From NCBI RefSeq assembly GCF_051903065.1, contig NZ_CP178438.1: a DNA stretch of 64,000 nt, one strand, 5' to 3'. Shown piece by piece: positions 1 to 64,000 of this stretch (positions are counted from its first letter, which is position 1; the number at the start of each line of letters is the position of its first letter). The notes under the pieces are model-generated. The model was not told the DNA's origin, did not search any database, and worked only from the letters and a program-made list of their open reading frames with translations. The translations under genes and the position numbers were made by a program. Source of the stretch: Escherichia coli. Lineage in GTDB: Bacteria; Pseudomonadota; Gammaproteobacteria; Enterobacterales; Enterobacteriaceae.

Positions 1-1245
1 CCCTTTGATCTCTTTTGCTGCCTGCGCGCTACGGCTGGCAAGATTGCGCACTTCACCTGCCACTACCGCAAAACCACGCCCCTGCTCTCCGGCGCGAGCC
101 GCTTCCACTGCCGCATTCAGGGCCAGAATATTGGTCTGGAAAGCAATTCCGTCGATAACGCTGATAATGTCGCCAATTTTTTGCGAGCTGGTGGCGATCC
201 CCTGCATGGTGTGAGTCATGGTACTGACCTGAACACCGCCCGCCTGCGCCGTTGTCGCGGCATTTTTTGCCAGTTCCGACGCCTGTCGTGCGTTATCGGC
301 GTTTTGCCCTACCGTGGCGGTTAATTGCTCCATACTGGCGGCCGTTTGTGCCAGCGATGCCGCCTGCTGTTCGGTACGACTTGAGAGATCGTTATTGCCT
401 GCGACAATCTCCGCGATCCCAATGTGCATCTCCTGGCTTCCCTTACGCACATCACTCACCGTCCCACGCAAAGCCTGCTGCATGGTCTTCAGGCTGGCAA
501 AAATGGCGGTGATCTCATTACGACCATATACCGCAATCGGACGCGCCAGATTACCCGCAGCAATGCTGTCAAAATGGCTACCGATAATGGCCAGTGGTTG
601 AACAATCATCTTGCGCGTCCACCACAGCGCACTGCTGATGTAGATCGCCGCAACAATAATCATGCTGATAAACACCAGCGCCGAAATCTGATAGTTACGC
701 TGGCTTTGCGCACTGGCGGCTTCCAGCACATGGTTGATCTCCAGCTGCCAGGCCTCAAAGTTAACGTCAAACGCATTCTGTGATCCCTGCACCGGCGCAG
801 TGAGGAAATCCGAAAGTTGATTACTTTCAAGCCAGGTCGCCTGATGTTCGAGATCGTTGTGCCAGCGGGCAAAACTTTTCTCCGTCTCTTTTTGCAATGC
901 CCTGACGTGCTCGTTGCCCGCAGTCATCGCCATAAAACTTTTAAACAGCGTGGTGGATTGCGTCAGACTGGCGCGCGCCGTCGTCATCAACGTTTTAATG
1001 TCATCCGCCGGATAGCTAAGCGCTGTCAGAGTGCCTGCTTTGTTCAGCGCGGTACTGGCCTGTAACATTACCGCCCGAGTTTGCGCTAATGCCGCACGTT
1101 GCTGATTGCTCTGCTCGACCTGATTCAGTCGTTGCAAATCGTCGCGAAATGCCCAAAAAGACATGCCGTTACTGCCAATCTGCAAGATCCCGCAGAGAAT
1201 CAAAATTAAAAACAGCGTGGTCGAAATTCGAATACGATTAAACAT
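1..1245 (-). CDS. tap: methyl-accepting chemotaxis protein Tap, 3' end cut by window edge
   Basis: Reverse translation from 1245 reads [35 protein letters not shown] and stays open to position 1; lies downstream of tar as in K-12. Confidence 0.9.
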
Positions 1246-1290
1246 CAACGCTCCCCATCAGGCGGCAATGACCGCGTTAGTAAATACTCG

Positions 1291-2952
1291 TCAAAATGTT
1301 TCCCAGTTTGGATCTTGTTCAGCAATTCGCAGTCGTGGCTGTGCCGGTGGTTGCTCACTAGCAGGACGGGATGGTGTTTGCGGTTTATTGGTGAGTGGGC
1401 TGGCTGCCAGACGAAACGCGGAAACCGCTTGCGTTAAACGACTTGCCTGTTCTTCCAGCGCAGCTGCGGCGGCAGCTGATTCCTGCACCAGCGATGCGTT
1501 CTGTTGCGTGACGCGATCCATTTCCGAAACCGCCAATGCGACTTGATCGATGCCACGGCTCTGTTCATCCGATGCCGATGCAATCTCGCCCATAATGTCA
1601 GTCACGCGAGTGACAGCATTGACGATATTGTTCATTGTTTCCCCGGCGCTTTCGACCAGCACCGAACCGGTATCAACGCGCGAGACGGAGTCTTCAATGA
1701 GAGCTTTGATCTCTTTTGCCGCCTGGGCGCTACGACTGGCAAGATTACGCACTTCGCCCGCCACCACGGCAAAACCACGGCCCTGTTCACCCGCTCGCGC
1801 GGCTTCAACCGCGGCATTCAGCGCGAGGATATTAGTCTGGAAGGCAATACCGTCGATAACGCTGATAATGTCGGCAATTTTCTTCGAACTATCGGCGATC
1901 TCATGCATCGTTTTCACTACGCCATCCACCACTTTGCCGCCGTGCTGGGCGGTGTCGGAGGCACTTTGCGCCAGTTGCGAGGCCTGGCGGGCGTTATCGG
2001 CATTTTGCTTCACTGTCGCGGTGAGCTGCTCCATGCTGGCGGCAGTTTCTTCCAGCGCGGATGCCTGCTGTTCAGTACGGGAGGAAAGATCGGTGTTGCC
2101 CGCCGCAATTTCACGGGTACCGGCATAGATGGCATCTGAACCTTCGCGGACATGAGTGACGGTGTCAGTCAAAGAGCGTTGCATATGTGAAACGCTCTGC
2201 GCCAGGTCGCCCATTTCACTGCGCCCGTCAATGGTCAGGGTATTCGCCAGGTTACCACCGGCGATTTCGCGAATGTGAGCAATAATTTTTGCCAGCGGTG
2301 TAAGCAACATACGGCGAATGCCGTACCACGCCACCAGCAGAATCAATACTACCACCAGCGCGATAACCGCCAGTTGCCACTGGGCAAATCGGTAATCATC
2401 TGCGTTGTCAGTGACGATATCGCGATACAGTTTTTCACTGCTGAGGGCGTACTGAGCAAACGCTTCGCCCATTGCATTTTGCATTCCCTGGGTTGGCTGA
2501 GCGAAATAAGCTCCAGTATTGCCATAATCAAGATAATCAATCAGCTCAGTTAACGCTGTGTAATAGTTTTTATATTTTTCATCAATATTACGACTGGTAG
2601 CGACCATTTCAGGTAACGGTGCCATGCTTTTGAATTTTTTATAATGAGTCGCGGCCTGGGCCAATGTTTTCCTGGCGCTATCGAGCAATTCAACTTTGGC
2701 ATTACTTTGTTGATTGGAGGAATCCATCATCATCCGCACCGCTGAACGACTCAGGTTAATGCGCGTTTGCAGCATTAAATCCCAGGTTGACGTCAGCTCG
2801 CCCTGCTGTTCCCGTAATTGATTGGAAACCACAAAGCTCTTCTGGCTATGGTGAAGGGAAGAAAAAAACAGACTGCCGGAAATAAGCTGTAACAGTGCGA
2901 ATACCCCCAGCACCATTACCAACAGCGTGACTACGCGGATACGGTTAATCAT
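1291..2952 (-). CDS. tar: methyl-accepting chemotaxis protein Tar (aspartate/maltose chemoreceptor)
   Basis: ORF 1291..2973; canonical N-terminus [11 protein letters not shown] gives a 553-aa product; MCP signalling domain motifs; synteny. Confidence 0.95.
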
Positions 2953-3035
2953 AAGGCACCTTCCTGAAAACAAGTTGATCTCGTTATCGGCAAGAAGGGG
3001 GGAAACTTTATTGCTGATGCCACCCGCCGCGAAAT

Positions 3036-3066
3036 TGAAATAAAACCCGATGCGCAGATCATCGGG
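3036..3066 (-). terminator. Rho-independent terminator-like hairpin after cheW
   Basis: Stem cccgatg/catcggg (3046-3052 / 3060-3066) followed on the minus strand by a T-rich run. Confidence 0.5.
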
Positions 3067-3094
3067 TTCATTTCAATTGAGGAAATCGGGAGAA

Positions 3095-3598
3095 TTACGC
3101 CACTTCTGACGCCGCGCTATCTAACAGCGCCATCTCTTCGCTGTTCAGCAGTTTTTCGATGTTCACCAGAATCAACATCCGGTCGCCCAGTGCGCCCAGT
3201 CCAGTGAGATATTCTGTTGAAAGCGTCACGGCAAATTCCGGTGCCGGACGAATTTGCTCCGCCGTCAATGAAAGCACGTCTGAAACGCCGTCAACCACGA
3301 TGCCGACCACCCGCTGTCCGAGATTCAGGACGATAACTACCGTGTTGTCGTTATAGTCCACATCCACCTGGCTGAACTTAATTCGTAAGTCAACAATCGG
3401 CACAATAACGCCGCGCAGATTCGTGACGCCTTTGATAAACGCTGGCGTGTTCGCAATCCGTGTTACCTGATCGTAGCCACGGATCTCCTGCACTTTCAGG
3501 ATATCAATACCGTACTCTTCATCACCAAGGGTAAATACCAGAAATTCCTGGCCTGACGGCTCGCTGGCCAGCTTTGTTACATTCGTCATACCGGTCAT
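3095..3598 (-). CDS. cheW: chemotaxis coupling protein CheW
   Basis: 167-aa [35 protein letters not shown]...; synteny. Confidence 0.97.
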
Positions 3599-3618
3599 AT
3601 TGTTACCTTTTTACTCAT

Positions 3619-6510
<2,892 letters not shown>

Positions 6511-6514
<4 letters not shown>

Positions 6515-7398
6515 GCTTCCTCGGTTGTCGTCTGTTGTTGCGGATTTTTCACCGCACGCACATGCTCTTCCAGTTCAATAAACGACGGACGTTCGCTGGA
6601 ATAGAGCGTTTTGCGACCAAACTCAACGGCGATAGGCGGTGCGTAACCGTTCAGATTAGAAAGCAGTGTGACTTTGACGCACTGCATCATTTTGCTGGTT
6701 TCGGCGCTTTTCTGACGTAAAACACTCGCTAATGGGGAAATAAATCCGTAAGCCAATAAAATGCCGAGGAAAGTCCCCACCATCGCATGTGCGATAAGCG
6801 CCCCCAGCTCGGCGGCAGGACGATCGGCTGAACCTAACGCGTGAACGACCCCCATTACAGCCGCGACAATACCAAACGCCGGAAGTGAGTCCCCGACCAG
6901 CGCCAGACTGTTCGCCGGGACTTCTGCCTCGCTTTCGTGCGTCTCAATCTCTTCATCCATCAGGGCTTCGATTTCGAAGGTGTTCATGTGACCGCTGATA
7001 ATCAGGCGCAGATAATCGACGATAAAATCAAGCATGACGCTATCCGCGATGATGCGTGGGTAGCTGGCGAAGATCTCGCTCTCACGGGGATTTTCAATAT
7101 CACGTTCCAGCGAAAACATCCCCATCTGCCGCGATTTCGCCATCAACCGATAAAGCAGAGCCAGCAGATCCATATACATTGCTTTGGTGTATTTGGAGCG
7201 ACGAAACAGCAATGGCAGCGCTTTAAGCGTGCCTTTAATCGCTTTGCCATTATTGCCGACGATAAACGACCCAATCCCTGCACCGGCAATAATCACCAGT
7301 TCAGCGGGTTGATAGAGTGCTCCAAGGCTTCCACCGGTCATCAAATAACCGCCGAAAACTGTACCGAGAACAACCAGGTAACCTAATAAGATAAGCAC
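6511..7398 (-). CDS. motA: flagellar motor stator protein MotA
   Basis: 295-aa [37 protein letters not shown]; 4-bp overlap with motB. Confidence 0.97.
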
Positions 7399-7466
7399 GA
7401 CATCATCCTTCCACTGTTGACCATGACAGGATGTTCAGTCGTCAGGCGTTAACGCGCGATTGGGGC

Positions 7467-7499
7467 AAAAAAAAGCAGCGGTACGTCGTTACCGCTGCT
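7467..7499 (-). terminator. Rho-independent terminator downstream of flhC
   Basis: 9-bp stem gcagcggta/taccgctgc followed by a run of 8 T on the minus strand, between flhC stop and motA start. Confidence 0.7.
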
Positions 7500-7524
7500 G
7501 GAATGTTGCGCCACACCGTATCAG

Positions 7525-8103
7525 TTAAACAGCCTGTACTCTCTGTTCATCCAGCAATTGTGGGATAATATCGGCAGGATTCTGGGAAAGTTTACGTCTT
7601 TTTACTGCCCGGGATGGCGGTTGACATAAGCTGCAGGCAAAGCTGCCAACAGGCTGGTGAGCGTGGGTAATAAAATTGCCGCCGCAGCAGTTGCAGCTGG
7701 AAAGTTGCAGTAATCCACTTTCAACAAACCGCACCAATGTCCAGGCACGGGTTAATGCCAGCAGCGGTCCTTCTTCTGCTTGCGGGCACTGTTCGAGGTA
7801 TAAACGGTAGGCTTTGATCACCGCATCGACGCCATTACACAAACCGGTTTTCAGTAAAAACTGCCATGCATTACAGAACATCGAAGCATGAACGTTTTGT
7901 TCCCAGGTCATAAACCAGTCGGTTGAAAATGGCAGCATGCCTTTCGGCGGTGGGCTTCCGCGCAGTTCTTTATAAAGTTTTATCAGGCGTCCGCGACTTA
8001 ACTGTGTTTCGCTTTCCAGCATCTGCAAACGAGCGCCCAGGGTGATCAATTCCATTGCCAGCTGAATATCCCGCGCTTCCTGAACAATGCTTTTTTCACT
8101 CAT
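7525..8103 (-). CDS. flhC: flagellar master regulator FlhC
   Basis: 192-aa [30 protein letters not shown]; synteny. Confidence 0.97.
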
Positions 8104-8105
8104 GA

Positions 8106-8456
8106 TCAGGCCCTTTTCTTGCGCAGCGCTTCTTCAGGCTGATTAACATCATTCAGCAAGCGTGTTGAGAGCATGATGCCGGTATGAATTTGCTGGAGAT
8201 CGTCAACGCGGGAATCTTGCGTCAACTGAGTAATCGTCTGGTGGCTGTCAAAACGGAAGTGACAAACCAGCTGATTGGTTTCTGCCAGCTTAACCATTTG
8301 CGGAAGAGTCAGTGCCGCTAATGTTGTCGCCATTTCTTCATTTATGCCGAGACGAAACATAGCGGACGCTTTGTCCTGAACAATCAGACGCTGTGCAAGT
8401 AGTAAATATGACAAGTTGATGTCATAAATGTGTTTCAGCAACTCGGAGGTATGCAT
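8106..8456 (-). CDS. flhD: flagellar master regulator FlhD
   Basis: ORF 8106..8465; conventional start at [24 protein letters not shown] gives 116 aa. Confidence 0.95.
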
Positions 8457-9235
8457 TATTCCCACCCAGAATAACCAACTTTATTTTTATGCGGTTTCAC
8501 CGCACCCCGTGATGTCGCCGGGAAGCCCCGGTAAAAAATAATTAGCATTAGAATAGTTGCGATAAGCTGCAATAAGCAGAGCCACCTTTTTGGTTTAATA
8601 AGTCCTTACAAATAGAAGGGGGTCTTTACACTTATCTAAGATTATTCCTAAATCGACGCAACTGTACTCGTCACTACACGCACATACAACGGAGGGGGGC
8701 TGCGATTTTCATTAATGTGTGATGCAGATCACACAAATCACTCAATTACTTAACATAAATGTATAAGTCATACTTTTGTTTTGGGTGTATTTCAATCTGT
8801 TAAAAAGTTTTTCGCTACGCTAGCAAGCAAAAATGAAACAGGAATAATCGAAATGGGATGTTGCGCACAGTTAAAATAACTCACCGTAAATAATCATCTG
8901 CTATAAATAATCACTTTCATGCAATACCAGATAAGCTATTTTTAAACAGACACTTACCGCACAACAAACTAATTAAATACAAAGAAAGGCAACAATCAAC
9001 TTAATGTTAATAAAATGTTTTGCATATATTAACCACTTGTTTAATGCGGGGAATCAGTACATTATTTTCTTATAATTACAGTTGAAATCATATGATCACC
9101 GAGAGTGATTGATTAATTGTCTTTACTAATAATCAGACTAATATTTACCTGTTTGACTGAGTTGGGATTGCGTCGTTTCTCCATTAGGAGTAAAGCTTTA
9201 ATGTCACCTGAAGTTCACAGAATAAGGAACAGGTT
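8457..9235. promoter_or_regulatory. flhDC upstream regulatory region, AT-rich, no IS element present
   Basis: About 780 bp AT-rich intergenic between flhD and uspC; exact promoter and factor sites not mapped here. Confidence 0.5.
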
Positions 9236-9664
9236 ATGAGCTATAGCAATATTCTTGTCGCCGTTGCGGTTACACCGGAAAGTCAGCAACTGCTGGCAAA
9301 AGCGGTATCTATCGCCAGGCCAGTAAAGGGACACATCAGTTTAATTACTCTCGCTTCCGACCCAGAAATGTACAATCAATTAGCTGCGCCGATGCTTGAA
9401 GATTTACGCAGCGTGATGCAGGAAGAAACGCAAAGCTTTCTTGATAAGTTAATTCAGGATGCGGGGTATCCCGTTGACAATACGTTTATTGCCTACGGTG
9501 AGTTAAGCGAACATATTCTGGAAGTTTGTCGCAAATATCATTTCGATTTGGTGATTTGCGGTAATCACAATCACAGTTTCTTTTCGCGAGCATCCTGCTC
9601 GGCGAAAAGAGTGATTGCCTCAAGTGAGGTCGATGTGCTGTTAGTTCCACTTACGGGAGATTAA
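9236..9664 (+). CDS. uspC: universal stress protein C
   Basis: 142-aa ORF MSYSNILVAVAVTPESQQLLAKAVSIARP; Usp fold; synteny. Confidence 0.95.
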   Translation: MSYSNILVAVAVTPESQQLLAKAVSIARPVKGHISLITLASDPEMYNQLAAPMLEDLRSVMQEETQSFLDKLIQDAGYPVDNTFIAYGELSEHILEVCRKYHFDLVICGNHNHSFFSRASCSAKRVIASSEVDVLLVPLTGD

Positions 9665-9670
9665 CCGCTC

Positions 9671-13026
<3,356 letters not shown>

Positions 13027-13037
13027 ACTCTCCTTAC

Positions 13038-14552
13038 TCAGGCAACTGCCTGGCTGACTTTAGGCATCGCAAGGCTCAGTGCCTGACGCTCATCTGCCTG
13101 CTCGTGTAACAATTCACCGGCGATTTCACCTTCCCGCATCACCACAATCCGGTCGGCAACGCCGAGGACTTCAGGTAAGTCGCTGGAGGCAAACAGCACC
13201 GCCACGCCCTGCGCCGCCAGCGCATAAATTACGTTATATATTTCGTGCTTAGCGCCAACATCAATGCCGCGCGTAGGTTCATCCAGCAAAATGACCTTCA
13301 TCTCTTCCGATAACCAGCGGCCCAGAATGGCTTTTTGCTGATTTCCACCTGAGAGATTCATAATCAGTTGCTCAGCGCCCGGCGTTTTGATGTTGAGCGA
13401 ACGAATGTGGTGATCGGCATTGTTTTCTTCCCAACCGTTGTTGATTACACAACCGCCGAGCACATGTTTACGTCTGGCACTGATGTTGATATTGTCGCGA
13501 ACGGAGTGCACAGGAATAATGCCTTCCGCTTTGCGATCTTCCGGGCAGAGCATCATGCCTGCGGCAATGGCGTGGCTCGGTTTACGAATATCGATCGGCT
13601 GTTGGTCGATATAAACCTGACCGGCGGTGATTTGCGTCCCGCCAAACATGCCTTTCATTAATTCGCTACGCCCCGCCCCTACCAGACCAAACAGCCCAAC
13701 AATTTCACCACTGCGAACCGCCAGACTTATTGGCGTACGCACGCCTGGTGCTTTCACAGCATCAAGACGCAGGCGCTCCTCGCCATAACTACGCGGTTGC
13801 CAGCCGTAGATATCGCCAATGTCGCGCCCGACCATCGCCTGCACCAGCGCGTCGTGGTCAACCTGCTGCATATCGGTAAAGGTTTTGACATAACGTCCAT
13901 CTTTAAAGACAGTGATGGCATCGCTGAGGGCAAATATTTCTTCCATACGGTGAGAAACGTATAAGATCACCCGCCCCTCTTTTCGCAGTTCACGAATAAC
14001 GCTGAAAAGATTGTCGATTTCGCGGGCAGAAAGGGAGCTGGTTGGCTCATCAAAGGCGATAATTTTAGCGTTACGCGCCAGCGCCTTGGCGATTTCAACC
14101 ATCTGCCACTGACCAATGGAGAGATATTTCAGCGGCGTGTCCGGGTCAATATCCATACCAAGATGTTTAAGTTGTAAACCCGCCTCATAATTCAGCAATG
14201 AGCGATTCACAATGCCGCCTTTATGCGGCAGCTGGCCGAGATAGATGTTTTCCGCGACGGTCATTTCCGGCACGAGATGCAGTTCCTGGTAAATAATCGC
14301 CACACCCGCGTTAAGTGCTGCGGTCGTGTCGGAAAAGGACATTTCCTGCCCATTAATCACTACAGAACCCGTGGTTGGCGCATAGTTGCCGCTGAGGATT
14401 TTTAAGAGAGTTGATTTTCCTGCGCCATTTTCACCCATCAACGCATGAACCTGACCGGCATAGCAGTCAAAACTAATATCCGTCAGCGCCTTAACGCCGG
14501 GAAACGTTTTACCGATGCCGCGAAATGAGAGATACGGGGTAGACTGTTGCAT
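13038..14552 (-). CDS. araG: L-arabinose ABC transporter ATP-binding protein AraG
   Basis: ORF 13038..14597; canonical start [17 protein letters not shown]; two ABC cassettes (GENGAGKST Walker A). Confidence 0.95.
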
Positions 14553-14621
14553 AACGTCTCCGTGAATCACTGGTCGTTCACACCCCCTCTGCATCATGCA
14601 GAGGGGAATTTTTCCGGCAAA

Positions 14622-15611
14622 TTACTTACCGCCTAAACCTTTTTTCTCCAGTTCTTCTTTAAAGTTGTCACGCGTGATCAGCACCACGTCGGTAACTTCG
14701 GTGAATTTGGTCGGTTCAACACCTTTTGCTACCCAGTTGTAAAGCATTTCGCTGGACTTATAACCATGTACGTCCGGGCTTGGCAACAGGGAACCGTAGA
14801 AGCCGGTTGCCTGTGCCTTAGACAGTTCGCTCACCGCATCCACACCGTTAATACCGATACCGATGATATCGGCCGCTTTAAAGCCCTGACCTTCCGTCGC
14901 GCGTACGCCGCCCAGCACGGTGCTGTCGTTCATACCGACGATCAGCCAATGTTTAACTTCCGGATGTTGAACCAGCATTGAGTTGGCAGCGTCAAATGCC
15001 CCGGGGATGTCGTTAGATTTGGTAGGTACCTGATAAATTTGTTTTTCCGGGAATCCTGCAGCTTTCAGCGCATCCATAGAACCCGTAGTACGGCGACGAG
15101 CCGTATCCAGTTCGTTGGAGGTAATCGCCATCACCGCGCTTTCTTTGACATCCCAGCCACGTTTCTGCATCTCTTTATACAGTTCCTGGCCCTGACGTTC
15201 GCCAATTTTGGTCGCCGCCATCATCACCAGAGGAACGGTATCCATTGGCTTACCTTTGGCGTTAACAAACTGGTCATCCACGGCAATGACTTTCATATCG
15301 TAGCCACGCGCTTTCGCCACGATGGCAGAGCCGAGTTTCGGGTCCGGAGTACAAATAACGAAACCTTTTGCGCCACTGGCGGCCAGGCTATCGATCGCGT
15401 TCAATGTTTTTTCGCCATCCGGCACGGCAATCTTAATAACCTCAAACCCTAAATCCTTCCCGGCTTTATCGGCAAACTTCCATTCGGTCTGGAACCACGG
15501 CTCTTCCGGTTGCTTCACCAGGAAACCGAGCTTCAGGTTCTCCGCCATAGCGGATTGTGACATAACGGCTGCCAGACCAATGGCTGCCAGGGCTTTAGTA
15601 AATTTGTGCAT
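14622..15611 (-). CDS. araF: L-arabinose periplasmic binding protein AraF
   Basis: ORF 14622..15662; canonical start MHKFTKALAAIGLAAVMSQSAMA (signal peptide) gives 329 aa. Confidence 0.95.
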   Translation of the reverse strand: MHKFTKALAAIGLAAVMSQSAMAENLKLGFLVKQPEEPWFQTEWKFADKAGKDLGFEVIKIAVPDGEKTLNAIDSLAASGAKGFVICTPDPKLGSAIVAKARGYDMKVIAVDDQFVNAKGKPMDTVPLVMMAATKIGERQGQELYKEMQKRGWDVKESAVMAITSNELDTARRRTTGSMDALKAAGFPEKQIYQVPTKSNDIPGAFDAANSMLVQHPEVKHWLIVGMNDSTVLGGVRATEGQGFKAADIIGIGINGVDAVSELSKAQATGFYGSLLPSPDVHGYKSSEMLYNWVAKGVEPTKFTEVTDVVLITRDNFKEELEKKGLGGK

Positions 15612-16406
15612 GGTTCTCTCCAGCTTTAGTGTCGTTTTGTGTAGGGCAAAAACGAATGACATTCGTTAAATTAATCGGAAAACAAAGCATTACCTTTTAA
15701 CTAAAAGATAAGTGACTGTGTTGACATAGTTTTAGCGAGAAATTAATTCTCCATAGGAGAGCAATATCACATCGCAGAATTACAGTGAGAACGTGCATAA
15801 ATTTAGCGGGAAAAGACATAAGGAAAGCCAATTTGTCAGACAAATTGTTGAATGCACAGCAGATTAATCCATAAGATTAGCCTGGAAATCCTTGTTGTCT
15901 TTGGTACCCATGCGGGATGTCTTCTTTGTAACCAGTCAATAGGCCGCATTACCTGGCGTTGAGTTTTTGAAATGGTGTAATAACCGCAACTCAAAGATGT
16001 GGAAAATGCACGTCATTCATTTCGTCATTAATTATCACTGTGCTCATTAATTAACAGAACACGTATAATGAGAGCCATCTCGCAAAAATGAAAAAACGTT
16101 TTATAAAATCATCACTTCATCATGAATTCAAATTCATTGATTAATATCAACAAGATACAAAAAGCACTATCATTAAAATTCATTGCAGTTACATTGATTT
16201 CATCAATGAAATGTAAAAATATATAAACTTGATGATTTAAGCATTTTCTTATACCCGTTCAGACGTTATTCTTATTTCAGATCATCGTCAGAATTGACTC
16301 CACGATCACATTTCGGACCGGCAGAAAGGAATTATTCTGCAAACAGTAATTATGGTGTTTTGATTTATCTTGCACCTCTCCACTTCTGGATATAAGGATA
16401 TTAGGT

Positions 16407-16910
16407 ATGGCAACCGCTGGAATGCTTCTCAAACTCAACTCTCAAATGAACCGCGAGTTTTACGCATCCAATCTCTACCTTCACCTGAGTAACTGGTGTT
16501 CTGAACAGAGTCTGAACGGCACCGCCACTTTCCTTCGCGCCCAGGCACAGAGTAATGTGACCCAAATGATGCGCATGTTTAACTTTATGAAGAGTGTCGG
16601 CGCTACCCCCATCGTTAAAGCCATTGATGTTCCCGGTGAAAAACTGAACTCTCTGGAAGAACTGTTCCAAAAAACGATGGAAGAATACGAGCAACGTTCT
16701 AGTACGTTGGCACAGTTAGCCGATGAAGCGAAAGAACTGAATGATGATTCAACCGTCAATTTCCTGCGCGATCTGGAAAAAGAACAGCAGCATGATGGCC
16801 TGTTGCTGCAAACCATTCTTGATGAAGTGCGCAGTGCGAAACTTGCGGGTATGTGCCCAGTGCAGACCGACCAACATGTTCTGAATGTCGTGTCGCATCA
16901 GCTGCATTGA
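16407..16910 (+). CDS. ftnB: ferritin-like protein FtnB
   Basis: 167-aa [36 protein letters not shown]; ferritin fold; synteny. Confidence 0.93.
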
Positions 16911-16954
16911 TCATACATCGGCGCTAATGCATTGCGCCGATGAAGTTTTTGAGA

Positions 16955-16990
16955 AACCGCTGCCTCATCTTTTTGAAGCAGCGGTTTTTT
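16955..16990 (+). terminator. bidirectional Rho-independent terminator between ftnB and yecJ
   Basis: Stem ccgctgc/gcagcgg (16957-16963 / 16978-16984) followed by tttttt. Confidence 0.65.
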
Positions 16991-17240
16991 AATGGGATTC
17001 GCCTTGTGGGGTAAACTTGAGTTCAATCAGCGCGATGGCTTTTTGGATTGCCCGCATGGTGACCGGGTCTGCGGCGGCGGGATGGTTAGTAAAGTCGATA
17101 TTCTTCAGCTGGCTGGACATTTTTTCGCGAACTTCAACGGGCGCGATTACATCGAGAACATCCAGAATTTGTTTGATAACCAACTGGCAAGCAACCACAT
17201 CAGAAACCAGTTCCTGATCGGCATTCAGCGGCTGGGACAT
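16989..17240 (-). CDS. yecJ: DUF2766 family protein YecJ
   Basis: 83-aa [34 protein letters not shown]; synteny. Confidence 0.85.
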
Positions 17241-17354
17241 CGTAAACTCCTGATAGCATTTTGAAAGCCGTTATAGTAGCGGCTTCACATCTTCAGCGAT
17301 AGTCACATCCACCGTCATCAGGACACAAAAAAACCTGCCGGAGCAGGTTTTTTG

Positions 17355-17441
17355 TTATCGGAACATATTGCCTGGCGGTACGTCTTTGAACGTCTTGCAA
17401 TAGTTATTGAACATACTTTTCAGGATTTTGCGCAGTTTCAT
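17355..17441 (-). CDS. azuC: small protein AzuC (28 aa; the transcript is the dual-function sRNA AzuCR/IsrB)
   Basis: Reverse translation gives MKLRKILKSMFNNYCKTFKDVPPGNMFR then stop; below the 60-aa ORF-track cutoff, found by reading the sequence. Confidence 0.85.
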   Translation of the reverse strand: MKLRKILKSMFNNYCKTFKDVPPGNMFR

Positions 17442-17702
17442 CGCGGCACTCCGACCATTTGTTATACAGGTGTTATTGTCTTTGCGCTTATAATATGACA
17501 ACCATCACAAAAATCAATCTTTATGTGATGCAAATCACATAAATACCCCTTTAATGTTATAAAAATGATAATCAAAAAGCAGCCCCCCCTTTCTGACACC
17601 TACAGATGGCGAGAAATAGCGCCTGCCAGGCGTCTTTTCCGGCCATTGTCGCAGCGCTGTAACGCGTAAAATACTGCTTTCTTTTACTCTTCTGGCTGGA
17701 CC

Positions 17703-18026
17703 ATGAGACTTCTGATTCTGACTCTTTCATTAATAACGCTGGCGGGGTGTACGGTTACTCGCCAGGCCCATGTGAGCGAAGTTGACGCGGCAACAGGTAT
17801 TGTACGGTTGGTTTATGACCAGGCTTTTTTGCAGCATGCCCATACCGATCGTTATGTCAGTCGCGGGATCGCCGATCGCGCATGCCAGCAGGAAGGCTAT
17901 ACCCACGCGATCCCCTTTGGTCAGCCAGTAGGCAACTGTGGCCTTTTTGCGGGTTCCTTATGTTTGAATACGGAATTCACTTTGTCATATCAGTGCCATC
18001 ATTCCGCCTTCCCTGTCTTTCTCTAA
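17703..18026 (+). CDS. yecR: lipoprotein YecR
   Basis: 107-aa ORF MRLLILTLSLITLAGCTV (lipobox LAGC); synteny. Confidence 0.9.
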   Translation: MRLLILTLSLITLAGCTVTRQAHVSEVDAATGIVRLVYDQAFLQHAHTDRYVSRGIADRACQQEGYTHAIPFGQPVGNCGLFAGSLCLNTEFTLSYQCHHSAFPVFL

Positions 18027-18196
18027 ATATTTTAATCAGCGAGGGGATCTTCGCTGATTAAAGAAATAGCGGTAATGCGTTTTATTCCCATTCGTATTTT
18101 TAATAATTGAAGTTTATATTTTACCTTTTGCAAATAATAAAATAACAAATTATAGTGACGCCACAGCAACAAATATAACCTTTGTGGAGCACTATC

Positions 18197-18694
18197 ATGC
18201 TGAAACCAGAAATGATTGAAAAACTTAATGAGCAGATGAACCTGGAACTGTACTCTTCACTGCTTTATCAGCAAATGAGCGCCTGGTGCAGCTATCATAC
18301 CTTCGAAGGTGCTGCCGCGTTCCTGCGCCGTCACGCCCAGGAAGAGATGACGCATATGCAGCGTCTGTTTGATTACCTGACTGATACCGGCAATTTACCG
18401 CGTATTAATACCGTTGAATCTCCGTTTGCTGAATATTCCTCACTTGATGAATTATTCCAGGAAACCTATAAACACGAACAATTAATCACCCAGAAAATTA
18501 ACGAACTGGCTCATGCTGCAATGACCAATCAGGACTACCCAACATTTAATTTCCTGCAGTGGTATGTTTCTGAGCAGCATGAAGAAGAGAAACTGTTCAA
18601 ATCGATTATTGATAAATTAAGCCTGGCAGGCAAAAGCGGCGAAGGTCTGTATTTTATCGACAAAGAACTCTCTACCCTCGACACACAAAACTAA
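18197..18694 (+). CDS. ftnA: ferritin FtnA
   Basis: ORF 18182..18694; canonical start [21 protein letters not shown] gives 165 aa. Confidence 0.95.
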
Positions 18695-18730
18695 TGCTCT
18701 CCGGCGGCAGGTTTCTGCCGCCGTTTCAAA

Positions 18731-18970
18731 TCAGTGACGGCAAATCTTACTCTGATCGGTCGAAAAACCGTATTCTGAAGGTATAAATTTGCCTTTTGCT
18801 GCCAGAAACGCTACCAGCTCTCCCGCTGTCATCCCTTCTGCCGAGCAAGTGTGAAAACGTGCCTGTTCACCAAAACGCGCTTTAATCGCAGCTTCCAGAC
18901 TGGCATGCGTATATTGCTCGCCTGATTCAATCATCATATTTAACACTTCATGACCGTGAATAGAGTCCAT
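18731..18970 (-). CDS. yecH: DUF2492 family protein YecH
   Basis: 79-aa ORF MDSIHGHEVLNMMIESGEQYTHASLEAAIKARFGEQARFHTCSAEGM; synteny. Confidence 0.88.
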   Translation of the reverse strand: MDSIHGHEVLNMMIESGEQYTHASLEAAIKARFGEQARFHTCSAEGMTAGELVAFLAAKGKFIPSEYGFSTDQSKICRH

Positions 18971-19051
18971 CGTTCCTCCTCAAAAAAAGCCTAGCGTAGC
19001 GATTGCCGCTTATGAAGACTTTGCGCCAGCGCAGGACTGAATGCTTTTTAT

Positions 19052-19069
19052 TGTACATTTATATTTACA
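19052..19069 (+). promoter_or_regulatory. TyrR box in the tyrP promoter
   Basis: tgtaca-tttata-tttaca fits the TGTAAA-N6-TTTACA consensus about 90 bp upstream of tyrP; a weaker second box tgtaac-N6-ttgacg follows at about 19075-19092. Confidence 0.7.
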
Positions 19070-19160
19070 CCATATGTAACGTCGGTTTGACGAAGCAGCC
19101 GTTATGCCTTAACCTGCGCCGCAGATATCACTCATAAAGATCGTCAGGACAGAAGAAAGC

Positions 19161-20372
19161 GTGAAAAACAGAACCCTGGGAAGTGTTTTTATCGTGGCGG
19201 GAACCACAATTGGCGCAGGCATGCTGGCAATGCCGCTGGCTGCGGCAGGTGTTGGTTTTAGCGTCACGTTAATCTTGTTGATTGGGCTTTGGGCGTTGAT
19301 GTGCTACACGGCGCTATTACTGCTGGAGGTGTACCAGCATGTTCCGGCAGATACCGGCCTGGGCACGCTGGCAAAACGCTATCTGGGACGCTACGGTCAG
19401 TGGCTGACGGGCTTCAGTATGATGTTCTTAATGTATGCTCTGACTGCGGCATACATCAGCGGTGCTGGTGAATTGTTGGCTTCCAGCATCAGCGACTGGA
19501 CAGGTATTTCAATGTCGGCAACCGCTGGCGTGCTGTTGTTCACTTTTGTTGCCGGTGGCGTGGTTTGTGTCGGGACATCGCTGGTCGATTTATTTAACCG
19601 TTTTCTGTTCAGCGCCAAAATTATTTTTCTGGTGGTAATGCTGGTACTACTGCTACCGCATATTCACAAAGTGAATCTTTTAACCCTGCCGTTGCAACAG
19701 GGGCTGGCACTGTCTGCAATCCCGGTGATTTTTACGTCGTTTGGTTTTCACGGTAGTGTGCCGAGTATTGTCAGCTATATGGATGGCAACATTCGTAAGC
19801 TACGCTGGGTGTTTATAACCGGTAGTGCGATCCCCCTGGTGGCATATATTTTCTGGCAGGTGGCGACGCTTGGCAGCATTGATTCAACAACCTTTATGGG
19901 ATTGCTGGCTAATCATGCCGGATTAAACGGGCTGCTACAGGCGTTACGCGAAATGGTGGCCTCTCCGCATGTTGAACTGGCGGTGCATTTATTTGCTGAT
20001 TTAGCCCTCGCCACGTCATTTCTCGGCGTTGCGTTAGGCTTATTTGATTATCTGGCTGATTTGTTTCAGCGTTCAAATACCGTTGGTGGAAGATTGCAAA
20101 CGGGTGCAATTACCTTTCTGCCGCCGTTGGCGTTTGCACTGTTTTATCCACGAGGATTTGTGATGGCGCTGGGTTACGCCGGTGTGGCGCTGGCGGTACT
20201 GGCATTGATTATCCCTTCACTATTGACCTGGCAAAGCAGAAAGCACAATCCTCAGGCGGGTTACCGGGTCAAAGGTGGTCGTCCGGCGCTGGTGGTGGTG
20301 TTTCTCTGTGGTATTGCTGTGATTGGCGTGCAATTTTTGATTGCGGCAGGGTTGTTACCAGAAGTGGGGTGA
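19161..20372 (+). CDS. tyrP: tyrosine-specific transporter TyrP (GTG start)
   Basis: 403-aa ORF (V)[32 protein letters not shown]; HAAAP family; synteny. Confidence 0.95.
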
Positions 20373-20433
20373 TTAGATAGCCTCAAATTCCTTATTGGGT
20401 GCCAGAATTAACGCTGACACCCAATTTGACTTC

Positions 20434-21099
20434 TTAATGCAGGCAGCACTGCTTAAATTTCTTACCACTACCGCACGGGCAAGGATCGTTACGCCCCGGT
20501 TTCTCTTCTGCTATGATCGGTTGCTGAACAGCTTTTTCCTGCGGATGCGCCATCCAGTATGCATGTAAATCAAGCGCCGCCAGTCGAATGGCATCTACGC
20601 TCTCTTCAAACGCTTCTGGCGACATCTTCTCTACCCGCTCGAAGTTTTCCTGAGTACCGTGCAGCGCTATCGCCTCCAGCGCTGGTTTTAACGAATCGGG
20701 CAATGTTGACCAGTCAGAAAGTGCCACGCCCCGCATATAGCCAAAGCACCACTCCTCAACAATCGTCAGCTCGCTGCCATCAACTTCTCGCAAGCCGAAT
20801 AACGGCTCAAACTGCTCCGGGAATTCGTTCAGACGCTCTGCGGTATCGGCCATATGTTGAAAAGCCAGGTTCATAAAGCGCGTCATCTCTTTCTCTGACG
20901 CCCAGCGCGGCACATAGTCAGCCCCACCCCACACGGCAACCAGCCACTGTGCCGGTTCAATCTCTTGCGGAGAACTCAACACCGCCGTCAATAAACCGTC
21001 CAGCTCCGCCACATCAAGGATGGCGTGGTCAGTGTTGTATTTGGTCAGAATATCGTCCAGCCATTCCAACTCACTTTCGTTTAACGGTCCCGTTTTCAT
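20434..21099 (-). CDS. yecA: UPF0149/SEC-C motif protein YecA
   Basis: 221-aa ORF ending in the SecA-type metal-binding motif [15 protein letters not shown]; synteny next to leuZ. Confidence 0.95.
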
Positions 21100-21222
21100 A
21101 CGCTTTTCCTTGTGGATCTCAACTCGCCAGCACCTATCTTACATGCCGGTCCGTATCAGAGATACTTTTTGAGTGGCTTTGCCGGTGATTAAAAATCAAG
21201 GAGGGTGTAACGACAAGTTGCA

Positions 21223-21400
21223 GGCACAAAAAAACCACCCGAAGGTGGTTTCACGACACTGCTTATTGCTTTGATTTTATTCTTATCTTTCCCATGGTAC
21301 CCGGAGCGGGACTTGAACCCGCACAGCGCGAACGCCGAGGGATTTTAAATTCTACGCAGGATCAATGAGTTACATAGCAGTGCATTGCGAAACTTTGCTG
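21223..21400. repeat. att direct repeat copy 1 (host-side leuZ terminator, displaced 56-nt 3' end of tRNA-Leu at 21295-21350, and about 50 bp of shared element-end sequence)
   Basis: Near-identical to 23538-23712; the part through gggattttaaat matches 58630-58754 inside intact leuZ. Confidence 0.85.
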
Positions 21401-21630
21401 TAATTGTTTACTCATTTTACTGTAATTGGCAGTAAATAGATAGACTTGGATAACTTTGAGCACAGAATCTGCACAGGTAAGTCCCCTCTCACGGAGGCCT
21501 ACCTGTGCTATATCTATATGACTGCAAAGTTACGAGTTTGACTGGAAATCTTCAATTATCTTCTGATTGTAATCATCCAGATACTTTTGCAGTTCATCCC
21601 TGTCGATCAGACGTACCAAGGCTGATTCAG

Positions 21631-22171
21631 CTAACTCTTTCGCAGAGCGAGTGAGTAGGAATTAGTCACAACCATCGCCTCATCACAACCATAGAATGTT
21701 TTAGCAGAGATCACCTGCTGCACCGCCGAGTTACCTACAGAACCAGAATAATTTTTCGCCTGAATAACCATATCCTTACCAAATCGAGTGACGAAGAGAT
21801 CTGCCCCCTGATCTTGCGTTCTCTTGGTTTCTTTGACGTCATAGCCCATAGTCTGGAATACTTCCACAAGGAAATCTTCAAACTGGAAACCGTCCATTGC
21901 ATCAACTAAATACATGGTGACGAATTTGTTAGGGTTAAAATGTTCGAGCCGTGTAGCTAATCTATCAACCAGAATATCAAAATAAATATGTTCGCACACA
22001 GCTAAGTATTTTTTAACTTCATCAAATGAAACTAAAGGAACACCAGGCGTAGCCTCCACTTTTTCATTGAACTCTACTGATGAGAACTCTATTTTATTGC
22101 TCCATATATAGAATAGAAACAATGAAAGATCTGCCCTAAAAGTGGTACCCGCTTCCTCAATCCATGACTTC
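21631..22171 (-). pseudogene. Mrr-type restriction endonuclease domain gene, 5' end removed by IS1
   Basis: ORF 21631..22185 begins inside the IS1 left end; product has the Mrr_cat-like motif GADLFVTRFGKDMVIQAKNY (D..QxK). Confidence 0.6.
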
Positions 22172-22939
22172 GGTGATGCTGCCAACTTACTGATTTAGTG
22201 TATGATGGTGTTTTTGAGGTGCTCCAGTGGCTTCTGTTTCTATCAGCTGTCCCTCCTGTTCAGCTACTGACGGGGTGGTGCGTAACGGCAAAAGCACCGC
22301 CGGACATCAGCGCTATCTCTGCTCTCACTGCCGTAAAACATGGCAACTGCAGTTCACTTACACCGCTTCTCAACCCGGTACGCACCAGAAAATCATTGAT
22401 ATGGCCATGAATGGCGTTGGATGCCGGGCAACAGCCCGCATTATGGGCGTTGGCCTCAACACGATTTTACGTCACTTAAAAAACTCAGGCCGCAGTCGGT
22501 AACCTCGCGCATACAGCCGGGCAGTGACGTCATCGTCTGCGCGGAAATGGACGAACAGTGGGGCTATGTCGGGGCTAAATCGCGCCAGCGCTGGCTGTTT
22601 TACGCGTATGACAGGCTCCGGAAGACGGTTGTTGCGCACGTATTCGGTGAACGCACTATGGCGACGCTGGGGCGTCTTATGAGCCTGCTGTCACCCTTTG
22701 ACGTGGTGATATGGATGACGGATGGCTGGCCGCTGTATGAATCCCGCCTGAAGGGAAAGCTGCACGTAATCAGCAAGCGATATACGCAGCGAATTGAGCG
22801 GCATAACCTGAATCTGAGGCAGCACCTGGCACGGCTGGGACGGAAGTCGCTGTCGTTCTCAAAATCGGTGGAGCTGCATGACAAAGTCATCGGGCATTAT
22901 CTGAACATAAAACACTATCAATAAGTTGGAGTCATTACC
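22172..22939 (+). mobile_element. insAB: IS1 copy 1 (768 bp, insA 22227-22502, insB frame 22421-22924), no target-site duplication
   Basis: Left end ggtgatgctgccaacttactgat and right end aagttggagtcattacc; Ins[40 protein letters not shown]; flanking 9-mers differ (catgacttc vs gccgcttca). Confidence 0.95.
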
Positions 22940-23364
22940 GCCGCTTCACGCAATATCATTTCAGGCTGGCCCGGGAGCTTAATATTCCTCCCCAGGCAAT
23001 CGTGTATGCCAATCTACTGGCGTGGGATTACGACGGACTGACCCCTCTCAATCGCCCTCAAAATGAAGTGCAGGAAGTTATATTAGCCTCGCTGAAGCTG
23101 CTGGCGGTACAAATTAAACACCTTGAGCCTGATTTCATCATCTTTGCATCTGGAGCCCGGAGAACAGACTACATCATAAAACAGGTGCTTACTGAGCTGG
23201 GCGGCTATGAGACTTCTGCAGTCATTCCGGGGAAGCTATGGGAGTTCAAAACAGGTAATGCAATCTGTTTCAGAATTGCCCATCCAAGGGCTATGCGCGG
23301 ACACAAGAAGTACAGAGATGAGGTGATTGCACGAATTAAGCAACTTTGTACTCAGGGTGGCTAG
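22940..23364 (+). pseudogene. 3' fragment of the 57717-58457 gene (UDG-like), truncated by IS1
   Basis: 22940-23600 is near-identical to 58033-58698; translation YANLLAWDYDGLTPLNRPQNEVQEV... matches the C-terminal 141 codons of the 246-aa protein. Confidence 0.8.
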
Positions 23365-23537
23365 AGCATTACAGTTTGCTCAGCAGGCCCCCCCTTCCCG
23401 GAAGAGTACCGGAAAACAGGCAAAGCGGCCTGGTTCTCTATGCTGGAGGCGACACGTTCAATTCGGCATTGCCAGGCTGTAGATTGCAGCTCATTGCACC
23501 CCGTGAGCACAGGATATGCACAGGGCGTGAATTGCAT

Positions 23538-23712
23538 GCACAAAAAAACCACCCGGAGGTGGTTTCACGACACTGCTTATTGCTTTGATTATTCTGATGT
23601 TTCCCATGGTACCCGGAGTGGGACTTGAACCCACACAGCGCGAACGCCGAGGGATTTTAAATTCTACGTAGGATCAATGAGTTACATAGCAGTGCATTGC
23701 GAAACTTTGCTG
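23538..23712. repeat. att direct repeat copy 2 (internal; terminator plus tRNA-Leu 3' fragment 23607-23662 with two substitutions)
   Basis: Aligns with copy 1 and copy 3; followed by element-end sequence that diverges after gaaactttgctg. Confidence 0.85.
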
Positions 23713-23938
23713 ACGTTGAATGGTCGTCTTTGCAACCACTGGCAGAAAATGGATAGCCGTAGATTGCGTTGAGCACAGAAACAGCACAGGGTAATCGTCT
23801 ACCTGGTCCTGTAAAGGAGGTTGTTGCCACACAAGCTAAAGCGCTTGACCTGCCCCCAGTATTCGGTACAACTGTCAGTTAGTAATGGACTGACCCCACC
23901 CCGGTAGACGATCCTGCCCTATAGTTACCTTTAACTAA

Positions 23939-26900
23939 TTATGCCAATTCAGACTCAAACGCTGCATCATTCGCTTCAGCCTCTGCGCCATCAATTAATG
24001 CCAAGACTCGGTCAAGAAAGCGTTGCGCTTCGTATACATCTGTTGCTTGCCGCAGATAATGAGGTATTCGTTCAACAAACTCGGAACGTGATAAAGGCTG
24101 ATGTTCCAGCAAAGCCTCAAGCATTGCGGGCCGCAACAAACGACGATCAGCATCAACATTAGGAAGCTCAACCTCAATGACATGTGTGGCAAAATACTTA
24201 AGTTGCTCCTTAAGCCCCAAATTGGGCATAAGAGAATCAATTGAGTCAGACGCCACTTCAGCGCTTGACTCAATCGTTTCTACATATTCATAGGAAGGTA
24301 CAACAACGTCTGGAGCCAATGTTTTAAGCTCATGGAGTTTACGGATAATCGGAGATAGAACCTCATCAGGATTACTGAACCAATCAGTGGACCAAATGCG
24401 GCTAATTCTCCAACCCAAACGCTCCAGAACCTCTTGACGCAAACGGTCACGATCACGAGCAGATTTAGCTGAGTGATAAGCCGCACCATCACACTCTATG
24501 CCCATTAAGTAACGGCCAGGACAACCTGGATCTTTCACAGCTAGATCAATAAAGAATCCTGCAACCCCTACCTGAGGTTCACACTCAAACCCAGCGTGAT
24601 TGAGTGCTTCCATTACAGCAACCTCAAAGTCACTATCTGGAGCCCTGCCGGTATGCGTTGTGAGGGAATCTAGTTTGCCACTTTCGGCAAACTGTAAAAA
24701 ACCTTTCAACGAAATAACACCAAGTTTACTGATTTCACTCGTCAATACATCTTCAGAACGCATTGAACTAAACACATGCATCCGTTTTTTTGATCGAGTG
24801 AAAAGCACATTCAAGCGACGCCAGCCAACATCGGAATTGATAGGTCCAAAGCGTTGATAAACCTTTCCACCATGCTCAGAAGGTCCATAGGTAAAGGAAA
24901 TAAAGATTACATCACGCTCATCCCCTTGAACGTTCTCAAGGTTTTTCACAAAAAGTGGCTCTTCCATGGCATATAAGCCATCGATTGCATCGTTAAATTC
25001 AGGGCGATTTCGGCGCAATTCATCGATAGCGCGCTCAATTTGATCGCGTTGCTTGGAACTCATGGCCACTACCCCGAGTGACTCACCCGGCCGGTGTTGC
25101 GCATGATGAAGTACGGCCTCAGCAACTGCTTGGGCTTCTTCAATATTGTGTTGATTGGAGAACCGACCTTTTGACACATAGGTAAATTTAATCCCATACT
25201 CTGGAGACTCAGCATTTGGGGAAGGGAATATCACCAAATCACTGTTATAAAAATGGCGGTTAGAGTATGCAATCAACTTTTCATGTCGTGAACGATAGTG
25301 CCAACGCAAACGTCTCATAGGAAACAGTGGCAAAGCAGCATCCAAAATGCTGTCAGTATCACTTAAAGCCGCGGCATCATCGTCATCTTCTCCGTCGGCA
25401 CTTCGATCAAAGAAACTGGTTGGTGGTAGCTGTTTCGGGTCACCAACGACCACTAGTTGCTTGCCCCTCGCGATGACACCCAATGCATCCTCTGGCTTCA
25501 CCTGAGACGCTTCGTCCATCACCACCAGATCAAATTCCATTCGTCCAGGTTCTAGGTAATGAGCTGCTGACATTGGCCCCATCATGAAACAAGGTTTAAT
25601 TGCAACCAGCGCATTACATGCACGGTTAACCAATTGCCTAATTGGAATATGTCTGGTTTTTTTACCCAACTCATTTTTGATCAAAGCTAGTTCTGTATAT
25701 TCACTTTTCTTACCACCAGAATTCCCTTCTGGTATATTTCGGCAAGCAATTTTTGCTGCAATCCGCTGACGTTGTAATTCAATCAGTTTTTTATCGTAAT
25801 CTTTAAATGACTTCTGCAAAGCATTGCGCTGTGAGCCGGAAACTCTCATCAATTCAGGGTGGATGTGAATAACCTCCCGCGCCAGCTGGTCATGAATTGC
25901 TAATGCTAAACCCAATTCAACTTTTTCAATCGGGAGCGAGCCCGCAAGTACAGCACTCCAGATTCGCTGCAATCCATTTTCATGCATCTGCTCGTAACAA
26001 CGAATAAAGTTAACCCACCCGTTCAACCAACGGGGTTGCTGTATTGCTCTTTCGTTGCGCTCGATTAATGTATTAAGAGAACCATCAGTCGACTTGAGCC
26101 ACTGACTCCGCTCTAACTTTGTTTCTAGCGCATATAACTCAGCATTTTTAATCTGTTCATTCCATTTCGAAACTATTTCCCCACCATCACGACATAGTAA
26201 ATCGTAATCACTACCACTAGCCAAATGTCTGATCTGGGTAGCCAAGGATACGCAATTTATCTTATCAACCAGTTGCTCGGCAAAATTCAGCGTGTCGTTA
26301 ATAGTGTCTAACGTCAGTTGATTATTTTTATACGCACCGCAAGCCAATGGGGTTAATTGTAAAAACGCCCCTAACTGTAACGAGTCATTTTCAAGGGATA
26401 TCTGAAGATCGTTTATGTTTTGCAAAATCTCGGAGGAATGAGTCATCTGCTCTAATGATATATCTGGATTGATAAACCATCCCTGCAAGGCAATGAGAGT
26501 ATTCCGCACCTGTCGGTAAGATTGCATCAATACACCTTGCTCACCTAACCAAGATGCATGTTCTTCCAACAAGCTAGAAATACGCGGTAATAACTTAGCC
26601 TCGTGCTCGACCCGTTTAACCAAAGTCATTAATCTTGAGCTAATCTGCGATTTCTCGATTAAATGCACACCTTTGATAATCTCACCATCTAGGTTAAATA
26701 ATCCAGAGCCTATCGCAACTCGCTTTCCAAAACCTATCCCGTAACAAGCTCGGACCTTCTTGTACCAATCACGCAATAACATGAGTTGTTCACAGTCGGT
26801 GTCCAACCCTCGGAATGCATTACCAAGTTGATTACCAAAGTCACTTTGTTCAAACCGTTGTAACAGCTCCGAATACTTGAGCAAATCAGCTGAGCAGCGT

Positions 26901-29686
26901 TTTAACTCAGCAAACTTAGTGTCAGGCTTACGAGATTGCGCCATGAGCAGTGCCTTGGCACTACGCCAATCACTCTTAAACCATGCAAATAATCCCCCTT
27001 GCTGGATAACAGCAACGGCATGCGCGAGCATCTCTTGGGAAGGCAACTGGTCCAATTGATACAAAGTAGATAGACCATCTCTTAAAGGACGCAATGTTTC
27101 GATTTGACACATTAAGTCGCGCAATACTGCATCGATATCATCATCATCAAAAAGAGGATCTCGAACTCTAATAAGCTCAGTCGGTAAAGCACCCAGAATC
27201 GACAACAACTCAGAGCAGAATAGCAATCCAGCTTGCGAATCATCGATATACGAAGCAATACCATCTGGCAAAGCATTTTTGAAATCGTTTAATTGCGCAT
27301 AAATAGATGATAACTCATCATGAATTGATTGGATGGATTCAAGCCACCTGACCAAATCACGTAAAGTGAAATCCTCTGCTGCACCATATTTTTCCAGCTC
27401 TTCACGAGGAAAGTCACACGATTGTCCTTGTTCTAAAAGTCGTAGCTTTTGAGGCTCGATAACCTGGCTCAAGGCCACATAATGACCTTGTAGCAACTCG
27501 AACCTATCTAAATAGTGACGCACCCGTGCAATGGCATCGGGTGAATCTAGCTCACTAAGTGCTGGGAAATGCTCTGAACCACACAACACTGGAAGATTCG
27601 ACTGATCTTCTACCAATTGCTCAATATATTGAAGCGTATTAAGGCTTTCGCCTTCTAACGCCCACTTATCTACATATTCTTGATAGCTATGTTGAAAGTC
27701 GATAATTGATGTCTGCCAAGTTTGTAGCAAATCGACTATACGAGCGCTGTCAAACAATTGAATTTGTGTGTTATTCACACCGCTCCAAGGGTGCTCATAT
27801 ATTTCTGCATTAGCCCCCACCTGCTCACGAACCTCTTTGTAGATGCGGCTAAACTCTACTATTTGGTCACGCAGCCGTAATTGGGTCACTTTATCCAACT
27901 GCTTCCCGGAAAGGTTTTCGATATGAAGTGCTGTTGCATCAATATCTAATTTGTGACGATAACGGGTTGCACCACTCAAAATCTGATGGATCGTTTTGCC
28001 TGTTTGCGCCCATTGGTTATTGATCAATGCGGCATATTCATTGAGCTGCTGCTTAAGATCTTCATAACGCAAAATCTGAGCATCAATCTCTTCCATAGTA
28101 GGCATGGTCGCCTGACTCACCAAGCGAGCATTAATATCATCCAGCACCTTGCGCTTATGAGTTTTATGACTGTGCAACTCTAAGCAAAATTGACCTAGCC
28201 CCGCACGATCCAAGCGACGTTTGACGACCTCCAGTGCAGCCATCTTCTCTGCCACAAACAGGACTTTCTTACCGTTGAGCAGAGCTGCTGCAATCAAGTT
28301 GGTGATCGTTTGTGATTTGCCACTACCAGGAGGGCCCTCAATGACTAAGTTTTGACCACGGATAGCATCGATCAACGCACTGTGCTGCGAGCTATCCGCA
28401 TCATCGATTAGTGGAACCTTGTCATGAATATCAGGGTAACTATCGATGCAGTACTCATGCTGACCGAAGCCACCAGGTAAGCCGGAATTCTCTTGACCAC
28501 AGCTCTGACTGGTGAAAAAGCGACGAATTACTTCATGAGACAATATATTGCGCTTGTCACAAGGCCAGCGGGCAGGATCGAGGTCAAGATACATCATCAT
28601 CTTGCCAAAATTGAGCAAGCTAAGTGCACCATAACGTTTCACAGACCATTTAGGTTTGTGCTGCTCTACAACCTTCTTCACCGAAGCAAAATAAGACTCT
28701 GGAGTTTCCTCTTCATTGAACAAAGGAAGAGCGAGGCCAAAGTCAGCCTGAAGTTTTTCCTTCAAAGAGAGATTGGGCAAAATATCTTCACCCGTGTAAT
28801 AAAGTTGAAACTTGTAAAGACCATCCTTCGGATCTAATTTTCCTCGTTCACATCTCACCGGAATTGTAAATAACGGTGCATAACGTGCCTTTTCAGAGGA
28901 ATCGCTTTCATACCACTCAAGGAACCCTAACGCCAAATACAAGATGTTGGCGCCACTCTCCTCCAAAGCAGTTTGAGCCTTACCATAGATGGCGCGCAAA
29001 CAAGCTTCCAGTTCATTTGGATAAAGCAGAGCCTGTATCCGATTATCGTCATGAGAGGGATTGGAAGAAGATATACTAATCTCATTCCCAGCCTTTGCCT
29101 GTCGTTCAAAATCCTCAAGCCCTTCATAGCCTGCTAAGCAGCACGCCTCCTTCAACGCTGACAAAGCTATACCTTGATTAACGTATTCAGAACGAATCCC
29201 TGTTAATTTTCCATTCTGGCCTTGGGCATATTGCAAGATAAACTGATGGGCTTTTTCCAGCAACTCTCTATCTGAATCAGAAACAACCGTTTTATGGCTA
29301 TCTGGTAAATCAAAATCTGTACGGATTCCTAAGACGTGCGCCCAATCCTTAGCGCTAGGATGAGCTCTTAACTGTATATCTTTACCATCTGGCCCAACTT
29401 TGAGATAGCCATGCTCTAACAGCTGCGCTCTAGTTGGATCGGGCACAGGAGCAAATTCCATCGGGATTTCCGAGCAAAGGGTTTCATAAAGCTGTTCTGG
29501 TAATTCATCAACAATACGTAGTGAAGACCCTTTTTGAGTGATAGGGAAATTCAAAAGTCGATTTCGAGACGTAAGGTCCAATAACTTCTTACGCATAGCC
29601 TCGAGGGAAGTCAGAATAAAATCTGAGCCTCCTTGATTGAGTTCCTCTGCTGTAGAGGTATCTACAGTCGACATAATGTTCTCCAT
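23939..29686 (-). CDS. 1915-aa DUF4011 / SF1 (Upf1-like) helicase / Vsr-like (DUF559) endonuclease protein; resembles single-gene Hhe-type defence proteins
   Basis: N-terminus LLDLTSRNRLLNF; Walker A GPPGSGKSQT; Walker B and motif III DLVVMDEASQ...VVVGDPKQLPP; C-terminal GFFIDLAVKD...GIECDGAAYH...RDRDR. Confidence 0.75.
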   Translation of the reverse strand: MENIMSTVDTSTAEELNQGGSDFILTSLEAMRKKLLDLTSRNRLLNFPITQKGSSLRIVDELPEQLYETLCSEIPMEFAPVPDPTRAQLLEHGYLKVGPDGKDIQLRAHPSAKDWAHVLGIRTDFDLPDSHKTVVSDSDRELLEKAHQFILQYAQGQNGKLTGIRSEYVNQGIALSALKEACCLAGYEGLEDFERQAKAGNEISISSSNPSHDDNRIQALLYPNELEACLRAIYGKAQTALEESGANILYLALGFLEWYESDSSEKARYAPLFTIPVRCERGKLDPKDGLYKFQLYYTGEDILPNLSLKEKLQADFGLALPLFNEEETPESYFASVKKVVEQHKPKWSVKRYGALSLLNFGKMMMYLDLDPARWPCDKRNILSHEVIRRFFTSQSCGQENSGLPGGFGQHEYCIDSYPDIHDKVPLIDDADSSQHSALIDAIRGQNLVIEGPPGSGKSQTITNLIAAALLNGKKVLFVAEKMAALEVVKRRLDRAGLGQFCLELHSHKTHKRKVLDDINARLVSQATMPTMEEIDAQILRYEDLKQQLNEYAALINNQWAQTGKTIHQILSGATRYRHKLDIDATALHIENLSGKQLDKVTQLRLRDQIVEFSRIYKEVREQVGANAEIYEHPWSGVNNTQIQLFDSARIVDLLQTWQTSIIDFQHSYQEYVDKWALEGESLNTLQYIEQLVEDQSNLPVLCGSEHFPALSELDSPDAIARVRHYLDRFELLQGHYVALSQVIEPQKLRLLEQGQSCDFPREELEKYGAAEDFTLRDLVRWLESIQSIHDELSSIYAQLNDFKNALPDGIASYIDDSQAGLLFCSELLSILGALPTELIRVRDPLFDDDDIDAVLRDLMCQIETLRPLRDGLSTLYQLDQLPSQEMLAHAVAVIQQGGLFAWFKSDWRSAKALLMAQSRKPDTKFAELKRCSADLLKYSELLQRFEQSDFGNQLGNAFRGLDTDCEQLMLLRDWYKKVRACYGIGFGKRVAIGSGLFNLDGEIIKGVHLIEKSQISSRLMTLVKRVEHEAKLLPRISSLLEEHASWLGEQGVLMQSYRQVRNTLIALQGWFINPDISLEQMTHSSEILQNINDLQISLENDSLQLGAFLQLTPLACGAYKNNQLTLDTINDTLNFAEQLVDKINCVSLATQIRHLASGSDYDLLCRDGGEIVSKWNEQIKNAELYALETKLERSQWLKSTDGSLNTLIERNERAIQQPRWLNGWVNFIRCYEQMHENGLQRIWSAVLAGSLPIEKVELGLALAIHDQLAREVIHIHPELMRVSGSQRNALQKSFKDYDKKLIELQRQRIAAKIACRNIPEGNSGGKKSEYTELALIKNELGKKTRHIPIRQLVNRACNALVAIKPCFMMGPMSAAHYLEPGRMEFDLVVMDEASQVKPEDALGVIARGKQLVVVGDPKQLPPTSFFDRSADGEDDDDAAALSDTDSILDAALPLFPMRRLRWHYRSRHEKLIAYSNRHFYNSDLVIFPSPNAESPEYGIKFTYVSKGRFSNQHNIEEAQAVAEAVLHHAQHRPGESLGVVAMSSKQRDQIERAIDELRRNRPEFNDAIDGLYAMEEPLFVKNLENVQGDERDVIFISFTYGPSEHGGKVYQRFGPINSDVGWRRLNVLFTRSKKRMHVFSSMRSEDVLTSEISKLGVISLKGFLQFAESGKLDSLTTHTGRAPDSDFEVAVMEALNHAGFECEPQVGVAGFFIDLAVKDPGCPGRYLMGIECDGAAYHSAKSARDRDRLRQEVLERLGWRISRIWSTDWFSNPDEVLSPIIRKLHELKTLAPDVVVPSYEYVETIESSAEVASDSIDSLMPNLGLKEQLKYFATHVIEVELPNVDADRRLLRPAMLEALLEHQPLSRSEFVERIPHYLRQATDVYEAQRFLDRVLALIDGAEAEANDAAFESELA

Positions 29687-29860
29687 TTCTTAGGGTCCAC
29701 AAGTAAAACGTTTTATGCTGATGCATCACAAAAAGACCGCAGTAAACTGCTGCAAAGAAGAGGAGATTTTTAGTCTCCCCTTCTTTATCAATCAGATCAT
29801 ACAATCAACTTAACGCCCATTAGTTGATAGCAGCCAAATTTCATAAACAGATTCAATCCG

Positions 29861-31903
29861 TTATTGCTGAATTTGATTGGATAGTAAGACCTGCAACATA
29901 TCTTGTTGATGCACAGCTATCTCATCTTCCAGCCAACGACCTTTATCTTTCATCAGCCGAATCATAGCAAGCAATTTAAGACTATCAGTCTGGTTATTGG
30001 CAAGGCTTGCTTCAAAGTGCTCCTGCTTCTGTTGCGGCTGGAAGTTACTCAAGCGCGAGTTCTTGCTGTGGCTGATAAGGCAAAGGTTGCCAAACGAATG
30101 GAGTGCACTCTGCTCAACCGGTTTATAGCCATCCATCGGATGCTGGGGTGAGAAGTGCTCCACCGAGCTGCGGAAAGTGAACTCAAAGGAGCCAGCAACT
30201 TTGTCGCTATTCCGATCTCGTACCCACAGCAGATAGTCGAGGAAGTTGAAGACAAAGTTGTTCTCGATATGACCGAAGCGAAGTTTGGATGTAATCACCT
30301 TGTGCCAACTCTCATCCACATTGATGGCGGGCAACAGGGCGTTATCAAGGTAGAGCATCTGGTAATAGGAAGCCCCTTCACCAGGCGCCAAAAAGCGCTG
30401 GAAGACAAAGCGGCGAGCCTGACTCTCCAGATAGGACAGATAAGCCCCGGCATCCACCGGTTGATCAGGGTGACAATTGTCGAACAGATATCTCAGTGCA
30501 CCATTCAGCCAATGTTTGTAAACCAGGGTCGGGGTCGACACATGAAACGCCGACAGCAACATCAGGACCCGCCGGTTAACACCAGAGAAACCATTCTCAT
30601 TTTCATCCTTGTCAAAGGTATTGATGTAACTGACGCTCTTTTCCGAATACCAGTGCAGCCGCTTCAGACTCCAACTATCCTTGCCATCGGCAAACTCGCG
30701 CTTGATGATGAACTGATCAAACAGATACTTGCTCTTTAACAGGCCATAGATAAAACGCTGAACTGCCGCTACTGGATCCGGTTGCCTTATCACTCGCAGC
30801 TCAAACTGATCGACCAGTTGTTTATCATCAAGCGGCACCCCCTCCGTATCACCCGGGTCGCGGCTCACGAGTCGCAGCACATGGAGCAAGAAGTTGGAGA
30901 AGTTGATGACGCTGTTAAAGCGCTCGGAGCCTGCGCTCTCCTCCTCCACCGTCTGCTCACCATCAAGCTTGTCATCCTGCAAAATGGCCAACAAGGTGCG
31001 CCCTTGGCTACCGGCAGCTGCACGGCTTTTATCGGCAGCGTCGGCCGTGTTTGGGGATCCTAGCAGATCAAGCAGATGGGCAAAGTCACGGGGCACAAAC
31101 TGACCCCAGTCGCTCTCACCAAACAGACGGTGGCGCTCTTGCGGGGTAAAGCCGTACTGGATATAGCGCTCCATATTGGCGCAGGCATCCCATACCCGGG
31201 TCAGGATATGAATACTTTGGCGACGATGCTCTTCCTCGGGTATCTGGTTCAGCGTCTCCATCAGCCGCGCCTTGATCACTTCATGCTTTTCCAACTGCTC
31301 GCCGCGATTGTTCATCGCCTCGAAGAAGTGATTGAGATCGGTATCCTTGGGTACTTCGATACGAGAGATCTGCACATGCTTGAAGAGGTAGTCGCAAAAG
31401 GTCGTCAGTTTAGCCCCTACCAAACCAAGATCCGCCATTGCCTTGCCAATCAGCTCAAAACCGTTCACCAAACCTTCATTGAAGGTACTCCCCCGCAAAT
31501 CGTAGGGGGCAACACCCTGCCATAAGCGCTCGAAGGTATGGCTCGATATCGGGCGACTCTCAAAAGCGAGGTTGATGGTCTGATACCAGCTCATATCCAC
31601 CGAATCTATCGCGTGATGTTTGAGCCAATTGGCCAGCAGAGAGAGGGTAGTAAAGCGCTGCTGGCCATCGATTACCTCGAAACTGCCATCGTCCCGGGCA
31701 AACACCACCAGGGTGCCGATATAGTAGGTTTGCGGCCCCTTACCACTGACCAATTTTTGCTGATAATCCAGCACATCCTGCAGCAGCTGGGTGATCTCTC
31801 CCTCACCCCAGGCATAGTTGCGCTGGTACATGGGCACCAGATAGCGGGCGCGATCTTCAAGCAGTGCACGAATGGAAAAGGGGCGAACGCCTGCATCATT
31901 CAT
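29861..31903 (-). CDS. GmrSD-like protein (N-terminal DUF262, C-terminal DUF1524 His-Me finger nuclease), putative type IV restriction component
   Basis: DUF262 motifs [16 protein letters not shown] and DGQQR; DUF1524 motifs VEHFSPQHP and [17 protein letters not shown]; 8-bp overlap with the upstream gene. Confidence 0.75.
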
Positions 31904-33350
31904 AATATTTCATCTCCCGAAACAGCCCGACCAGCTCATCTTCGGCACCATTGCGATTGTTCTTGTTCTCTCGACTGCTCATGCTAGGCAAAGGGAAGCC
32001 GTGCAGATCTCCCGGCAGACGAGCATCACGAATGGCACGGATCAGATTGTGCTCCAGCACATAGTTATCCATGGTTGCCAACTGCACTACCTGCTGGCGG
32101 ATGCGGCAGCGATAGGCCCAGATAAAGCACTTCTCGATGGCCAGTGACAGCCCTTGGCTGCCGAACTTGTCGATATAGAAGATCAGGGCGCAGTCGAACA
32201 TGGCCCGCACATAACGATCCCCGGTGCGGTGGCGACGCTCGTAGCTGCCCAGGGTCGATAGCACCTTGCTGGCCATCGGTGTCAGCGTTTCGCCGAGCAG
32301 GGTGGCAGATTGCGCCTTGCCGGAATCAGACTCCTCGGCCACGATGGCGGCCACCCGCGTCTGGTAGTACTCGGCCATCTCGAAAAAGCGCCGACCATTG
32401 ATGATCATCTGGTCGAGATGAAAGGGAAACGTCATGTACTGGCCGTCAATCTTGCGCTGGTACTGGCGGTTGTACTCATCGACAAAGTGGTGGGCGATGC
32501 GCAGCGACTCCACGTAAGGATAATGCCCTACCCGATCTAGGTTGACCCCCTTGAAGAGATCCACCTCCCCCTTGCCAAAGTAGCGGGCCGACTTGCCCTC
32601 GGCCCACTGGCGTACCCGATAGAGATAGAGGGCGAACAGATTGGCCAGCTCGTCGCTTGGCAGGCGCTCCCAATGGGCGACCGCCTCGGCCTTGAGATTG
32701 GCCTCATGACCGGCAAACTCGCGCAGGTGAAATGCCTTGAGCAGATCGTGAGGAGCCAGATCGCGCCCCCGGGCATTTTGCGAATCGAAGAACTGGAACG
32801 CCTCCGAGATATCCTGCAGTACAAAGCAGACCACCTGACAGCGGTTGAGCAGAAAGTCAATTTGCTGCTCGTCAAACTCAGGGCGGGCCACCAGCCGACG
32901 CAACTCCAGATAGTTGCGTCTGAGGTTGAACTCCGAATCCCGGCTGGGGAAGCGCTGGCGCTGCATAAACGCATCGATAGGTCCACGCAAGACCTGCAAT
33001 TGCTCACGCAGATCCTGACGTTGAAACCGGATACTCTTCTCTTTGCCACTGCGATTTTCGTTATCCAGCACCTCGATCAGCGCCTTGACGGTCAACATCA
33101 GGGTCAGGGTGCGTTGCTGACCATCGACGATATCAAGCATCTCGCCCTGCTCACTATCGGTGTGCTGATGAAACACCACCGAGCCCAGCCGGTAGGCGCT
33201 CTTGTCCTGATGGGTTGCCAAATCGGTAAAGAGATCCGAGATATTCTTGGAGCCCCAGCGGTAAGGTCGCTGATAGCTTGGGATGGCCAGTTGGGGAATG
33301 GCCAGCAACTGGCGTACCGACTGCACTTGATTATTAATGCTCTCCATCAT
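31896..33350 (-). CDS. DUF262 (ParB/Srx-like NTPase) protein, GmrS-like, no recognisable nuclease domain
   Basis: Motifs [22 protein letters not shown] and DGQQRTLTL; translationally coupled to the DUF262-DUF1524 gene. Confidence 0.7.
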
Positions 33351-33371
33351 GCCTCCTGCGGTATGAAGTGG

Positions 33372-33973
<602 letters not shown>

Positions 33974-34004
33974 GACAAATGAGCCCATTGGAATAAGTTA
34001 GAAA

Positions 34005-34760
34005 CTACATATCTGCCAACAACATCCCAGCCATACCATCCAGTCGCTTCTTAACCTTTTCCCAGCCCGGCATAACCTGCCCCATCAGACGGTAAAACTC
34101 CTCGCTGTGGTTGTGCTCAGCCACATGGCATAACTCATGTAGCAAAACATAATCGATACATTCTGAGGATGCCTTAACCAGCCATGGATTCAGGGTCAGA
34201 CAGCCTTTTGCTGAACAGTTGCCCCATTGCGTTTGCATCGCCCGCAGACGTATCGGAGGACGCTCACTGACCCAAAGGGTCTGCGGAATCAGTAAATCAA
34301 GCCTGCGCTGAAAAACATCTCTGGCACGTTCCCGATACCATTCAGCCAGCAAGGCTTTAATCTTTTCTGCCGATTTGTGTCTGACAGTCACTTCCAGACG
34401 CCCACGCAACATTTTCACTCGTTGCGGCACAGTAGCGTCTTCTGTCACTTTCAACTGATATTGCTTACCGAGATAATAATGGCTTTCTCCGCTGACATAC
34501 TGACGCGGAACAATGTGTATCTGTTGCTCCCTGAAATCACGCAGTTGCTGGTATATCCAGCGCCCACGTTTTTTCAGCGCAGACAATACCTCGTGCTCCG
34601 GTGTTTCAGGCGGTACAGAGGCCACAACCCGGCAGTCCGGATAAACCTTAATGAGCACCCTGCCCTTTACGACCTGACGCGGAACACACTGTACGACGAT
34701 GACCTCATCACCATAGACAATGCGTAACGCTTTCATTGATGGCGATTCTTTTTCACTCAT
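34005..34760 (-). CDS. DUF45/M48-family zinc metallopeptidase (YgjP-like), often linked to type I R-M loci
   Basis: 251-aa ORF with HExxH motif HELCHVAEHNH; ATGA overlap with the hsdR stop. Confidence 0.7.
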   Translation of the reverse strand: MSEKESPSMKALRIVYGDEVIVVQCVPRQVVKGRVLIKVYPDCRVVASVPPETPEHEVLSALKKRGRWIYQQLRDFREQQIHIVPRQYVSGESHYYLGKQYQLKVTEDATVPQRVKMLRGRLEVTVRHKSAEKIKALLAEWYRERARDVFQRRLDLLIPQTLWVSERPPIRLRAMQTQWGNCSAKGCLTLNPWLVKASSECIDYVLLHELCHVAEHNHSEEFYRLMGQVMPGWEKVKKRLDGMAGMLLADM

Positions 34761-37700
34761 GATTTCATCAAACCAACGCGCAGTATCTGGATGATGGTTT
34801 CCACAATACGGTTAACCTGATTCATTCCGGCACCAATTTCCCGGCAGGCCGTAAACAGCAGTGGTAGCAGACTTGTCTTAACGACTTTCTCAATGTCCTG
34901 GGGGTTCAGGGAGTTTTCTGCCACCGCTCTAACGATAATGCTGTCCACTTCAAAAGCCAGCTTCGTCCACTTATCCTGCACCTGAACGTCTTTTACCACA
35001 AAAACCTCAGGTAGCTCTTTTTTAAATACACCGTAATACGCCTGAGCATGCTTGTTTACCGCCAGTGCATCCGGGATATCGCTGAGCTTACGGGCTTCAA
35101 CCTGTTCTTCAAACTCACGGAATAAGAGGTACTGCTTAAGTGGATGGTCGAACAGTTTTTCAGCCTCTTCGATTGCCATACGCAGGAGTCTGGAAAAGGC
35201 CTCCTGAGCATACGGATCATCACGCAGCTCCTGCTCAATCATCTTCGTCACACGGGTTTTAATGATGTCGGTTTCATTGCGGGTTTTATTGTTGTCCCAC
35301 TCTTCGGGCTTTTCGCTCTTACCCATTTTACCGACTTCATACACGCCATCCGGTTCACGAACCTCAACGCCGGTGACATGCTTATCCAGCAGTTTTTTCA
35401 CCTGCTCGGCGTAGTCGTCATAATTGACCTGCTCTCCACTGACCTGCATCGCCCACTGGCGCAGGCTGGACATCTGTTTTACGGTTTCTTTATAGAGGTT
35501 TCGGTCTTGTTCCGTAAAGCTCTTGTCGGTGAAGAAGGTGGCGGACTGCAGTGCCACTTTCAGGCATCCGGCAAAGGCCGTTAACGCCTCGAAGAAATCA
35601 TCACGGGTTTTCTGATGGATATCGACCATCTCTCCGTCACGTTCTTCCATTTTAGGCACCAGTACCGCACGTAACTGCTCAGTATCATTTTTGTTTTTGA
35701 CACCAGCAAATATGGCCCACAGCTGGTTATACAGATGCGGCAGGCGCTTGTATTCAGAGCTCATGGCGCTGTACAGCCCGTCAATATCTTTGATGTCGTA
35801 TCCGCCCTGAGTTCGGGAGGCGAGGTCCTGATATTTGCCGATAGTCGTGTCCAGCTCAGCCAGAATACCGCGATAATCAATCAGCAGACCGAACTTTTTT
35901 AGTGGATGCAGTCGGTTCACCCGCGCAATCGCCTGGATAAGGTTGTGGGACTTAAGCGGCTTGTCGATATACAGCACGGTATTCTTCGGCTCATCAAACC
36001 CGGTGAGCAGTTTATCAACGACTATCAGCAATTTGAGCTTCTCATCGGTATCGAAACGACTGATGATATTGCGGGTATACACAGACTCATCCTGCGTGCC
36101 GACGTTATCTTTCCACCATTTCGTCACTTCCGGCAGTTTGCTTTCATCCACCTCAGTATTCCCTTCCCGGGTATCCGGCGGGCTGATAACTACAGCTGAC
36201 TCAAACAACCCGGCTTCATCAAGATACTTTTTATATTTGATGGCGGAAATCTTGCTGTCGCAGGCAAGCTGGCCTTTCAGCCCCTCATCAATATTCTTCG
36301 AGAAGTGCGTGGCGATATCGAGTGCGATCAGACGGATGCGATCATCTGCACTATAAACCTCACCTTTACGGGCATATTTACGCTTAAGGTCGGCTTTTTG
36401 CGCTTCGCTTAACCCATCGGTAATACGATCAAACCAGGCATCTATTGCCCGATCGTTAACCTCAAGGTCGGGAATACGTTCTTCATACAGCAAAGGTGTA
36501 ACGGCTTTATCTTCTACCGCTCGCTGCATGGTATAAGCGTGGACAATCGGTCCGAATTTATTGGTGGTCTTATCTTCTTTTAGCAATGGCGTACCAGTAA
36601 ATGCTACAAAGGCGGCGTTCGGCAGTGCCAGTTTCATTCGCACATGGTTCTCACCACCCTGGCTACGGTGTCCTTCATCAATCAGAACGATGATATCGGG
36701 GCTGGTATTGACGCATTCAGGAAGTTTTGTCGCTGAATTAAATTTCTGGATTAGGGTGAAAATGATGCGTTCTTTACCGGAGCCAATCTGTTTCGCCAGC
36801 ATCTGCCCGGATGTCGCCATTGCATTGGCTTTGTCTTTTTTCCCGGCCAACTCGCCGCCGGATGCAAAGGTACTGCTGAGCTGTTCTTCAAGATCGATAC
36901 GGTCCGTCACCACCACGATACGACACCGCTTCAGGCTGTCATGAAGGATCAGCGCCTTGCTGAGGAACACCATGGTGTACGATTTGCCAGAGCCGGTGGT
37001 ATGCCAGATAACACCACCTTCCCTGCCCCCATCGGGTCTGCGGGTACTGATGCGTTCCAGCAGTCTTTTAATCCCGAACACCTGCTGATAGCGGGCAACA
37101 ATTTTTCCGGTCTTTTTATCAAACAGGGTGAAGAAGCGGGTCATCTCCAGCAGACGTTCCGGCGAAAGCAGACTGATGAGCAGCTTATCCTGCCCGCTGA
37201 CAGCCAGTTCCCCCCCGGCGATTAACTGCTGATACCAGTTGAGATCGCCAACAGGACGATGCTCAAATAACGCATCAATTTGTTCAGTCGATAAAGGATG
37301 GTTGCGCAGGGCATACATCTGCGCATCGGTAATATCCTCTTCGCGCCATGCCGCCCAGAATTTCATTGGCGTATGGCATGTACCGTAGCGCCCGTCATGA
37401 CCGTTAATCGAAAGTAATAACTGGCTGTAGACAAACAGCTGCGGGATTTCATCGTTGAACTGGTTGCGGATACTCTGGGATATCCCCTCGTCAATGGTTG
37501 GCCCTTTCTTGCCATGACCAGCCGGGCTTTTCGCTTCAATAACAGCCAGCGGGATACCATTAACAAAGCAGACAATATCTGGCCTCCGGGTTTCAACACC
37601 ACCTGACCGCAATACCGTAAATTCTTCAGTAAAATGGAACTGGTTATTTTCCGGATGTTCCCAGTCGATCAGCGCAATGGTGGGGTTGACCTTCTTGCCA

Positions 37701-38044
37701 TCGACAAACTCCGTGACGGCGATACCGTAGAGCAGATGGTTATACATCCGCTCATTGGCTTTGAGCAGCCCTTCATTCAGCGCCGGAGAACAGACCTGTG
37801 ATATCAGGTTATCCAGTGCTTTTTCCGATAACTGGCAGGTTTTGCCACCCGCCATAAAGGAACGCTTCGACAGCTCTTCACGCAGAACCGGACGCAGCAC
37901 CACCTCATCCTGTTTATAGCCCCGGTAATCCATAATCTGTTTCGGAGATAAAAACGCCCAGCCGAGGCTGGTCAGTAACGTCAGTGCCGGAATTTTGGCG
38001 CTGTATTCTTCCTGGAATTTTGGCGTGTACGTCTGGTTCATCAT
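34757..38044 (-). CDS. hsdR: type I restriction enzyme R subunit
   Basis: 1095-aa ORF MMNQTYTPKFQEEYSAKIPALTLLTSLGWAF; helicase motifs HTTGSGKSYTMVF and VLIDEGHRSQ; operon with hsdM and hsdS. Confidence 0.9.
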   Translation of the reverse strand: MMNQTYTPKFQEEYSAKIPALTLLTSLGWAFLSPKQIMDYRGYKQDEVVLRPVLREELSKRSFMAGGKTCQLSEKALDNLISQVCSPALNEGLLKANERMYNHLLYGIAVTEFVDGKKVNPTIALIDWEHPENNQFHFTEEFTVLRSGGVETRRPDIVCFVNGIPLAVIEAKSPAGHGKKGPTIDEGISQSIRNQFNDEIPQLFVYSQLLLSINGHDGRYGTCHTPMKFWAAWREEDITDAQMYALRNHPLSTEQIDALFEHRPVGDLNWYQQLIAGGELAVSGQDKLLISLLSPERLLEMTRFFTLFDKKTGKIVARYQQVFGIKRLLERISTRRPDGGREGGVIWHTTGSGKSYTMVFLSKALILHDSLKRCRIVVVTDRIDLEEQLSSTFASGGELAGKKDKANAMATSGQMLAKQIGSGKERIIFTLIQKFNSATKLPECVNTSPDIIVLIDEGHRSQGGENHVRMKLALPNAAFVAFTGTPLLKEDKTTNKFGPIVHAYTMQRAVEDKAVTPLLYEERIPDLEVNDRAIDAWFDRITDGLSEAQKADLKRKYARKGEVYSADDRIRLIALDIATHFSKNIDEGLKGQLACDSKISAIKYKKYLDEAGLFESAVVISPPDTREGNTEVDESKLPEVTKWWKDNVGTQDESVYTRNIISRFDTDEKLKLLIVVDKLLTGFDEPKNTVLYIDKPLKSHNLIQAIARVNRLHPLKKFGLLIDYRGILAELDTTIGKYQDLASRTQGGYDIKDIDGLYSAMSSEYKRLPHLYNQLWAIFAGVKNKNDTEQLRAVLVPKMEERDGEMVDIHQKTRDDFFEALTAFAGCLKVALQSATFFTDKSFTEQDRNLYKETVKQMSSLRQWAMQVSGEQVNYDDYAEQVKKLLDKHVTGVEVREPDGVYEVGKMGKSEKPEEWDNNKTRNETDIIKTRVTKMIEQELRDDPYAQEAFSRLLRMAIEEAEKLFDHPLKQYLLFREFEEQVEARKLSDIPDALAVNKHAQAYYGVFKKELPEVFVVKDVQVQDKWTKLAFEVDSIIVRAVAENSLNPQDIEKVVKTSLLPLLFTACREIGAGMNQVNRIVETIIQILRVGLMKS

Positions 38045-38093
38045 TAATCCTTTTCTTTCTGGCGCTACTCGCTACTGGTCACATGAAGATTCA

Positions 38094-38777
38094 TCAATGC
38101 AGACAGCACCTCTTAAATTTTTTACCGCTGCCACACGGACACGGGTCATTTCGCCCGGGCATGTTTTCTGCCCCCTTCACTGGAACAGGCCGGGATGATG
38201 CCTCTGACATTCTCACTGACAACCAGTACTGATAAAGTGCCAGTGCAGCAGGCTGAATAAGGGAAATACTTTTCTCAAACTGCTCTCCGGTCATTTTCTC
38301 AAGTACAGGAAAATTCTTCTCCACGCCATGAAGAGCGATCACTTCCAGAGAAGGCCGTAACTCACCGGGAAGACCAGACCAGTCATCCAGTGACTTTCCT
38401 TTCATATAACCAAAACACCACTCTTCCACAATGGTATATTTTTCCCCCTTTACCTCACGCTCATTGAAAATCGGTTCAAACTGTTCAGGGGCCTCATACA
38501 GGCAGCCAGCGATATCGTTCATATGCTGAAAACACAGCCCCACAAAACGCGTCATCTCTTTTTCGGTGGTCCAGCGAGGGTGGTAATCACCTCGCCCCCA
38601 GATAGCACTGAGCCAGGTATTAGGGGAAATCGTATTCGGGCCAGAGACAATCGCTGTCAGAAAGCCATCCAGCTCAGAGAAACAGAGCACAGAATCATCA
38701 TTGCCGTATTTCAGCAACACCTCTTCCAGCCAGTCGATTTCCCGGTCAATCAGCGGCCCGCTTTTCGTCAGTTTCAT
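38094..38777 (-). CDS. YecA-like UPF0149 / SEC-C motif protein, paralogue of chromosomal yecA, inside the hsd operon
   Basis: 227-aa ORF MKLTKSGPLIDREIDWLEEVLLKYG... aligns along its length with YecA (20434-21099), including [11 protein letters not shown] and the terminal [21 protein letters not shown]; start overlaps hsdS stop, 49 bp before hsdR. Confidence 0.85.
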   Translation of the reverse strand: MKLTKSGPLIDREIDWLEEVLLKYGNDDSVLCFSELDGFLTAIVSGPNTISPNTWLSAIWGRGDYHPRWTTEKEMTRFVGLCFQHMNDIAGCLYEAPEQFEPIFNEREVKGEKYTIVEEWCFGYMKGKSLDDWSGLPGELRPSLEVIALHGVEKNFPVLEKMTGEQFEKSISLIQPAALALYQYWLSVRMSEASSRPVPVKGAENMPGRNDPCPCGSGKKFKRCCLH

Positions 38778-40012
38778 TCGGCAACCGCCTCATCGACCTT
38801 AACACGACGTTTGCCAGTCAGTAGCTGTTGCATCAGGGCTTTTTTCTCATCTCTCAGGCAGGCGAGTTTTTTCTCCAGCGTGGAGATTTCGGCATCGGCG
38901 ACGGACAGGACGGCGGCGATTTTTTGTTGTTCTCTTATACTGGGTAAGTCTAGTTCAAACTCTTTAACCATTCCGGCGTTTAGGTTGGACTGTGTACCTT
39001 GCTGGCCTTGTAGTTTTATTTTTTCTTTTAATGATGTAAGATAGAAATATAAAAACTCATAATTTAAACAATCTTTTGGTCTAATACCCAAGATTGCCTG
39101 CGAAGATGTTAAATTTACAGCAGCAATGCTGCATTCACCTATAGAAGCATACATAGCATAAAGAACCGAGTTTTTTGGATATATTCTTGCGGATGAACTG
39201 TTCAATCCTAATTCAGTCAGATATTTTTCAGTTGTAGCAATCCACTTTCCATTAGATGTCATATCAGAAATAGATACCCATGGGATATTCCCGCCATAAT
39301 ACTCTTCAACCGTTGATTTCGGAGTACCTCCACTGTTCATATCGGCTATCGCACCCAGTTTTACTCTCTTCCACTCCCCACTAAACCTCACCCCATTCTC
39401 ATCCAGCAAGCGTTTCTTCCCGGTAAGTAATTGCTGCATCAGGGCTTTTTTCTGCTGCTGACTATTGGCGAGCAGCTTTTCCGTCACTGAAATCGCGTTA
39501 TCCCAGGTTGACAAGATTTTGGCTATTTTCTTTTGTTCCGCCAGTGGGGGGAGTAATACAGGAAAACCGCAAACATCATCACGTGTAATATTAGGGTCTT
39601 TACGACTACTTGCCGCAAATTTCTTCCATAATTTTACATTCCCGTTTAAGTAATTCAGGATATATGCTGGTTCTGCTTTATCACGATCGAGTATAAGACC
39701 GGATAATGCTTGGTTTATTGCTGCCGGTATAGTGAGAAGTCCAGTTCTTCCGATCTGGTTAAAGCCTCCATACATCGCTACTAAAACAGTACCAACAGGA
39801 AATACAGAGCAAGATGTTTCTAAAAGGGCTGTGTCAGTAATTTTCTCATCAGTTGAGATAATTTCACCGTTATTTAGGTCTAATGTCTTTACCCATGGAG
39901 TACCAGCAGTAGAAAAATAACGCTCTCCCTCAGCCCTCAGCGGAGTAGATCCAGATTTAATTTTTGCTATGTCCGATAATTTGACATGTCTCCAGCCAGG
40001 TTTGAGCTTCAT
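38774..40012 (-). CDS. hsdS: type I restriction-modification specificity subunit
   Basis: 412-aa ORF with two target-recognition halves and conserved HsdS core LLTGK(K/R)RL; overlaps hsdM stop. Confidence 0.88.
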   Translation of the reverse strand: MKLKPGWRHVKLSDIAKIKSGSTPLRAEGERYFSTAGTPWVKTLDLNNGEIISTDEKITDTALLETSCSVFPVGTVLVAMYGGFNQIGRTGLLTIPAAINQALSGLILDRDKAEPAYILNYLNGNVKLWKKFAASSRKDPNITRDDVCGFPVLLPPLAEQKKIAKILSTWDNAISVTEKLLANSQQQKKALMQQLLTGKKRLLDENGVRFSGEWKRVKLGAIADMNSGGTPKSTVEEYYGGNIPWVSISDMTSNGKWIATTEKYLTELGLNSSSARIYPKNSVLYAMYASIGECSIAAVNLTSSQAILGIRPKDCLNYEFLYFYLTSLKEKIKLQGQQGTQSNLNAGMVKEFELDLPSIREQQKIAAVLSVADAEISTLEKKLACLRDEKKALMQQLLTGKRRVKVDEAVAE

Positions 40013-41565
40013 AAGCTATCCTCTTGCATACTGAAGTTTTCTCTTTCACCATAACCCAACTCCTTCAGATAACCCGCCATCTCTGTTTCGAGTTTTGACA
40101 GTTCCACTTTCAATTGCTCACGTTCGGCACGCACAGCCAGCAAGTCAATCTCGTCTTCTTCCTCAAAGGTATCGACATAGCGCGGAATATTGAGGTTGTA
40201 ATCGTTGTCCTGAATTTCCTTCAGGCTGGCGAGATAGGCGTATTTCTCGACGTTATCGCCATCACGGTAGGTCTTGACGATTTTCTTAATGTTTTCTTCG
40301 CTAAGCTGGTTCTGGTTTTTACCTGCCTTGAATTCACGGCTGGCATCGATAAACAGCACCTTATCATCAACTTTCTGCTTTTTGAAAATCAGAATCGCAG
40401 CCGGAATCCCCGTACCGTAGAACAGTTTTTCCGGCAGACCAATTACCGCATCCAGCAAATTTTCGTCGATCAGTTTCTGGCGAATTTTACCTTCGCTGGA
40501 GCCACGGAAAAGCACACCGTGTGGCACAACTACGCCCATACGGCCAGTTCCCGGTTTCAGGGTTTCGATCATATGCGAGATAAAAGCGTAATCTCCTTTA
40601 GTCTTCGGCGGTACACCGCGACGAAAACGGCCAAACTTATCGTTCTCAGCCTCGTCATGGCCCCACTTATCCAGGCTGAACGGTGGGTTAGCGGTCACGA
40701 TATCAAACAGCATCAGGTCGCCATTTTTATCGAGCAGTTTCGGGTTACGAATGGTATCGCCCCACTCGATTTTATGGTTGTCTTCGCCGTGCAGGAACAT
40801 GTTCATTTTCGCCAGCGACCACGTGGAGCCAATCGCTTCCTGACCAAACAACGCATAATTACGGCTGTTATGTCCGGAGACAATTTTACGTCCGCACTTC
40901 ATCAATAACGAACCAGAGCCGCAGGCCGGATCGCAGATGGTATCACCCGGTTGCGGATCAAGCAGTTCAGCAATCAGGTCTGAAACTTCTGGTGGGGTAT
41001 AGAATTCCCCGGCTTTCTGCCCACCGCTGGCGGCAAAGTTTTTGATCAGATATTCGTAGGCATTACCGATAACGTCCAGCGTACCTACACGGCTTGGCTT
41101 CAGGTTGAGATCTTCACCGGCGAAGTCTTCCAGCAACTGACGCAGGATGGTGTTCTTCTGTTTTTCTTCACCCAAGCGGTCAGTGTTAAACGAAATATCC
41201 TGGAACACGCTTTTCCCGGCATCTTTCAGTTTGGTTCCGTTGGCTTCTTCGATTGCATGCAGAGCCTGATCGATACGCTCACCGTTACCCGGCTCATGGC
41301 GGCGTTCGTACAGCGCATAAAAGCTGGCACTTTTTGGCAGTACAAAACGCTCGTTGGCCATCATCGCTTCAATCAGTTCCGGCGCATCGCCATACTGTTC
41401 TTTGTATTCGTCATAGTGATCCTGCCAGACATCTGAAATGTACTTGAGGAACAGCATGGTAAGGATAAAGTCTTTATAGGTATCAGCACTGATGGTGCCA
41501 CGGAACGTATCACACGCGGCCCACAGGGCTTTGTTGATCGTGTCCTGACTGATTTTGTCGTTCAT
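40009..41565 (-). CDS. hsdM: type I restriction-modification DNA methyltransferase subunit (N6-adenine)
   Basis: 518-aa ORF MNDKISQDTINKALWAACDTFRG; motif I DPACGSGSLL; motif IV NPPF in TANPPFSLDKWG. Confidence 0.92.
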   Translation of the reverse strand: MNDKISQDTINKALWAACDTFRGTISADTYKDFILTMLFLKYISDVWQDHYDEYKEQYGDAPELIEAMMANERFVLPKSASFYALYERRHEPGNGERIDQALHAIEEANGTKLKDAGKSVFQDISFNTDRLGEEKQKNTILRQLLEDFAGEDLNLKPSRVGTLDVIGNAYEYLIKNFAASGGQKAGEFYTPPEVSDLIAELLDPQPGDTICDPACGSGSLLMKCGRKIVSGHNSRNYALFGQEAIGSTWSLAKMNMFLHGEDNHKIEWGDTIRNPKLLDKNGDLMLFDIVTANPPFSLDKWGHDEAENDKFGRFRRGVPPKTKGDYAFISHMIETLKPGTGRMGVVVPHGVLFRGSSEGKIRQKLIDENLLDAVIGLPEKLFYGTGIPAAILIFKKQKVDDKVLFIDASREFKAGKNQNQLSEENIKKIVKTYRDGDNVEKYAYLASLKEIQDNDYNLNIPRYVDTFEEEDEIDLLAVRAEREQLKVELSKLETEMAGYLKELGYGERENFSMQEDSL

Positions 41566-41868
41566 GAATCATCCTGGTCTGAAGAAAAAGCTAGCGATGC
41601 AGGGCTTTGCATCTTAAAAATTGCGGTAAATGATACCGTAAGATGCCTCCCCTGACACGCCAATATCGCAGCATTCAGGTTTGCATCATCCCCGTAATAT
41701 CGACATGAGACAGACTGACACAACCTGGCTCGTCACTCGCTAAAAACCAATTATCTTAGTAAGATAGCATCCATATTAGCCATGGTGTAAAACTGCCGTT
41801 GGGGTAATGATGATCCATATATCACCCGTTCTGGTGTGTGGAGCTGACATGATCCATAATCGGCAACG

Positions 41869-43104
41869 TTGATGCCCTTTGATAGTAATGATGACCGTCA
41901 ATGTGATTCCCCTGCTGACTGGAGGTCTCCGGATAGAATGAGTATTGCCAACTGCGCTATCGGCCCACTTTATGATGAGCAAATAAAAAAAACACTTATG
42001 TATGCTGACCATAAATTCAAGCGGCTAATGAATACACGAATGTCGTTACTCGAACATTTATCACCCCACTATGACTTATCTTCCATGTTCAGCTATGAGT
42101 TGGAGGGAAGAGTTTTTCGGATTAAATTGATCAAGCCTGAGATTAAATTATCTCGCCAGCAGTTGATCTTCTCCTCACTCTTTTTAGAGCATGATTTTCT
42201 AAAAGAATATAAAAAACACATCTCAAATACTCTACAAAAAACAATCAAACAGTGCATTAAAAAACACAAACAAAAAATCAAAATCGAGCCTTCTATTTTA
42301 GATTACATATCAGCGTCACCCCGCAATACGTCGAGTTATGTATTACATGAGATAGTTTTTGAATCTAAACATTGCGATGAAATTCGCAATATTAAAAATG
42401 ATATATTGCTTGATGAACTAACGTTGAATGGCCGGATCACTAACATTTCAAAATACATTAAAAATAGTCAAGATAAAATCGTCGAACATATAGAGTTCTG
42501 CACTCATAAATTTGTCAATATAAGTCGTAAGAACCGGCACATTTTCAACACCACCACAATATCTGGCAGAAAACCTAACATCACTGGTGTTTTACTTTGC
42601 CTTTCAGAATTGATAAGCAACCTGCATATTTACCCAACTGAAATTAATAATATAAGCAATGCCATAATATTAAGCATTGCATACTCTGTACTTCAACATC
42701 TTCAATCCGGAAGAGAAACAGAAAAAACCAAAACCTCTCCAGCACTGGATTTTATCCCCACCATCATCGCACCTCATGTTTTCTACCTGGCGAAACGCGA
42801 AAAATCCTCTCAATATAAATACATTGAAAAAGAATATCTTCTCGGCCAGTTACTTATATTTTTGATGTATAAAACAGTTTACTACTCGATTCATAGCATC
42901 AGGGTAAGCCGTAAGCATTTCTATAATGATATAAAACCAAAATTAGTGACACTAAAAAAAGAAAGCTTATTAAGCACCAATTTCATGAAAAATCGAAGAG
43001 AGATTAGTGGTGAAGTCTTTGGTGATGTTGGTAGTATTGAGGCTGATTTTCGAGAAATCAGTACACTGATTCATCGGCGGAAGGCATTATTTATTTCCTT
43101 TTAA
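41869..43104 (+). CDS. hypothetical protein (AT-rich, Lys/Ile/Asn-rich); start codon uncertain
   Basis: 411-aa ORF in a low-GC block; no recognisable motif. Confidence 0.5.
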   Translation: MMPFDSNDDRQCDSPADWRSPDRMSIANCAIGPLYDEQIKKTLMYADHKFKRLMNTRMSLLEHLSPHYDLSSMFSYELEGRVFRIKLIKPEIKLSRQQLIFSSLFLEHDFLKEYKKHISNTLQKTIKQCIKKHKQKIKIEPSILDYISASPRNTSSYVLHEIVFESKHCDEIRNIKNDILLDELTLNGRITNISKYIKNSQDKIVEHIEFCTHKFVNISRKNRHIFNTTTISGRKPNITGVLLCLSELISNLHIYPTEINNISNAIILSIAYSVLQHLQSGRETEKTKTSPALDFIPTIIAPHVFYLAKREKSSQYKYIEKEYLLGQLLIFLMYKTVYYSIHSIRVSRKHFYNDIKPKLVTLKKESLLSTNFMKNRREISGEVFGDVGSIEADFREISTLIHRRKALFISF

Positions 43105-43610
43105 CTTTAAAACGATAAAAACAAATGAGAGACTGAATAAATATCAGCCTCTCACATAGTTAATAAGTTTCAACTTTAATATCTGAGAAATCATTCTATC
43201 TGGGCCTTGTGGACATTAATCCTCCTGGCAACATACGACTCAAAGTTTCAGCCTTGTATAGCCATCATAAATAGTACAGGATTGGGTGCTGCTCGCATGT
43301 ATCATTCTGGTATTAATACTGATCATCAGGGGTAACTTGTATGTAATTTAAAAACCATCATATCTCAAATCTCACAATGCTCATATTTTAACCATAAAAA
43401 CTAACCGATTTACACCCGCCATATATTATCATAACTTATTGTATTTAAATGGCTATAAGCCTCTAACTCACTGATTACACCATTAAATTCAAGCCATATC
43501 CTTACGCAGATACAAGCTTGCCCCTGCTGCCATTCACGTTTTAGGATTACCTCGCTAACACGACATGCTACTTTTTAAATCAGTGTAATAATTCAAACGA
43601 GGATAAAATT

Positions 43611-44741
43611 ATGTTCGAGAAAATGAAAAACAATGTAACCCGTATACCGGGGAATTTAACAAAACTTAATCAATACCAAAAAGACATTGATCACCTGTCT
43701 AAACTATTTTCTGAACAGCAATTACTGGAACTAATGACGACTACCGAATCCGATCAAATATTGCAAATGAAGCCTGCTGTAGATATTCTTCATGTACTAT
43801 CTCCATCAGCATCTACTGCTAAGCATATCAATTTTTTTCAGCACGTCCCAGTGCTCGAACAATGGTTAAAAAAGGAGTGCACTGCCTTTAATTTACTGGC
43901 AGTACATTTCTATTCACAGCAATCCCGTAAAAATGTCATTCCGAAAGAAATCTGTATGCTACTGGATGCATTTATTAAAACTGAACTTTCATCTGCGGTT
44001 AATGGTAATAATAATGCCGAACTCCTTTCTTGTTTTCAAAACACGCTGGATAAAATGTGCAATACACTAACATTTATAGACCACACAGTTACGGAACAAT
44101 CAGGTCAAGTAGCAATGCTTGATTTCAGCGCAAAAATGCATGAATATACTGTTGAAATCAGGACCTTTTTGAAGTCTGAATACTGGCTAAACAAACTACC
44201 TAAGGATATTAATATTCCATCCATTGACCTATCCTGGCTTGTGTTTTGTTACTTTTGCTCTGAATATCTTTTTGTATTTATTCAAACAACGCTCAATACA
44301 ATGAAGGCAGGAAAAATCATTCGTGATAACTACCTTTATCATCCTAAAATGATTGCATTGATCATTTTATCTATGCTGCCTTATGAAGTCATTCATAACG
44401 ATGGATCACTGAGTGAGTTTAAAACGCCTTTAACCAGCCCTGATGAGTTCATAATCAAATCTATTTGCATTAAAGGTAAGCAAAACACTACAGGGCATAA
44501 AAAAGATATAGAACAATTGCTTCGTAAGACATATATCTATATTGCATTACTCTTAAACCCTGAGTGGGCACCATCTTCCAAGGAGTTGATTTCCTTTTTA
44601 TCAGGAAAGTCCACAGTGATAAGTGGTTCACTCAACTTCCAGTCAACCTCCAGTGGTCTGGGTGTTCAAACAAACAATATCACTCTTCTTAAGAATGAGG
44701 TTTACTTCGAAAAAATAGCGAACAAGATCATGAAACTGTAG
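43611..44741 (+). CDS. hypothetical protein (AT-rich)
   Basis: 376-aa ORF MFEKMKNNVTRIPGNLTKLNQYQ; same strand and composition as the preceding ORF; no recognisable motif. Confidence 0.55.
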   Translation: MFEKMKNNVTRIPGNLTKLNQYQKDIDHLSKLFSEQQLLELMTTTESDQILQMKPAVDILHVLSPSASTAKHINFFQHVPVLEQWLKKECTAFNLLAVHFYSQQSRKNVIPKEICMLLDAFIKTELSSAVNGNNNAELLSCFQNTLDKMCNTLTFIDHTVTEQSGQVAMLDFSAKMHEYTVEIRTFLKSEYWLNKLPKDINIPSIDLSWLVFCYFCSEYLFVFIQTTLNTMKAGKIIRDNYLYHPKMIALIILSMLPYEVIHNDGSLSEFKTPLTSPDEFIIKSICIKGKQNTTGHKKDIEQLLRKTYIYIALLLNPEWAPSSKELISFLSGKSTVISGSLNFQSTSSGLGVQTNNITLLKNEVYFEKIANKIMKL

Positions 44742-44884
44742 TTTCTTAATATAATGGCGACATGGAATTGTGTTGCCATTATATCCGAATCTGCGTTTTT
44801 TCACCTGATGAACTGTGAAAGCTGTAACTGGCAGACTATAACCTCACATCGTATTTTTCCAGTGTCATTTACAGGAGAAATACG

Positions 44885-46021
44885 ATGCCTATTCTGGATC
44901 TGCGTTTCAGCAACAAATCACTTCACCAACTTCTACATCCCCTCACGGGTTGTCAGGAATACCGTGATATTCACTGCCAAAACCTGCGTGCTCTGGTGTA
45001 TCCCAATCGGATCACGCTGGCCTTTCGTGCCACTATAAACAATCAGCGTATATATGAAACCCTGGGTCAGTTCCCTCAGCTCTGCGTTGAGGATGCCCGT
45101 CAGCATGTGATGAAACTGCTTGCTGATAAAAATCGTCTTGCGGTTCAGTCCCGTCGATTCACTGTGGAACAGGCCATCAATGACCTGTGGCTACCGGATT
45201 TGCAGTTGTATAAAAAGAGTCCTCAGTCAGAGTTGTCAAAACTCAACCTCTACGTTCGCCCGTTCTGGGGCAAGCGGCAACTTCGCGACATCACGGCAGG
45301 AGAACTAGAACAATATGCTGCTGGCTTACGGGAAAAATTACGTCCGTCAACAGTAAACCGTATCCTCGCAATATTGTCCAAAATATGCTCTCTGGCAGTA
45401 CGTGCTGGATGGATCACGCATTCCCCGATGTCACATGTCCGCTATCTGAAAGAAAATAACATTCGCTATCGCACACTGTCAGCGACAGAAATCCCGCGCT
45501 TTATTGACGCGGCAACAGCGCTGCAAACACCGGCAGCTGATTCTATATTGCTTGCTCTTTATACGGGGATGCGTATTGGTGAGGTATGTACCCTGAAATG
45601 GGAGTACTGGCACCCGGATATGCATCAACTCATACTGCCTGATACAAAGTCCGGACACCCTTTCACCTGCCCACTTGCACCTCCAGCCATTGCAGTTGTC
45701 CAGTGCCAGCAGGACCTGATGCTCAGCAAAACTTACATTTTTCCACAACTAACCGACAATGTCCGCCCTCTGGCATATCCGCGTGCAACCTTTGCCCGTA
45801 TTTGTCGGGATGCCAACATTGATAACCTGCGGATGCATGACCTGCGCCGTACCTTTGCCACCCGGGTACTACAGGCGACCGGGGATATTGCAATCGCTTC
45901 CCATCTGCTAAATCACCATTCACTCACGGCGACCCGTCGCTACGCTTTTCACAATGCAGCGACATCACACGCAGTGGTTTCTCAGGTCATAGAAAGTTAT
46001 GACACAAAAATGAACCTATGA
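44885..46021 (+). CDS. tyrosine-type site-specific recombinase/integrase (P4-like); true start may lie upstream
   Basis: Catalytic region LYTGMRIGEV, MHDLRRTFATR (HxxR) and LNHHSLTATRRYA (Tyr). Confidence 0.85.
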   Translation: MPILDLRFSNKSLHQLLHPLTGCQEYRDIHCQNLRALVYPNRITLAFRATINNQRIYETLGQFPQLCVEDARQHVMKLLADKNRLAVQSRRFTVEQAINDLWLPDLQLYKKSPQSELSKLNLYVRPFWGKRQLRDITAGELEQYAAGLREKLRPSTVNRILAILSKICSLAVRAGWITHSPMSHVRYLKENNIRYRTLSATEIPRFIDAATALQTPAADSILLALYTGMRIGEVCTLKWEYWHPDMHQLILPDTKSGHPFTCPLAPPAIAVVQCQQDLMLSKTYIFPQLTDNVRPLAYPRATFARICRDANIDNLRMHDLRRTFATRVLQATGDIAIASHLLNHHSLTATRRYAFHNAATSHAVVSQVIESYDTKMNL

Positions 46022-46163
46022 TCTGTGATTCGTGATTGATGCAACACTCGTTTAAGGACGGTATTGTCATTGCATGCTTCTGCAGGGCCCTGCATTAAGT
46101 CATCAAAGAATGTGGATTGATATTAAATCCGCGTGGTTTCTTCTTCTCTAAAACCGGAGGTTT

Positions 46164-46364
46164 ATGTATTTAACCATTAAGCAGTTTGCAGAAAGATTTA
46201 ATCTTTCCGCATCCACGGTTGCGTCAGATATATCGCGCAACCCAGGAAAACTCCCGCCCTTCATCAGAATTGGGCGGGCTATACGATTCTCTCTTGATGA
46301 TATTGTTGAGTGGGAAAATGCACATCGTCAAAACAAACTTAAAGGTGATATAAATGGTTACTAA
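46164..46364 (+). CDS. AlpA-family HTH protein (excisionase/regulator-like)
   Basis: 66-aa ORF MYLTIKQFAERFNLSASTVASDISRNPGKLPPFIRIGRAIRFSLDDIVEWE. Confidence 0.75.
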   Translation: MYLTIKQFAERFNLSASTVASDISRNPGKLPPFIRIGRAIRFSLDDIVEWENAHRQNKLKGDINGY

Positions 46365-48058
46365 GAACACAGCAAATAATGCTAATAATGCACTGAACAT
46401 TCTTCCTGAAGCAGCAAACGGCTTTGTTGAATAAATCGAACTTTTGCTGAGTTGAAGGATCAGATCACGTATCTTCCCGACAACGCAGACCGTTCCGTGG
46501 CAAAGCAAAAGTTCAAAATCACCAACTGGCCCACCTACAATAAAGCCCTCATCAACCGTGGCTCCATAACTTTCTGGCTGGATGATGAAGCTATTCAGGC
46601 CTGGTATGAGTCAGCAACACCTTCTTCACGAGGCAGACCTCAGCGCTATTCTGACCTTGCCATCACGACTGTGCTGGTCATTAAACGCGTATTCAGGCTG
46701 ACCCTGCGCGCTGCGCAGGGCTTTATTGATTCCATTTTTTCTCTGATGAACGTTCCGCTACGCTGCCCGGATTACAGCTGTGTCAGCAGGCGGGCAAAGT
46801 CGGTTAATGTCAGTTTCAAAACGCCCACCCGGGGTGAAATCGCACACCTGGTAATTGATTCCACCGGGCTGAAGGTCTTCGGTGAAGGCGAGTGGAAAGT
46901 CAAAAAGCATGGCCAGGAACGCCGCCGTATCTGGCGTAAGCTGCATCTCGCCGTTGACAGTAAAACACATGAAATCATCTGCGCTGACCTGTCGCTGAAC
47001 AACGTTACGGACTCAGAGGCCTTCCCCGGGTTAATCCGGCAAACCCACCGGAAAATCAGGTCAGCCGCCGCCGATGGCGCTTACGATACCCGGCTATGTC
47101 ACGATGAACTGCGGCGTAAGAAAATCAGCGCGCTTATCCCTCCCCGAAAAGGTGCGGGTTACTGGCCCGGTGAATATGCAGACCGTAACCGTGCAGTGGC
47201 TAATCAGCGAATGACCGGGAGTAATGCGCGGTGGAAATGGACAACAGATTACAACCGTCGCTCGATAGCGGAAACGGCGATGTACCGGGTAAAACAGCTG
47301 TTCGGGGGTTCACTGACACTGCGTGACTACGATGGTCAGGTTGCAGAGGCTATGGCCCTGGTACGAGCGCTGAACAAAATGACGAAAGCAGGTATGCCTG
47401 AAAGCGTGCGTATTGCCTGAAAACACAACCCGCTACGGGGGAGACTTACCCGAAATCTGATTTATTCAACAAAGCCGCAGCAAACACAGCTGTAGACAAC
47501 GATGAAAAATATCTGTCCTTTGCATTAGTTCTCGCTATCACGATTATGGACAACTTAGTAAAGCTCATCGGCACAGATGGCTTCGTACTTTATACCTACA
47601 CCCTGCAGGACACGGCTACTGCTCGTGCTGTTTTTAATGAATTAGCCAGGCGTCTCAAAAATTTCAATCGTCAGGAGGAGGTCTACACCACCGATTCCCT
47701 CACCTTTCGAATGAAATACATTTACGGTGTTACCCTGTTCGAACATGATAGTAAATCTATCCTTAACCTCTTTGATAAGAAGGGTTATCCGGTATTGAGT
47801 GAATCAGGAGAACCCGGTTCTCTTGATGATATGTATCTTGACATTCAAGCCCGATTACATGGCGGCTACGCCTCAAAAAAGTTTCTTCATTTACATGAAC
47901 ATTGTCTGTTATCTGCACACGTTACCCCGTCTGTGGAAAAGACGCAACGCGGTATCCTGATTAAAGTAGGCAGGAAACTCGTTTCCTTTATCCATGTAGA
48001 TGATGAATCACACAAAACCGATATTTTCAAATCTGTAGTAAATGTTATTAAATCTTGA
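46354..48058 (+). pseudogene. small ORF interrupted by IS903 after codon 22; the 3' part persists as a 170-aa ORF (47546-48058)
   Basis: ATG at 46354 (MVTKNTANNANNALNILPEAAN) runs into the IS; removing the IS and one TSD copy restores an in-frame ORF of about 212 codons ending 48058. Confidence 0.65.
46420..47476 (+). mobile_element. IS903-like element (IS5 family, 1057 bp; transposase ORF 46452-47420) with 9-bp target-site duplication
   Basis: Terminal inverted repeats ggctttgttgaataaatcg / cgatttattcaacaaagcc; 322-aa DDE transposase ORF; TSD gcagcaaac at 46411-46419 and 47477-47485. Confidence 0.9.
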
Positions 48059-48066
48059 TTCTTTAT

Positions 48067-48094
48067 GCCGGGACACAGCTCCCGGCATTTTTTC
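48067..48094 (+). terminator. hairpin plus T-run between the interrupted ORF and the polymerase gene (terminator or attenuator)
   Basis: Stem gccggga/tcccggc followed by attttttc, 11 bp before the RBS and ATG at 48105. Confidence 0.45.
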
Positions 48095-48104
48095 GGAGTT
48101 AACT

Positions 48105-50705
48105 ATGAGCAATAATTTGCAGGACATCCTCGCTGCCGCCTCGGGGTATCAGTCCGTGACTTCAGAGCCAGCGTTCAATCGTAAAAGACCTAAAACGCTT
48201 GATGATTATCCTGTGATACCACCTGCATCAAAAAAAGTATCTGTTATTTCAAGTGACCTGACACTCCATATCGGTTTTGATACCGAATATGTTTTCAACC
48301 CTGAAACACGACAGAATGATATTCTGTCATATCAGAGTTATGTTGTCTTACCCGATAATACAGGTATATCGAACATTATCTATCCACCTGACTCACAGAA
48401 AAAATCCCGGCTGTCTTTTAAGGAATTTCTCTGTCAAACGATTACACCGCTTCTTGAAACGGGTGTGATTACAAAATGGCCCGGTATTATTAATATATAT
48501 GCGCATTTCATTCGTGCGGATATCGCCTCCTTTGCCAATTTCTGGTCAGACTACAAAATTCTTCTGAAAGGAATACGCGGTACTGTCAGCAGCTTCAAAA
48601 ATCGTTACGGTATCGATTTTGATGAACAGCAGGAACGTCGCGTAAAGACTGAACAGATAATGTTTGACAAACGAACTTCCCCTCCGCGTTGCAGTAACGT
48701 AGCTTTCATCGATACACTGCTTATCACTCCCGGGGGTATGGGTCTGGCTGAATGTGGTGAATTACTGGGTCTTCCCAAACTCACCATTCCTGCACCTTAT
48801 TCCATAACCAATATGCGTGAATATCTTCTGGGCGACAGAGCAGGGTTTGAAGCCTATGCTCTGCGGGATGCCGAGATTGCGGTTCGTTATGCTTTACAGG
48901 TTCGCAATTTTTGCGCCCGGGAGCTGATGATTGATCGTGTCCCCGCCACCATCGGGGCGATGGCAGTTTCACGGTTCACCAAAACACTTAAAGAAAACAA
49001 TATGTCTCCTGAAGTCTGCCTTGGGACACACATTAAAACCCGTGAACTCTGGCTCACGGAGAAACAGGCATTCCGGACGATTAAAAACCCCGCCAGTGTT
49101 CCTTCAAGAGAGTTGTTTGAAACGTTCCCGATCAACTGTTACCACGGCGGACGCAATGAGTGTTTTATGATGGGGGTTACACCGTCTGATCACTGGTATG
49201 ACTACGATCTGGCTGGAGCGTATACCACCGGGCTATTAGATATCCTCACACCCGATTACGGGAACATCCGCCTCAGTAAAAATCCGGACGATTACTGTGG
49301 GCATGTAATGGGATTTGCGCTTGTCACATTTCGGTTCCCGGAATCAGTTCCCTATCCCAGCCTGCCGGTTCGGACCGATCAATATGGGTTATTCTTTCCA
49401 TTAAGTGGCGAATCATGGGCAACGGCACCTGAAATCGAACTTGCTCTGTCGCTCGGGGCAGAGATGACGATCCATAATGGGATCATCGTCCCCTGGATCT
49501 GTGACACCTCCCCACATAACAGCGAATCAACATCGGTGTTTCTTCCCTTTGTTCAACAGGTCCGTGAGAACCGTAATCGCCATATTAAAGGTTCTCTGGA
49601 GGAGAAATTCTGGAAAGAAATTGGCAACTCGCTTTATGGCAAACTTGCTCAGGGCCTTCGCGCCAAAACCGCCTTTGATACTGCCCGTGGATTAAACAGA
49701 TCCCTCCCACCATCATCGGTTACTCAGCCATTCTTTGCTGCGCATGTGACGGGATTTATCCGCGCCGTTGTCGGGGAACTCATGAATGCTTTGCCTTCTG
49801 ATTCATCGGTTGTCAGCGTCACAACCGATGGTTTTTTGACAAATTGCCCACTTGACAAGATAAACATGAGCGGTCCACTGTCTTCCCGCTTCCAGTCGCT
49901 GTGCGATATTGTTGATCCGGGTTCATCAATGTTGACATGTAAGCATGAGGTCAGCCAGCTTATCGCCATGAAAACCCGGGGGCAGTTAACCTATAGAGCT
50001 ATTCAGGGAAAACCTGTTGTTCATGCCAGGGCTGGCGTCAAACCTCCTGCCGATATTCCACGCAGTGACTATAACGACTATATGGTAGATCTTTACCTTA
50101 ATCGTTTACCCGGTCAGACGTTATCCCGAAGTACGTTGATATCAACGCGTGAGATGTGGCTCTCGGAAAGCGATCTGGTATCCCGGGAACAGGATATCCG
50201 TCTTAATCTGGAATTCGATTTCAAACGCCAGCCCGTACAGCCCGCCATGAATGAAGGGCATTTACTGATGTTTTCCCGCCCGTGGGATAATATGGAAGAG
50301 GCTCTGCAGCAACGCTCTCTTTTCGACGACTGGCGGCAAACGCATACACTGAAGACCCTGGCTGACTGGGATGACTGGTGTGATTTTCTCTATTGCCGGA
50401 CGGTGTTTTCTGATATGAAACTAAAAGTCGGAAGCAAACGTAGTGATGATATTTTAGTCAGACTATTTCTCCGGGCGCTGACTCAGTGCCAATGGGGGCT
50501 GATGCTGAAAGATAAAAAAAGTTATTCCTGTAAAGAGGTTGCTGAATGGCTGACGTCAGAAGGCTATTCAGTAACGGTGACTGATGTAAAAAATGCGGTA
50601 AGAGCAAAAATACCCCAAATGAAATTTAGTTCTGTAACACCGCGAATGAAGTCACTGATGGATATCATAGCCCGTAAATATCCGACATTCTGTCTTCCAG
50701 TCTGA
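48105..50705 (+). CDS. family-B DNA polymerase with piPolB-like motifs (pipolin primer-independent PolB)
   Basis: Exo I in LHIGFDTEYVF; YALRD (Exo III-like); KTRG in AMKTRGQLTY; motif B KEIGNSLYGKLAQ; motif C SVTTDGFL; RBS ggag before ATG 48105. Confidence 0.8.
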   Translation: MSNNLQDILAAASGYQSVTSEPAFNRKRPKTLDDYPVIPPASKKVSVISSDLTLHIGFDTEYVFNPETRQNDILSYQSYVVLPDNTGISNIIYPPDSQKKSRLSFKEFLCQTITPLLETGVITKWPGIINIYAHFIRADIASFANFWSDYKILLKGIRGTVSSFKNRYGIDFDEQQERRVKTEQIMFDKRTSPPRCSNVAFIDTLLITPGGMGLAECGELLGLPKLTIPAPYSITNMREYLLGDRAGFEAYALRDAEIAVRYALQVRNFCARELMIDRVPATIGAMAVSRFTKTLKENNMSPEVCLGTHIKTRELWLTEKQAFRTIKNPASVPSRELFETFPINCYHGGRNECFMMGVTPSDHWYDYDLAGAYTTGLLDILTPDYGNIRLSKNPDDYCGHVMGFALVTFRFPESVPYPSLPVRTDQYGLFFPLSGESWATAPEIELALSLGAEMTIHNGIIVPWICDTSPHNSESTSVFLPFVQQVRENRNRHIKGSLEEKFWKEIGNSLYGKLAQGLRAKTAFDTARGLNRSLPPSSVTQPFFAAHVTGFIRAVVGELMNALPSDSSVVSVTTDGFLTNCPLDKINMSGPLSSRFQSLCDIVDPGSSMLTCKHEVSQLIAMKTRGQLTYRAIQGKPVVHARAGVKPPADIPRSDYNDYMVDLYLNRLPGQTLSRSTLISTREMWLSESDLVSREQDIRLNLEFDFKRQPVQPAMNEGHLLMFSRPWDNMEEALQQRSLFDDWRQTHTLKTLADWDDWCDFLYCRTVFSDMKLKVGSKRSDDILVRLFLRALTQCQWGLMLKDKKSYSCKEVAEWLTSEGYSVTVTDVKNAVRAKIPQMKFSSVTPRMKSLMDIIARKYPTFCLPV

Positions 50706-50753
50706 TAACCGTTAAATCTCCCCCAACTCCTTTAACAGAAGTTGGGGGCTTAA

Positions 50754-51080
50754 TCACAGGCAATCGGCATCAAAACAGTGAAATAACTGCCGCGCGTCAG
50801 GATGGCCATTTACATGATAGATCCGCATGGCATGACAGGTGATACTCTGGAGATTAGCCGCCAGCCTTTTCCCCATATTCACCAGTATGCCGTGTGGTAT
50901 TTTACTGCTTGTACTGTTTACTGTCAGAGTAAAACAATTTGTTTCAACGCTGACCTCAATAAAATCATTTCCAAATAATGTACCGACAACCTGCCTGATT
51001 GTTTCTTCATAATCTGTCAGATCAATGACATCACGCCATCTCGCATTTACGAGTTGATACTTTCTGATATGTAAATACAT
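50754..51080 (-). CDS. hypothetical protein (108 aa)
   Basis: ORF MYLHIRKYQLVNARWRDVIDLTDYEETIRQ; divergent from the WYL regulator gene; no recognisable motif. Confidence 0.45.
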   Translation of the reverse strand: MYLHIRKYQLVNARWRDVIDLTDYEETIRQVVGTLFGNDFIEVSVETNCFTLTVNSTSSKIPHGILVNMGKRLAANLQSITCHAMRIYHVNGHPDARQLFHCFDADCL

Positions 51081-51299
51081 AGAACCACCTTTATGTTATT
51101 TCAACTAATATGATGTTCTCCGATATTATGAAAATATTAATCATCATTGTAATTGCTGATAACCTCTCTAACCTTCGGATCTTACGTTCCCCCCTGCCTC
51201 TCCGACTTGATGGCAAAAGTGCATGGTCAAATATGCAGCAAAAACATGTCATGTACAGGTCAGGATAATAATTATCACCCTGAACTTAAAAATACACAT

Positions 51300-51410
51300 G
51301 GACAGGATGAGTCCACATGTTATTCGATGATTCCAGCAATGTTTTAATATATTGATAATTAATGAGTTAATTTTTTTCTCCGTCACAGTAAAAGTGGACT
51401 CATCCTGTCC
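51300..51410. promoter_or_regulatory. perfect 17-bp inverted repeat pair, candidate operator in the divergent promoter region upstream of the WYL regulator
   Basis: ggacaggatgagtccac at 51300-51316 and its reverse complement gtggactcatcctgtcc at 51394-51410, spaced by 77 bp of AT-rich DNA, 50 bp before the ATG at 51460. Confidence 0.5.
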
Positions 51411-51459
51411 GTTACTTTGCTGAAAATATCCTCTTCGCTGGCATTAACCGGATAAACGA

Positions 51460-52362
51460 ATGGGTAAGCACGATAAACTTGGATATCGACTCGGATTGAT
51501 ATTAACTCGCCTGAACAATGGTGAGTCACTAGCCGTCCGGGAGTTATCTGAGGAATTTAACGTTTGCGAAAAAACTATCCGTCGCGATCTTACTCAGCGC
51601 CTGTCCTATCTTAATCTGATTCGACAAAATGGTCGCTATCGCCTGTCTGACGGTGTTCTCGGTCAACGCAGCAATGCTGATTTACGTCATTTCACGCGCA
51701 TCCTGGGTATTGAAGGGCTGTTCCCTCGCTGGGATGACAGACTACTGAGTATTTTGTTAGGTAACACGAAAAATAACCCGTTTCTGATAAAACAACGTCC
51801 ATACGAAAACTGCGGATCATTCATGTCAATTCTGAATGTATTATCCGATGCCATCCTGTCACAGAAGAAAGTAAATTTTAATTACAAAGATAAAGAGTTT
51901 CGGGCTGTTGAGCCATACAGACTGGTTAATGACAACGGATTGTGGTATCTCGCTGCCGCCCATGACAGTACATTAAAAAGCTTTGTTATCTCATCTGTCA
52001 AAGACGTTTGCATGAGTAATATCTCTTTCAGGATAATCCCCGAAATTAATGAAAAAATAGAAAAGACAGATGGTATCTGGTATAGCGAAGACCTTATCGA
52101 AGTTCTCATTTCAGTTTCCGCACATGTTGCTCCGTGGTTTACCCACCGTCATCTATTGCCAGGACAGGAAATAATTCATACTTCCCGGTCTGGCGATTTA
52201 CTGGTGATATCACGTGTAACACACACAGATCAGATAATGCCTTTAATGAAATACTGGATACCGGATGTCGAAGTAATACAACCGGCCTCAATCCGTCAAC
52301 AACTTGCTGAAGATATACAATCCGCACTGAAACGTTACACCCAGCCAAGTAACGCCCCGTAA
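51460..52362 (+). CDS. HTH plus WYL-domain transcriptional regulator (BrxR/CapW-like)
   Basis: 300-aa ORF; N-terminal [37 protein letters not shown]; WYL motif in [13 protein letters not shown]. Confidence 0.75.
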
Positions 52363-52423
52363 TGACACGGATAATATAATTTTCATTAAGTGCTATTTTT
52401 ATAAGCTAAAAAATGGAGTTACC

Positions 52424-53242
52424 ATGAAAAAATGCCCGGTTCTTCTTGTTGTATCAGGGTTTCTGACCGAAAATGATATATCATGGTTTAACCGAATTAA
52501 AGCAGGGTGTGGCCTTGATGTCAGATACTATAAATGGGAATCGGCAAATCTACTATCCATATTAAGTTCTGACATAGCGAACAAGTGGGGGTTATATACT
52601 CTCTTCCCCCTGAGAACATCTCCTTTATTGTCATCAATCTCCATTCCATTTAAAGCGCGTCAGGCCTGGTATAATGCAACGAAAGCAGCAGTTAATAACA
52701 GAGAAAAATTAGCACACGTAATAAACGAGATATACGTTAAAGAAAAGCGTAATGTGATCATAATGGGTCATTCTTTAGGGACTCGATTAATAAACAATAC
52801 ATTACCCTATATAAAAAATGATAATATTCTCTTAACAATCTCTATGGCCGGAGCCACCCCAATAACAAGTTATACAGAGAACATAATGAAAATGGCTTAC
52901 GGTTCAAAAATGGGGCATTTAAATATCTACAGTGAACATGATAAAGTACTTAACACGATATACCCTCTCGTAGAGTCAGTAACGCCAATTGGGGTTCGGG
53001 AGGTGAGATTCAGACCTGCTCGGGTGATCAACTGGAAGTGGGATATTGGTCACACTGAATATATTACTTCAAACAGGATTGATTCATTAACACACTGGTT
53101 AAATGTTACCTGTGCCGATTTAGCTGATCCAGCCGTAGAAATCACTGACGACGACATGAAATCATTTCATGATATTATTAATCTTGCGAATTTAACATGT
53201 CATAAAAACACTGTCGCACCTAAATTAATATCATTTGAGTAG
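52424..53242 (+). CDS. alpha/beta-hydrolase-fold serine hydrolase (esterase/lipase-like), function unknown
   Basis: 272-aa ORF; nucleophile elbow GHSLG in VIIMGHSLGTRL; candidate triad Asp in SEHDKV and His in DIGHTEY; 61 bp downstream of the WYL gene. Confidence 0.65.
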   Translation: MKKCPVLLVVSGFLTENDISWFNRIKAGCGLDVRYYKWESANLLSILSSDIANKWGLYTLFPLRTSPLLSSISIPFKARQAWYNATKAAVNNREKLAHVINEIYVKEKRNVIIMGHSLGTRLINNTLPYIKNDNILLTISMAGATPITSYTENIMKMAYGSKMGHLNIYSEHDKVLNTIYPLVESVTPIGVREVRFRPARVINWKWDIGHTEYITSNRIDSLTHWLNVTCADLADPAVEITDDDMKSFHDIINLANLTCHKNTVAPKLISFE

Positions 53243-53317
53243 TTAAAAAAAGGTTGCATTATAACGGGAGTGTATATTTACTCCCGTTAAGTTTCATATT
53301 TTATAGAATTGATATGG

Positions 53318-54085
53318 GGTGATGCTGCCAACTTACTGATTTAGTGTATGATGGTGTTTTTGAGGTGCTCCAGTGGCTTCTGTTTCTATCAGCTGTCCCT
53401 CCTGTTCAGCTACTGAAGGCGTGGTGCGTAACGGTAAAAGTACTGCCGGACATCAGCGCTATCTCTGCTCTCACTGCCGTAAAACATGGCAACTGCAGTT
53501 CACTTACACCGCTTCTCAACCCGGTACGCACCAGAAAATCATTGATATGGCCATGAATGGCGTTGGATGCCGGGCAACCGCCCGCATTATGAGCGTTGGC
53601 CTCAACACGATTTTCCGCCATTTAAAAAACTCAGGCCGCAGTCGGTAACCTCGCGCATACAGCCGGGCAGTGACGTCATCGTCTGCGCGGAAATGGACGA
53701 ACAGTGGGGCTATGTCGGGGCTAAATCGCGCCAGCGCTGGCTGTTTTACGCGTATGACAGGCTCCGGAAGACGGTTGTTGCGCACGTATTCGGTGAACGC
53801 ACTATGGCGACGCTGGGGCGTCTTATGAGCCTGCTGTCACCCTTTGACGTGGTGATATGGATGACGGATGGCTGGCCGCTGTATGAATCCCGCCTGAAGG
53901 GAAAGCTGCACGTAATCAGCAAGCGATATACGCAGCGAATTGAGCGGCATAACCTGAATCTGAGGCAGCACCTGGCACGGCTGGGACGGAAGTCGCTGTC
54001 GTTCTCAAAATCGGTGGAGCTGCATGACAAAGTCATCGGGCATTATCTGAACATAAAACACTATCAATAAGTTGGAGTCATTACC
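53318..54085 (+). mobile_element. insAB: IS1 copy (768 bp; insA 53373-53648, insB frame 53567-54070) with 9-bp target-site duplication
   Basis: IS1 terminal repeats; TSD ttgatatgg at 53309-53317 and 54086-54094; InsA differs from copy 1 at a few residues. Confidence 0.95.
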
Positions 54086-54100
54086 TTGATATGGATTCGA

Positions 54101-54328
54101 TTAAAAATTTCGTCTAACTCGTTCCCTTATCAAACTTGCCAGCCTTACCCTTCCAGGTGAAATAGTTTCCGTTACAGTTTCAACTCTCAACAAATCACGC
54201 TGTCCGGTTCGGCGACTGACCGCGAAACGCTGACATATATCATTAACCGATACCGTATTACCGGTATACAGTTGAAGTAATATCCAGCACAGCCTTTCTG
54301 CGATCCTTTCACCGCGAGTTTTATACAT
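54101..54328 (-). CDS. small HTH protein (75 aa) resembling the N-terminal HTH of WYL/DeoR-type regulators
   Basis: ERLCWILLQLYTGNTVSVNDICQRFAVSRRTGQRDL parallels the HTH of the 51460 regulator; natural stop 7 bp from the IS1 TSD. Confidence 0.4.
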   Translation of the reverse strand: MYKTRGERIAERLCWILLQLYTGNTVSVNDICQRFAVSRRTGQRDLLRVETVTETISPGRVRLASLIRERVRRNF

Positions 54329-54629
54329 CTGTAAAACCTTCAGTTATCGTCAACGATGACATAGCCCACCTCAAAACCCACATAACTGACTGTATTCATG
54401 AACATTTATTACCGGTGTAATACTGTCGTTGGGGTAATGGATTAACCGTTATCACCCTGCTACAGGAGAATGCTCCATAGGGGGCAAAAACCACGAGGGA
54501 TCTGAGATCCCCCGTGTCTGCACTTGTTTATGCGAACAGCCAGGAAAAAGAGACATCATCTCCATGCTGTGATGCACGCCACATGCAGTAGATTACAAAG
54601 CCGCCCGCTTTCTTCCTGTTCATAACGGG

Positions 54630-55064
54630 TCAACAACTTTCCACAGTTACCGTTACCCGGTAAATCCCCATAGAGAGATACTCCATAAAATTACGCTCCC
54701 ACAGGGACCAGAGTTCATTCCTCTCTGCTGCCAGTGAAATATCCCCAATCAGATAATGGAATACATAATTCCCCGACCAGCAAAAATCAATTTCTTTTTC
54801 CAGCTCAGGGTAGACACGCCCCATATAACTAAAATCTGTGACATAATCAAAATACCATTCATTATTCTTACGGATAAACCGTATTTCAACGGGATGAAAG
54901 CCCCCGGATTCTGCACTGTAGTCCGGATCACGGAAATTAATAACCACTGCCTCAGTTATTTTTTGTAAAACCTGATTTGCCAGAAGAGTAGTAATATGCT
55001 GCTGAAATTCTTTAGTAACAGGCAGAGTTAATCCTGCCTGTTTTAAGGCATATTGGGTTTGCAT
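54630..55064 (-). CDS. hypothetical protein (144 aa)
   Basis: ORF MQTQYALKQAGLTLPVTKEFQQHITTLLANQ; co-oriented with the integrase-proximal small genes. Confidence 0.5.
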   Translation of the reverse strand: MQTQYALKQAGLTLPVTKEFQQHITTLLANQVLQKITEAVVINFRDPDYSAESGGFHPVEIRFIRKNNEWYFDYVTDFSYMGRVYPELEKEIDFCWSGNYVFHYLIGDISLAAERNELWSLWERNFMEYLSMGIYRVTVTVESC

Positions 55065-55136
55065 AATAAATTTTCCTTTAGAAAGTAAATAGCGGTGTGT
55101 GGTGATTTCTGGTTGTATAACAGTGCAGGAAATAAA

Positions 55137-55670
55137 TTAATCCTCTGTAATCTTTTCCTGGCTACTGATCGTATTAAGTTTATTCAACCGCTCCCTCCAG
55201 TCCGGGTATAATACATGAGTAAATAACTTCTCTGGATGTGCCTCCAGCAGACATATATCCGGGGAGCGTAAAACAGCAGCCAGAAAACCTGCATTGTTGG
55301 CGCTTGCCCCTTTGAATAGCGGCCTGAATACTCCGGATGAGAAGCCGGTAGCAGGTTGTGTTTCCAGAACGGTTGCAATCTTTGAAAGTGAGATCCAGTC
55401 CTTAGAGAACAACCCTCCACAGCCATTTGCCACCAGACGAAGATAAAGTTCATTGTCCACCTCTGATATCGCCAGTTGCCATGTCAGCATACCACTTGCC
55501 TTAGGACTGATTTTTTCTGCCTGGCCTGTTTCAATGAGCAACTGATAGTCTTTTACATCAGATAATGTTTGTTCATCTGCACTGAGATTTTCATGAATAA
55601 CCTCTGCCTCATTTTTAATCTCCTTCGAAACTGACTCAACATTATTTTTAACTAATTTTGATTTACTCAT
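55137..55670 (-). CDS. hypothetical protein (177 aa)
   Basis: ORF MSKSKLVKNNVESVSKEIKNEAEVIHENLSADEQ; no recognisable motif. Confidence 0.5.
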   Translation of the reverse strand: MSKSKLVKNNVESVSKEIKNEAEVIHENLSADEQTLSDVKDYQLLIETGQAEKISPKASGMLTWQLAISEVDNELYLRLVANGCGGLFSKDWISLSKIATVLETQPATGFSSGVFRPLFKGASANNAGFLAAVLRSPDICLLEAHPEKLFTHVLYPDWRERLNKLNTISSQEKITED

Positions 55671-55695
55671 TTTGCGTTCCTGGTTTTGCTTGTGT

Positions 55696-56067
55696 TTAAT
55701 AGCGTGATTCGGCCATAGAAATTAATAAATCAATACCCTTCAGAGGGCAATCGGGGTGAAATAACAGATAAATACCGTTCCCGTTATCTTCCGTAACAGA
55801 AAGCATCAGGTAATAGTCATCTGTCAGACGGACTACAAATTCTGGATTTGCAATTAACTGATGAATCACATTTAATACCTGCGCTTTAATATCTTCAGGT
55901 ACATCATCGGGCTCGACATATATTAATGTCACCCCGACTTCATCCCAGAAACTCATTGCAGAGTATTCATCTTCAAATGGGAGTACCAGCTCTGTTTTCA
56001 ACAGACTCATTACTGACTCCGGAAGAGATAGTGATGGCAGACTTTGCCAGTTAGCGATAAACTTCAT
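55696..56067 (-). CDS. hypothetical acidic protein (123 aa)
   Basis: ORF MKFIANWQSLPSLSLPESVMSLLKTELVLPFEDEY; Asp/Glu-rich. Confidence 0.5.
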   Translation of the reverse strand: MKFIANWQSLPSLSLPESVMSLLKTELVLPFEDEYSAMSFWDEVGVTLIYVEPDDVPEDIKAQVLNVIHQLIANPEFVVRLTDDYYLMLSVTEDNGNGIYLLFHPDCPLKGIDLLISMAESRY

Positions 56068-56163
56068 TGTTCAATCCTTATAAGTAAAAAACCCCGATAC
56101 AATTAACGTATCGGGGTTTTTATACATGCGCATAACTATTATTTACAGTTATTGGTTTTCTAT

Positions 56164-56406
56164 TTAAATTCTTTCATAATATCCACAGTCCATACAGATA
56201 AGAACTGGAGCATTATTCCTTTCACACTGTTCAAGGAATCCAAATAGTTTTTTAATAGCCTTAATAATTTCTTTCAGTATTTCAGGTAAAAACTCCAGGC
56301 TAATATACCCAGAGCGTTTATTATCGGTTATTGATGGCAGTTTTCCTGCTGAACTTATCAATGTATTACAACTGCCACACTGTGGGCATTTTAAATGCAT
56401 CCTCAT
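56164..56406 (-). CDS. hypothetical zinc-ribbon protein (80 aa)
   Basis: Two CxxC pairs: CPQCGSC near the N-terminus and CMDCGYY near the C-terminus. Confidence 0.5.
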   Translation of the reverse strand: MRMHLKCPQCGSCNTLISSAGKLPSITDNKRSGYISLEFLPEILKEIIKAIKKLFGFLEQCERNNAPVLICMDCGYYERI

Positions 56407-56436
56407 TCTCCATATTTATAGTTTGCTAAAAAGTAG

Positions 56437-57666
56437 TCACATCTGCTTCGTAGCCGCAGTATTCAGAAGCAGGTCAGTCACTCCCTGCCCTGTCTGACGC
56501 ATACGTTCCGGTGTTAATTTCGCGTAACGTTCTGTACTCTGAATACTGGCATGCGCCAGTTGGGCTTTAACGTCATACAGGCTGAATTGACCACTCGAAA
56601 CCAGTAAAGAGGCAACAGAATGACGTGTGGTGTGAAAACAGACTTCATTCTTGTCTATACCGCACTGTGCCAGTATTTTTTCATATGCCCATCGGGGTTC
56701 CGATATCGGTTTTCCATTATCCTTAATGGCGAACAGATACGGATTACTGCCAACTCGTGGGATAGCATCAATAATCGATAATGCGGCATCGCTTAGATAT
56801 ACCGTCCGACTGCGACCATTTTTTGTATAAGGAATGAACAGAGTACGATTGGCCCGGTCGATATGTTCATGCCTGACATTAAGCATTTCTGATTTGCGTG
56901 TACCGGTTAACAACAACATGGCTATCAATCCCCCGGCAGCTTTGTTGGGATATTGGGTAGCAGCGTCAAGAATGCGCCTGATCTCATCAGCATCAAAAAA
57001 GCGCGTCCGCTGATTATTCTCTTTCAGTAAAGGGATCTTATCGGCTTCATTCTTTTCCAGCACATCCTGTCGCAACGCATAACGCCCCATCGTTTTCAGA
57101 ATAGCAAGGGCTCTGTTACAGGTAGACGGCGCATATTGCTGCCCGTGAATACGCCCCTCCAGCATGTCAAACAGCACCTGTTGTATCTCTCTGGCCCTGA
57201 GATCGCAGTAACGTATCTTTCCCAGACGAGGTTCAATGTATTGCGTGAAACGCTGAACATCCTTATCCCAGGACTTTTTATGGCGCTTGATGAACGGAAC
57301 ATAGGTCTGGTGAAAAAACTCACTAAGCGTTGGCATCGCACGATAATTATCGCGCTCTGCCTTGGGGTCATTTCCAAGTGCAATCGCCTCCTTATGACGG
57401 CGAGCTATCTGGCGAGCTGTCCCCACATCAATTTCAGGGAATCTGCCAATACTGATACTTTTTTTGGTACCGTGGAATGTGTAGCGCAGGAGGAAACGTT
57501 TGTTACCCGTTCGACCTGAGAGACATTTGAGGCCAATAACTTCGGTATCAGATACCTCAAGCTCTGTAGATCGGGTATCTGTGTTTGCCGGAAGGGCTTT
57601 GATGGATGAATTGGTGAATCGGAAGGATTTTTGCATATTTATCCTCATGTATCTGATTGATATCAT
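56437..57666 (-). CDS. tyrosine-type site-specific integrase (P4-like), next to the att/leuZ junction; start may be the internal Met at 57636
   Basis: 409-aa ORF; catalytic motifs LLTGTRKSEM, HTTRHSVASLL and ERYAKL. Confidence 0.88.
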   Translation of the reverse strand: MISIRYMRINMQKSFRFTNSSIKALPANTDTRSTELEVSDTEVIGLKCLSGRTGNKRFLLRYTFHGTKKSISIGRFPEIDVGTARQIARRHKEAIALGNDPKAERDNYRAMPTLSEFFHQTYVPFIKRHKKSWDKDVQRFTQYIEPRLGKIRYCDLRAREIQQVLFDMLEGRIHGQQYAPSTCNRALAILKTMGRYALRQDVLEKNEADKIPLLKENNQRTRFFDADEIRRILDAATQYPNKAAGGLIAMLLLTGTRKSEMLNVRHEHIDRANRTLFIPYTKNGRSRTVYLSDAALSIIDAIPRVGSNPYLFAIKDNGKPISEPRWAYEKILAQCGIDKNEVCFHTTRHSVASLLVSSGQFSLYDVKAQLAHASIQSTERYAKLTPERMRQTGQGVTDLLLNTAATKQM

Positions 57667-57716
57667 GAAAATAATATATATCTGAAGGTGTTTTTATTAC
57701 GGGGCAGGATTGAAGA

Positions 57717-58457
57717 ATGGAAAAGCTATTAGACGCGTACAAACGGATATTGCAGGAAGTTAACGCCCAGTCATTTAACCTGAATGAGGATAAATACTCA
57801 GGCGTATTTTTACCCGTACCCTTTGAAGAATACTGGCATTCACCGGTAAAAATCATGCTGGTTGGACGTGAAACCGCAGGCTGGAATACGCTGAATGGTA
57901 AGAATACGATATCACGGGTGTTGGGACTTATACCTGACGTTACCATCGGGCAAGTGGTTGAAGAAGCTGTAGATCGTTACAGGAAACATCTTCCGGTACA
58001 AAATTATGGCACCGCCAACCTCAAATCACGTAGCCGCTTCACGCAATATCATTTCAGGCTGGCCCGGGAGCTTAATATCCCTCCTCAGGCTATCGTGTAT
58101 GCCAATCTACTGGCGTGGGATTACGACGGACTGACCCCTCTCAATCGCCCTCAAAATGAAGTGCAGGAAGTTATATTAGCCTCGCTGAAGCTGCTGGCGG
58201 TACAAATTAAACACCTTGAGCCTGATTTCATGATCTTTGCATCCGGAGCCCGGAGAACAGACTACATCATTAAACAGGTGCTTACTGAGCTGGGCGGTTA
58301 TGAGACTTCTTCAGTCATTCCGGGGAAGCTGTGGGAGTTCAAAACAGGTAATACAATCTGTTTCAGAATTGCCCATCCAAGGGCTATGCGCGGACACCAG
58401 AAGTACAGAGATGAGGTGATTGCACGAATTAAGCAACTTTGTACTAAGGGCGGCTAG
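57717..58457 (+). CDS. putative uracil-DNA glycosylase-like protein (assignment tentative)
   Basis: 246-aa ORF; possible UDG-like motifs VGRETAGW and AHPRAM by position only; its 3' part is duplicated at 22940-23364. Confidence 0.45.
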   Translation: MEKLLDAYKRILQEVNAQSFNLNEDKYSGVFLPVPFEEYWHSPVKIMLVGRETAGWNTLNGKNTISRVLGLIPDVTIGQVVEEAVDRYRKHLPVQNYGTANLKSRSRFTQYHFRLARELNIPPQAIVYANLLAWDYDGLTPLNRPQNEVQEVILASLKLLAVQIKHLEPDFMIFASGARRTDYIIKQVLTELGGYETSSVIPGKLWEFKTGNTICFRIAHPRAMRGHQKYRDEVIARIKQLCTKGG

Positions 58458-58629
58458 AGCATTACAACTTGCTCAGCAGGCCCCCCTTCCCGGAAGAGTA
58501 CCGGAAAACAGGCAAAGCGGCCTGGTTCTCTATGCTGGAGGCGACACGTTCAATTCGGCATTGCCAGGCTGTAGATTGCAGCTCATTGCACCCCGTGCGC
58601 ACAGGATATGCACAGGGCGTGAATTGCAT

Positions 58630-58754
58630 GCACAAAAAAACCACCCGAAGGTGGTTTCACGACACTGCTTATTGCTTTGATTATTCTGATGTTTCCCATG
58701 GTACCCGGAGCGGGACTTGAACCCGCACAGCGCGAACGCCGAGGGATTTTAAAT
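58630..58754. repeat. att direct repeat copy 3 (element-borne terminator plus the 3' 56 nt of intact leuZ)
   Basis: Matches copies 1 and 2 through gggattttaaat, after which the intact tRNA continues. Confidence 0.85.
58634..58657 (-). terminator. Rho-independent terminator of the glyW-cysT-leuZ operon (also present in att copies 1 and 2)
   Basis: Minus-strand hairpin aaccacc-ttcg-ggtggtt followed by ttttttt. Confidence 0.75.
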
Positions 58755-58785
58755 CCCTTGTGTCTACCGATTCCACCATCCGGGC
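58699..58785 (-). tRNA. leuZ: tRNA-Leu (UAA anticodon)
   Basis: Reverse complement reads GCCCGGATGGTGGAATCGGTAGACACAAGGGATTTAAAATCCC...CTCCGGGTACCA (87 nt, CCA end). Confidence 0.95.
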
Positions 58786-58797
58786 TCGGGAAGAAAG

Positions 58798-58871
58798 TGG
58801 AGGCGCGTTCCGGAGTCGAACCGGACTAGACGGATTTGCAATCCGCTACATAACCGCTTTGTTAACGCGCC
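58798..58871 (-). tRNA. cysT: tRNA-Cys (GCA anticodon)
   Basis: Reverse complement reads GGCGCGTTAACAAAGCGGTTATGTAGCGGATTGCAAATCCG...GCGCCTCCA (74 nt). Confidence 0.95.
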
Positions 58872-58924
58872 AAATTCTTCAGGCCTTTCAGCCAGACATC
58901 CGCTGACGCCGATGTCTTTTAAAC

Positions 58925-59000
<76 letters not shown>

Positions 59001-59151
59001 ATTCATCAAGCAATCAGTTAATCACTTGATTTTATTATCGTCTGGCAATCAGTGCCGCCGTTCGATGCGTTGCATTCTACTTACCTGGCGCGATGAGTCA
59101 ACGATATTTTTCACCACTTTTGATCGTTTGCTGAAAATTGCGCCGAAACGA

Positions 59152-59700
59152 TCACTGATCAAGCAAATCTGCACGCGCAGCGCTCAAATATTGCAACATT
59201 GACCACAGAGTCAGTACCGCAGCCACAAAGAAAAGTGCAATACCGGCGTACTCAACCCAAATGTTCGGACGCCACAGCAGCCATGCCAACGCCACCATCT
59301 GGGCAGTGGTTTTCACTTTCCCAATCCAGGAGACAGCCACGCTACTGCGTTTACCCAACTCCGCCATCCATTCGCGTAGCGCAGAAATAATAATTTCACG
59401 GGCGATCATCGTTGCCGCCGGTAAGGTCACCCACCAGCTGTGGTAATGCTCGGTTACCAGCACCATGGCGATAGCCACGAGAACTTTATCTGCTACAGGG
59501 TCAAGGAAAGCACCAAACCGGGTACTCTGGTTCCAGCGGCGTGCCAGAAAACCATCGAACCAGTCAGTCACCGCCGCGACGCAGAAAATGAGCGCGGCGG
59601 CAAACGGCGACCAGGTGACAGGCAGATAAAAGACCAATACAAAGAATGGGATAAGGATGACACGGAACAGTGTAAGCAACGTAGGGATATTAAATTGCAT
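59152..59700 (-). CDS. pgsA: CDP-diacylglycerol--glycerol-3-phosphate 3-phosphatidyltransferase
   Basis: 182-aa [29 protein letters not shown]; CDP-alcohol phosphatidyltransferase motif region [10 protein letters not shown]; synteny. Confidence 0.95.
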
Positions 59701-59756
59701 AATGACGGGTAACTATCTGTTGTCAGTAAGATTACCCCTATGTTGCTACAGAGACA

Positions 59757-61589
59757 TCAATGTTTCAACGACCAGAAGATCTTTTCTGCCAGACCTTGCG
59801 AAATACCCGGCACTTTTGCAATTTCCTCAACGCTGGCGTTACGTAAACCTTGCAAACCGCCCATATATTTCAACAACATTTGCCGACGTTTTGGCCCGAC
59901 GCCTTCAATGGTTTCCAGGGAACTGGTATTTTTGACCTTCGCCCGTTTCTTACGGTGCCCACCAATCGCGTGATCGTGAGATTCATCGCGAATATGCTGG
60001 ATAACATGCAGCGCGGGAGAATCTGGCGGCAAACTGAATCCCTCACCTTCCGGCTCAAAGAACAGCGTTTCCAGCCCAGCCTTACGATCTGCTCCTTTGG
60101 CAACGCCAAGTAGCAGCGGATGATTTTTATCCCATGAGACATCCAGTTCGGCGAAGACATTTTTCGCCTGCGCAAGCTGGCCTTTGCCGCCGTCGATAAG
60201 TATCACATCCGGGATCTTACTGTCGTCGATGGCTTTACCATAACGCCGACGCAGCACCTGATTCATCGCCGCATAATCATCGCCCGGCGTGATGCCTGTA
60301 ATGTTATAGCGCCGATACTCCGCACGCAGCGGGCCGTTAGCATCAAACACCACACAGGAAGCGACGGTTTGTTCACCCATGGTATGGCTGATGTCAAAGC
60401 ACTCCATCCGCTTCACTTCCGGCAATTTCAACACGCTGGCAAGCGCGGTCAGTCGCTGGTGAACGGTAGATTGCTGCGAAAGTTTGCTGGTTAAGGCCGT
60501 CGCCGCATTGGTGCGCGCGAGTTTCAGATAACGCGCCCTATCGCCGCGAGGTTTGGTTTGAACATTAATCTTGCGTCCCGCCAGTTCTGAAAGGGAATCG
60601 GCGAGCAGCGTTTTATCGCTAAGATTAAAATCGAGCAGGATCTCACCCGGTAAGGTGCGCATCTGGCTGCCTTGTAAATAGAACTGTCCTACGAAGGTTT
60701 CCACCACCTCGCTCAGTTCCGTACCGCCAGGCACTTTCGGGAAATAGCTGCGGCTGCCAAGCACTTTGCCCTGACGAATGAACAATACGTGGACACAAGC
60801 CATGCCCGCATCGAACGCCACACCAATAACGTCAAGGTCGTCGCCGGTATTGGAAACAAACTGTTTTTCGGTGACGCGTCGCACCGCCTGAATTTGGTCG
60901 CGAATACGTGCCGCTTCTTCAAACTCCAGATTGTGACTGGCAGTTTCCATACGGCTAATCAGTTGCGTAAGCACCTGATCATCTTTGCCAGACAAAAACA
61001 GGCGCACATACTCGACCTGCTGAGCGTATTCTTCTTCACTAACCAGTCCTTCAACGCACGGTCCCAGACAGCGCCCTATCTGATATTGCAGACATGGACG
61101 CGAGCGATTGCGATAAACACTATTTTCGCACTGGCGAATGGGGAAAATCTTTTGCAGTAGCGCCAGTGTTTCACGTACGGCATAGCCATTCGGGAACGGG
61201 CCGAAATATTCACCTTTGGCATGCTTCGCACCACGATGCATCGCCAGACGCGGGTGGGTATCGCCACTCAGGAAGATAAAAGGATATGATTTATCATCGC
61301 GTAGCAAAACATTGTAACGCGGCTGATAGAGTTTGATGTAGTTGTGTTCCAGCAACAGCGCTTCGGTTTCTGTATGAGTAACCGTTACATCAATTTGCTG
61401 GATCTGGGCGACCAGCGCTTCGGTTTTGCGCGAAGCGAGGTTGCTACGGAAATAGCTGGAAAGCCGTTTTTTCAGGTCTTTCGCTTTGCCGACATAGATA
61501 ACCGTACCACCAGCATCGTACATGCGATAAACGCCAGGCTGGCTGGTTACGGTTTTTAAAAACGCTTTTGCGTCAAACTGATCACTCAC
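59757..61589 (-). CDS. uvrC: excinuclease ABC subunit C
   Basis: 610-aa [45 protein letters not shown] (GIY-YIG N-terminus); synteny. Confidence 0.97.
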
Positions 61590-62242
61590 TGACTTGATAA
61601 TGTCTCCGCATTACACAGACCATGGCGAATTGCCAGGTGAGTCAGCTCAACATCGCCATGAATGTTTAGTTTACTGAACATACGATAGCGGTAGCTGTTC
61701 ACCGTTTTCGGACTGAGATTGAGCTGTTCTGAGATCTCATTGACCTTCTGGCCCTTCGTGATCATCAGCATAATCTGCAATTCACGTTCAGACAAACTGG
61801 CAAATGGGCTTTCTGTTTTTTCTGGTTCGATCTGGCTTAACGCCATTTGTTGAGCGATATCAGAAGCAATGTAACGCTGCCCTGAATAGACAGAACGGAT
61901 CGCACTCACGACTTCCTGCGGAGCCGCGCCTTTGCTGAGGTAGCCCGCAGCACCGGCCTGCATGACTTTCGCTGGTAAAGGGTTTTCTGTATGGACGGTA
62001 AGCATGATGATTTTTACATCAGCTGTGGAACGCGCGATTTTACGCGTCGCCTCAAGACCGCCAATGCCCGGCATACTCATGTCCATTAGCACCACGTCAA
62101 CGGCATTTGCCCGGCACCACTTAACGGCGTCTTCACCGCACGATGCCTCACCGACGACTTTTATACCCTTTATATCTTCCAGAATGCGTCGTATCCCTGC
62201 GCGCACCAGTTCGTGGTCATCAACAAGTAGAACGTTGATCAA
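61586..62242 (-). CDS. uvrY: response regulator UvrY (BarA/UvrY two-component system)
   Basis: 218-aa [26 protein letters not shown]; receiver plus LuxR-type HTH; 4-bp overlap with uvrC. Confidence 0.97.
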
Positions 62243-62700
62243 AGGAATATCTCCAGAAATAGGGATAACGCTACTGATAGTTAGTCATTCGTATATTAGC
62301 GGTTTTTATTGCAACTTTGAAACGTTAAAAATGGTGGGTATTCGATTTTTCTCTCGTTTTTGTAAATTCGATTGTCCACAGTTATGGTCACGCCCGTCAC
62401 CAACGGCTTCCGGGATCGTTTCACAGTAAGCCCTGCGATGAAATGTGACAAAAATTGACTTTATTCAGCAAAAATGAAAATCAGCCCGCTGAATATGTAA
62501 CATTAATTAACCCGAACAATACGGGCAAAAAACATTCATGATAAAAATATTTATTGGTCATTATATTAACGCATTTAATAGCACCGTTGACGACACGCTC
62601 AAAAAACAACCACTGCTATTTTTAGCAAAGCTTATGGTATACTCCGCCGCCTTAACATTTTTCACCGCAAATTTTCATTGCAACATGACGAGGAAAATAA

Positions 62701-62925
62701 ATGAGTACGCCTGATTTTTCTACTGCCGAGAATAATCAAGAACTGGCAAATGAAGTCTCCTGCCTGAAAGCGATGCTGACGCTGATGCTGCAGGCGATGG
62801 GACAAGCTGACGCGGGCCGCGTGATGTTAAAGATGGAAAAACAGCTTGCGCTGATCGAAGACGAAACCCAGGCTGCAGTATTTTCCAAAACGGTTAAGCA
62901 AATTAAACAAGCCTACCGTCAGTAA
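62701..62925 (+). CDS. yecF: DUF2594 family protein YecF
   Basis: 74-aa [38 protein letters not shown]; synteny. Confidence 0.88.
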
Positions 62926-62930
62926 TATAA

Positions 62931-62965
62931 AACCGGCTGATAGCGTGCCTTTCAGCCGGTTTTTG
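62931..62965 (+). terminator. bidirectional Rho-independent terminator between yecF and sdiA
   Basis: Stem ccggctga/tcagccgg (62933-62940 / 62952-62959) followed by ttttt. Confidence 0.65.
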
Positions 62966-62992
62966 CATCTGGCACGCAGGACAGAAAAGAGA

Positions 62993-63715
62993 TCAAATTA
63001 AGCCAGTAGCGGCCGCGTAACAGGCAACCTGGGTCTTATTTGGTGCATTAATTTTTTTCTGCATGTTTTTCTGGTGGAAATTGACCGTATTCTCAGAGAT
63101 TGACAAAATCATCGCTATCTCTGCTGATGTCTTCCCTTCCGCCGTCCACCTCAGAATTTCTTTTTCGCGCTTGCTGAAATTCATCTCTGGCGTCATCACT
63201 ATTTCATCATTTAAACGCATCAGAGCCATCAGACTTTCGCGCACCAGTAACTGCATTTTTAATTGCAGTTCATCACTAAGAATGGGTATTTCGCGCGCGC
63301 TGCAACGGGAAAAGGACAAAAAGCCCAGCGCCCGGTTTGGCAGCATTAAATACTGAGTGACACCGCGGCGTAAACCATGTGCGCGCGCGGCTTCCCATAA
63401 CGGCTGTGCTTCGCTGAATAAGTCATCATTCCACATTAAATGGCCCTGACTAAAGTTTTCAGGGTTCAGCACCGGATCAATTGCGAGAAAGTTTTTTGCC
63501 TGATAATAACTAACCCACGCCTCAGGGTAATTGGTGTAAAAAGCCACTTTAGGTCGCGTGAATGGTACCGGGTGGCGAACACATAACGAATAGTAATCGT
63601 ACTCCAGCAGCTGAGCCTGAAGCTCTATTTCATGGTAGACCTCTTCTGCGGCCTCCATCCTCTGAAAACGCAACAGCATCGTGCGACGCCAGCTGAAAAA
63701 ATCCGTATCCTGCAT
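62993..63715 (-). CDS. sdiA: LuxR-family quorum-sensing regulator SdiA
   Basis: ORF 62993..63727; canonical start MQDTDFFSWRRTMLLRFQRM gives 240 aa; C-terminal LuxR HTH. Confidence 0.95.
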   Translation of the reverse strand: MQDTDFFSWRRTMLLRFQRMEAAEEVYHEIELQAQLLEYDYYSLCVRHPVPFTRPKVAFYTNYPEAWVSYYQAKNFLAIDPVLNPENFSQGHLMWNDDLFSEAQPLWEAARAHGLRRGVTQYLMLPNRALGFLSFSRCSAREIPILSDELQLKMQLLVRESLMALMRLNDEIVMTPEMNFSKREKEILRWTAEGKTSAEIAMILSISENTVNFHQKNMQKKINAPNKTQVACYAAATGLI

Positions 63716-63944
63716 AGTAAACCGCAACGCCCCTGAGAGTGAGTATCATTTATAATGATAATTCAAACTATCACATAAATAAGATTTATATATAATTTAT
63801 ATTATTCAGGCAATGAATTACTTTTGCAAGCCATCACATTCTCTTATGTTATTAATGAGTTATGCTGATTTGTTAAGCAGTTTTATCAGGCTTGAAATGG
63901 CGTTCCGCCCCGACTGTCGAATCGTCGGGGCTGATTTTTTCTTA

Positions 63945-64000
63945 TTATTGCAGCAGAAACTTCTCGAGGAACTGGCGGGTGCGAGGCTGCTTGGGATCGG
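63945..64000 (-). CDS. tcyN: C-terminal end of ABC transporter ATP-binding protein YecC/TcyN (5' part beyond window)
   Basis: Reverse translation of the window end reads ...RQFLEKFLLQ then stop; position matches K-12 synteny after sdiA; only 18 codons visible. Confidence 0.5.
   Translation of the reverse strand, partial: DPKQPRTRQFLEKFLLQ

Follow-up and report, generated by a model that had tools for sequence, protein, structure and literature searches.

A mobile YecA-family gene embedded between hsdS and hsdR of an Escherichia coli type I restriction-modification operon

YecA/AscA has been reported as a chaperone that binds SecB (Kd ~150 nM) and 70S ribosomes via its metal-binding domain and prevents aggregation in vitro; its client-binding activity is attributed to the N-terminal domain, and its overproduction suppressed the growth defect of secB cells, leaving them unharmed (bioRxiv 10.1101/2020.07.21.215244). 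Another UPF0149 protein, YgfB of Pseudomonas aeruginosa, binds and neutralises the antiterminator AlpA by a purely protein-protein interaction (PMC9998450). Among type I restriction-modification (R-M) loci, a close parallel is PrrC of the EcoprrI type IC system, an ABC-ATPase with an anticodon nuclease, encoded by an optional and almost exclusively embedded gene between the M/S genes and hsdR (PMC12707154). Lastly, PDC-S12 was proposed as a phage-defence candidate from guilt-by-embedding (Payne et al. 2024, bioRxiv 10.1101/2024.01.29.577857), and Type I RM and PDC-S12 are named among the frequent defence systems lately exchanged by enterobacterial pipolins, which in E. coli insert at tRNA-Leu between pgsA and yecA (PMC11551731).

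A YecA-like gene lies between hsdS and hsdR in the window, i.e. the whole 64,000-nucleotide stretch of E. coli DNA analysed here (assembly GCF_051903065.1, contig NZ_CP178438.1). A preliminary description of this DNA regarded such a combination as unrecognised. We found instead that the gene is already known: it is catalogued as the phage-defence candidate PDC-S12, annotated in hundreds of genomes, and the candidate is named, as is Type I RM, in the pipolin literature cited above. The protein matches the PDC-S12 model (PDLC04917, PADLOC-DB v2) over its full length (330 bits, E = 1.9e-99, residues 5-227 aligned to positions 2-218 of a 218-position profile), is likewise embedded in a type I R-M operon, and displays no structural difference from that candidate. 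Note that the housekeeping chromosomal YecA scores higher on the same model (364 bits), so the model is unable to tell ordinary yecA and the embedded clade apart, and the PDC-S12 numbers in defence-system censuses are probably too high because of ordinary yecA. Our full-text literature search returned no functional study of the YecA-like gene in R-M or defence.

The operon comprises five genes, all on the minus strand, an orientation that the preliminary description did not give. Its features, in the order of transcription, are:

40009..41565, minus strand: hsdM, type I methyltransferase subunit, 518 aa (TIGR00497, PADLOC MTase_I models, RefSeq)
38774..40012, minus strand: hsdS, specificity subunit, 412 aa (PADLOC Specificity_I PDLC03156, 489 bits; RefSeq)
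38774..38777, minus strand: ATGA, in which the hsdS stop (TGA) and the YecA-like ATG are shared (read from the sequence)
38094..38777, minus strand: YecA-like gene, 227 aa (RefSeq WP_104773357.1, 'YecA/YgfB family protein'; PADLOC PDC-S12 match)
38045..38093, minus strand: spacer of 49 nt between the YecA-like gene and hsdR, with an AAGGA ribosome-binding site inside
34757..38044, minus strand: hsdR, restriction/translocase subunit, 1095 aa (TIGR00348; PADLOC REase_I PDLC03041, 1373.6 bits)
34005..34760, minus strand: M48/YgjP-like (SprT/WLM-like) metallopeptidase gene, 251 aa (RefSeq; Pfam PF01863 on homologues)

On TIGR00348 (cut-off 284.55), HsdR reaches 460.7 bits, and on TIGR00497 (cut-off 242.75), HsdM reaches 284.1 bits. 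Judged from its gene content, with HsdR, HsdM and HsdS all present, the host operon is a genuine type I R-M system. Its gene order is M-S-R. Type ID loci (e.g. StySBLI/EcoR9I/KpnAI) have an extra ORF, which, as the M-S-R order, serves only as a lead to the subfamily. The 8 kb around the YecA-like gene are 100% identical to strain 23CRST027 (NZ_AP045789.1).

The genes are tightly packed. The last 4 nt of hsdM are also the first 4 of hsdS, the peptidase gene overlaps the hsdR stop, and the overlap of the YecA-like ATG with the hsdS stop, correctly read in the preliminary description, recurs in all 14 loci examined (as ATGA or TGATG), which suggests translational coupling. The distance of 49 nt reported there to the hsdR start is also right when the first ATG at 38044 is taken; RefSeq places the start at the next ATG, 38041, leaving 52 nt and a protein of 1094 aa. 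In a consensus scan, promoter- and terminator-like sites were not more numerous than expected by chance, and no terminator-like site was found on the minus strand of the spacer between the YecA-like gene and hsdR. Because the genes overlap and neither promoter nor terminator sites were convincing, they probably form a single operon, and the YecA-like gene is likely co-expressed with the restriction complex.

The encoded protein aligns end to end with the 221-aa chromosomal YecA (127 of 223 positions identical, 57%; BLASTP E = 4e-99), which bears out its first assignment as a 227-aa YecA paralogue with a UPF0149 and a SEC-C part. It scores 359.1 bits on NF007704, the NCBIfam YecA equivalog model (cut-off 149), and 135.9 bits on TIGR02292 (cut-off 33.8). 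Three parts can be distinguished along the gene:

38223..38735, minus strand: UPF0149 domain, residues 15-185 (Pfam PF03695, E = 1.3e-28)
38154..38222, minus strand: variable linker, approximately residues 186-208 (pLDDT 66-67 at residues 190-210)
38103..38153, minus strand: SEC-C / SecA-type metal-binding motif, residues 209-225 (Pfam PF02810, E = 7.8e-10)

The AlphaFold2 model has a pLDDT of 90.8, with a mainly helical UPF0149 domain carrying one beta-hairpin and a lower-confidence linker ahead of the zinc knuckle; this linker is also the least conserved part of the protein within the hsd-linked clade. Compared with the PDB by Foldseek, the model gave meaningful matches only to the UPF0149 structures 4gyt (the best, probability 1.00, TM 0.64 target-normalised) and 1izm (0.99, 0.63). 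The C-terminal motif is, as first described, of the SecA type and the same as that of chromosomal YecA save R/Q at position 223, and its metal ligands C213, C215, C224 and C225 (CPC...CC) are invariant in our alignment A2. Searched by sequence against the PDB, it matched only the YchJ C-terminus (9l6b) and SecA zinc domains (1sx0, 1tm6, 1ozb), the last of which is the complex of SecB with the SecA C-terminus. SEC-C tails also match the PADLOC E2 and E1-E2 models. No catalytic domain was found in the protein with Pfam, NCBIfam or PADLOC and no enzyme fold with Foldseek; nor was a nuclease, ATPase, pore or other effector domain found by Pfam, PADLOC or fold search. The model cut-offs, the UPF0149 fold and the four metal ligands together identify the protein as a member of the YecA family.

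Of the described relatives, YecA/AscA has the same architecture as the protein, the same length class and an identical metal-binding core; 82 near-invariant positions are common to the hsd-linked clade and chromosomal YecA. By homology, the protein should share the binding of SecB and the ribosome and a holdase-type activity. It differs from YecA/AscA in belonging to a separate mobile clade placed after hsdS, in evolving about twice as fast, in a three-residue N-terminal extension and in C92 and K126, the only conserved residues peculiar to the hsd-linked clade. YgfB shares the UPF0149 fold family (1izm is the Haemophilus influenzae YgfB) but is a chromosomally encoded protein without the zinc knuckle and without any R-M link. 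In SecA, the matching zinc motif is attached to a translocase ATPase, whereas here it follows a UPF0149 domain. The likeness to PrrC concerns genomic position: the YecA-like protein, unlike PrrC, has no enzymatic domain, and we rejected a PrrC/RloC-type anticodon nuclease since it has only UPF0149/SEC-C and SEC-C-tail matches and no enzyme fold.

We then compared the hsdS-hsdR interval within one hsd family, whose HsdM and HsdR are 94-99% and 88-98% identical to those of the window, respectively. The slot is variable, as proposed in the preliminary description, and has three states. It is empty in two operons (L011 and L012; NZ_CP081192 and NZ_CP116981), where hsdS and hsdR are ~21 nt apart and every gene is annotated as intact. 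It holds the YecA-like gene alone in the window and in L006, L010, L016 and L026. In L008, L009, L019, L020 and L022-24, the YecA-like gene is followed by a gene for a 594-aa cold-shock-domain protein. The variants regain homology at the 3' end of hsdS and near the tenth codon of hsdR, suggesting cassette exchange by recombination. The two operons with an empty slot retain an intact M-S-R-M48 order, so the YecA-like gene is optional and not needed for the type I enzyme as such, and we rejected the view that it encodes an obligate subunit of this family.

The cold-shock-domain gene occurs in ~199 E. coli genomes, which matches the 198 of the allele class with 80-90% YecA-like identity; roughly every second YecA-like locus of E. 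coli lacks it. Homologues are found alone, in unrelated settings: the variable region of a Vibrio metschnikovii ICE, a Vibrio cholerae integrase island and an Erwinia chromosome. The protein is therefore an independent module, and a two-gene system with the YecA-like protein was rejected. A pairing with the M48 peptidase is unsupported: the peptidase gene is present in every complete operon variant, with or without the YecA-like gene, and in Morganella the YecA-like gene occurs with neither hsdR nor the peptidase gene.

Within the single clade of hsd-linked copies, identity is at least 75%. Among 5426 complete E. coli genomes, the YecA-like gene is present in 420 (~8%), with at least 80% of the gene covered in 417 of them, and hsdR of the window's family in 552; ~66 genomes that have this hsdR and lack the YecA-like gene are IS1 truncations from which everything upstream of hsdR is gone. 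With at least 80% identity, the protein is also encoded on ~346 plasmids, for the most part conjugative IncF plasmids of Klebsiella, many of them from clinical isolates; in both IncF plasmids examined (L009 and L010), the operon lies downstream of traX-finO. In representative genomes of ~100,000 species, eight carry the gene, all Enterobacterales: Franconibacter, Klebsiella michiganensis, Intestinirhabdus, Enterobacter, two Buttiauxella, Morganella and Citrobacter freundii. Phage-borne homologues were not found, the six phage matches being chromosomal yecA genes located where prophage records end.

Linkage to hsdS is a constant of this distribution. All 30 sampled E. coli matches and all 24 sampled plasmid matches (at least 89% identity) overlap an hsdS annotation, and no member of the clade was seen away from the hsdS 3' end, across alleles with saturated dS, various replicons and at least nine species. 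In Morganella, the gene follows an hsdS whose paired hsdM is only 42% identical to that of the window, and 11 hsdR codons are left before a GmrSD/HEC-06-like gene; in Providencia, which also has the gene, just an hsdS fragment lies upstream. What is conserved beside the gene is thus the hsdS 3' end, not hsdR.

Database matches to the YecA-like protein form a tight group of 69-100% identity, whereas chromosomal YecA of Enterobacterales does not exceed 60%; the hsd-linked clade shares 52-60% identity with the chromosomal YecA of any enterobacterium. A neighbour-joining tree unites the hsd-linked copies in one monophyletic group, with P0021 as its sister. P0021, a protein 69% identical from metagenome contigs, is not encoded beside hsd genes, and one of its neighbour genes is 83% identical to a gene of 'Citrobacter sp. 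JGM124'; the group and P0021 together are sister to YecA of Enterobacteriaceae and Erwiniaceae. This placement points to one capture from an enterobacterial lineage. Taking position beside tyrP and the leuZ tRNA cluster and tree grouping with the host lineage as the criteria of orthology, we rejected the YecA-like protein as an orthologue of chromosomal yecA, since it lies inside an island and belongs to a separate monophyletic mobile clade. It is strictly a xenologue of YecA, carried on mobile elements.

Between full-length alleles, the YecA-like gene has a dN/dS of 0.07-0.14, including pairs with dS above 1; the L016 allele, which encodes 216 aa with an internal deletion, gives 0.38. For chromosomal yecA, the three closest comparisons give 0.03-0.06 and Klebsiella oxytoca 0.145, and in the same operons hsdM gives 0.02-0.04 and hsdR 0.03-0.11. 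The ratio is thus about twice that of chromosomal yecA, reflecting a somewhat weaker constraint, and for most of the pairs compared, the protein changes 2-4 times faster than either HsdM or HsdR. The dN/dS values carry no signature of overall positive selection. By this measure, the gene is under purifying selection and has not decayed. A degraded copy of yecA lacking synteny in other hsd loci, one of the outcomes that the preliminary description named as its refutation, is contradicted by these ratios and by the hsdS synteny across species and replicons.

The proximity of the two yecA-family genes, noted at first as a distance of 17 kb, has in contrast no functional meaning. The relevant landmarks are:

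20434..21099, minus strand: chromosomal housekeeping yecA, 221 aa, at the island flank (NF007704, 434.3 bits)
58699..58785, minus strand: tRNA-Leu(taa), the integration target, at the far island end (ARAGORN)

The YecA-like gene and chromosomal yecA are 16,995 nt apart. Partial tRNA-Leu/att copies lie at 21288-21350 and ~23409-23662 (exact repeats of 63 and 97 nt), and tRNA-Leu(taa), tRNA-Cys and tRNA-Gly are found at 58.7-59.0 kb. Between these ends, the island encodes an integrase, a type-B DNA polymerase (piPolB), Hhe and a DUF262 pair. Because the island sits in the tRNA-Leu hotspot adjoining yecA, the short distance is a by-product of integration, and together with the 57% identity and the mobile clade this led us to reject a local duplicate of the adjacent gene.

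The best explanation of these data is that the YecA-like gene is a horizontally mobile YecA/AscA copy that has become an optional fourth gene of the type I R-M operon. What the protein does there can be proposed only tentatively: our leading reading, plausible though short of an even chance, is a non-enzymatic holdase or adaptor dedicated to R-M proteins, which affects the assembly, localisation or timing of restriction after transfer. The protein would be made by stop-start coupling from hsdS, in amounts probably similar to those of HsdS and low. Its zinc knuckle would dock on SecB and the ribosome as that of YecA does, with a flexible linker leading to the helical UPF0149 domain. Acting stoichiometrically, it may attach to the HsdS/HsdM methyltransferase core or, at the ribosome, to HsdR during its synthesis, and would tune these same steps once the operon enters a new, unmodified host; it would be neither toxin nor effector. 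Such low-copy expression is presumably too small to block tens of thousands of ribosomes, and a rare R-M partner therefore fits better. Moreover, the YecA-like gene is found only embedded, in contrast to the cold-shock-domain gene beside it, which also occurs on its own; this suggests that the YecA-like protein depends functionally on HsdS or HsdM. The full YecA sequence, the fold match to UPF0149 only, purifying selection and a linkage to hsdS that outlives both a divergent hsdM and the loss of hsdR in Morganella are all in favour of a holdase or adaptor. The intact operons of the same family without the gene speak against it, as does the slot itself, which prrC and other known abortive-infection genes also use; a chromosomal YecA is already present in all enterobacterial hosts examined, which makes the benefit of a second chaperone puzzling, and evolution 2-4 times faster than that of HsdM/HsdR also fits an arms race.

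The main rival, doubtful but a real possibility, is an anti-phage module that stands alone or serves as a guard on the PrrC principle: the type I complex would hold the protein, or be monitored by it, and once a phage anti-restriction protein disables that complex, the freed protein would interfere with translation or secretion via the ribosome- and SecB-binding zinc knuckle. The slot shared with prrC (PMC12707154), the PDC-S12 match as a guilt-by-embedding candidate, the entry into the same slot of the cold-shock-domain gene, itself a mobile single gene of an ICE variable region and an integrase island, and the density of defence genes in the island (Hhe, the DUF262 pair, piPolB) agree with a guard, as do the relaxed dN/dS relative to chromosomal yecA and the PADLOC E2 and E1-E2 matches of SEC-C tails. 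A guard would however have to act with no effector domain of any kind detected by Pfam, PADLOC or fold search, a stoichiometric blocker from a weakly expressed operon would hardly stop ribosomes, and the protein is nearly indistinguishable from a non-toxic housekeeping chaperone whose overproduction relieved, rather than caused, a growth defect; the absence of an overall signature of positive selection weighs on the same side. As a further reading, the knuckle could serve as a shield: basic, and with its SecA-type motif intact, it normally binds an acidic surface of SecB, and together with the UPF0149 domain it might capture acidic DNA-mimic inhibitors such as Ocr and ArdA, so that the type I enzyme stays active. 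The YgfB study, in which a UPF0149 protein neutralises AlpA by binding (PMC9998450), and the mobility of the operon, whose conjugative plasmids and islands encounter anti-restriction systems, lend this idea some appeal, but it is entirely speculative, the host YecA carries the same knuckle, and Ocr would be in large excess over any low-copy sponge; we regard it as quite improbable. Taken more broadly, a new non-enzymatic type I R-M accessory that couples HsdS/HsdM to the ribosome or SecB, be it as guard or as shield, is rather unlikely; if true, it would mean that a secretion chaperone has been re-used as an immune component.

The remaining readings dispense with restriction altogether. That essentially every YecA feature is kept would be expected of a generic chaperone copy that serves mobile elements and uses the hsdS junction as a convenient expression site flanked by recombination; the cassette edges indeed fall in conserved sequence, at the 3' end of hsdS and near codon 10 of hsdR, which favours swaps by homologous recombination, and distant YecA-family passengers lie beside Tn3-family and IS66 transposases on Xanthomonas, Pseudomonas and Acidovorax plasmids. 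Nevertheless, the confinement of the clade to the hsdS 3' end over such diverse alleles, replicons and species and the conserved stop-start overlap make a copy unrelated to restriction unlikely. A decaying or neutral yecA duplicate without function would account for the optional presence of the gene and its somewhat weaker constraint than chromosomal yecA, yet a dN/dS of ~0.1 over deep divergence, coverage of at least 80% in almost all E. coli copies and an origin in a distinct, non-local clade render it very improbable indeed.

The YecA-like gene is thus widespread, conserved and closely bound to hsdS, from ~8% of complete E. coli genomes to hundreds of Klebsiella IncF plasmids. If its product modulates the assembly, timing or phage-sensing of the type I enzyme, the R-M accessories would gain their first member of the chaperone type, and this would bear on how plasmid- and island-borne restriction systems become established in new hosts.

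The 3' region of tRNA-Leu occurs, together with its flank, three times in the window (21288-21350, ~23409-23662 and 58501-58785), which implies that two tandem elements of ~2.3 and ~35 kb lie between the chromosomal housekeeping yecA and the tRNA-Leu/Cys/Gly cluster. The ~35-kb element is a pipolin-like island that carries Hhe, a DUF262 pair, the hsd operon, an integrase and piPolB.

Some of the hsd genes around the YecA-like gene are lost or replaced in Morganella and Providencia. In Morganella morganii (comparison locus L025, 6685-8714), the YecA-like gene is followed by the first 11 codons of hsdR and then by a GmrSD/HEC-06-like type IV gene. In Providencia (L002-L005), hsdM and most of hsdS have also been lost through an IS element. 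The YecA-like gene is intact in the loci of both groups, with a dN/dS of ~0.12 relative to the window copy.

In ~199 E. coli genomes and on many Klebsiella plasmids, the YecA-like gene is separated from hsdR by a further gene, which is absent from the window:

L009 8707-10491, 594-aa cold-shock-domain protein
L008 3801-5585, 594-aa cold-shock-domain protein
L019, L020 and L022-L024, the same protein

Its cold-shock domain lies at the N-terminus and is followed by a helical middle part and a Cys/His-rich C-terminus in which Cys and His columns are invariant. Solitary homologues lie in the variable region of a Vibrio metschnikovii ICE, in a V. cholerae integrase island and on an Erwinia chromosome. 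Searches with this protein returned nothing significant from PADLOC, the single match being a marginal one to CSD_V (E = 0.0086), and no match from PHROG. Its AlphaFold2 model (pLDDT 83.8) resembles PDB structures over the cold-shock-domain part only. The protein may be an uncatalogued single-gene defence candidate.

At the other end of the operon, a metallopeptidase gene overlaps the hsdR stop:

34005-34760, minus strand, M48/YgjP-like (SprT/WLM-like) metallopeptidase

This gene, which has no match in PADLOC or NCBIfam, is found beside hsdR in all complete variants of the operon, whether the YecA-like gene is present or absent. It also forms an orphan pair with hsdR in ~66 E. coli genomes (for example KFu023, L013, and YJ3, L102), the region being the counterpart of window 34005-38100. 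An IS1 insertion at these loci has deleted hsdM and hsdS together with the YecA-like gene; of the cold-shock-domain gene, only a 210-nt remnant of the 3' part is left, and a TIR-domain gene lies on the far side of IS1. Stalled HsdR might be cleared by such a putative protease coupled to the translocase, as a form of restriction alleviation.

PDLC04917, the PADLOC model for the phage-defence candidate PDC-S12, scores the chromosomal YecA (20434-21099) at 364 bits versus 330 bits for the embedded copy. PADLOC censuses therefore probably report PDC-S12 wherever a genome has an ordinary yecA. PADLOC models named 'E2' or 'E1-E2' also match, with their C-terminal ends, the SEC-C tail of the embedded ORF (38097-38777) at E-values from 1.6e-05 to 2.4e-04, and SEC-C-type zinc knuckles thus terminate other defence-associated proteins too.

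The nearest relative of the embedded clade outside hsd loci (69% identical) is on a metagenome contig, L014, which carries a second, more distant copy (46% identical) ~1.9 kb downstream, cut by the contig end; the source lineage thus has a pair of neighbouring YecA paralogues. More distant family members (26-32% identity) are carried by plasmids. The loci of both kinds are:

L014 1527-2210 and 4087-4629, two YecA-like genes, metagenome contig
L099 3742-4440, distant YecA-family gene, Xanthomonas citri pXCAW58
L100 4974-5687, distant YecA-family gene, Pseudomonas ficuserectae plasmid
L101 4911-5699, distant YecA-family gene, Acidovorax plasmid

Genes of this distant type occur on 117 Xanthomonas plasmids. 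The plasmid genes listed here adjoin IS66 elements or lie immediately 3' of Tn3-family transposases that have an RHH-PIN toxin-antitoxin pair upstream of them. This association with Tn3-family and IS66 elements suggests that UPF0149/SEC-C proteins have been repeatedly recruited by mobile elements.

Follow-up and report, generated by a model that had tools for sequence, protein, structure and literature searches.

Two AT-rich orphan genes at the junction between defence cargo and core of Escherichia coli pipolins

Results

A pipolin with two orphan genes at its cargo/core junction

A stretch of 64,000 nucleotides from Escherichia coli (GCF_051903065.1, NZ_CP178438.1), hereafter the window, was analysed, and positions are counted from its first letter. 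It contains a pipolin, a self-replicating, piPolB-encoding integrative element, which is inserted at a tRNA-Leu gene between direct att repeats, as expected of such elements (Table 1). The polymerase gene is annotated by PGAP as "DNA polymerase type-B family protein" and its match to Pfam DNA_pol_B_2 is weak (E 0.009), but its translation contains KH-X8-KTRG, which in place of KxY is the mark of primer-independent family-B DNA polymerases (PMC5695915). The core of gammaproteobacterial pipolins consists of piPolB, IntSXT, IntP2, DUF2787, WYL and orphan genes around IntSXT, and the elements have been described as bimodular defence islands (PMC11551731). The window holds IntSXT, DUF2787, WYL and IntP2 with an excisionase, together with distal defence cargo composed of Hhe, two DUF262 (GmrSD-like) genes and a type I R-M system.

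The first-pass annotation of this DNA had noted a pair of ORFs, here ORF1 and ORF2, between the hsd operon and an integrase, beside defence genes. Both parts of that placement were right (PMC11551731 for the cargo), and the context can be stated more sharply: the pair lies precisely at the point where the IntP2-excisionase-piPolB core meets the exchangeable cargo of defence genes, here the type I R-M operon.

Table 1. Features of the pipolin and of the ORF1-ORF2 region in the window
Feature	Position	Strand	Remarks
att direct repeats	21218-21400, 23532-23712, 58624-58804		Flank the pipolin
24-nt box GGTGTAAAACTGCCGTTGGGGTAA	41784..41807	+	Two direct GGKGTAA half-sites 17 nt apart
ORF1	41938..43104	+	388 aa from conserved ATG (most likely start); orphan, basic, predicted all-alpha
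ORF1-ORF2 spacer	43105..43610		506 bp, AT-rich, non-coding
Hairpin and T-run	43125..43155	-	Just past ORF1 stop; resembles a minus-strand intrinsic terminator
ORF2	43611..44741	+	376 aa; good Shine-Dalgarno (GAGGA); orphan, predicted all-alpha
Terminator-like hairpin	44749..44784	+	Directly 3' of ORF2 stop; inverted repeat I7
Box GATGAACTGTGAAA	44807..44820	+	About 65 nt upstream of integrase ATG; cassette right edge
int leader hairpin	44847..44887	+	Predicted to pair with Shine-Dalgarno and AUG of integrase; inverted repeat I3
Internal tyrosine recombinase, IntP2 type	44885..46021	+	phrog_1 integrase, E 4.7e-52; PMC11551731
Excisionase	46164-46364		HTH_17
piPolB	48042-50705		KH-X8-KTRG motif within translation (CKHEVSQLIAMKTRGQ)
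WYL regulator	51460-52362		HTH_DeoR, WYL and WCX
Second 24-nt box copy	54414..54437	+ (same strand)	2 mismatches; between IS1 and DUF2787 stop
DUF2787	54630-55064		Pipolin core gene
IntSXT-type recombinase	56437-57666		Arm-DNA-bind_3 and Phage_integrase
tRNA-Leu(taa)	58699-58785		Integration site of pipolin

ORF1 and ORF2 are genes under purifying selection

Both ORFs are intact and co-oriented, at the place and on the strand first assigned to them. The longest ORF1 frame (41869-43104) encodes 411 aa from a TTG, and PGAP starts the gene at 41872. Since the start of all diverged homologues corresponds to position 41938 (MSI...), and since the 22-23 codons 5' of this point are normal-GC DNA that forms a non-coding leader in relatives lacking ORF1, the true gene is most likely the one of Table 1.

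The two families were found in Enterobacterales only, with 13 clusters for ORF1 among 5.8 billion proteins and 32 for ORF2 among 1.84 billion representatives; only six of the ORF2 clusters, the query's own included, matched over about the full length of ~375 aa. Diverged homologues measured 397-399 aa for ORF1 and 372-382 aa for ORF2, a length that is kept, with dozens of invariant residues, by ORF2 members merely 35% identical. Within E. coli and between genera, dN/dS was 0.09-0.30 for ORF1 and 0.14-0.45 for ORF2. Both genes are under purifying selection. At a coverage of at least 80%, each was present in 233-248 of 5426 complete E. coli genomes, which corresponds to about 83-88% of the 281 genomes with a piPolB gene.

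Frameshifted or truncated copies exist in a minority of E. coli genomes (L012, L013), as would be seen if the ORFs were open by chance or were what is left of a larger, degraded gene. By the homologue alignments, this reading is already refuted: the homologues have the same full length, no longer relative exists, and dN/dS is well below 1. Moreover, with random stops at ~7% of codons in DNA of 35% GC, a 376-codon open frame has a chance of ~1e-12 by our own arithmetic. The ORFs are not fragments, because they are under purifying selection and have full-length homologues, and the initial description of them as genuine orphan genes holds.

The proteins match no known family

ORF1 and ORF2 had no match in Pfam, NCBIfam (no relevant match among anti-phage names either), PADLOC, PHROGs or PDB sequences, no fold neighbour was found in PDB or BFVD, and a literature search by protein accession found nothing. 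With PADLOC-DB v2 (5027 models), 0 families were retrieved at E<=1 for both proteins. The remote homology search called for by the first-pass annotation was carried out on 5.8 billion proteins by word index and profile, and exhaustively on 1.84 billion representatives by HMM; it returned close relatives only. Family, profile and fold searches thus bore out its remark that no motif is recognisable. Its likening of the pair to abortive-infection genes found no such backing. The match of ORF1 to AbiJ_NTD4 (15.6 bits versus a cutoff of 34) was rejected as due to chance because it was seen in only 1 of 7 family members. The Rx4-6H (HEPN) motif was absent from the invariant columns of both proteins; ORF2 has a single invariant Arg (R11), and no Arg with a conserved His 4-6 residues on.

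The 24 members scanned gave no match to an HTH or to any other domain for DNA binding, and the genes have the same orientation as int; a repressor of the CI/Stl type thus found no support at the sequence level, the fold searches giving no neighbour from which to judge. The 19-residue Kyte-Doolittle maxima were 1.23 for ORF1 and 1.51 for ORF2, below the usual threshold of 1.6 for a transmembrane segment in either protein, and a membrane-acting Abi effector found no support by this measure. From these data we infer that both proteins are soluble and helical, with no catalytic, transmembrane or DNA-binding signature.

The AF2 model of ORF2 was all helical (pLDDT 66.9), and that of ORF1 was unusable (pLDDT 41.9). 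In both proteins the predictions place helices at the N-terminus and then a beta-hairpin, in a similar order. Likeness between them was limited to this order and to the conservation profile; paralogy found no support (BLASTP E 0.54, hhalign probability 0.15%), and ORF1 was not among the proteins retrieved when 1.84 billion were searched with the ORF2 profile. The ends are conserved in both families, with an identity peak of 0.76-0.77 around residues 276-325, and a variable stretch lies at ~126-200, where pairwise identity falls to 0.22-0.35 in ORF2 and 0.34-0.45 in ORF1. Such central variability could also reflect relaxed constraint on a linker instead of an arms race, which would speak against a conflict-related role.

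Adjacent genes on a mobile element, one of them encoding a strongly basic protein (ORF1, 59 K+R versus 39 D+E), might stabilise the pipolin as an addiction or toxin-antitoxin-like module. This is highly improbable here: with 388 and 376 aa both products are far above the typical size of such components, the genes lie 506 bp apart with no translational coupling, each occurs alone, and neither has a toxin or antitoxin domain.

AT-richness is conserved across lineages

As first observed, the block is AT-rich, with a GC content of 34-36% versus ~49-50% for its neighbours (ORF1 0.344, spacer 0.348, ORF2 0.358, versus hsdM 0.489 and Int 0.499). Along the sequence, values were 0.33-0.37 over 42000-44500, versus 0.45-0.52 in hsdM and 0.49-0.52 in the integrase. 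The bias in amino-acid make-up is equally real: I 12.1, L 10.8, K 10.1 and S 9.8% in ORF1; L 12.5, K 8.8, I 8.5, S 8.5 and N 6.6% in ORF2.

This composition had been called foreign, which would imply recent acquisition, and here the comparison between lineages gave a different answer. Everywhere, ORF2 homologues had a GC content of 0.33-0.38 versus 0.48-0.51 for the adjacent integrases, even where synonymous sites were saturated between lineages. Because GC is low in every lineage despite this saturation, the AT-richness is, on the sequences compared, a stable family trait and no mark of recent arrival.

A lasting compositional trait might be selected at the level of DNA, the 2.9-kb AT block acting as a silencer or insulator between the cargo and int-piPolB, for instance by nucleating xenogeneic silencing of the H-NS type, with the proteins secondary. 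GC is indeed low at all three codon positions (GC3 0.355 versus 0.488 in int) as well as in all lineages, and no sigma-70-like promoter was found upstream of ORF1 or of ORF2. However, the clear purifying selection on the proteins, the constant length and invariant residues of ORF2 members at 35% identity, and the intactness of the ORFs in most genomes make a primary role of the DNA very unlikely.

ORF2 holds a fixed slot and diverges faster than the core

In every pipolin lineage examined, an ORF2 homologue was found ~140-295 bp upstream of the internal IntP2-type recombinase, which is its constant right-hand neighbour. Homologues with 36-43% identity precede the order Int-Exc-~200 aa protein-piPolB in loci of Serratia, E. 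hormaechei and Buttiauxella, in metagenome loci, and in another two genomes whose cargo is of the dynamin or patatin kind. The cargo on the other side varies: type I R-M, type III-like R-M with UvrD, dynamin-like GTPases, or patatin/YjcZ/dynamin. Most lineages have ORF2 without ORF1. ORF1 accompanies a single ORF2 clade, and ORF1 and the E. coli-type ORF2 always occur together (E. coli, Edwardsiella, Salmonella, Phytobacter, Citrobacter, Intestinirhabdus). At one locus (L006), an ORF1 homologue (45% identity) without ORF2 lies beside a 27%-identical recombinase followed by a DUF927 primase-type gene. The two genes are therefore no obligate pair, as might have been assumed from their first description.

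Sequence divergence in the slot was out of step with its surroundings. ORF2 was 35-43% identical between pipolins whose recombinase and piPolB were 77-94% identical; between Serratia and E. hormaechei or Buttiauxella, identity was 92% for Int and 90-94% for piPolB, but only 40% for ORF2. The E. coli core is nearer to that of Serratia (Int 79%), and E. coli ORF2 is nearer to that of Edwardsiella (68% versus 43%); the ORF2 tree disagrees with the core tree. On the cargo side, hsdM was 97-99% identical across genera, and ORF2 ~36% at loci with a different ORF2 type; the near-identity between E. coli and Edwardsiella stops at the start of ORF1. DNA to the left of the GATGAACTGTGAAA box in E. coli resembles Edwardsiella and Salmonella, and DNA to its right resembles Serratia and Enterobacter. 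These alignments showed an AT-rich "junction cassette" that behaves as an evolving module of its own, with recombination breakpoints at both edges and a phylogeny at odds with both cargo and core.

About 17% of E. coli pipolins persist without ORF2. Two remnants, in Atlantibacter and in E. coli strain I4, keep the hsd cargo and have no ORF2, and a Klebsiella plasmid, the sole plasmid copy, has the cargo and only a fragment of ORF2. Therefore, ORF2 is not co-selected with the defence cargo. No ORF1 or ORF2 homologue was present among 50,697 phage records. The lack of co-selection and of phage homologues, like the empty searches of PADLOC and all other libraries, are observations that also weigh against a conflict-related role, and the same holds for the lack of a sigma-70-like promoter in front of either gene.

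These data bear on whether the pair is ordinary exchangeable cargo, a two-component abortive-infection system that travels with hsd, as the first-pass annotation implied. Its genes are AT-rich orphans in a defence island, with type I R-M, GmrSD-like and Hhe genes as neighbours, and ORF1 and the E. coli-type ORF2 co-occur in six genera. Yet ORF2 stays by the internal recombinase while the upstream cargo changes, hsd spreads at 97-99% identity without the pair, and either gene can be solitary. In addition, the genes are set apart by the 506-bp spacer and its minus-strand terminator, PADLOC gave no match, no copies were found on phages, and plasmids had a single, fragmentary one. We consider this possibility improbable.

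Hairpins and conserved boxes bound the cassette

The spacer has no ORF longer than 42 aa and no match in Rfam or to known RNAs; an origin or iteron site was rejected, no repeats or iterons being present. It is confined to the ORF1-ORF2 context, once per genome in nearly every case. Alignment over at least 80% of its length was obtained in 151 of 229 genomes, the weaker matches listed covering positions 197-506 only, and E. coli pipolins differ from one another in its first ~196 nt. The hairpin just past the ORF1 stop has a predicted folding energy of -24.5 kcal/mol (z -6.1) on the minus strand, versus -12.5 on the plus strand, and the one following ORF2 of -19.2 kcal/mol (z -4.4). Hairpins of differing sequence were read from the alignment after ORF2 in Edwardsiella and Salmonella, where they are clearest, and in E. 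hormaechei and Buttiauxella. A hairpin past each stop, together with the 506-bp spacer, suggests that ORF1 and ORF2 are transcribed separately, and likewise that the ORF2 transcription unit may be distinct from that of the integrase. The int leader forms a third predicted hairpin (-20.7 kcal/mol, z -7.1), which is a consensus structure in 7 loci, with 15 pairs of which 2 show compensatory changes.

The cassette is bounded by two conserved boxes. On the left, ~130 nt 5' of the conserved ORF1 start, the 24-nt box lies upstream of the first AT-rich ORF at every locus and is near-invariant while its flanks diverge. Scanning one genome from each of 100,044 species for it returned 16 stretches, almost all in Enterobacterales pipolins. 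The second copy is found 9.8-12.6 kb downstream in the window (L001) and in L002-L005, L010 and L011, with further cases in L025, L033, L035 and L036, and the two copies bracket a module from ORF1 to the WYL regulator. On the right, the GATGAACTGTGAAA box was kept in 7/7 aligned loci (single-base variants in two), its 11-nt core was present in 23/40 loci, and L007, L039 and L040 have a second copy downstream of int.

The possibility that the 24-nt boxes are att sites of a nested IntP2 element was considered and not adopted. In E. coli strain I4, taken from a search with a chimeric empty-site query, the module is absent, both boxes are retained and the deletion ends elsewhere; in the Atlantibacter remnant the break lies 33 nt past the 24-nt box. 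At L040, a 109-nt duplication starting from the 24-nt box flanks an IS1/integrase/cargo segment, which fits inter-element recombination in the region of the box, site-specific recombination being unproven.

In another reading, ORF2, with ORF1 where present, would be a sensor or regulator of the pipolin life cycle, the IntP2-Exc-piPolB module being held off or switched on by a signal through a circuit that includes the flanking boxes. It is the main rival to the interpretation given below, though in our judgement an unlikely one. The strictly conserved position by the int-exc-replicase block in all lineages points to it, as do the equivalent position of the ORF1 homologue in L006, the near-invariant boxes on both sides of the cassette, and the conserved predicted hairpin, which would sequester the integrase ribosome-binding site and so permit translational control. 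Remnants lose ORF2 along with the core instead of retaining it with the cargo, and the similar order of N-terminal helices and beta-hairpin in both proteins is compatible with it. On the other hand, the family members scanned gave no detectable HTH or DNA-binding domain, the conserved N-terminus of ORF2 is acidic and not basic in the family alignment, and the genes are co-oriented with int and not divergent from it. An ORF2 identity of 40% where Int, Exc and piPolB share 84-97% is hard to fit with a conserved partner of the core, and the ~17% of E. coli pipolins without ORF2 persist.

Discussion

The fixed position of ORF2 and its unusually fast divergence suggest a role related to genetic conflict. 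Our preferred, still tentative interpretation, to which we give a probability of roughly 0.4, is that ORF1 and ORF2 are conflict-related proteins of a binding type, hypervariable in the centre and conserved at the ends. They would act through binding and not through catalysis: a foreign partner that keeps changing, of phage or rival mobile-element origin, would be recognised by the variable centre, and the conserved ends would couple recognition to a conserved output. That output might be protection of host and element (abortive infection or exclusion), or the triggering of excision and replication of the pipolin itself.

A more specific version of the conflict-related reading is speculative and, to us, doubtful. 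In it, the ORF2 family would have a new fold and serve as a pipolin-specific hypervariable sensor of phages or rival elements, ORF1 being an add-on of analogous kind, and the sensor would be linked to a conserved pipolin response, either abortive or exclusion defence or activation of the module of IntP2, excisionase and piPolB. The two GGKGTAA-N10-GGKGTAA boxes on either side of that module, the GATGAACTGTGAAA box and the int leader hairpin would belong to the same control circuit, possibly read by the WYL regulator.

Pipolins are widespread carriers of defence genes. With its fixed seam position, fast divergence and swapping between lineages, ORF2 offers a handle on how they are induced, exchange cargo and persist. 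It is a candidate for a new family of defence or exclusion proteins, and may just as well be the missing sensor behind the control of pipolin mobilisation; the boxes conserved at the cassette edges may point to a site of cargo exchange or of regulation. Even if the genes were inert, the pipolin map would be refined to three modules (cargo, junction cassette and core), and AT-richness would here be an inherited trait instead of a mark of recent transfer.

The window agrees with the pipolins of the literature (PMC5695915, PMC7385651, PMC11551731) in its tRNA-Leu with repeated att, in the IntSXT-type recombinase, DUF2787 and orphans at the tRNA end, and in the WYL regulator, piPolB, the internal recombinase of IntP2 type with an excisionase after it, and the defence cargo at the distal end. 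In Table S3 of PMC7385651, several "hypothetical protein" groups that gave no HHpred hit are found in 64-93% of E. coli pipolins; ORF1 and ORF2 probably belong to these. Supplementary cluster tables aside, the gene upstream of IntP2 is not singled out in these papers, nor do they describe the fixed position and hyperdivergence of ORF2, its lasting AT-richness or the conserved boxes at the cassette edges.

Among other systems, lactococcal-type Abi proteins (AbiD/F, and AbiJ with its helical/HEPN character) are likewise AT-rich, of ~350-400 aa, helical, narrowly distributed and carried by mobile elements, but ORF1 and ORF2 differ from them in having neither a significant match nor the conserved Rx4-6H motif. 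Stl-type repressors of SaPIs, fast-diverging master regulators of phage-inducible chromosomal islands, carry their HTH at the N-terminus, and their transcription diverges from that of the genes under their control. By analogy, ORF1 and ORF2 share with them the place beside an integrase and an excision/replication block, and the strong divergence between otherwise similar islands; they differ in lacking a detectable HTH and in being co-oriented with int.

A comparable layout is that of the hotspots adjacent to the integrase in P2-like phages and P4-like satellites, which hold AT-rich accessory genes of unknown or defence function in a slot with conserved sequence on either side, these genes being exchanged when otherwise similar elements recombine. 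The pipolin slot also has AT-rich genes by a P2-type integrase, conserved sequence at its bounds and signs of recombinational exchange. The constancy of one family in one slot, unlike defence hotspots with many unrelated systems, is a further observation that speaks against a conflict-related role. Whereas P2/P4-type hotspots accommodate many unrelated systems, the pipolin slot held, in the lineages sampled, the ORF2 family only, sometimes with ORF1.

Genetic setting of the two ORFs

The DNA is E. coli chromosome and shows 100% identity to strain 23CRST027 across the region. At its left end the annotated neighbourhood comprises Hhe, two DUF262 genes and IS fragments, followed, all on the minus strand, by genes for an M48 peptidase, HsdR, a YecA-like protein, HsdS and HsdM. 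To the right of HsdM lie ORF1, ORF2, a tyrosine recombinase, an HTH_17 excisionase, an IS5 insertion and a family-B DNA polymerase. Beyond the polymerase are a WYL regulator, DUF726, IS1, DUF2787 and two small orphan genes, and the right end is formed by a second recombinase with an arm-binding domain, tRNA-Leu, tRNA-Cys, tRNA-Gly, pgsA and uvrC. The polymerase translation carries KH-X8-KTRG, the signature of primer-independent PolB (piPolB) (PMC5695915), the element ends at tRNA-Leu with three att repeats, and the layout is that published for E. coli pipolins (PMC7385651, PMC11551731). Therefore, the element is a pipolin. Pipolins of Enterobacterales are bimodular, with a conserved core near the tRNA and exchangeable defence cargo distal to it, and their internal "IntP2" recombinase and excisionase are located near piPolB (PMC7385651, PMC11551731). 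ORF1 and ORF2 are positioned exactly at the cargo/core seam.

Several further features were observed. The two distal att repeats are 2.3 kb apart, and the distal end carries a second copy of about 0.8 kb that adjoins tRNA-Leu, which suggests tandem or repeated integration events. The IS5-family element lies inside a conserved gene of ~212 aa that normally overlaps the excisionase gene and precedes piPolB, and that is intact in ETEC H10407 (locus L014, 8419-9057). In the type I R-M operon, hsdS and hsdR are separated by an embedded YecA-like (UPF0149 + SEC-C) gene, and hsdR is followed by a gene for an M48/YgjP-like peptidase.

Positions of the features discussed in the text
Feature	Position	Strand	Remark
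att repeat, three copies	21218-21400, 23532-23712, 58624-58804
Duplicated segment	22940-23662 vs 58033-58754
Type I R-M operon	34005-41565
hsdM	40009-41565	minus	left neighbour of the ORF pair
Left-edge 24-nt box GGTGTAAAACTGCCGTTGGGGTAA	41784-41807		two direct GGKGTAA half-sites; 5' of the first AT-rich ORF in every locus
ORF1	41869-43104	plus	411 aa from TTG, mechanical ORF listing
Spacer, first ~196 nt	43105-43300		replaced in many E. coli pipolins
Hairpin 3' of ORF1 stop	43125-43155		strong predicted intrinsic terminator for the minus strand
Promoter-like site	43455-43428	minus	within the spacer
ORF2	43611-44741	plus	376 aa, mechanical ORF listing
Hairpin 3' of ORF2 stop	44749-44784
Right-edge box GATGAACTGTGAAA	44807-44820		near-invariant; upstream of the internal recombinase
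Leader hairpin	44847-44887		predicted fold, pairs with recombinase Shine-Dalgarno and AUG; -20.7 kcal/mol, z -7.1
Tyrosine recombinase	44885-46021	plus	right neighbour of the ORF pair
IS5-family element	46452-47420
170-aa ORF	47546-48058		C-terminal remnant of the IS5-interrupted ~212-aa gene
Second 24-nt box GGTGTAAAACTGCCGTTGGGGTAA	54414-54437	same as first box	just before DUF2787

Composition and conservation of ORF1 and ORF2

The first-pass annotation had placed two co-oriented ORFs between the hsd genes and the integrase, in an AT-rich, amino-acid-biased block distinct from its flanks, and the ORF listing bore out their coordinates and plus strand. GC content falls to 0.33-0.37 over 42000-44500, versus ~0.49-0.52 on both sides (ORF1 0.344, spacer 0.348, ORF2 0.358; hsdM 0.489, recombinase 0.499), and the proteins are biased towards Ile, Leu, Lys, Ser and Asn. 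The composition had been called foreign, but low GC, third codon positions included, is found in every lineage beside recombinase genes of ~49% GC. AT-richness is therefore inherited within the family and no sign of recent foreign origin.

By our own arithmetic, the chance of such an open frame at 35% GC is ~1e-12 per frame. All diverged homologues of ORF1 begin at the Met encoded at 41938, and the 22-23 codons 5' of it have normal GC and are collinear with the non-coding ORF2 leader of relatives lacking ORF1, so that the true length of ORF1 is most likely 388 aa. The dN/dS ratios (0.09-0.30 for ORF1, 0.14-0.45 for ORF2) are similar to that of the recombinase. Among 5426 complete E. coli genomes, ORF1 was present at 80% coverage or more in 248, ORF2 in 233, the recombinase in 266 and piPolB in 281; a few copies of the genes carry frameshifts. 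That the ORFs are pseudogenes, that the region acts mainly at the DNA level, or that it has a toxin-antitoxin role are readings that we consider unlikely or refuted.

Both families are very small. In a set of 5.8 billion proteins, ORF1 is represented by 13 clusters, exclusively from Enterobacterales, to which a profile search added none. For ORF2, 22 clusters were found in a first search and 32 when 1.84 billion representatives were searched exhaustively with a profile; of these 32, only six, the query's own included, are about full length. Remote homology searches with both proteins gave no match in Pfam, NCBIfam, PADLOC, PHROGs or PDB sequence profiles, in agreement with the earlier report of no recognisable motif. 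A weak match to AbiJ_NTD4, seen in only one of seven family members, was attributed to chance. No convincing transmembrane segment was seen in either protein. No relationship between ORF1 and ORF2 was detectable, though their predicted elements come in the same order and their conservation profiles match: both are variable at residues ~126-200, conserved at the ends, and peak near residues 276-325. Invariant residues include D25/D27, H244 and K290/N292/T294/G295 in ORF2, and D24/H25 and G210/R211/N214 in ORF1.

A fixed slot between exchangeable cargo and core

Homologues of ORF2 with 36-43% identity lie ~145-295 bp upstream of, and co-oriented with, the genes for recombinase, excisionase, the ~200-aa protein and piPolB. 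This slot is kept in Serratia, Enterobacter hormaechei, Buttiauxella, metagenome contigs and two further genomes, while the cargo 5' of ORF2 varies: type I R-M, a type III-like methylase/helicase with UvrD, three dynamin-like GTPases, or patatin/YjcZ/dynamin. ORF1 was found only with E. coli-type ORF2 (E. coli, Edwardsiella, Salmonella, Phytobacter, Citrobacter, Intestinirhabdus). An island without piPolB (L006, 5450-10980) has a solitary 45% identical ORF1 homologue, followed by a distant tyrosine recombinase (27% identical to that of the pipolin) and a DUF927 primase-type gene. This segment is flanked by DUF2787-type genes and an arm-type integrase, a pipolin-like layout with another replication gene.

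The cargo has its own history. Across loci L016-L032, HsdM is 97-99% identical in Enterobacter, Buttiauxella, Citrobacter, Franconibacter, Atlantibacter and, on the IncFIB plasmid pKqu-1 (L032), Klebsiella, which indicates a very recent spread of the type I R-M cargo. The cargo spread separately from the cassette formed by ORF1, spacer and ORF2, which in ETEC H10407 lies at NC_017633.1 2116073-2118942. A 2.7-kb contig labelled as a Candidatus Nanosynbacter (Saccharibacteria) MAG (L018) encodes an HsdM with 99% identity to the E. coli protein and also contains the 24-nt box; it is most likely a mis-binned enterobacterial contig. In another pipolin (L039), a CRISPR array of at least 38 repeats with 60-nt spacing and type I-F Csy genes directly follow the piPolB module (16667-19000, 19190-21146). 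From position and composition, the first-pass annotation had thought of abortive-infection or other uncharacterised defence genes. Read as a two-gene abortive-infection system belonging to the cargo, this now seems rather improbable: each gene is found alone, and the cargo moves without either.

Between Serratia and E. hormaechei/Buttiauxella, the recombinase is 92%, piPolB 90-94% and the excisionase 84-97% identical, versus 40% for ORF2. The corresponding values are 79%, 72%, 53% and 43% for E. coli and Serratia, and 69%, 67%, 81% and 68% for E. coli and Edwardsiella. By these identities, the E. coli core is nearer to Serratia, whereas its ORF2 is nearer to Edwardsiella. The evolution of the cassette is independent of that of its neighbours. 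This discordance, the separate spread of the cargo, and the near-identity of E. coli and Edwardsiella that ends at the ORF1 start make the AT-rich block a third module, with recombination breakpoints at both edges.

Conserved boxes, remnants and expression signals

The GGTGTAAAACTGCCGTTGGGGTAA box is nearly invariant while the flanking DNA diverges, and it is essentially restricted to Enterobacterales pipolins. Its two copies, 9.8-12.6 kb apart, bracket the ORF1/ORF2-IntP2-Exc-piPolB-WYL module (other pairs: L002 9912/19708, L004 9888/19692, L005 9889/19725, L010 9847/20598, L036 560/10367). Its role may be that of an operator or a recombination site, or it may work as an RNA 5' element. The two boxes might be the recombination sites of a nested element, and three loci bear on this. 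E. coli strain I4 (L041, NZ_CP195978.1; 6186-6470) has a pipolin remnant that lost 12.4 kb between a point shortly upstream of the ORF1 start and one ~110 nt short of the second box, with the hsd cargo and the IntSXT end retained; the module is absent yet both boxes are present, and the deletion ends elsewhere. In Atlantibacter sp. RC6 (L029, 3224-3600), also a pipolin remnant, hsd cargo and box remain and the rest is lost up to near tRNA-Leu, with the break 33 nt beyond the box. A third locus, L040, has a 109-nt duplication beginning at the box and flanking an IS1/integrase/cargo segment. The region is a hotspot of recombination, and site-specific recombination is a candidate mechanism.

An extra GATGAACTGTGAAA box is found just 3' of the recombinase gene in three loci (L007, L039, L040). 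The recombinase leader hairpin has 15 pairs conserved across seven loci. The hairpin after ORF2 suggests that ORF2 is a separate transcription unit, and the predicted terminator after ORF1, together with the promoter-like site, suggests an unannotated minus-strand transcript in the spacer.

Possible function

The fixed slot, the single family, the extreme divergence concentrated in the centre, the neighbour-discordant phylogeny, the separate expression signals and the lack of an enzymatic or DNA-binding signature of ORF1 or ORF2 in family and profile libraries lead us to propose, tentatively (probability about 0.4), that the proteins have a binding-type, conflict-related role, in which they would engage a changing external partner. 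The output would be either to protect host or element, or to govern excision and replication of the pipolin itself. The latter, a protein that controls the element, is the main rival; in its favour are the fact that ORF2 is strictly linked to the int-exc-replicase block and its loss along with the core in remnants. We consider it less likely, as a DNA-binding domain was not detected and 40% identity of ORF2 does not match a core of 90+% identity.

Comparison with described pipolins

The pipolin itself is a known kind of element. Table S3 of PMC7385651 contains several frequent pipolin genes labelled "hypothetical protein" for which HHpred gave no hit; these probably include ORF1 and ORF2. Set against the pipolin papers cited here, and with the proviso that ORF2 may already figure in cluster tables of the 2024 paper, two aspects appear to be new. 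One is a third module at the cargo/core seam, fixed in position yet hyperdivergent and edged by conserved boxes; the other is that ORF2 is a hallmark gene of the pipolins of Enterobacterales.

Follow-up and report, generated by a model that had tools for sequence, protein, structure and literature searches.

Pipolins have been described as a class of island, and IS903B is a well-known disruptor of genes. The pipolin polymerase, piPolB, has as its hallmarks a PolC motif of the form SxTTDG, in which Thr replaces the first Asp, and a KH-X8-KTRG signature that replaces KxY (PMC5695915). In the available text of PMC11551731, the core of gammaproteobacterial pipolins is described as comprising IntSXT-type and IntP2-type tyrosine recombinases, an excisionase, a WYL protein and a DUF2787 protein. 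Enterobacterial pipolins are there given a bimodular architecture with a core model that includes '2 orphan proteins' (PMC11551731), and the gene upstream of piPolB is neither singled out nor characterised in that part of the text. Elements of the IS903/IS903B type are known by their length, 18-bp terminal inverted repeats, 9-bp target site duplication and single 307-aa DDE transposase. Disruptions of mgrB by IS903B in Klebsiella are well documented (PMC8796155, PMC10513040).

Here, we have analyzed a stretch of 64,000 nucleotides of Escherichia coli DNA (hereafter the window), in which both of these systems occur together. Taken as a whole, the locus is explained with high probability by a recent transposition of IS903B into a conserved gene for a 212-aa protein without a known family (the orphan gene), at codon 22/23; the gene belongs to the core module of a pipolin. 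All of the properties of IS903/IS903B listed above are matched in the present copy. The element itself is no different from known IS903B, and what is new is its target. The event is of the same kind as the mgrB disruptions in Klebsiella, that is, an ordinary recent knock-out by an insertion sequence with no new mechanism.

The pipolin and its core module

The island has a size of approximately 35 kb and is bounded by att-like repeats and a tRNA-Leu gene. Its main features, apart from the interrupted gene, are as follows.

44885-46021, + strand: IntP2-type integrase of the core, a tyrosine recombinase (Pfam Phage_integrase, E=4e-21; RefSeq annotation), syntenic in all related loci
46164-46364, + strand: HTH_17 (AlpA/excisionase-like) gene (Pfam HTH_17, E=6e-9)
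48105-50705, + strand: piPolB (primer-independent family-B DNA polymerase), intact, 866 aa
51460-52362: WYL/WCX regulator (Pfam)
53318-54085: IS1, with further IS1 copies near the left end
58699-58785: tRNA-Leu(taa) gene (UAA anticodon)
58500-58754, 23408-23662 (98.4%, 255 bp) and 21218-21350: att-like direct repeats

Within the core module the order is IntP2-type integrase, AlpA-like HTH gene, orphan gene and piPolB. The polymerase carries D59/E61, D368, TTDG at position 573, KH at 613-614 and KTRG at 623; the residues matching these are those mutated in the characterised piPolB of E. coli 3-373-03_S1_C2, and the motifs define the family (PMC5695915). It differs from piPolB of E. coli strain 203740 by 2 amino acids. 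The cargo of the island includes Hhe, two DUF262 genes, a type I restriction-modification (R-M) system, two tyrosine recombinases, WYL, DUF726 and DUF2787, and the DUF2787 gene and a second site-specific integrase are annotated in the identical RefSeq region.

The island is thus an E. coli pipolin at tRNA-Leu, every feature that was tested having been found. It resembles E. coli pipolins, for which strain 3-373-03_S1_C2 serves as reference, in its tRNA-Leu site, att-like repeats and piPolB motifs, and in having an integrase of the IntP2 type and an excisionase-like gene close to piPolB. The genes for WYL and DUF2787, the defence cargo (Hhe and type I R-M) and the IntSXT-type integrase, which lies at the tRNA end, are shared as well. 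Compared with these references, the additional parts of the present copy are IS903B in the orphan gene, the IS1 at 53318-54085 and the IS1 near the left end.

IS903B in the gene upstream of piPolB

The interrupted gene and the inserted element are composed of the following parts.

46354-46419, + strand: 5' fragment of the orphan gene, codons 1-22, with its ATG at 46354, a Shine-Dalgarno sequence (AGGTGA) upstream and an N-terminus conserved in homologs
46411-46419: left copy of the target site duplication, GCAGCAAAC, a sequence present only once in strain 203740, where the site is empty
46420-47476, + strand: IS903B (IS5 family, IS903 group), 1057 bp, with inverted repeats at 46420-46437 (IRL) and 47459-47476 (IRR)
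46497-47420, + strand: DDE transposase gene of IS903B, 307 aa, GTG start
47477-47485: right copy of the target site duplication, GCAGCAAAC
47486-48058, + strand: 3' part of the interrupted gene (codons 23-212 and stop), with Met43 (ATG at 47546) as its sole possible start

The terminal inverted repeats of the element are a perfect 18 bp, GGCTTTGTTGAATAAATC, matching at 18 of 18 positions between the two ends, and a 9-bp match at the fixed positions flanking the element has a chance probability of about 4e-6. The transposase frame is open throughout (Pfam DDE_Tnp_1_5, E=3e-40; DDE_Tnp_1, E=7e-33), with its start set by matching the RefSeq CDS of strain 23CRST027. The signature of cut-and-paste transposition is therefore present in full: 1057 bp, 18-bp inverted repeats and a 9-bp duplication. 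Many plasmid copies match the element with 100% identity over all of its 1057 bp, and PGAP annotates their transposase as 'IS5-like element IS903B family transposase'; the plasmids bearing these identical copies are enterobacterial. Because of this identity to annotated copies, the element should be regarded as IS903B proper rather than as merely IS903-like. It occurs as a single copy within the 64-kb window, by which a composite transposon was ruled out.

When 46354-46419 is joined to 47486-48058, an ORF of 639 nt is obtained, encoding 212 aa and a stop. The reconstructed gene is identical at 639 of 639 nt to an intact allele that many E. coli chromosomes carry uninterrupted. The RefSeq annotation of strain 203740 has this very CDS of 639 nt as the hypothetical protein WP_000256731.1, flanked by the gene for an HTH regulator on one side and that for a 'DNA polymerase' on the other. 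The alignment of the window with this strain ends at 46419 and restarts at 47477 with a 9-bp overlap, which corresponds to the single target copy of the empty site. IS903B would thus have landed at codon 22/23 of the gene for WP_000256731.1, duplicating 9 bp, and the donor would have been either a plasmid or one of the sites in the host chromosome described below.

These results bear out the first-pass annotation of this DNA, which had described a 1057-bp IS903-like element with a perfect 9-bp duplication lying 22 codons into an ORF that starts at 46354, and had predicted that removal of the element and one duplicate copy would leave an in-frame ORF of about 212 codons ending at 48058. The boundaries, the ATG, the 22 codons and the duplication on both sides all held on measurement, the identity of the element was sharpened to IS903B, and the uninterrupted allele whose search had been proposed was found in relatives and is annotated in RefSeq. 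The same annotation had called the insertion recent and clean, and this was upheld as well: the duplication is perfect, the flanks equal the intact allele, the element equals circulating copies and the junction is restricted to a single lineage, all of which indicates a recent insertion.

With regard to this last point, the left junction (46270-46570) was fully matched in 2 of 5,426 complete E. coli genomes, those of 23CRST027 and 23CRST031, which are human faecal isolates of one collection from Ecuador. An alignment of 37.7 kb between the window and 23CRST027 shows 99.995% identity, without mismatches and with 2 gaps. Each of the two chromosomes has 20 places that match the junction probe, 151 bp of which are IS903B sequence. 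As judged from these matches, the data indicate that the insertion probably lies in a lineage where IS903B has multiplied.

Two other explanations of the interrupted frame need to be weighed against a recent transposition into a functional gene. Repeats such as the roughly 20 probe-matching places in the host lineage can mislead assemblers, and a copy of the element might have been misplaced in this way. However, the perfect 9-bp duplication, the exactness of both junctions and the occurrence of an identical junction in two separately assembled complete genomes leave an assembly artefact with a negligible probability. It could also be supposed that the true start of the orphan gene is Met43, so that IS903B would lie in an untranslated leader and a 170-aa protein would still be made. 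RefSeq indeed lists the 170-aa product as a normal CDS in 23CRST027, and residues 1-10 are disordered in the structural model of the full protein. On the other hand, the N-terminus is kept in all full-length homologs, including relatives of 70%, 50%, 35% and 31% identity, the dN/dS of codons 1-42 is approximately 0.16 compared with 0.23 for the remainder of the gene (against the allele of 70% identity), and a 2-codon indel within the N-terminal stretch preserves the frame. Met43 itself is Ile in one homolog (P0011) and absent from distant relatives, a Shine-Dalgarno sequence stands before Met1 and none before Met43, and residues 23-43 are confidently predicted strands. We consider a start at Met43 very improbable and, on this evidence, essentially refuted. 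The orphan is a genuine gene from Met1, and the 22-codon stretch, which the first-pass annotation had recognized might not be part of the same gene, belongs to it.

Relatives and predicted fold of the orphan protein

A match to the orphan gene was detected in 280 of the 5,426 complete E. coli genomes, of which 272 covered at least 80% of the query, a number that includes the two IS903B-bearing genomes, as their 3' fragment alone covers 90%. It co-occurs nearly always with piPolB in E. coli (280 genomes with the orphan and 295 with piPolB). In protein databases, 14 hits were found in an index of 5.8 billion proteins and 18 among 1.84 billion representatives; apart from two entries (P0028 and P0030), these comprised variants of the E. 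coli type, fragments and three distant relatives of full length. P0028 and P0030 are much longer proteins with multi-stretch matches to the orphan. A scan of 100,044 species genomes showed the family to be confined to Enterobacteriaceae, with identities of approximately 90% in Citrobacter and approximately 31% in Intestinirhabdus, Buttiauxella and Enterobacter.

The order integrase, HTH_17, orphan, piPolB was found in 11 out of 11 related loci, which span five genera (Escherichia, Citrobacter, Intestinirhabdus, Buttiauxella and Enterobacter). The last 11 nt of the HTH_17 gene overlap the start of the orphan gene, and this 11-nt overlap is conserved in a related locus (L003). Because the orphan always lies directly upstream of piPolB, we infer that it works with piPolB or in pipolin maintenance. 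This agrees with the first-pass annotation, in which the gene was thought to be polymerase-associated; it is synteny that suggests a role as an accessory to the polymerase.

The orphan is less well conserved than its surroundings. In a Citrobacter locus (L010) the identities are 99% for the integrase, 100% for the xis-like gene, 99% for piPolB and 90% for the orphan, and in Buttiauxella they are 71% for piPolB and 31% for the orphan. The dN of the orphan is 2-13 times that of piPolB, with an ω of 0.2-0.4. By these estimates, the orphan is diverging faster than its neighbouring genes. Within Enterobacteriaceae it is the gene most consistently found directly upstream of piPolB, one without a known family and evolving faster than the genes around it.

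Searches of the orphan against Pfam, PHROGs, PADLOC and PDB sequence profiles returned no named family; a Pfam search of the query up to an E-value of 10, and a comparison of 8 aligned members with LytTR, gave no match. The two large protein searches likewise led to no named family, what they returned being close or syntenic relatives. An AlphaFold2 model built from an alignment of 8 sequences was usable (pLDDT 77, pTM 0.62) and predicted three modules, each a β-meander plus helix. The first module was modelled confidently, and residues 23-43 form strands in a block with pLDDT >90. Fold searches with this model returned weak matches to the LytTR DNA-binding domain and to PH-like β-sandwiches, with TM-scores of only approximately 0.3-0.55. 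A phage 'DNA binding regulator' (E=8.5e-4) was also returned as a weak match. In comparison with the LytTR domain, the orphan has no sequence-level similarity and three modules rather than one domain. Since no membership was found at the sequence level, the model provides a lead only, namely that the protein could be LytTR/PH-like and possibly nucleic-acid- or protein-binding.

Rather speculatively, and with a probability that we would place on the low side, the orphan might be a dedicated partner of piPolB, either a LytTR/PH-like factor, binding DNA or protein, by which the primer-independent polymerase is guided or held back on pipolin DNA, or a determinant of specificity or immunity that evolves fast; rapid divergence relative to the neighbouring genes would fit the latter idea. 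As purified piPolB is active in vitro without additional protein factors (PMC5695915), the orphan is therefore not needed for catalysis.

Consequences of the insertion

Following the insertion, the 5' part of the gene encodes Met1-Asn22 followed by GFVE, with a TAA stop inside the left inverted repeat, giving a peptide of 26 aa. In the frame of the 3' part, no ATG, GTG or TTG is present between the preceding stop and Met43. With no other start in frame, the 170-aa remnant from Met43 is the only possible product, and the orphan would be reduced to the 26-aa peptide and this remnant. Because the remnant has no ribosome-binding site and lacks three core β-strands of the first module (residues 23-43), loss of function is likely, and we infer from sequence and model that IS903B has probably inactivated the gene.

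The orphan gene has also been disrupted elsewhere. In E. coli O145 strain RM9873-C1, an IS629-like element of the IS3 family, 1310 bp in length, interrupts it at nt 481, with a 3-bp overlap and in the opposite orientation, and a second O145 strain, 12E115 (H127), has the same break at nt 481, with two places. Like the IS903B case, this is an independent, duplication-flanked disruption of the orphan in a pipolin. It differs from that case in family (IS3), length (1310 bp), duplication (3 bp), position (nt 481), orientation and host lineage, and the O145 pipolin is more degraded than the IS903B-bearing one. In addition, frameshifted variants of 179 aa, in which one A has been lost from an A6 run near 47880, account for approximately 64 member sequences. 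Considering the independent IS629-like disruption and these frameshifted alleles, loss of the orphan appears to be tolerated in integrated pipolins, where it may be dispensable. Such tolerance fits the independence of piPolB from other protein factors in vitro (PMC5695915), and it makes an essential role of the orphan in polymerase function less probable.

The effect on the polymerase gene itself depends on the short region in between, which contains one further feature.

48065-48094, + strand: terminator-like hairpin with a 9-bp GC-rich stem (hairpin 48065-48088) and T6, between the orphan stop and the piPolB ribosome-binding site (GGAG)

The orphan stop and the piPolB ATG at 48105 are separated by 46 nt; the 47 bp given in the first-pass annotation is the same distance counted from the last base of the stop to the A of the ATG, and the hairpin plus T-run that it placed just after the ORF was found at 48065-48088 followed by TTTTTT. 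In L003, a 77%-identical allele at the nucleotide level, the hairpin at 48065-48094 is conserved, pairing being maintained as G·U after an A-to-G change. Three other, distant loci (L006, L007 and L009) have a hairpin at the same position with another sequence and no T-run. Given that the terminator-like hairpin separates piPolB from upstream transcription with or without the element, expression of piPolB would probably be little affected or modestly down-regulated by IS903B.

Stronger effects in either direction can be envisaged. Read-through of the 3' fragment, starting at the transposase promoter or at an outward promoter in the right end of the element, might raise piPolB expression; outward promoters of the element had also been considered in the first-pass annotation. 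The transposase gene, the disrupted orphan and piPolB all share one orientation (+), which makes read-through possible, and no strong terminator lies between the transposase stop and the right inverted repeat. Experiments on Paracoccus elements of the IS903 group did reveal outward promoters in their terminal parts (PMC3281130), but these are distant relatives from another bacterial class, and our literature search found none for IS903B itself. A consensus scan likewise returned no sigma-70-like site, and hence no outward or hybrid promoter, near the right end of the element or across the junction, and the 9-bp GC-rich hairpin with T6 would stand between IS903B and the piPolB ribosome-binding site; an upward effect is thus improbable. 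Alternatively, if the integrase, xis-like, orphan and piPolB genes formed one operon, the 1-kb insertion would be polar, piPolB expression would be lowered and the pipolin would be doubly crippled, with the orphan lost and less polymerase made. The spacing of these genes is tight, with the 11-nt overlap of the xis-like and orphan genes and the 46-nt gap before piPolB; no promoter-like site was seen on the + strand between 47500 and 48105, and a terminator-like palindrome lies inside IS903B (46702-46720). Against this, the hairpin directly before piPolB, which is conserved in position and followed by a T-run in the E. coli type, speaks for an insulation or attenuation of piPolB from upstream transcription that exists already, and a simple promoter scan is insensitive. 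We consider polarity on piPolB less likely than not. Judged from these sequence features, polar down-regulation appears at least as plausible as an upward effect. A piPolB-specific promoter in the 3' end of the orphan was also looked for, by eye and by scan, and nothing convincing was seen.

Strains 23CRST027 and 23CRST031 provide a clean natural knock-out beside an intact polymerase, which can be compared with approximately 270 E. coli genomes in which the orphan is unsplit. Among the close relatives, 23CRST025 has an intact copy at 99.5% identity. Such a comparison bears on the effect of the orphan on polymerase expression and on pipolin excision, replication and maintenance. If the protein were indeed a partner of piPolB, these two IS903B strains together with the O145 strains carrying the IS629-like element would be natural knock-outs for the role of the polymerase in pipolins. 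It should also be noted, as a point of annotation, that RefSeq does not mark the 170-aa remnant (WP_249824315.1) as a pseudogene but lists it like any other protein.

Divergence and disrupted alleles of the orphan gene

The reconstructed orphan gene of the window (46354-48058), which encodes the 212-aa protein WP_000256731.1, was compared with its counterparts in the Citrobacter locus L010 and in the related loci L003 and L012-L016. It evolves much faster than the flanking integrase, xis-like and piPolB genes: in one example, orphan proteins shared 90% amino-acid identity where their neighbours were 99-100% identical. The dN of the orphan was 2-13 times that of piPolB, with ω values of 0.2-0.4, and dS was also locally raised at this gene. 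This pattern of sequence divergence suggests relaxed or diversifying pressure on the orphan, or local recombination.

The same gene was also found to be independently disrupted at nt 481 in E. coli O145 RM9873-C1 (L017, 6482-7791), by an IS629-like element of the IS3 family, 1310 bp long and flanked by a 3-bp duplication. The pipolin in this strain was more degraded: its integrase is truncated, and another IS3 copy lies upstream. In addition, the 179-aa orphan variants P0009, P0011 and P0012 (∼64 member sequences) were frameshifted by the loss of one A, and represent either pseudogene alleles or sequencing errors. The run concerned lies here in the window:

∼47875-47885, A6 run hit by the loss of one A, orphan codons ∼152-154

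In E. coli SLK172, which belongs to another lineage, an IS3-family transposase was observed within the piPolB gene itself (NZ_CP017631.1, 2974584-2978497; match H59); therefore, the window is not the only case of IS insertion in the pipolin core.

As for the IS903B-split allele, RefSeq (record L002) does not mark its 3' remnant as a pseudogene fragment but lists it under WP_249824315.1, like any other 'hypothetical protein':

47546-48058 (L002 21276-21788), 170-aa 3' remnant of the orphan

The IS903B transposase is flagged as 'frameshifted' in the same record, and its frame is open in the window; two single-base gaps separate the two sequences.

Structures on either side of piPolB

A GC-rich hairpin directly follows the orphan stop, 5' of the piPolB start. 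Its position was kept across five elements, whereas its sequence was not, and among these five a T-run after the hairpin was present only in the E. coli-type copies. The hairpin may control piPolB, either as an attenuator or as a structure at the mRNA end.

Window 48065-48094, GC-rich hairpin
L003 8643-8696, GC-rich hairpin
L006 2356-2411, GC-rich hairpin
L007 6634-6705, GC-rich hairpin
L009 6601-6668, GC-rich hairpin

A second orphan, encoded on the opposite strand, directly follows piPolB:

50754-51080, - strand, 108-aa orphan

Its placement is conserved in several of the related loci (L003, L007 and L010-L012), but Buttiauxella-type elements lack it. Apart from a negligible PADLOC match to HamB (E=0.003), no family could be assigned to it.

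IS1 copies and the left end of the pipolin

IS1 sequences were located in the window, and the tRNA-Leu region was found to have three, not two, att-like direct repeats:

21218-21350, att-like direct repeat
22170-22939, full IS1, between the two left att-like repeats
23408-23662, att-like direct repeat
33598-33973, partial IS1 (remnant), cargo region
53318-54085, IS1 copy of 768 bp, between the DUF726 and DUF2787 genes of the pipolin core
58500-58754, att-like direct repeat

The third repeat, the full IS1 between the left repeats and the IS1 remnant in the cargo show that the pipolin has a composite or rearranged left end. In the core, alignment with the uninterrupted strain 203740 revealed a 9-bp overlap at the 768-bp copy, which is the IS1 target duplication.

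Follow-up and report, generated by a model that had tools for sequence, protein, structure and literature searches.

A predicted primer-independent family B DNA polymerase (piPolB) encoded in the core module of a pipolin at tRNA-Leu(UAA) of Escherichia coli

Among family B DNA polymerases (PolBs), piPolB is the only one known to self-prime DNA synthesis; the self-synthesising mobile elements that it defines make up a third class. A characterised enzyme of this kind is encoded by the pipolin of E. coli 3-373-03_S1_C2 (Redrejo-Rodriguez et al., Cell Rep 2017; PMC5695915). It is a processive, strand-displacing and proofreading DNA polymerase that bypasses non-bulky lesions and starts DNA chains de novo from ssDNA and dNTPs, without primer, primase or terminal protein (PMC5695915). 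Mutation of D59 and E61 yielded an exonuclease-deficient enzyme, D368A is the polymerase-dead variant, K613 is needed for priming as well as for translesion synthesis, and SxTTDG has been defined as the piPolB signature (PMC5695915). Among the published E. coli piPolBs, identity exceeds 98.8%, and some of the genes are truncated. A primer-free whole-genome amplification method built on piPolB has also been described (bioRxiv 10.1101/2023.03.17.533076).

The elements that carry these genes have been surveyed as well, and enterobacterial pipolins were found to be bimodular defence islands (Mateo-Caceres & Redrejo-Rodriguez, NAR 2024; PMC11551731) whose core genes include those for a WYL and a DUF2787 protein (PMC11551731). 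Casposons and polintons are likewise integrated mobile elements with their own PolB; unlike pipolins, they rely on Cas1 or a retroviral-type integrase, end in terminal inverted repeats and encode a protein-primed PolB.

Here, we describe a pipolin in a 64,000-nt window of an E. coli chromosome (NZ_CP178438.1, assembly GCF_051903065.1), whose features are collected in Table 1. An initial annotation, made from the sequence alone, had singled out an 866-aa ORF as a stand-alone PolB with piPolB-type motifs located on an integrated element. This observation is confirmed and the interpretation is supported; what needs correcting is the novelty, as the enzyme family and its E. coli orthologue have already been characterised biochemically and the element has been described too (2017–2024). 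The ORF is very probably piPolB, the hallmark of pipolins, residing in the conserved core module of an enterobacterial pipolin of ~35 kb that is integrated into tRNA-Leu(UAA).

Table 1. Features of the pipolin, its integration site and its polymerase (positions in the window; amino acid positions refer to the 866-aa protein).
Feature	Position	Strand	Remarks
attL, yecA side	21218..21350		133 bp
Tandem remnant of a second pipolin, about 2.2-2.3 kb	21351..23531		Restriction-endonuclease pseudogene, IS1A, right-end fragment; PGAP
Internal att copy	23532..23662		attP-like: pipolin right-end flank on the left, left-end flank on the right; three-way alignment
Distal cargo module	23939..41565	-	Hhe, two DUF262 (HEC-06-like), IS remnants, M48 peptidase, type I RM
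Tyrosine recombinase, 378 aa, placed as published IntP2	44885..46021	+	XerC/XerD-type NCBIfam, E 2e-16
Excisionase-like HTH protein, 66 aa	46164..46364	+	TIGR01764, E 3.5e-5, 24.1 bits (cut-off 28.8 bits)
IS903B (IS5-family) copy, frameshifted transposase	46420..47477	+	Between excisionase-like gene and orphan/piPolB pair
Orphan ORF, 170 aa	47546..48058	+	Immediately 5' of piPolB; PGAP hypothetical
Terminator-like hairpin + T-run	48065..48094	+	Between orphan stop codon and piPolB RBS
piPolB gene	48105..50705	+	866 aa plus stop; translation; predicted primer-independent family-B DNA polymerase
ExoI motif FDTEY	aa 58-62; 48276..48290	+	D59, E61 each 66/67
PolA motif DLAGAY	aa 368-373; 49206..49223	+	Catalytic D368 67/67, Y373 67/67
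PolB motif KEIGNSLYGKLAQ	aa 504-516 (K504-Q516); 49614..49652	+	Aligns to phi29 KLMLNSLYGKFA
PolC variant SVTTDG	aa 571-576; 49815..49832	+	T573 in place of first Asp; D575 catalytic
Extended KH-X8-KTRG motif, in place of KxY	aa 613-626; 49941..49982	+	K613-H614, K623-G626
C-terminal domain, all-helical, conserved	aa 727-866; 50283..50702	+	Past phi29-homologous core
HTH-WYL regulator, 300 aa	51460..52362	+	PADLOC WYL models, E 7.5e-22; two genes downstream of piPolB
DUF2787 protein, 144 aa	54630..55064	-	PGAP
Site-specific tyrosine integrase adjoining attR, placed as published IntSXT	56437..57666	-	XerC-type NCBIfam E 6.5e-24; PRK09692
attR	58624..58754		131 bp; overlaps 3' 56 nt of tRNA-Leu
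tRNA-Leu(UAA), integration target	58699..58785	-	First of Leu-Cys-Gly tRNA cluster; ARAGORN, Rfam

The polymerase gene is intact, as had been noted: translation reveals no interruption in its 866 codons, and stop codons occur throughout the opposite strand. Its start is the one chosen by PGAP, is preceded by a GGAG 8 nt 5' of the ATG and reproduces the published residue numbering. An in-frame ATG further upstream, at 48042, would give a protein of 887 aa and was rejected because it overlaps the end of the 170-aa ORF and crosses the terminator-like hairpin. In NZ_AP045789.1, a 99.99% identical record that differs from the window by four 1-bp indels, PGAP labels the product 'DNA polymerase type-B family protein'. 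The gene is present in 295 of 5,426 complete E. coli genomes (~5%): 277 other complete genomes share it at 99% identity or more and 18 at 95-99%, and it is chromosomal every time. Many database records still carry piPolB as a 'hypothetical protein'.

An exhaustive phmmer search returned 2,080 homologues at E<=1e-3, 569 of them at E<=1e-30, and residue conservation was counted in an alignment of 67 diverse homologues; given this number of homologues and the conservation across the 67 sequences, the motifs are not chance matches. All those listed in the initial annotation, namely the DxE of FDTEY, KTRG, motif B and TTDG, were recovered in collinear order. Along the protein, the exonuclease and polymerase motifs follow one another at residues 58, 139, 251, 368, 504, 573 and 623. 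The site of a DEDD-type 3'-5' exonuclease is complete (D59, E61, D139, Y251 and D255), with D139 conserved in 60 of 67 sequences, replaced by Glu in 6 more, and Y251 and D255 each conserved in 66. The predicted polymerase site uses D368 of motif A and D575 of motif C. In motif B, K504 and G512 are invariant, N508 is found in 66/67 and Y511 in 64/67 homologues; in motif C, TTDG spans aa 573-576, where T573 is shared by 61 homologues and T574, D575 and G576 by all 67. The catalytic aspartates whose loss would have spoken against a PolB are thus both present in 67/67 sequences. In the extended motif that stands in for KxY, K613 is invariant (67/67) and R625 nearly so (66/67).

The profile libraries proved almost blind to this protein. 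Pfam reports DNA_pol_B_2 alone, at an E value of 0.014, NCBIfam reports no family, PHROG DNA-polymerase families match at 5e-7 and 5e-5 without spanning the whole protein, and PDB searches with either the single sequence or the 67-sequence profile gave chance-level matches. Direct profile-profile alignment by hhalign to the phi29 DNA polymerase (DNAP), although weak (probability 26%, E 7e-4), is collinear motif to motif, contrary to the refuting outcome named in the initial annotation, and includes the TPR1 and TPR2 regions. In this alignment, the exonuclease residues D139 and Y251/D255 of piPolB pair with D66 and Y165/D169 of phi29, the polymerase residues D368, K504/Y511 and T573/D575 pair with D249, K383/Y390 and D456/D458, and SVTTDG aligns with the phi29 YCDTDS. 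Structure prediction, likewise proposed at the outset, agrees with this picture. The AF2 model (pLDDT 89.3, pTM 0.88) has a predicted fold that is phi29-like, and the nine best Foldseek matches are all phi29 DNAP (best E 2.7e-16). As no profile library names the protein confidently, its assignment to PolB rests on the motifs, the weak profile-profile alignment and the predicted structure; the PDB copy searched contains no experimental structure of a piPolB.

These lines of evidence jointly place the protein in family B by its ExoI, ExoII and ExoIII acidic residues, its motifs A, B and C with their catalytic aspartates and its overall fold, and with the piPolBs by SxTTDG, KH-X8-KTRG and the insertions TPR1 and TPR2, which protein-primed PolBs have as well. 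Like the phi29 enzyme (a protein-primed PolB; PDB 1XHX, 2PYJ), it has collinear ExoI-III and PolA/B/C motifs, and processivity and strand displacement are published traits of both types of polymerase. However, the two are only ~11-13% identical in sequence; piPolB has a Thr for the first motif-C Asp and a KTRG with upstream KH for KxY, uses no terminal protein, primes de novo, begins with ~50 disordered residues and ends in an extra helical domain of ~140 aa. This C-terminal domain, conserved across the family, has no structural match among PDB entries. The words 'C-terminal' and 'thumb' are absent from the main text of PMC5695915.

The protein described here shares with piPolB of 3-373-03_S1_C2 the species, the length register, SxTTDG plus KH-X8-KTRG and the type of element at tRNA-Leu, and the seven residues mutated in that enzyme are numbered identically (D59, E61, D368, K613, H614, K623 and R625). 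Together with the published conservation of E. coli piPolBs, this numbering suggests that the two proteins match, and the matching residues lead us to expect that the enzyme would, like its E. coli orthologue, initiate synthesis de novo without primer or terminal protein. The present locus differs in having IS903B ~630 bp upstream and a third att copy; no functional difference is detectable from the sequence.

The polymerase gene sits in an insertion of 37.4 kb at tRNA-Leu(UAA), between yecA and leuZ, whose ends are direct att repeats of ~131 bp. When the left flank of attL was joined to the right flank of attR, the rebuilt empty site was found with 100% identity over 750 bp in other E. coli, and the uninterrupted yecA-tRNA-Leu site is at least 80% covered in one piece in 3,792 of 5,426 genomes. 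The integrated element suspected initially is thus a pipolin, and the insertion as a whole is the bimodular enterobacterial pipolin of the literature. As in PMC11551731, the core adjoins attR and tRNA-Leu and consists of integrase, DUF2787, WYL, piPolB, orphans, and a recombinase with an excisionase-like gene, whereas the distal cargo comprises exactly the systems named in that paper, i.e. type I RM, PDC-S12, hhe and HEC-06. What sets this element apart from the published pipolins is its specific set of cargo genes, its IS complement and the tandem remnant. A casposon or polinton was rejected: in contrast to the integrases and terminal inverted repeats of these elements, this one is flanked by direct att repeats at a tRNA gene, and the only recombination enzymes that PGAP annotates anywhere in the insertion are tyrosine recombinases and IS transposases, with no Cas1 or retroviral-type integrase.

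Two intact tyrosine recombinases occupy the expected positions. Their P2 and SXT names are given by position: the 378-aa recombinase was placed as IntP2 because the excisionase-like gene comes next, as described in PMC11551731, and the enzyme placed as IntSXT is called 'site-specific integrase' by PGAP; the excisionase-like match itself lies below the curated cut-off. In the cargo, the type I RM system is an hsdR/S/M set in which a PDC-S12 (YecA-like) gene is embedded (PGAP, PADLOC), and PADLOC recognises Hhe over its full length (E=0), HEC-06 (E 3e-33) and PDC-S12 (E 2e-99). Type-4 UDG, reported to be frequent in E. coli pipolins, was not found among the tested ORFs of this element. The initial annotation had seen no terminal-protein or replisome genes near the polymerase, and this holds for the insertion: PGAP annotates no primase, SSB, clamp or terminal protein in it, and the tested orphans match no such family. 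The 170-aa orphan has no Pfam, NCBIfam or PHROGs match, neither it nor a 246-aa orphan has a match in Pfam, NCBIfam or the PDB, and the 108-aa orphan flanking piPolB matches no family. Scanned against Rfam, the full insertion yielded the three tRNAs and nothing else.

Upstream of piPolB, the locus has strain-specific details. The hairpin has a 9-bp stem with 6 GC pairs followed by TTTTTT (consensus scan), and the IS903B copy is annotated by PGAP as 'IS5 family transposase, frameshifted'. Its flanks are contiguous in another pipolin (H67), and the whole 46100-48110 stretch occurs in only 2/5,426 genomes. With both the insertion sequence and the terminator-like hairpin lying just upstream, expression of piPolB in this strain is uncertain.

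What might the polymerase do for the element? The element could be excised at its att repeats by its tyrosine recombinases and excisionase, whereupon piPolB would prime and replicate the resulting circle; re-priming and translesion synthesis by the same enzyme would raise tolerance to replication-blocking damage. Both in vivo roles, circle replication and damage tolerance, may thus apply here; they were also raised in the initial annotation and go back to hypotheses of the 2017 paper (PMC5695915).

A possible though doubtful alternative gives most of the weight to the second role, making piPolB mainly a host or island enzyme for DNA-damage tolerance, which re-primes and synthesises across lesions at stalled forks rather than replicating the excised element. 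Cells over-expressing the wild type outlive those with D368A after mitomycin C and UV, and translesion synthesis occurs in vitro (PMC5695915). The proximity of the WYL regulator fits as well, conserved neighbours having been tied to defence and DNA-damage responses (PMC11551731), and replication of the excised circle by piPolB is put forward in PMC5695915 and PMC11551731 as an expectation and not as an experimental result. Yet, survival was measured in over-expressing BL21(DE3) cells and not at the native locus, and the strict linkage of the gene to mobile elements, circular plasmids included, fits element maintenance. The window holds nothing to separate the two roles.

An improbable reading turns piPolB into a component or effector of the anti-phage arsenal that acts not as a replicase but, for instance, by untemplated or primer-independent DNA synthesis upon a trigger. 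The surrounding element is indeed a defence island with Hhe, a HEC-06-like pair, type I RM and PDC-S12 (PMC11551731), the WYL regulator is a conserved neighbour, and the Abi reverse transcriptases AbiA, AbiK and Abi-P2 defend via primer-independent DNA synthesis (PMC11077055). Against this, the gene is part of the conserved core for maintenance beside attR and not of the exchangeable cargo (PMC11551731), piPolB matches none of the PADLOC-independent defence annotations that were run, its activity in vitro is faithful, proofreading and template-dependent (PMC5695915), and a defence role is without experimental support. A broader version, in which damage or phage would trigger piPolB as a DNA-synthesis effector that is not primarily a replicase, with the C-terminal helical domain (aa 727-866) coupling the polymerase to the trigger or a partner, is speculative and hardly more probable.

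Decay of the gene into a non-functional relic within a degraded island is very unlikely. Signs of decay do exist: the island holds several IS copies (IS1 x3, remnants counted, and IS903B), the tandem pipolin has shrunk, truncated piPolB genes have been published for E. coli, and this one is preceded by a terminator-like hairpin and an IS copy. However, the frame is uninterrupted and the catalytic residues are all intact; 282 of the 295 carrier genomes hold the gene at no less than 80% coverage; and both recombinases, the excisionase-like gene and all att copies are intact. Least credible of all is a conventional protein-primed PolB of the phi29/Bam35 type served by a terminal protein hidden in a small orphan ORF beside it, a reading that can point to phi29 DNAP as by far the closest fold, to the aligned TPR1 and TPR2 regions and to flanking orphans of 170 aa and 108 aa that match no family, but which conflicts with SVTTDG and KTRG replacing the canonical YxDTDS and KxY and being invariant or nearly so family-wide, with direct att repeats at a tRNA gene and tyrosine recombinases where a linear protein-primed genome would have inverted terminal repeats, with the lack of any neighbour annotated as, or matching, a terminal protein (by sequence, which a divergent one could escape), and with published biochemistry, in which the E. 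coli orthologue initiates alone in vitro (PMC5695915).

As one of an already characterised kind of enzyme, this piPolB is of value for correct annotation, and nothing about the significance of the enzyme is new to the window. The left end of the insertion, in turn, provides a clear case of pipolins accreted in tandem, with later decay mediated by IS1. At the right-end fragment of the second pipolin, 22940-23662 is 97% identical to 58033-58754, and the exact arrangement of the remnant recurs in 2/5,426 genomes. Three-att pipolins of E. coli with a myovirus-like prophage, such as that of ETEC H10407 (PMC7385651), resemble it in their tandem occupancy of the tRNA-Leu site; unlike in those, the extra att here bounds an IS1-deleted pipolin remnant and not a prophage.

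The piPolB gene, 866 uninterrupted codons followed by a stop at 48105-50705 (+), lies opposite a strand that is dense in stops. A mechanical ORF listing offered an 887-aa version from ATG 48042, which was rejected because it shares sequence with the final codons of the 170-aa ORF upstream and its frame crosses a terminator-like hairpin, and because ATG 48105 has GGAG at the right distance, is the PGAP start and yields the published residue numbers. Of 5,426 complete E. coli genomes, 295 carry the gene, always on the chromosome (277 at ≥99% identity, 18 at 95-99%), under database labels that vary between 'DNA polymerase type-B family protein', 'DNA polymerase' and 'hypothetical protein'.

Profile libraries are almost blind to this protein: Pfam returned DNA_pol_B_2 at E 0.014, NCBIfam gave no match, PHROG DNA-polymerase families matched at 5e-7 and 5e-5 over part of the protein only, and sequence and profile searches of the PDB gave no match. 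A test based on homologue alignment and structure, as suggested in the initial annotation, was therefore built. Searched exhaustively with phmmer, 1.84 billion cluster representatives yielded 2,080 homologues at E<=1e-3, of which 569 reached E<=1e-30. Conservation was read from an alignment of the query and 66 homologues that are full length and show 29-48% identity. D368, Y373, K504, G512, T574, D575, G576 and K613 are conserved in 67/67 sequences; D59, E61, Y251, D255 and R625 in 66/67; and D139 in 60/67, with Glu in six others. The AlphaFold2 model derived from this alignment is confident (pLDDT 89.3, pTM 0.88), disorder being limited to residues 1-45 and 166-180. Its nine top Foldseek matches in the PDB are all phi29 DNA polymerase (best E 2.7e-16, TM to target 0.63-0.65), followed by archaeal, eukaryotic and viral family-B polymerases (PolBs).

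The phi29 DNA polymerase sequence used as alignment partner equals the PDB phi29 chains end to end, except for the D12A/D66A exonuclease mutations of those chains. Profile-profile alignment by hhalign was weak but collinear (E 7e-4, probability 26%, 408 columns) and also covered the TPR1 and TPR2 regions. The proposal of a stand-alone PolB with piPolB-type motifs is thus supported by the motifs, all of which were found in the 866-aa translation, by conservation, by a phi29-like fold and by an alignment showing neither the non-collinear motifs nor the missing catalytic aspartates that the initial annotation had named as counter-evidence. Sequence and model together show that the PolB is intact, that its exonuclease site is complete and that its polymerase site uses D368 and D575. 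Between KTRG and the C-terminal domain, D690 (66/67), D705 (67/67), K707 (65/67) and R708 (63/67) make up an acidic/basic cluster (50172-50228) that is near-invariant and is not a named PolB or piPolB motif.

Features of the insertion and of piPolB (window positions in nt, piPolB residues in aa; phi29 equivalents as paired by hhalign)
Feature	Position	Detail
tRNA-Leu(UAA), tRNA-Cys, tRNA-Gly	58699-59000	minus strand
Direct repeat (att), ~131 bp, three copies	21218-21350, 23532-23662, 58624-58754	3' 56 nt of tRNA-Leu plus downstream terminator
IS903B (IS5 family), frameshifted transposase	~46420-47477	between excisionase-like gene and orphan/piPolB pair
Terminator-like hairpin	48065-48094	9-bp GC-rich stem (6 GC pairs), then TTTTTT
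FDTEY	aa 58-62	
ExoII	D139	phi29 D66
ExoIII	Y251/D255	phi29 Y165/D169
YHGG	aa 346-349	phi29 YRGG
PolA, DLAGAY	aa 368-373	D368 = phi29 D249
PolB, KEIGNSLYGKLAQ	aa 504-516	K504/Y511 = phi29 K383/Y390
PolC, TTDG	aa 573-576	T573/D575 = phi29 D456/D458
KH	aa 613-614	eight residues before KTRG
KTRG	aa 623-626	

The family-defining study gives as piPolB signatures SxTTDG for YxDTDS, KH-X8-KTRG for KxY, the presence of TPR1 and TPR2, and the lack of a terminal protein (PMC5695915, 2017). Its subject was the enzyme from the pipolin of E. coli 3-373-03_S1_C2, which it characterised with the mutants D59A/E61A, D368A, K613A, H614A, K623A and R625A (PMC5695915), and every mutated position holds the same residue at the same number here. 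Because these positions coincide and the E. coli piPolBs in the literature share >98.8% identity with each other, the present protein is, judged by its sequence, the same enzyme bar a few substitutions. The E. coli orthologue synthesises DNA processively, with strand displacement and proofreading, bypasses non-bulky lesions and starts de novo on ssDNA with dNTPs alone in a K613-dependent manner (PMC5695915), properties that the present piPolB would be expected to share. Both the enzyme, including its biochemistry, and the element are already known, and the interest here is low, lying in annotation value and minor structural details.

The orthologue combines self-priming replicative synthesis with TLS, and piPolB over-expression improved survival after MMC and UV (PMC5695915). 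A recombinase and excisionase would excise the pipolin at its att sites, after which piPolB could prime and copy the resulting circle; rescue of stalled forks may be a further role of the enzyme. That piPolB replicates the circular element is put forward as expected, rather than as an experimental result, in both PMC5695915 and PMC11551731.

That the polymerase sits on an integrated element, as first proposed, is borne out by the att repeats and a reconstructed empty site. Joining the yecA-side flank, the first repeat copy and the sequence right of the third copy restores the intact yecA-tRNA-Leu site of other E. coli (100% over 750 bp), and this joined site is at least 80% covered in one piece in 3,792 of 5,426 genomes; 21351-58754 is therefore a 37.4-kb insertion. 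On its left the middle att copy is flanked by a pipolin right end and on its right by a pipolin left end, so that 21351-23531 represents what is left (2.2 kb) of a second, tandem pipolin: the pseudogene of a restriction endonuclease, IS1A and, from the right end, a fragment sharing 97% identity with 58033-58754. Whereas published three-att pipolins involve prophage (PMC7385651), the extra att here bounds a pipolin remnant. This exact arrangement (21218-23662 region) is limited to two of the 5,426 complete E. coli genomes, those of sister isolates 23CRST027 and 23CRST031; the 23CRST027 chromosome (NZ_AP045789.1) matches 18000-64000 at 99.99% identity, with 0 mismatches and four 1-bp indels.

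Based on the PGAP annotation of that record, PADLOC and NCBIfam, a 246-aa orphan comes first when the insertion is read inwards from the tRNA, followed by a tyrosine integrase, two further orphans and DUF2787. Next are an IS1 with a frameshift, DUF726 and the HTH-WYL regulator, after which piPolB stands between orphans of 108 aa and 170 aa. An IS903B, also frameshifted, separates the 170-aa orphan from the excisionase-like HTH gene, which is followed by the second tyrosine recombinase and two AT-rich orphans, beyond which lies the cargo. The cargo comprises type I RM (hsdM, hsdS and hsdR), in which a YecA-like PDC-S12 gene is embedded, together with an M48 peptidase, and then IS remnants, a pair of HEC-06-like DUF262 proteins and Hhe, a helicase of 1,911 aa. 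Published enterobacterial pipolins share a core adjoining the integration site (piPolB, IntSXT, IntP2, DUF2787, WYL and two orphans) and exchangeable cargo including type I RM, PDC-S12, hhe and HEC-06 (PMC11551731, 2024 NAR); with a comparable core and like cargo, the present element is the 'bimodular' enterobacterial pipolin of that study. No primase, SSB, clamp or terminal protein appears among the annotated genes of the insertion, nor do the tested ORFs match such families, in agreement with the suggested lack of terminal-protein or replisome partners; Hhe, a defence protein, is the sole helicase. A type-4 UDG, which is reported to be common in E. coli pipolins, was sought among the tested ORFs and not found.

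The 246-aa ORF (57717-58457), between the right-end integrase and attR, gave no match in Pfam, NCBIfam or the PDB, its sole match being a PHROG without known function, and its 3' piece has a second copy at 22944-23366. At the cargo/core junction, the 411- and 376-aa ORFs (41869-44741), with no match in NCBIfam, PHROGs or PADLOC, lie where the window is richest in AT (GC 0.34-0.37).

In other pipolins, the excisionase-like gene, the orphan and piPolB are contiguous. Since IS903B interrupts this stretch, piPolB may be separated from an upstream promoter; among the complete E. coli genomes searched, the insertion is confined to 23CRST027 and 23CRST031. The hairpin lies directly past the stop codon of the 170-aa orphan and before the piPolB ribosome-binding site, 10 nt ahead of the start codon.

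Within the cargo, the YecA-like gene (PDC-S12; NF007704 E 1e-107) occupies 38094-38777 between hsdR and hsdS, and chromosomal yecA (20434-21099) lies directly outside attL; two genes of the yecA family, 17 kb apart, are thus present in the genome. The two neighbouring, overlapping DUF262 genes (29861-33350; 680 and 483-484 aa) encode proteins that both match HEC-06, Orf5 and SspE N-terminal models over the first ~100 residues only, and may represent a two-gene form of the candidate defence system HEC-06.

Follow-up and report, generated by a model that had tools for sequence, protein, structure and literature searches.

A WYL regulator–hydrolase pair in an Escherichia coli pipolin, with two conserved 17-bp boxes at a predicted activator-type promoter

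In a 64,000-nucleotide stretch of Escherichia coli DNA (GCF_051903065.1, NZ_CP178438.1; hereafter "the window"), a gene for a WYL-domain regulator is followed by a gene for a lone serine hydrolase, with an inverted repeat upstream. Does the regulator silence its neighbor or switch it on, and what might such a hydrolase be for? A preliminary description of the locus had proposed an undescribed defence or stress module, in which a regulator of the BrxR/CapW type would repress the hydrolase through a palindromic operator. Here, we evaluated this proposal through the genomic setting of the pair, the conservation and layout of the repeat, and the family relationships of both proteins.

The gene pair and its pipolin setting

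The gene order on which the proposal was built holds: an HTH–WYL regulator, with Pfam domains HTH_DeoR (5.6e-8), WYL (2.5e-10), and WCX (1.7e-9), is followed 61 bp later by a 272-aa hydrolase. A terminator scan of positions 52362-52424 found none between the two genes. The coding features and their associated signals are as follows.

51460-52362, plus strand: transcription regulator of 300 aa, arranged as wHTH, helical linker, WYL, and WCX; a core pipolin gene (from Pfam, profile and fold searches, and PMC11551731)
52415-52418, plus strand: GGAG ribosome-binding site of the hydrolase gene, 5 nt before its ATG
52424-53242, plus strand: lipase-like alpha/beta-hydrolase of the DUF726 family, 272 aa, with the triad Ser117 (GHSLG), Asp173, and His210; cytoplasmic according to its model
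53262-53289, plus strand: terminator-like hairpin with an 11-bp stem, from the terminator scan, which would end the WYL–hydrolase transcript
50754-51080, minus strand: 108-aa open reading frame (p108) divergent from the WYL gene, from the ORF list; a hypothetical protein in RefSeq
54101-54328, minus strand: open reading frame for a 75-aa HTH-only protein that resembles the N-terminal HTH of the regulator (tblastn; PADLOC WYL model, 1.1e-4)

Both genes sit within a pipolin at tRNA-Leu, a setting that the preliminary description had missed; pipolins were reportedly described by Redrejo-Rodriguez in 2017 as piPolB-encoding integrative elements. The element is adjoined by tRNA-Leu/Cys/Gly genes and reads, in order, IntP2, Xis, piPolB, p108, WYL, hydrolase, small HTH, DUF2787, p177, p123, p80, and IntSXT. 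In the published pipolin work (PMC11551731), gammaproteobacterial pipolins are defined by piPolB together with IntSXT, DUF2787, and WYL, usually with IntP2 and an excisionase, at a tRNA gene. All of these features were found here (piPolB, IntSXT, DUF2787, WYL, IntP2 plus Xis, and integration at a tRNA gene), and the locus is in this respect like the published E. coli pipolins at tRNA-Leu. The same text presents the WYL gene as a core gene of gammaproteobacterial pipolins, linked across Gammaproteobacteria with piPolB, IntSXT, and DUF2787 (a linkage also seen in our locus comparison), and describes pipolins as elements without known transfer machinery and as defence-gene platforms (Mateo-Caceres 2024; PMC11551731). 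The hydrolase matches no known defence model, and the gene of the regulator is this published core gene. A text search of PMC11551731 returned no mention of the boxes described below, of a DriD-type regulator, or of a hydrolase, lipase, or DUF726 gene, nor does the core-gene section of that text mention a variable slot after the WYL gene. As the regulator belongs to the backbone of a known element, and its boxes are placed like those of a known activator family, we regard the WYL–hydrolase pair as real but only moderately new.

Several alternative cargos, the hydrolase among them, occupy the slot that follows the WYL gene. The hydrolase is carried by E. coli and Citrobacter pipolins and is missing from most related pipolins, which have other genes at this position, for instance a small protein (p146) together with a GTPase that gives LeoA/LeoBC-like matches. 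Elsewhere, the slot after a WYL gene holds three dynamin-like GTPases. We also considered, and rejected, a conserved hydrolase–WYL pairing beyond E. coli and Citrobacter: six distant hydrolase relatives have no WYL neighbor, and the pairing is therefore specific to one lineage. On the other side of the WYL gene, the 108-aa open reading frame was found by tblastn in the E. coli and Citrobacter loci L016-L019 and not in Buttiauxella, Intestinirhabdus, or Enterobacter pipolins, so that among the sampled loci it is confined to pipolins that also carry the hydrolase. The 75-aa HTH-only protein is conserved at the far edge of the pipolin cargo slot, with tblastn counterparts (WYL query) at 34-36% identity over residues 3-63 in loci L016, L020, L022, and L024; it may, with some uncertainty, be a partner or a competitor of the regulator.

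We detected the WYL–hydrolase pair in 304 of 5426 complete E. coli genomes, chromosomal in every case. The hydrolase gene is present in ~5.6% of complete E. coli genomes, always within a pipolin, and it is frequently deleted or interrupted by insertion sequences. In about one-third of E. coli pipolins, an IS1-associated deletion has removed the WYL gene along with the 5' portion of the hydrolase gene, and the pair is therefore dispensable.

Two boxes and a predicted promoter upstream of the WYL gene

The 108-aa open reading frame runs leftwards from 51080, which makes the sequence upstream of the WYL gene a divergent intergenic region. The preliminary description had noted a perfect 17-bp inverted repeat there, and this is confirmed: GGACAGGATGAGTCCAC spans 51300-51316, and its exact complement follows at 51394-51410 after a gap of 77 nt. 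The repeat is, however, not one long operator but a pair of 17-bp boxes, TGGAC-N7-GTCCA, which face in opposite directions and have their centres 94 bp apart. The features of this region are as follows.

51298-51316, unstranded: distal WYL box, arm 1 of the inverted repeat, with the core GGAC-AGGATGA-GTCC at 51300-51314; conserved as ATGGACAGGTTGAGTCCA in 11 loci
51345-51357, minus strand: IHF-consensus-like motif TATCAATATATTA (matching WATCAANNNNTTR), midway between the boxes, with a putative function only
51394-51410, unstranded: proximal WYL box, arm 2 of the inverted repeat, with the core GGAC-TCATCCT-GTCC at 51396-51410; covers the -35 hexamer slot
51422-51427, plus strand: conserved -10-like hexamer GAAAAT of a predicted activator-dependent promoter, exactly 11 nt after the proximal box

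When up to 3 mismatches were allowed, the 17-mer of the repeat was found at these two sites only in the 64 kb, against 0.12 matches expected. The exact pattern GGAC-N7-GTCC likewise occurs in the two boxes upstream of the regulator gene and at no other place in the window, whose integrase, excisionase, and polymerase genes have no copy of the box. In 11 orthologous loci from 9 genera, the boxes are conserved in both sequence and position while the spacer diverges, and this shared repeat architecture is therefore more than a product of chance. The boxes are conserved upstream of WYL orthologues whichever gene comes next, i.e., they accompany the WYL gene and not the hydrolase. Among the Campylobacterota orthologues, 22 of 23 lack the exact box, which indicates that the box sequence is conserved within closer relatives only. 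The repeat is very probably the binding site of the regulator, and to this extent the earlier idea of an operator stands.

The promoter itself is predicted from the position of the proximal box. The E. coli hexamer GAAAAT is a weak -10-like element, while its orthologues read GATAAT or CATAAT, with A154, A156, A157, and T158 invariant in the alignment. The 11-nt spacing between box and hexamer (xAxxxT) is found in 11 of 11 Enterobacterales loci and in loci L006, L007, and L052, that is, in 14 of the 14 loci with a recognisable box, one of which encodes a regulator only 25% identical to the one studied here. A consensus scan called no sigma-70 promoter on the plus strand at the proximal box and hexamer, and there is no -35 element; positions 4-9 of the proximal box lie 17 bp upstream of the -10-like hexamer. 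For the didA promoter of DriD, the corresponding box positions were those replaced by an engineered -35 (Methods sequences of PMC13004042), and our own count on the didA promoter sequence from that article gives the same spacing from box to -10. By analogy, a proximal box in the -35 slot suggests activation, and not the repression that had been proposed, although a box over a promoter could equally serve to repress.

For the distal box, we evaluated a role as activator site for a divergent promoter of the 108-aa gene, or for a second rightward promoter. Both were rejected, as the alignment holds no conserved -10-like hexamer 11 nt to either side of this box, and the 108-aa gene is missing from many pipolins that keep it. 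The spacer between the boxes has a GC content of 24.7%, and at the alignment position of the IHF-like motif the pattern YAA-N4-TTGATW is partly conserved in the orthologous loci. Taken alone, this motif is weak, since 8 matches to it occur in the window against 3.6 expected.

Family relationships of the regulator and direction of control

A profile search with the regulator retrieved PafBC (8e-14) and, in a full-length alignment, DriD (2e-10), and did not retrieve BrxR or CapW. These relationships were reached by profiles only, a single-sequence search against the PDB having returned nothing useful. In a fold search, the AF2 model of the regulator (pLDDT 81; linker residues 83-103 modelled with low confidence) matched DriD best (7.7e-12), the top ten PDB matches all being DriD, with BrxR (4.1e-7) and CapW (6.1e-7) ranked about five orders of magnitude below. 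The motif RWHVR, conserved in the WYL domain of the BrxR/CapW family (PMC11662680), is absent from the WYL domain of the regulator, which has GLWYL instead (residues 159-166, NGLWYLAA, with W162 and Y163 invariant in 34 relatives). A PADLOC-DB 2.0 scan of the regulator yielded generic WYL models only. On this combined sequence and model evidence, the regulator resembles the ssDNA-activated activators DriD, DdaA, and PafBC more closely than the repressors BrxR and CapW, and its earlier assignment to the BrxR/CapW type was not upheld.

DriD from Caulobacter crescentus and DdaA from Acinetobacter are homodimeric WYL activators of SOS-independent DNA damage responses. The regulator described here shares with them the order of wHTH, helical linker, WYL, and WCX, a site at the regulator's own promoter, and a box of the form xGAC-N7-GTCx (published as CGAC-N7-GTCG). 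The likeness to DriD extends to the promoter, with a box over the -35 slot, no -35, and an equal distance to the -10 in didA. In DriD, bases are read by Arg37 and Arg41 (PMC10853764), with which K38 and the invariant R42 align here in an HTH alignment of low posterior support; the recognition helix of the L006 orthologue (STRTVQRD) apparently has Arg at the first of these two positions. In the profile alignment, the DriD ssDNA-contact positions Y142, Y163, K173, and F175 are retained or conservatively replaced in the regulator, while Arg189 and Arg207 are not kept, and the loss of such contact arginines counts among the differences from DriD. In addition, identity to DriD and DdaA is only ~14-17%, the half-site is GGAC here and CGAC there, two inverted boxes lie 94 bp apart, and the regulator is encoded on a mobile element whereas DriD and DdaA are chromosomal master regulators. 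The window holds no box at other genes, and activation is in our case predicted. DriD also drives the lethal effector BapE, so that control of a toxic enzyme by a WYL activator has a precedent.

The same layout could also be read as repression of the BrxR/CapW kind, which we consider rather unlikely. The regulator, bound to both boxes, would then keep its own operon repressed, perhaps through a loop in the AT-rich promoter region, until ssDNA bound to the WYL domain frees it and the defence hydrolase is released. The order wHTH–WYL–WCX is common to BrxR and CapW, and so are the location on a mobile island at the head of variable cargo and the predicted autoregulation through symmetric DNA sites near the regulator's own start codon. 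A more distant relative of the regulator (35% identity) also heads a three-gene cluster of dynamin-like GTPases with LeoA/LeoBC-like matches. At the promoter, the proximal box overlaps the core elements, so that a bound protein could block RNA polymerase, and the arrangement of two sites about nine turns of the helix apart, joined by a bendable AT-rich spacer that contains an IHF-like motif, is typical of repression loops. Release of DNA upon ssDNA binding is itself known from CapW (PMC11662680). However, the GLWYL motif, the profile search, and the fold ranking all separate the regulator from BrxR and CapW, and the BrxR operator consists of 10-11-bp repeats with a 5-bp spacer, as opposed to the 5-bp half-sites with a 7-bp spacer found here. 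The promoter layout also points to activation, as the promoter has no -35 and the box occupies the position from which DriD activates.

The hydrolase and a candidate inducible effector

For the hydrolase, the nucleophile motif and triad put forward from the sequence are borne out: GHSLG is present, and Ser117, Asp173, and His210 are invariant in 52 homologues. Its Pfam matches are weak (DUF726, PF05277, 1.5e-6, partial; LCAT, 3.3e-5), its RefSeq name is DUF726 protein, and its model (pLDDT 85) has almost exclusively DUF726 proteins as AFDB neighbors. The best matches among solved structures are lipases, and hornet PLA1 (4QNN, E 0.026) is a weak further match. The alpha/beta-hydrolase fold is generic, and the substrate is not readable from it. 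No signal peptide was found, and in the model the N-terminus is a buried core strand. A word-indexed homology search returned E. coli relatives only, while an exhaustive search reached relatives at 25-36% identity. The hydrolase had no match at E <= 0.01 in PADLOC-DB 2.0, and PADLOC, NCBIfam, and PHROG scans gave it no informative name, the PHROG matches being unnamed families that probably derive from prophage predictions. Phage collections yielded no match and the plasmid collection a single weak one, on a Vibrio plasmid. A literature text search likewise returned no defence role for this protein, in agreement with the initial impression that no known defence system uses such a hydrolase.

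The nearest relatives of the hydrolase are accessory genes of prophages and islands. One relative lies in a lambdoid prophage, between the antiterminator Q and the lysis genes and beside a methyltransferase and RexAB, another in a prophage-like element, and others beside type I restriction-modification and integrase remnants. It is from neighborhoods alone that we infer a possible defence role. In concept, the hydrolase recalls CapV of CBASS, a patatin-like phospholipase effector that is activated by cyclic nucleotides after translation, i.e., a lipid-cleaving abortive-infection effector on a mobile island. It differs in having a classic alpha/beta-hydrolase fold instead of the patatin fold and no PADLOC match, and in being controlled, as far as seen here, by transcription only, whereas CapV has a post-translational switch. 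A constitutively active cytoplasmic lipase would need further control, and none was found at this locus. Our literature search returned one tested enzyme with a DUF726 annotation, Cinquedea from Haloferax larsenii, a secreted bactericidal phospholipase A annotated as DUF726/DUF900 (bioRxiv 10.64898/2026.06.10.730825). Compared by description, the two have in common an alpha/beta-hydrolase fold, an xHSLG nucleophile motif, a Ser/Asp/His triad, the DUF726 annotation, and lipase- or PLA1-like fold neighbors. Unlike the secreted archaeal enzyme, which acts on other cells, the E. coli hydrolase lacks a signal peptide and would be active within the cell that produces it.

Our tentatively preferred reading is a signal-activated WYL–hydrolase operon, in which a DriD/DdaA-like activator at the two boxes switches on a lipid- or ester-cleaving conflict effector. 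The two genes would form an operon in the conserved backbone of the E. coli pipolin. The regulator, a predicted homodimer, would sense a nucleic-acid ligand, most likely single-stranded DNA, possibly arising from DNA damage, phage replication, or the replication of the pipolin itself, and would recognise the two 17-bp boxes. Since the proximal box lies in the -35 slot of a promoter with a conserved -10 and no -35, the regulator, once bound to its ligand, would bring in RNA polymerase in the manner of DriD and would switch on its own gene plus whichever cargo is next. The distal box would modulate this response, either by allowing cooperative binding or by forming a loop, and an IHF-type bend in the spacer may contribute. 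Once induced, the hydrolase, with its lipase- or phospholipase-A-like fold, would cleave membrane phospholipid or another ester. As a conflict effector of the abortive-infection type, it would thereby arrest or kill the cell, or alter its envelope.

A broader proposition, which we hold to be doubtful, is that DUF726-type hydrolases represent a new class of single-gene effectors of mobile elements, acting as phospholipase-type suicide or superinfection-exclusion enzymes or as envelope-opening pipolin release factors. In pipolins, the effector would be fired by an ssDNA-sensing activator of the DriD type, and the WYL slot would be an inducible site for exchangeable effectors, namely the hydrolase, a small protein plus GTPase, or dynamin-like GTPases.

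Alternatively, the pair could serve the life cycle of the pipolin, with a regulator that senses DNA damage or replication intermediates of the element. The hydrolase would then be an envelope-weakening release factor, allowing a non-conjugative element to escape through lysis or vesicles, or else a passenger without a role in conflict. Lipolytic lysis enzymes do exist, as exemplified by LysB of mycobacteriophages, and one hydrolase relative lies directly between Q and the lysis cassette, at a place from which genes are expressed at the time of lysis; this position is, however, also a classic site for morons and for defence genes such as RexAB. The core status of the WYL gene and its linkage with piPolB, IntSXT, and DUF2787, along with the lack of known pipolin transfer machinery (PMC11551731), would fit a function for the element itself. 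Yet within the window the box is found at the regulator's own promoter and not at the integrase, excisionase, or polymerase genes, most related pipolins do without the hydrolase and carry other cargo in its slot, and the protein has no signal peptide and, in its model, a buried N-terminus. Overall, we consider a life-cycle role distinctly improbable.

It is very improbable that the inverted repeat acts as a nucleic-acid structure, either as an RNA stem of 17-19 bp that closes a 77-nt loop in the leader (an attenuator or processing site) or as a DNA cruciform. If transcribed, the region would fold at -42.2 kcal/mol (z = -6.1), and the arms are 86.8% complementary across the 11 loci, with a few two-sided changes. 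However, the arms are conserved in sequence, are each palindromic, and match a known protein-box geometry, whereas uncompensated mismatches occur in several orthologues, with 5 of 11 unpaired at one central position. In locus L052 the two boxes are in tandem and not inverted, no Rfam match was found over the repeat, and, with the conserved -10 placed downstream of the proximal arm, the WYL mRNA would not include the repeat. Finally, a housekeeping or metabolic role for the hydrolase, as an ordinary esterase placed beside the regulator by chance, might be allowed by its generic fold but is scarcely tenable and close to refuted by its distribution, given a gene restricted to pipolins in E. coli, frequently disrupted, and of lower GC content than the window (37.5% versus 47.3%), and a tiny family (82 clusters among 1.84 billion representative proteins at E <= 0.001) with relatives in prophages and islands.

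Were the hydrolase an inert cargo, our finding would shrink to a regulatory detail of a known element. Pipolins are widespread, with roughly 9,700 published, and their core WYL gene now gains a testable promoter model that combines two boxes with an activator-type layout and predicts a transcription start near 51433-51436. The position after this gene is defined as a predicted inducible slot whose cargo is exchangeable. Almost no biochemistry is available for DUF726, a large family that includes eukaryotic members, and a bacterial protein with a clear induction signal and a read-out in toxicity or phage assays would give practical access to it. If the activation model is true, the logic of DriD would apply to the cargo of mobile elements and not to chromosomal damage responses alone. 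To our knowledge, all defence-linked WYL regulators characterised so far (BrxR and CapW) are repressors, and under the broader proposition above this regulator would therefore be the first WYL regulator of the activator type to control defence-like cargo on a mobile element.

Genomic context and distribution of the pair

The genomic island holding the pair lies beside tRNA-Leu/Cys/Gly genes and adjoins pgsA and uvrC, and its gene order is that of a gammaproteobacterial pipolin: a tyrosine recombinase, a small excisionase-type HTH protein, and a family-B DNA polymerase, then the 108-aa gene, WYL gene, hydrolase, a 75-aa HTH protein, a DUF2787 protein, and three small orphan genes, and finally a second integrase beside tRNA genes. 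The regulator gene and, 61 bp further on, the hydrolase gene were found on the same strand as first described. Since the 108-aa ORF points leftwards from 51080, the 379-bp region 5' of the WYL gene is a divergent intergenic region.

Features of the pair and its surroundings in the window (from the ORF list unless stated)
48042-50705, family-B DNA polymerase (pipolin gene)
50754-51080, minus strand, 108-aa orphan ORF, divergent from the WYL gene
51422-51427, plus strand, -10-like hexamer GAAAAT (11-locus alignment)
51460-52362, plus strand, WYL regulator ORF, 300 aa
52424-53242, plus strand, hydrolase ORF, 272 aa
53262-53289, terminator-like hairpin 3' of the hydrolase gene (terminator scan)
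54101-54328, minus strand, HTH-only protein, 75 aa (75-78 aa with its counterparts at L016 8907-9137, L020 9108-9344, L003 10279-10509)

Mateo-Caceres et al. 2024 (PMC11551731) list piPolB, IntSXT, DUF2787, and a WYL domain-containing protein as the conserved core of gammaproteobacterial pipolins and set this core against exchangeable defence cargo; in text searches of the paper, neither a hydrolase or lipase nor a DUF726 gene turned up. The pair was detected in 304 of 5426 complete E. coli genomes, on the chromosome in every case. About one-third of E. coli pipolins carry an IS1-associated deletion taking out the WYL gene along with the 5' portion of the hydrolase coding sequence, and further E. 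coli copies have insertion sequences (IS) inside the matched stretch of the pair, which indicates that the pair is dispensable for maintenance of the element. The pipolin copy in the window is itself broken by two IS (46452-47420 and 53344-54070): an IS5-family element just 3' of the excisionase gene truncates the gene upstream of piPolB (170 aa here vs 212 aa in strain NCTC9080), and an IS1 separates the hydrolase terminator from the small HTH gene. Insertions of IS1, IS2, and IS3, along with the IS1-linked WYL/hydrolase deletion, are frequent in other E. coli strains.

Two conserved boxes and a DriD-like regulator

The perfect 17-bp inverted repeat reported in the divergent promoter region is present, with arms at 51300-51316 and 51394-51410 and 77 nt between. 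Allowing ≤3 mismatches, the 17-mer occurs only at these two sites in the 64-kb window (vs 0.12 expected), as does exact GGAC-N7-GTCC. We gathered orthologous WYL loci from protein databases and one genome scan, and aligned the WYL-upstream DNA of 11 loci from 9 genera, whose regulators are 56-98% identical to that of the window. Two blocks are conserved, distal ATGGACAGGTTGAGTCCA and proximal TGGACTCATCCTGTCC, separated by 68-81 nt of AT-rich, freely diverging spacer. Each is a small palindrome, TGGAC-N7-GTCCA, with an asymmetric centre, and because the two are oppositely oriented they had been read as one long inverted repeat; they are instead two separate 17-bp boxes conserved in the 11 loci. 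Arm complementarity across these loci is 86.8%, with a few two-sided changes in the centre and many uncompensated mismatches, a pattern that suits two sites of one protein better than a selected hairpin. The core GAC-N7-GTC has a geometry identical to that of the DriD box ATACGAC-N7-GTCGTAT (PMC10853764) and the Acinetobacter DdaA box CGACAATATGTGTCG (PMC13010146).

Exactly 11 nt 3' of the proximal box, with no indel between, all 11 loci carry a (G/C)A(A/T)AAT hexamer, and the same succession of box, 11 nt, and xAxxxT recurs beside more distant regulators at L006 (47% identity), L007 (35%), and L052 (25%, Campylobacterota). A 17-bp spacer upstream of the hexamer places the -35 slot on positions 4-9 of the proximal box, where no -35-like sequence is found, and a consensus scan called no sigma-70 promoter there on the plus strand. 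According to a 2026 cryo-EM study (PMC13004042), promoters activated by DriD lack a -35 but retain a recognisable -10, and their box overlies the -35 position with constant spacing to the -10; in its Methods, an engineered optimal -35 replaces box positions 4-9 of the didA promoter, and by our count on its sequence the didA box lies 11 nt from CAATCT. Given this shared layout, the proximal box occupies the position of a DriD-family activator, and it is mainly for this reason that we infer activation, in preference to repression, at the predicted WYL promoter.

In the 11-locus alignment, conservation of the distal box equals that of the proximal box, with no conserved -10 at 11 nt on either side of the distal one, and the 108-aa gene facing it is absent from many pipolins in which the box is retained (tblastn). 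Box centres are 94 bp apart in the window (~9 helical turns) and 85-98 bp apart in other loci, and the spacer (24.7% GC in the window) includes, near its midpoint, a partly conserved IHF consensus match (51345-51357). A cooperative or looped complex is plausible. On the minus strand, the distal box taken alone (51294-51320) forms a short hairpin followed by a T-run, scored as terminator-like, which could either end leftward transcription arriving from the direction of the WYL gene or simply reflect the palindrome. In L052, a Campylobacterota MAG, the arrangement is neither inverted nor distant: two TGGAC-N7-GTC boxes lie ~110 to 70 nt 5' of the WYL start as a tandem pair whose starts are 24 nt apart, and TAAAAT stands 11 nt past the second. 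The exact box is missing from most of the 22 remaining Campylobacterota relatives, so their sites must differ.

Pfam identified HTH_DeoR, WYL, and WCX domains, as expected of the HTH-WYL regulator first described. This domain order agrees with the proposed BrxR/CapW type, but profile, fold, and motif tests point elsewhere. Against all PDB sequences, the regulator-family profile matched PafBC (8e-14) and, along its entire length, DriD (2e-10), with no match to BrxR or CapW. DriD was also the best fold match to the AlphaFold model (pLDDT 81; DriD 7.7e-12, PafBC 1.3e-9, BrxR 4.1e-7, CapW 6.1e-7). The RWHVR motif that marks the CapW/BrxR family (PMC11662680) is replaced by GLWYL, of which W162 and Y163 are invariant in 34 relatives. 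The profile alignment places K38 and the invariant R42 opposite DriD Arg37 and Arg41, the two residues that read the conserved guanines of the DriD box (PMC10853764), although the HTH part aligns with low posterior support. Contacts of DriD with ssDNA are kept or conservatively replaced at Y142, Y163, K173, and F175 and not kept at the Arg189 and Arg207 positions; because retention is partial, ssDNA is only a candidate ligand.

Two recombinant forms of the regulator were also observed. In P0028 (476 aa, E. coli O13,129,135:H11), the first third of the regulator (99% identity) is joined to DUF262/GmrSD-type domains (PF03235), which suggests that recombination or insertion put a defence-type nuclease gene inside the WYL gene. 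The frameshift-split regulator gene of a divergent E. coli pipolin (L017, 7032-7936) is a mosaic relative to that of the window, with 90% identity over the N-terminal 145 residues and only 66% over the C-terminal half, the same level as its hydrolase. Recombination therefore seems to swap the sensor half and the cargo jointly, while the DNA-binding half and boxes stay.

A variable cargo slot and the hydrolase

Mapping pipolin genes by tblastn revealed a conserved backbone (IntP2, Xis, p170, piPolB, WYL ... small HTH, DUF2787, p177, p123, p80, IntSXT; p, orphan proteins named by length) in E. coli, Citrobacter, Intestinirhabdus, Buttiauxella, and an Enterobacter MAG, with a variable slot 3' of the WYL gene. 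The slot holds the hydrolase in E. coli and Citrobacter (66-96% identical across the mapped loci); a 146-154-aa protein and a 299-aa P-loop GTPase with weak LeoBC/LeoA-like (Eleos) matches in Intestinirhabdus, Buttiauxella, Enterobacter, and Limnobaculum; the small protein alone in Cedecea and Mangrovibacter; and, in a metagenomic element, a 326-aa protein whose hydrophobic stretches suggest a membrane protein. Because the backbone is constant while the cargo varies, the boxes belong to the regulator and not to the hydrolase, which is one of several alternative cargos on the regulator's predicted promoter. A terminator scan of the window found none between the WYL and hydrolase genes, and GGAG precedes the hydrolase ATG.

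The alternative cargo of other Enterobacterales pipolins lies at 6887-8207 (L020, L022, L024, L025), 6842-8202 (L023), and 8890-9339 (L003); the start of the 146-154-aa protein overlaps the WYL stop codon, the GTPase is usually next, and in Buttiauxella warmboldiae (L022) the WYL and small genes are fused into one 441-aa ORF. Outside any recognisable pipolin, the cluster headed by the 35%-identical regulator of L007 (8001-15737) comprises two small genes and three dynamin-like GTPases that have LeoA/LeoBC-like matches, and it may represent a WYL-controlled Eleos-like system; the box of this regulator, GTGACA-N5-TGTCAC, and a -10-like hexamer are likewise 11 nt apart. By tblastn, the 108-aa gene is present in hydrolase-bearing pipolins (E. 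coli, Citrobacter) and absent from those with small-protein and GTPase cargo, a co-occurrence that may be simple linkage as it involves two lineages only. The HTH-only protein, kept at the far edge of the slot in all pipolins examined, resembles the regulator's N-terminal HTH (34-36% identity over ~60 residues; recognition helix SRRTGQRD) and might compete with the regulator, independently of ligand, for its boxes or similar ones.

The hydrolase belongs to the alpha/beta-hydrolases and matches the Pfam families DUF726 and LCAT weakly (RefSeq, "DUF726 domain-containing protein"). Its proposed GHSLG nucleophile and Asp/His triad hold up, with Ser117, Asp173, and His210 invariant in alignments of 18 and 52 homologues. 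The AlphaFold model is of good quality (pLDDT 85), and in it the N-terminal residues make up the first core strand rather than a signal peptide. AFDB neighbours of the model are almost all DUF726 proteins, including eukaryotic ones; no solved structure was found among close homologues, and the nearest solved folds are minimal lipases (B. subtilis LipA, A. fulgidus lipase) and pancreatic lipase-related proteins. A DUF726 literature search turned up a single tested enzyme, cinquedea, a bactericidal phospholipase A secreted by an archaeon (bioRxiv 10.64898/2026.06.10.730825).

The family is small (82 of 1.84 billion representative proteins at E ≤ 0.001), with full-length relatives outside the E. 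coli/Citrobacter group 25-36% identical, and the gene has 37.5% GC vs 47.3% for the window. There was no PADLOC model match, in line with its initial placement outside recognised defence systems; the phage collection likewise gave nothing, and the plasmid collection only a single weak hit. The preliminary description had raised a housekeeping family with a conserved non-defence context; the six distant relatives are all accessory genes of mobile DNA, none with a WYL neighbour. A 34%-identical relative (L064/L065, 6001-6780) sits in a lambdoid prophage directly 3' of the Q antiterminator and upstream of DNA methyltransferase, RexA/RexB, and holin-lysozyme (lysis) genes, and the Q-to-lysis interval is a classic moron and defence position. 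Others lie, one each, in a prophage-like element with terminase and serine recombinase, amid numerous small phage-like ORFs, next to type I RM genes with integrase remnants, and near an integrase. By association, these contexts fit a putative conflict gene or "moron".

Predicted function and alternatives

We tentatively prefer, as quite possible, a DriD-like activator operon driving a lipid- or ester-attacking effector hydrolase. The regulator would bind ssDNA or a related signal, and, once ligand-bound, take the proximal box and activate a -35-less promoter driving its own gene and the hydrolase. The hydrolase would then be an effector that acts on membrane lipid or some other ester, harming its own cell or altering the envelope. 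Repression of BrxR/CapW style through these two boxes, which differs from the activator reading only in the sign of regulation, seems somewhat unlikely, and the preliminary proposal of a BrxR-like repressor of a new defence system was only partly right. That the module serves the cycle or release of the pipolin itself, or that it is inert cargo, we consider rather doubtful. An RNA or DNA structure formed by the repeat is very improbable in view of the many uncompensated arm mismatches across the 11 loci. A housekeeping esterase is hardly credible, and we exclude it given the small family, the mobile accessory contexts, and the low GC.

Pipolins, the WYL gene in their core, WYL regulators generally, and the DriD/DdaA box are already known. 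To our knowledge, there is no prior description of the DriD-type identity of the pipolin regulator, of the two conserved boxes and activator-type promoter geometry in pipolins, of a variable cargo slot directly behind the pipolin WYL gene, or of the recurrence of a small DUF726 clade at prophage and island accessory sites. Overall, the observation itself is solid.
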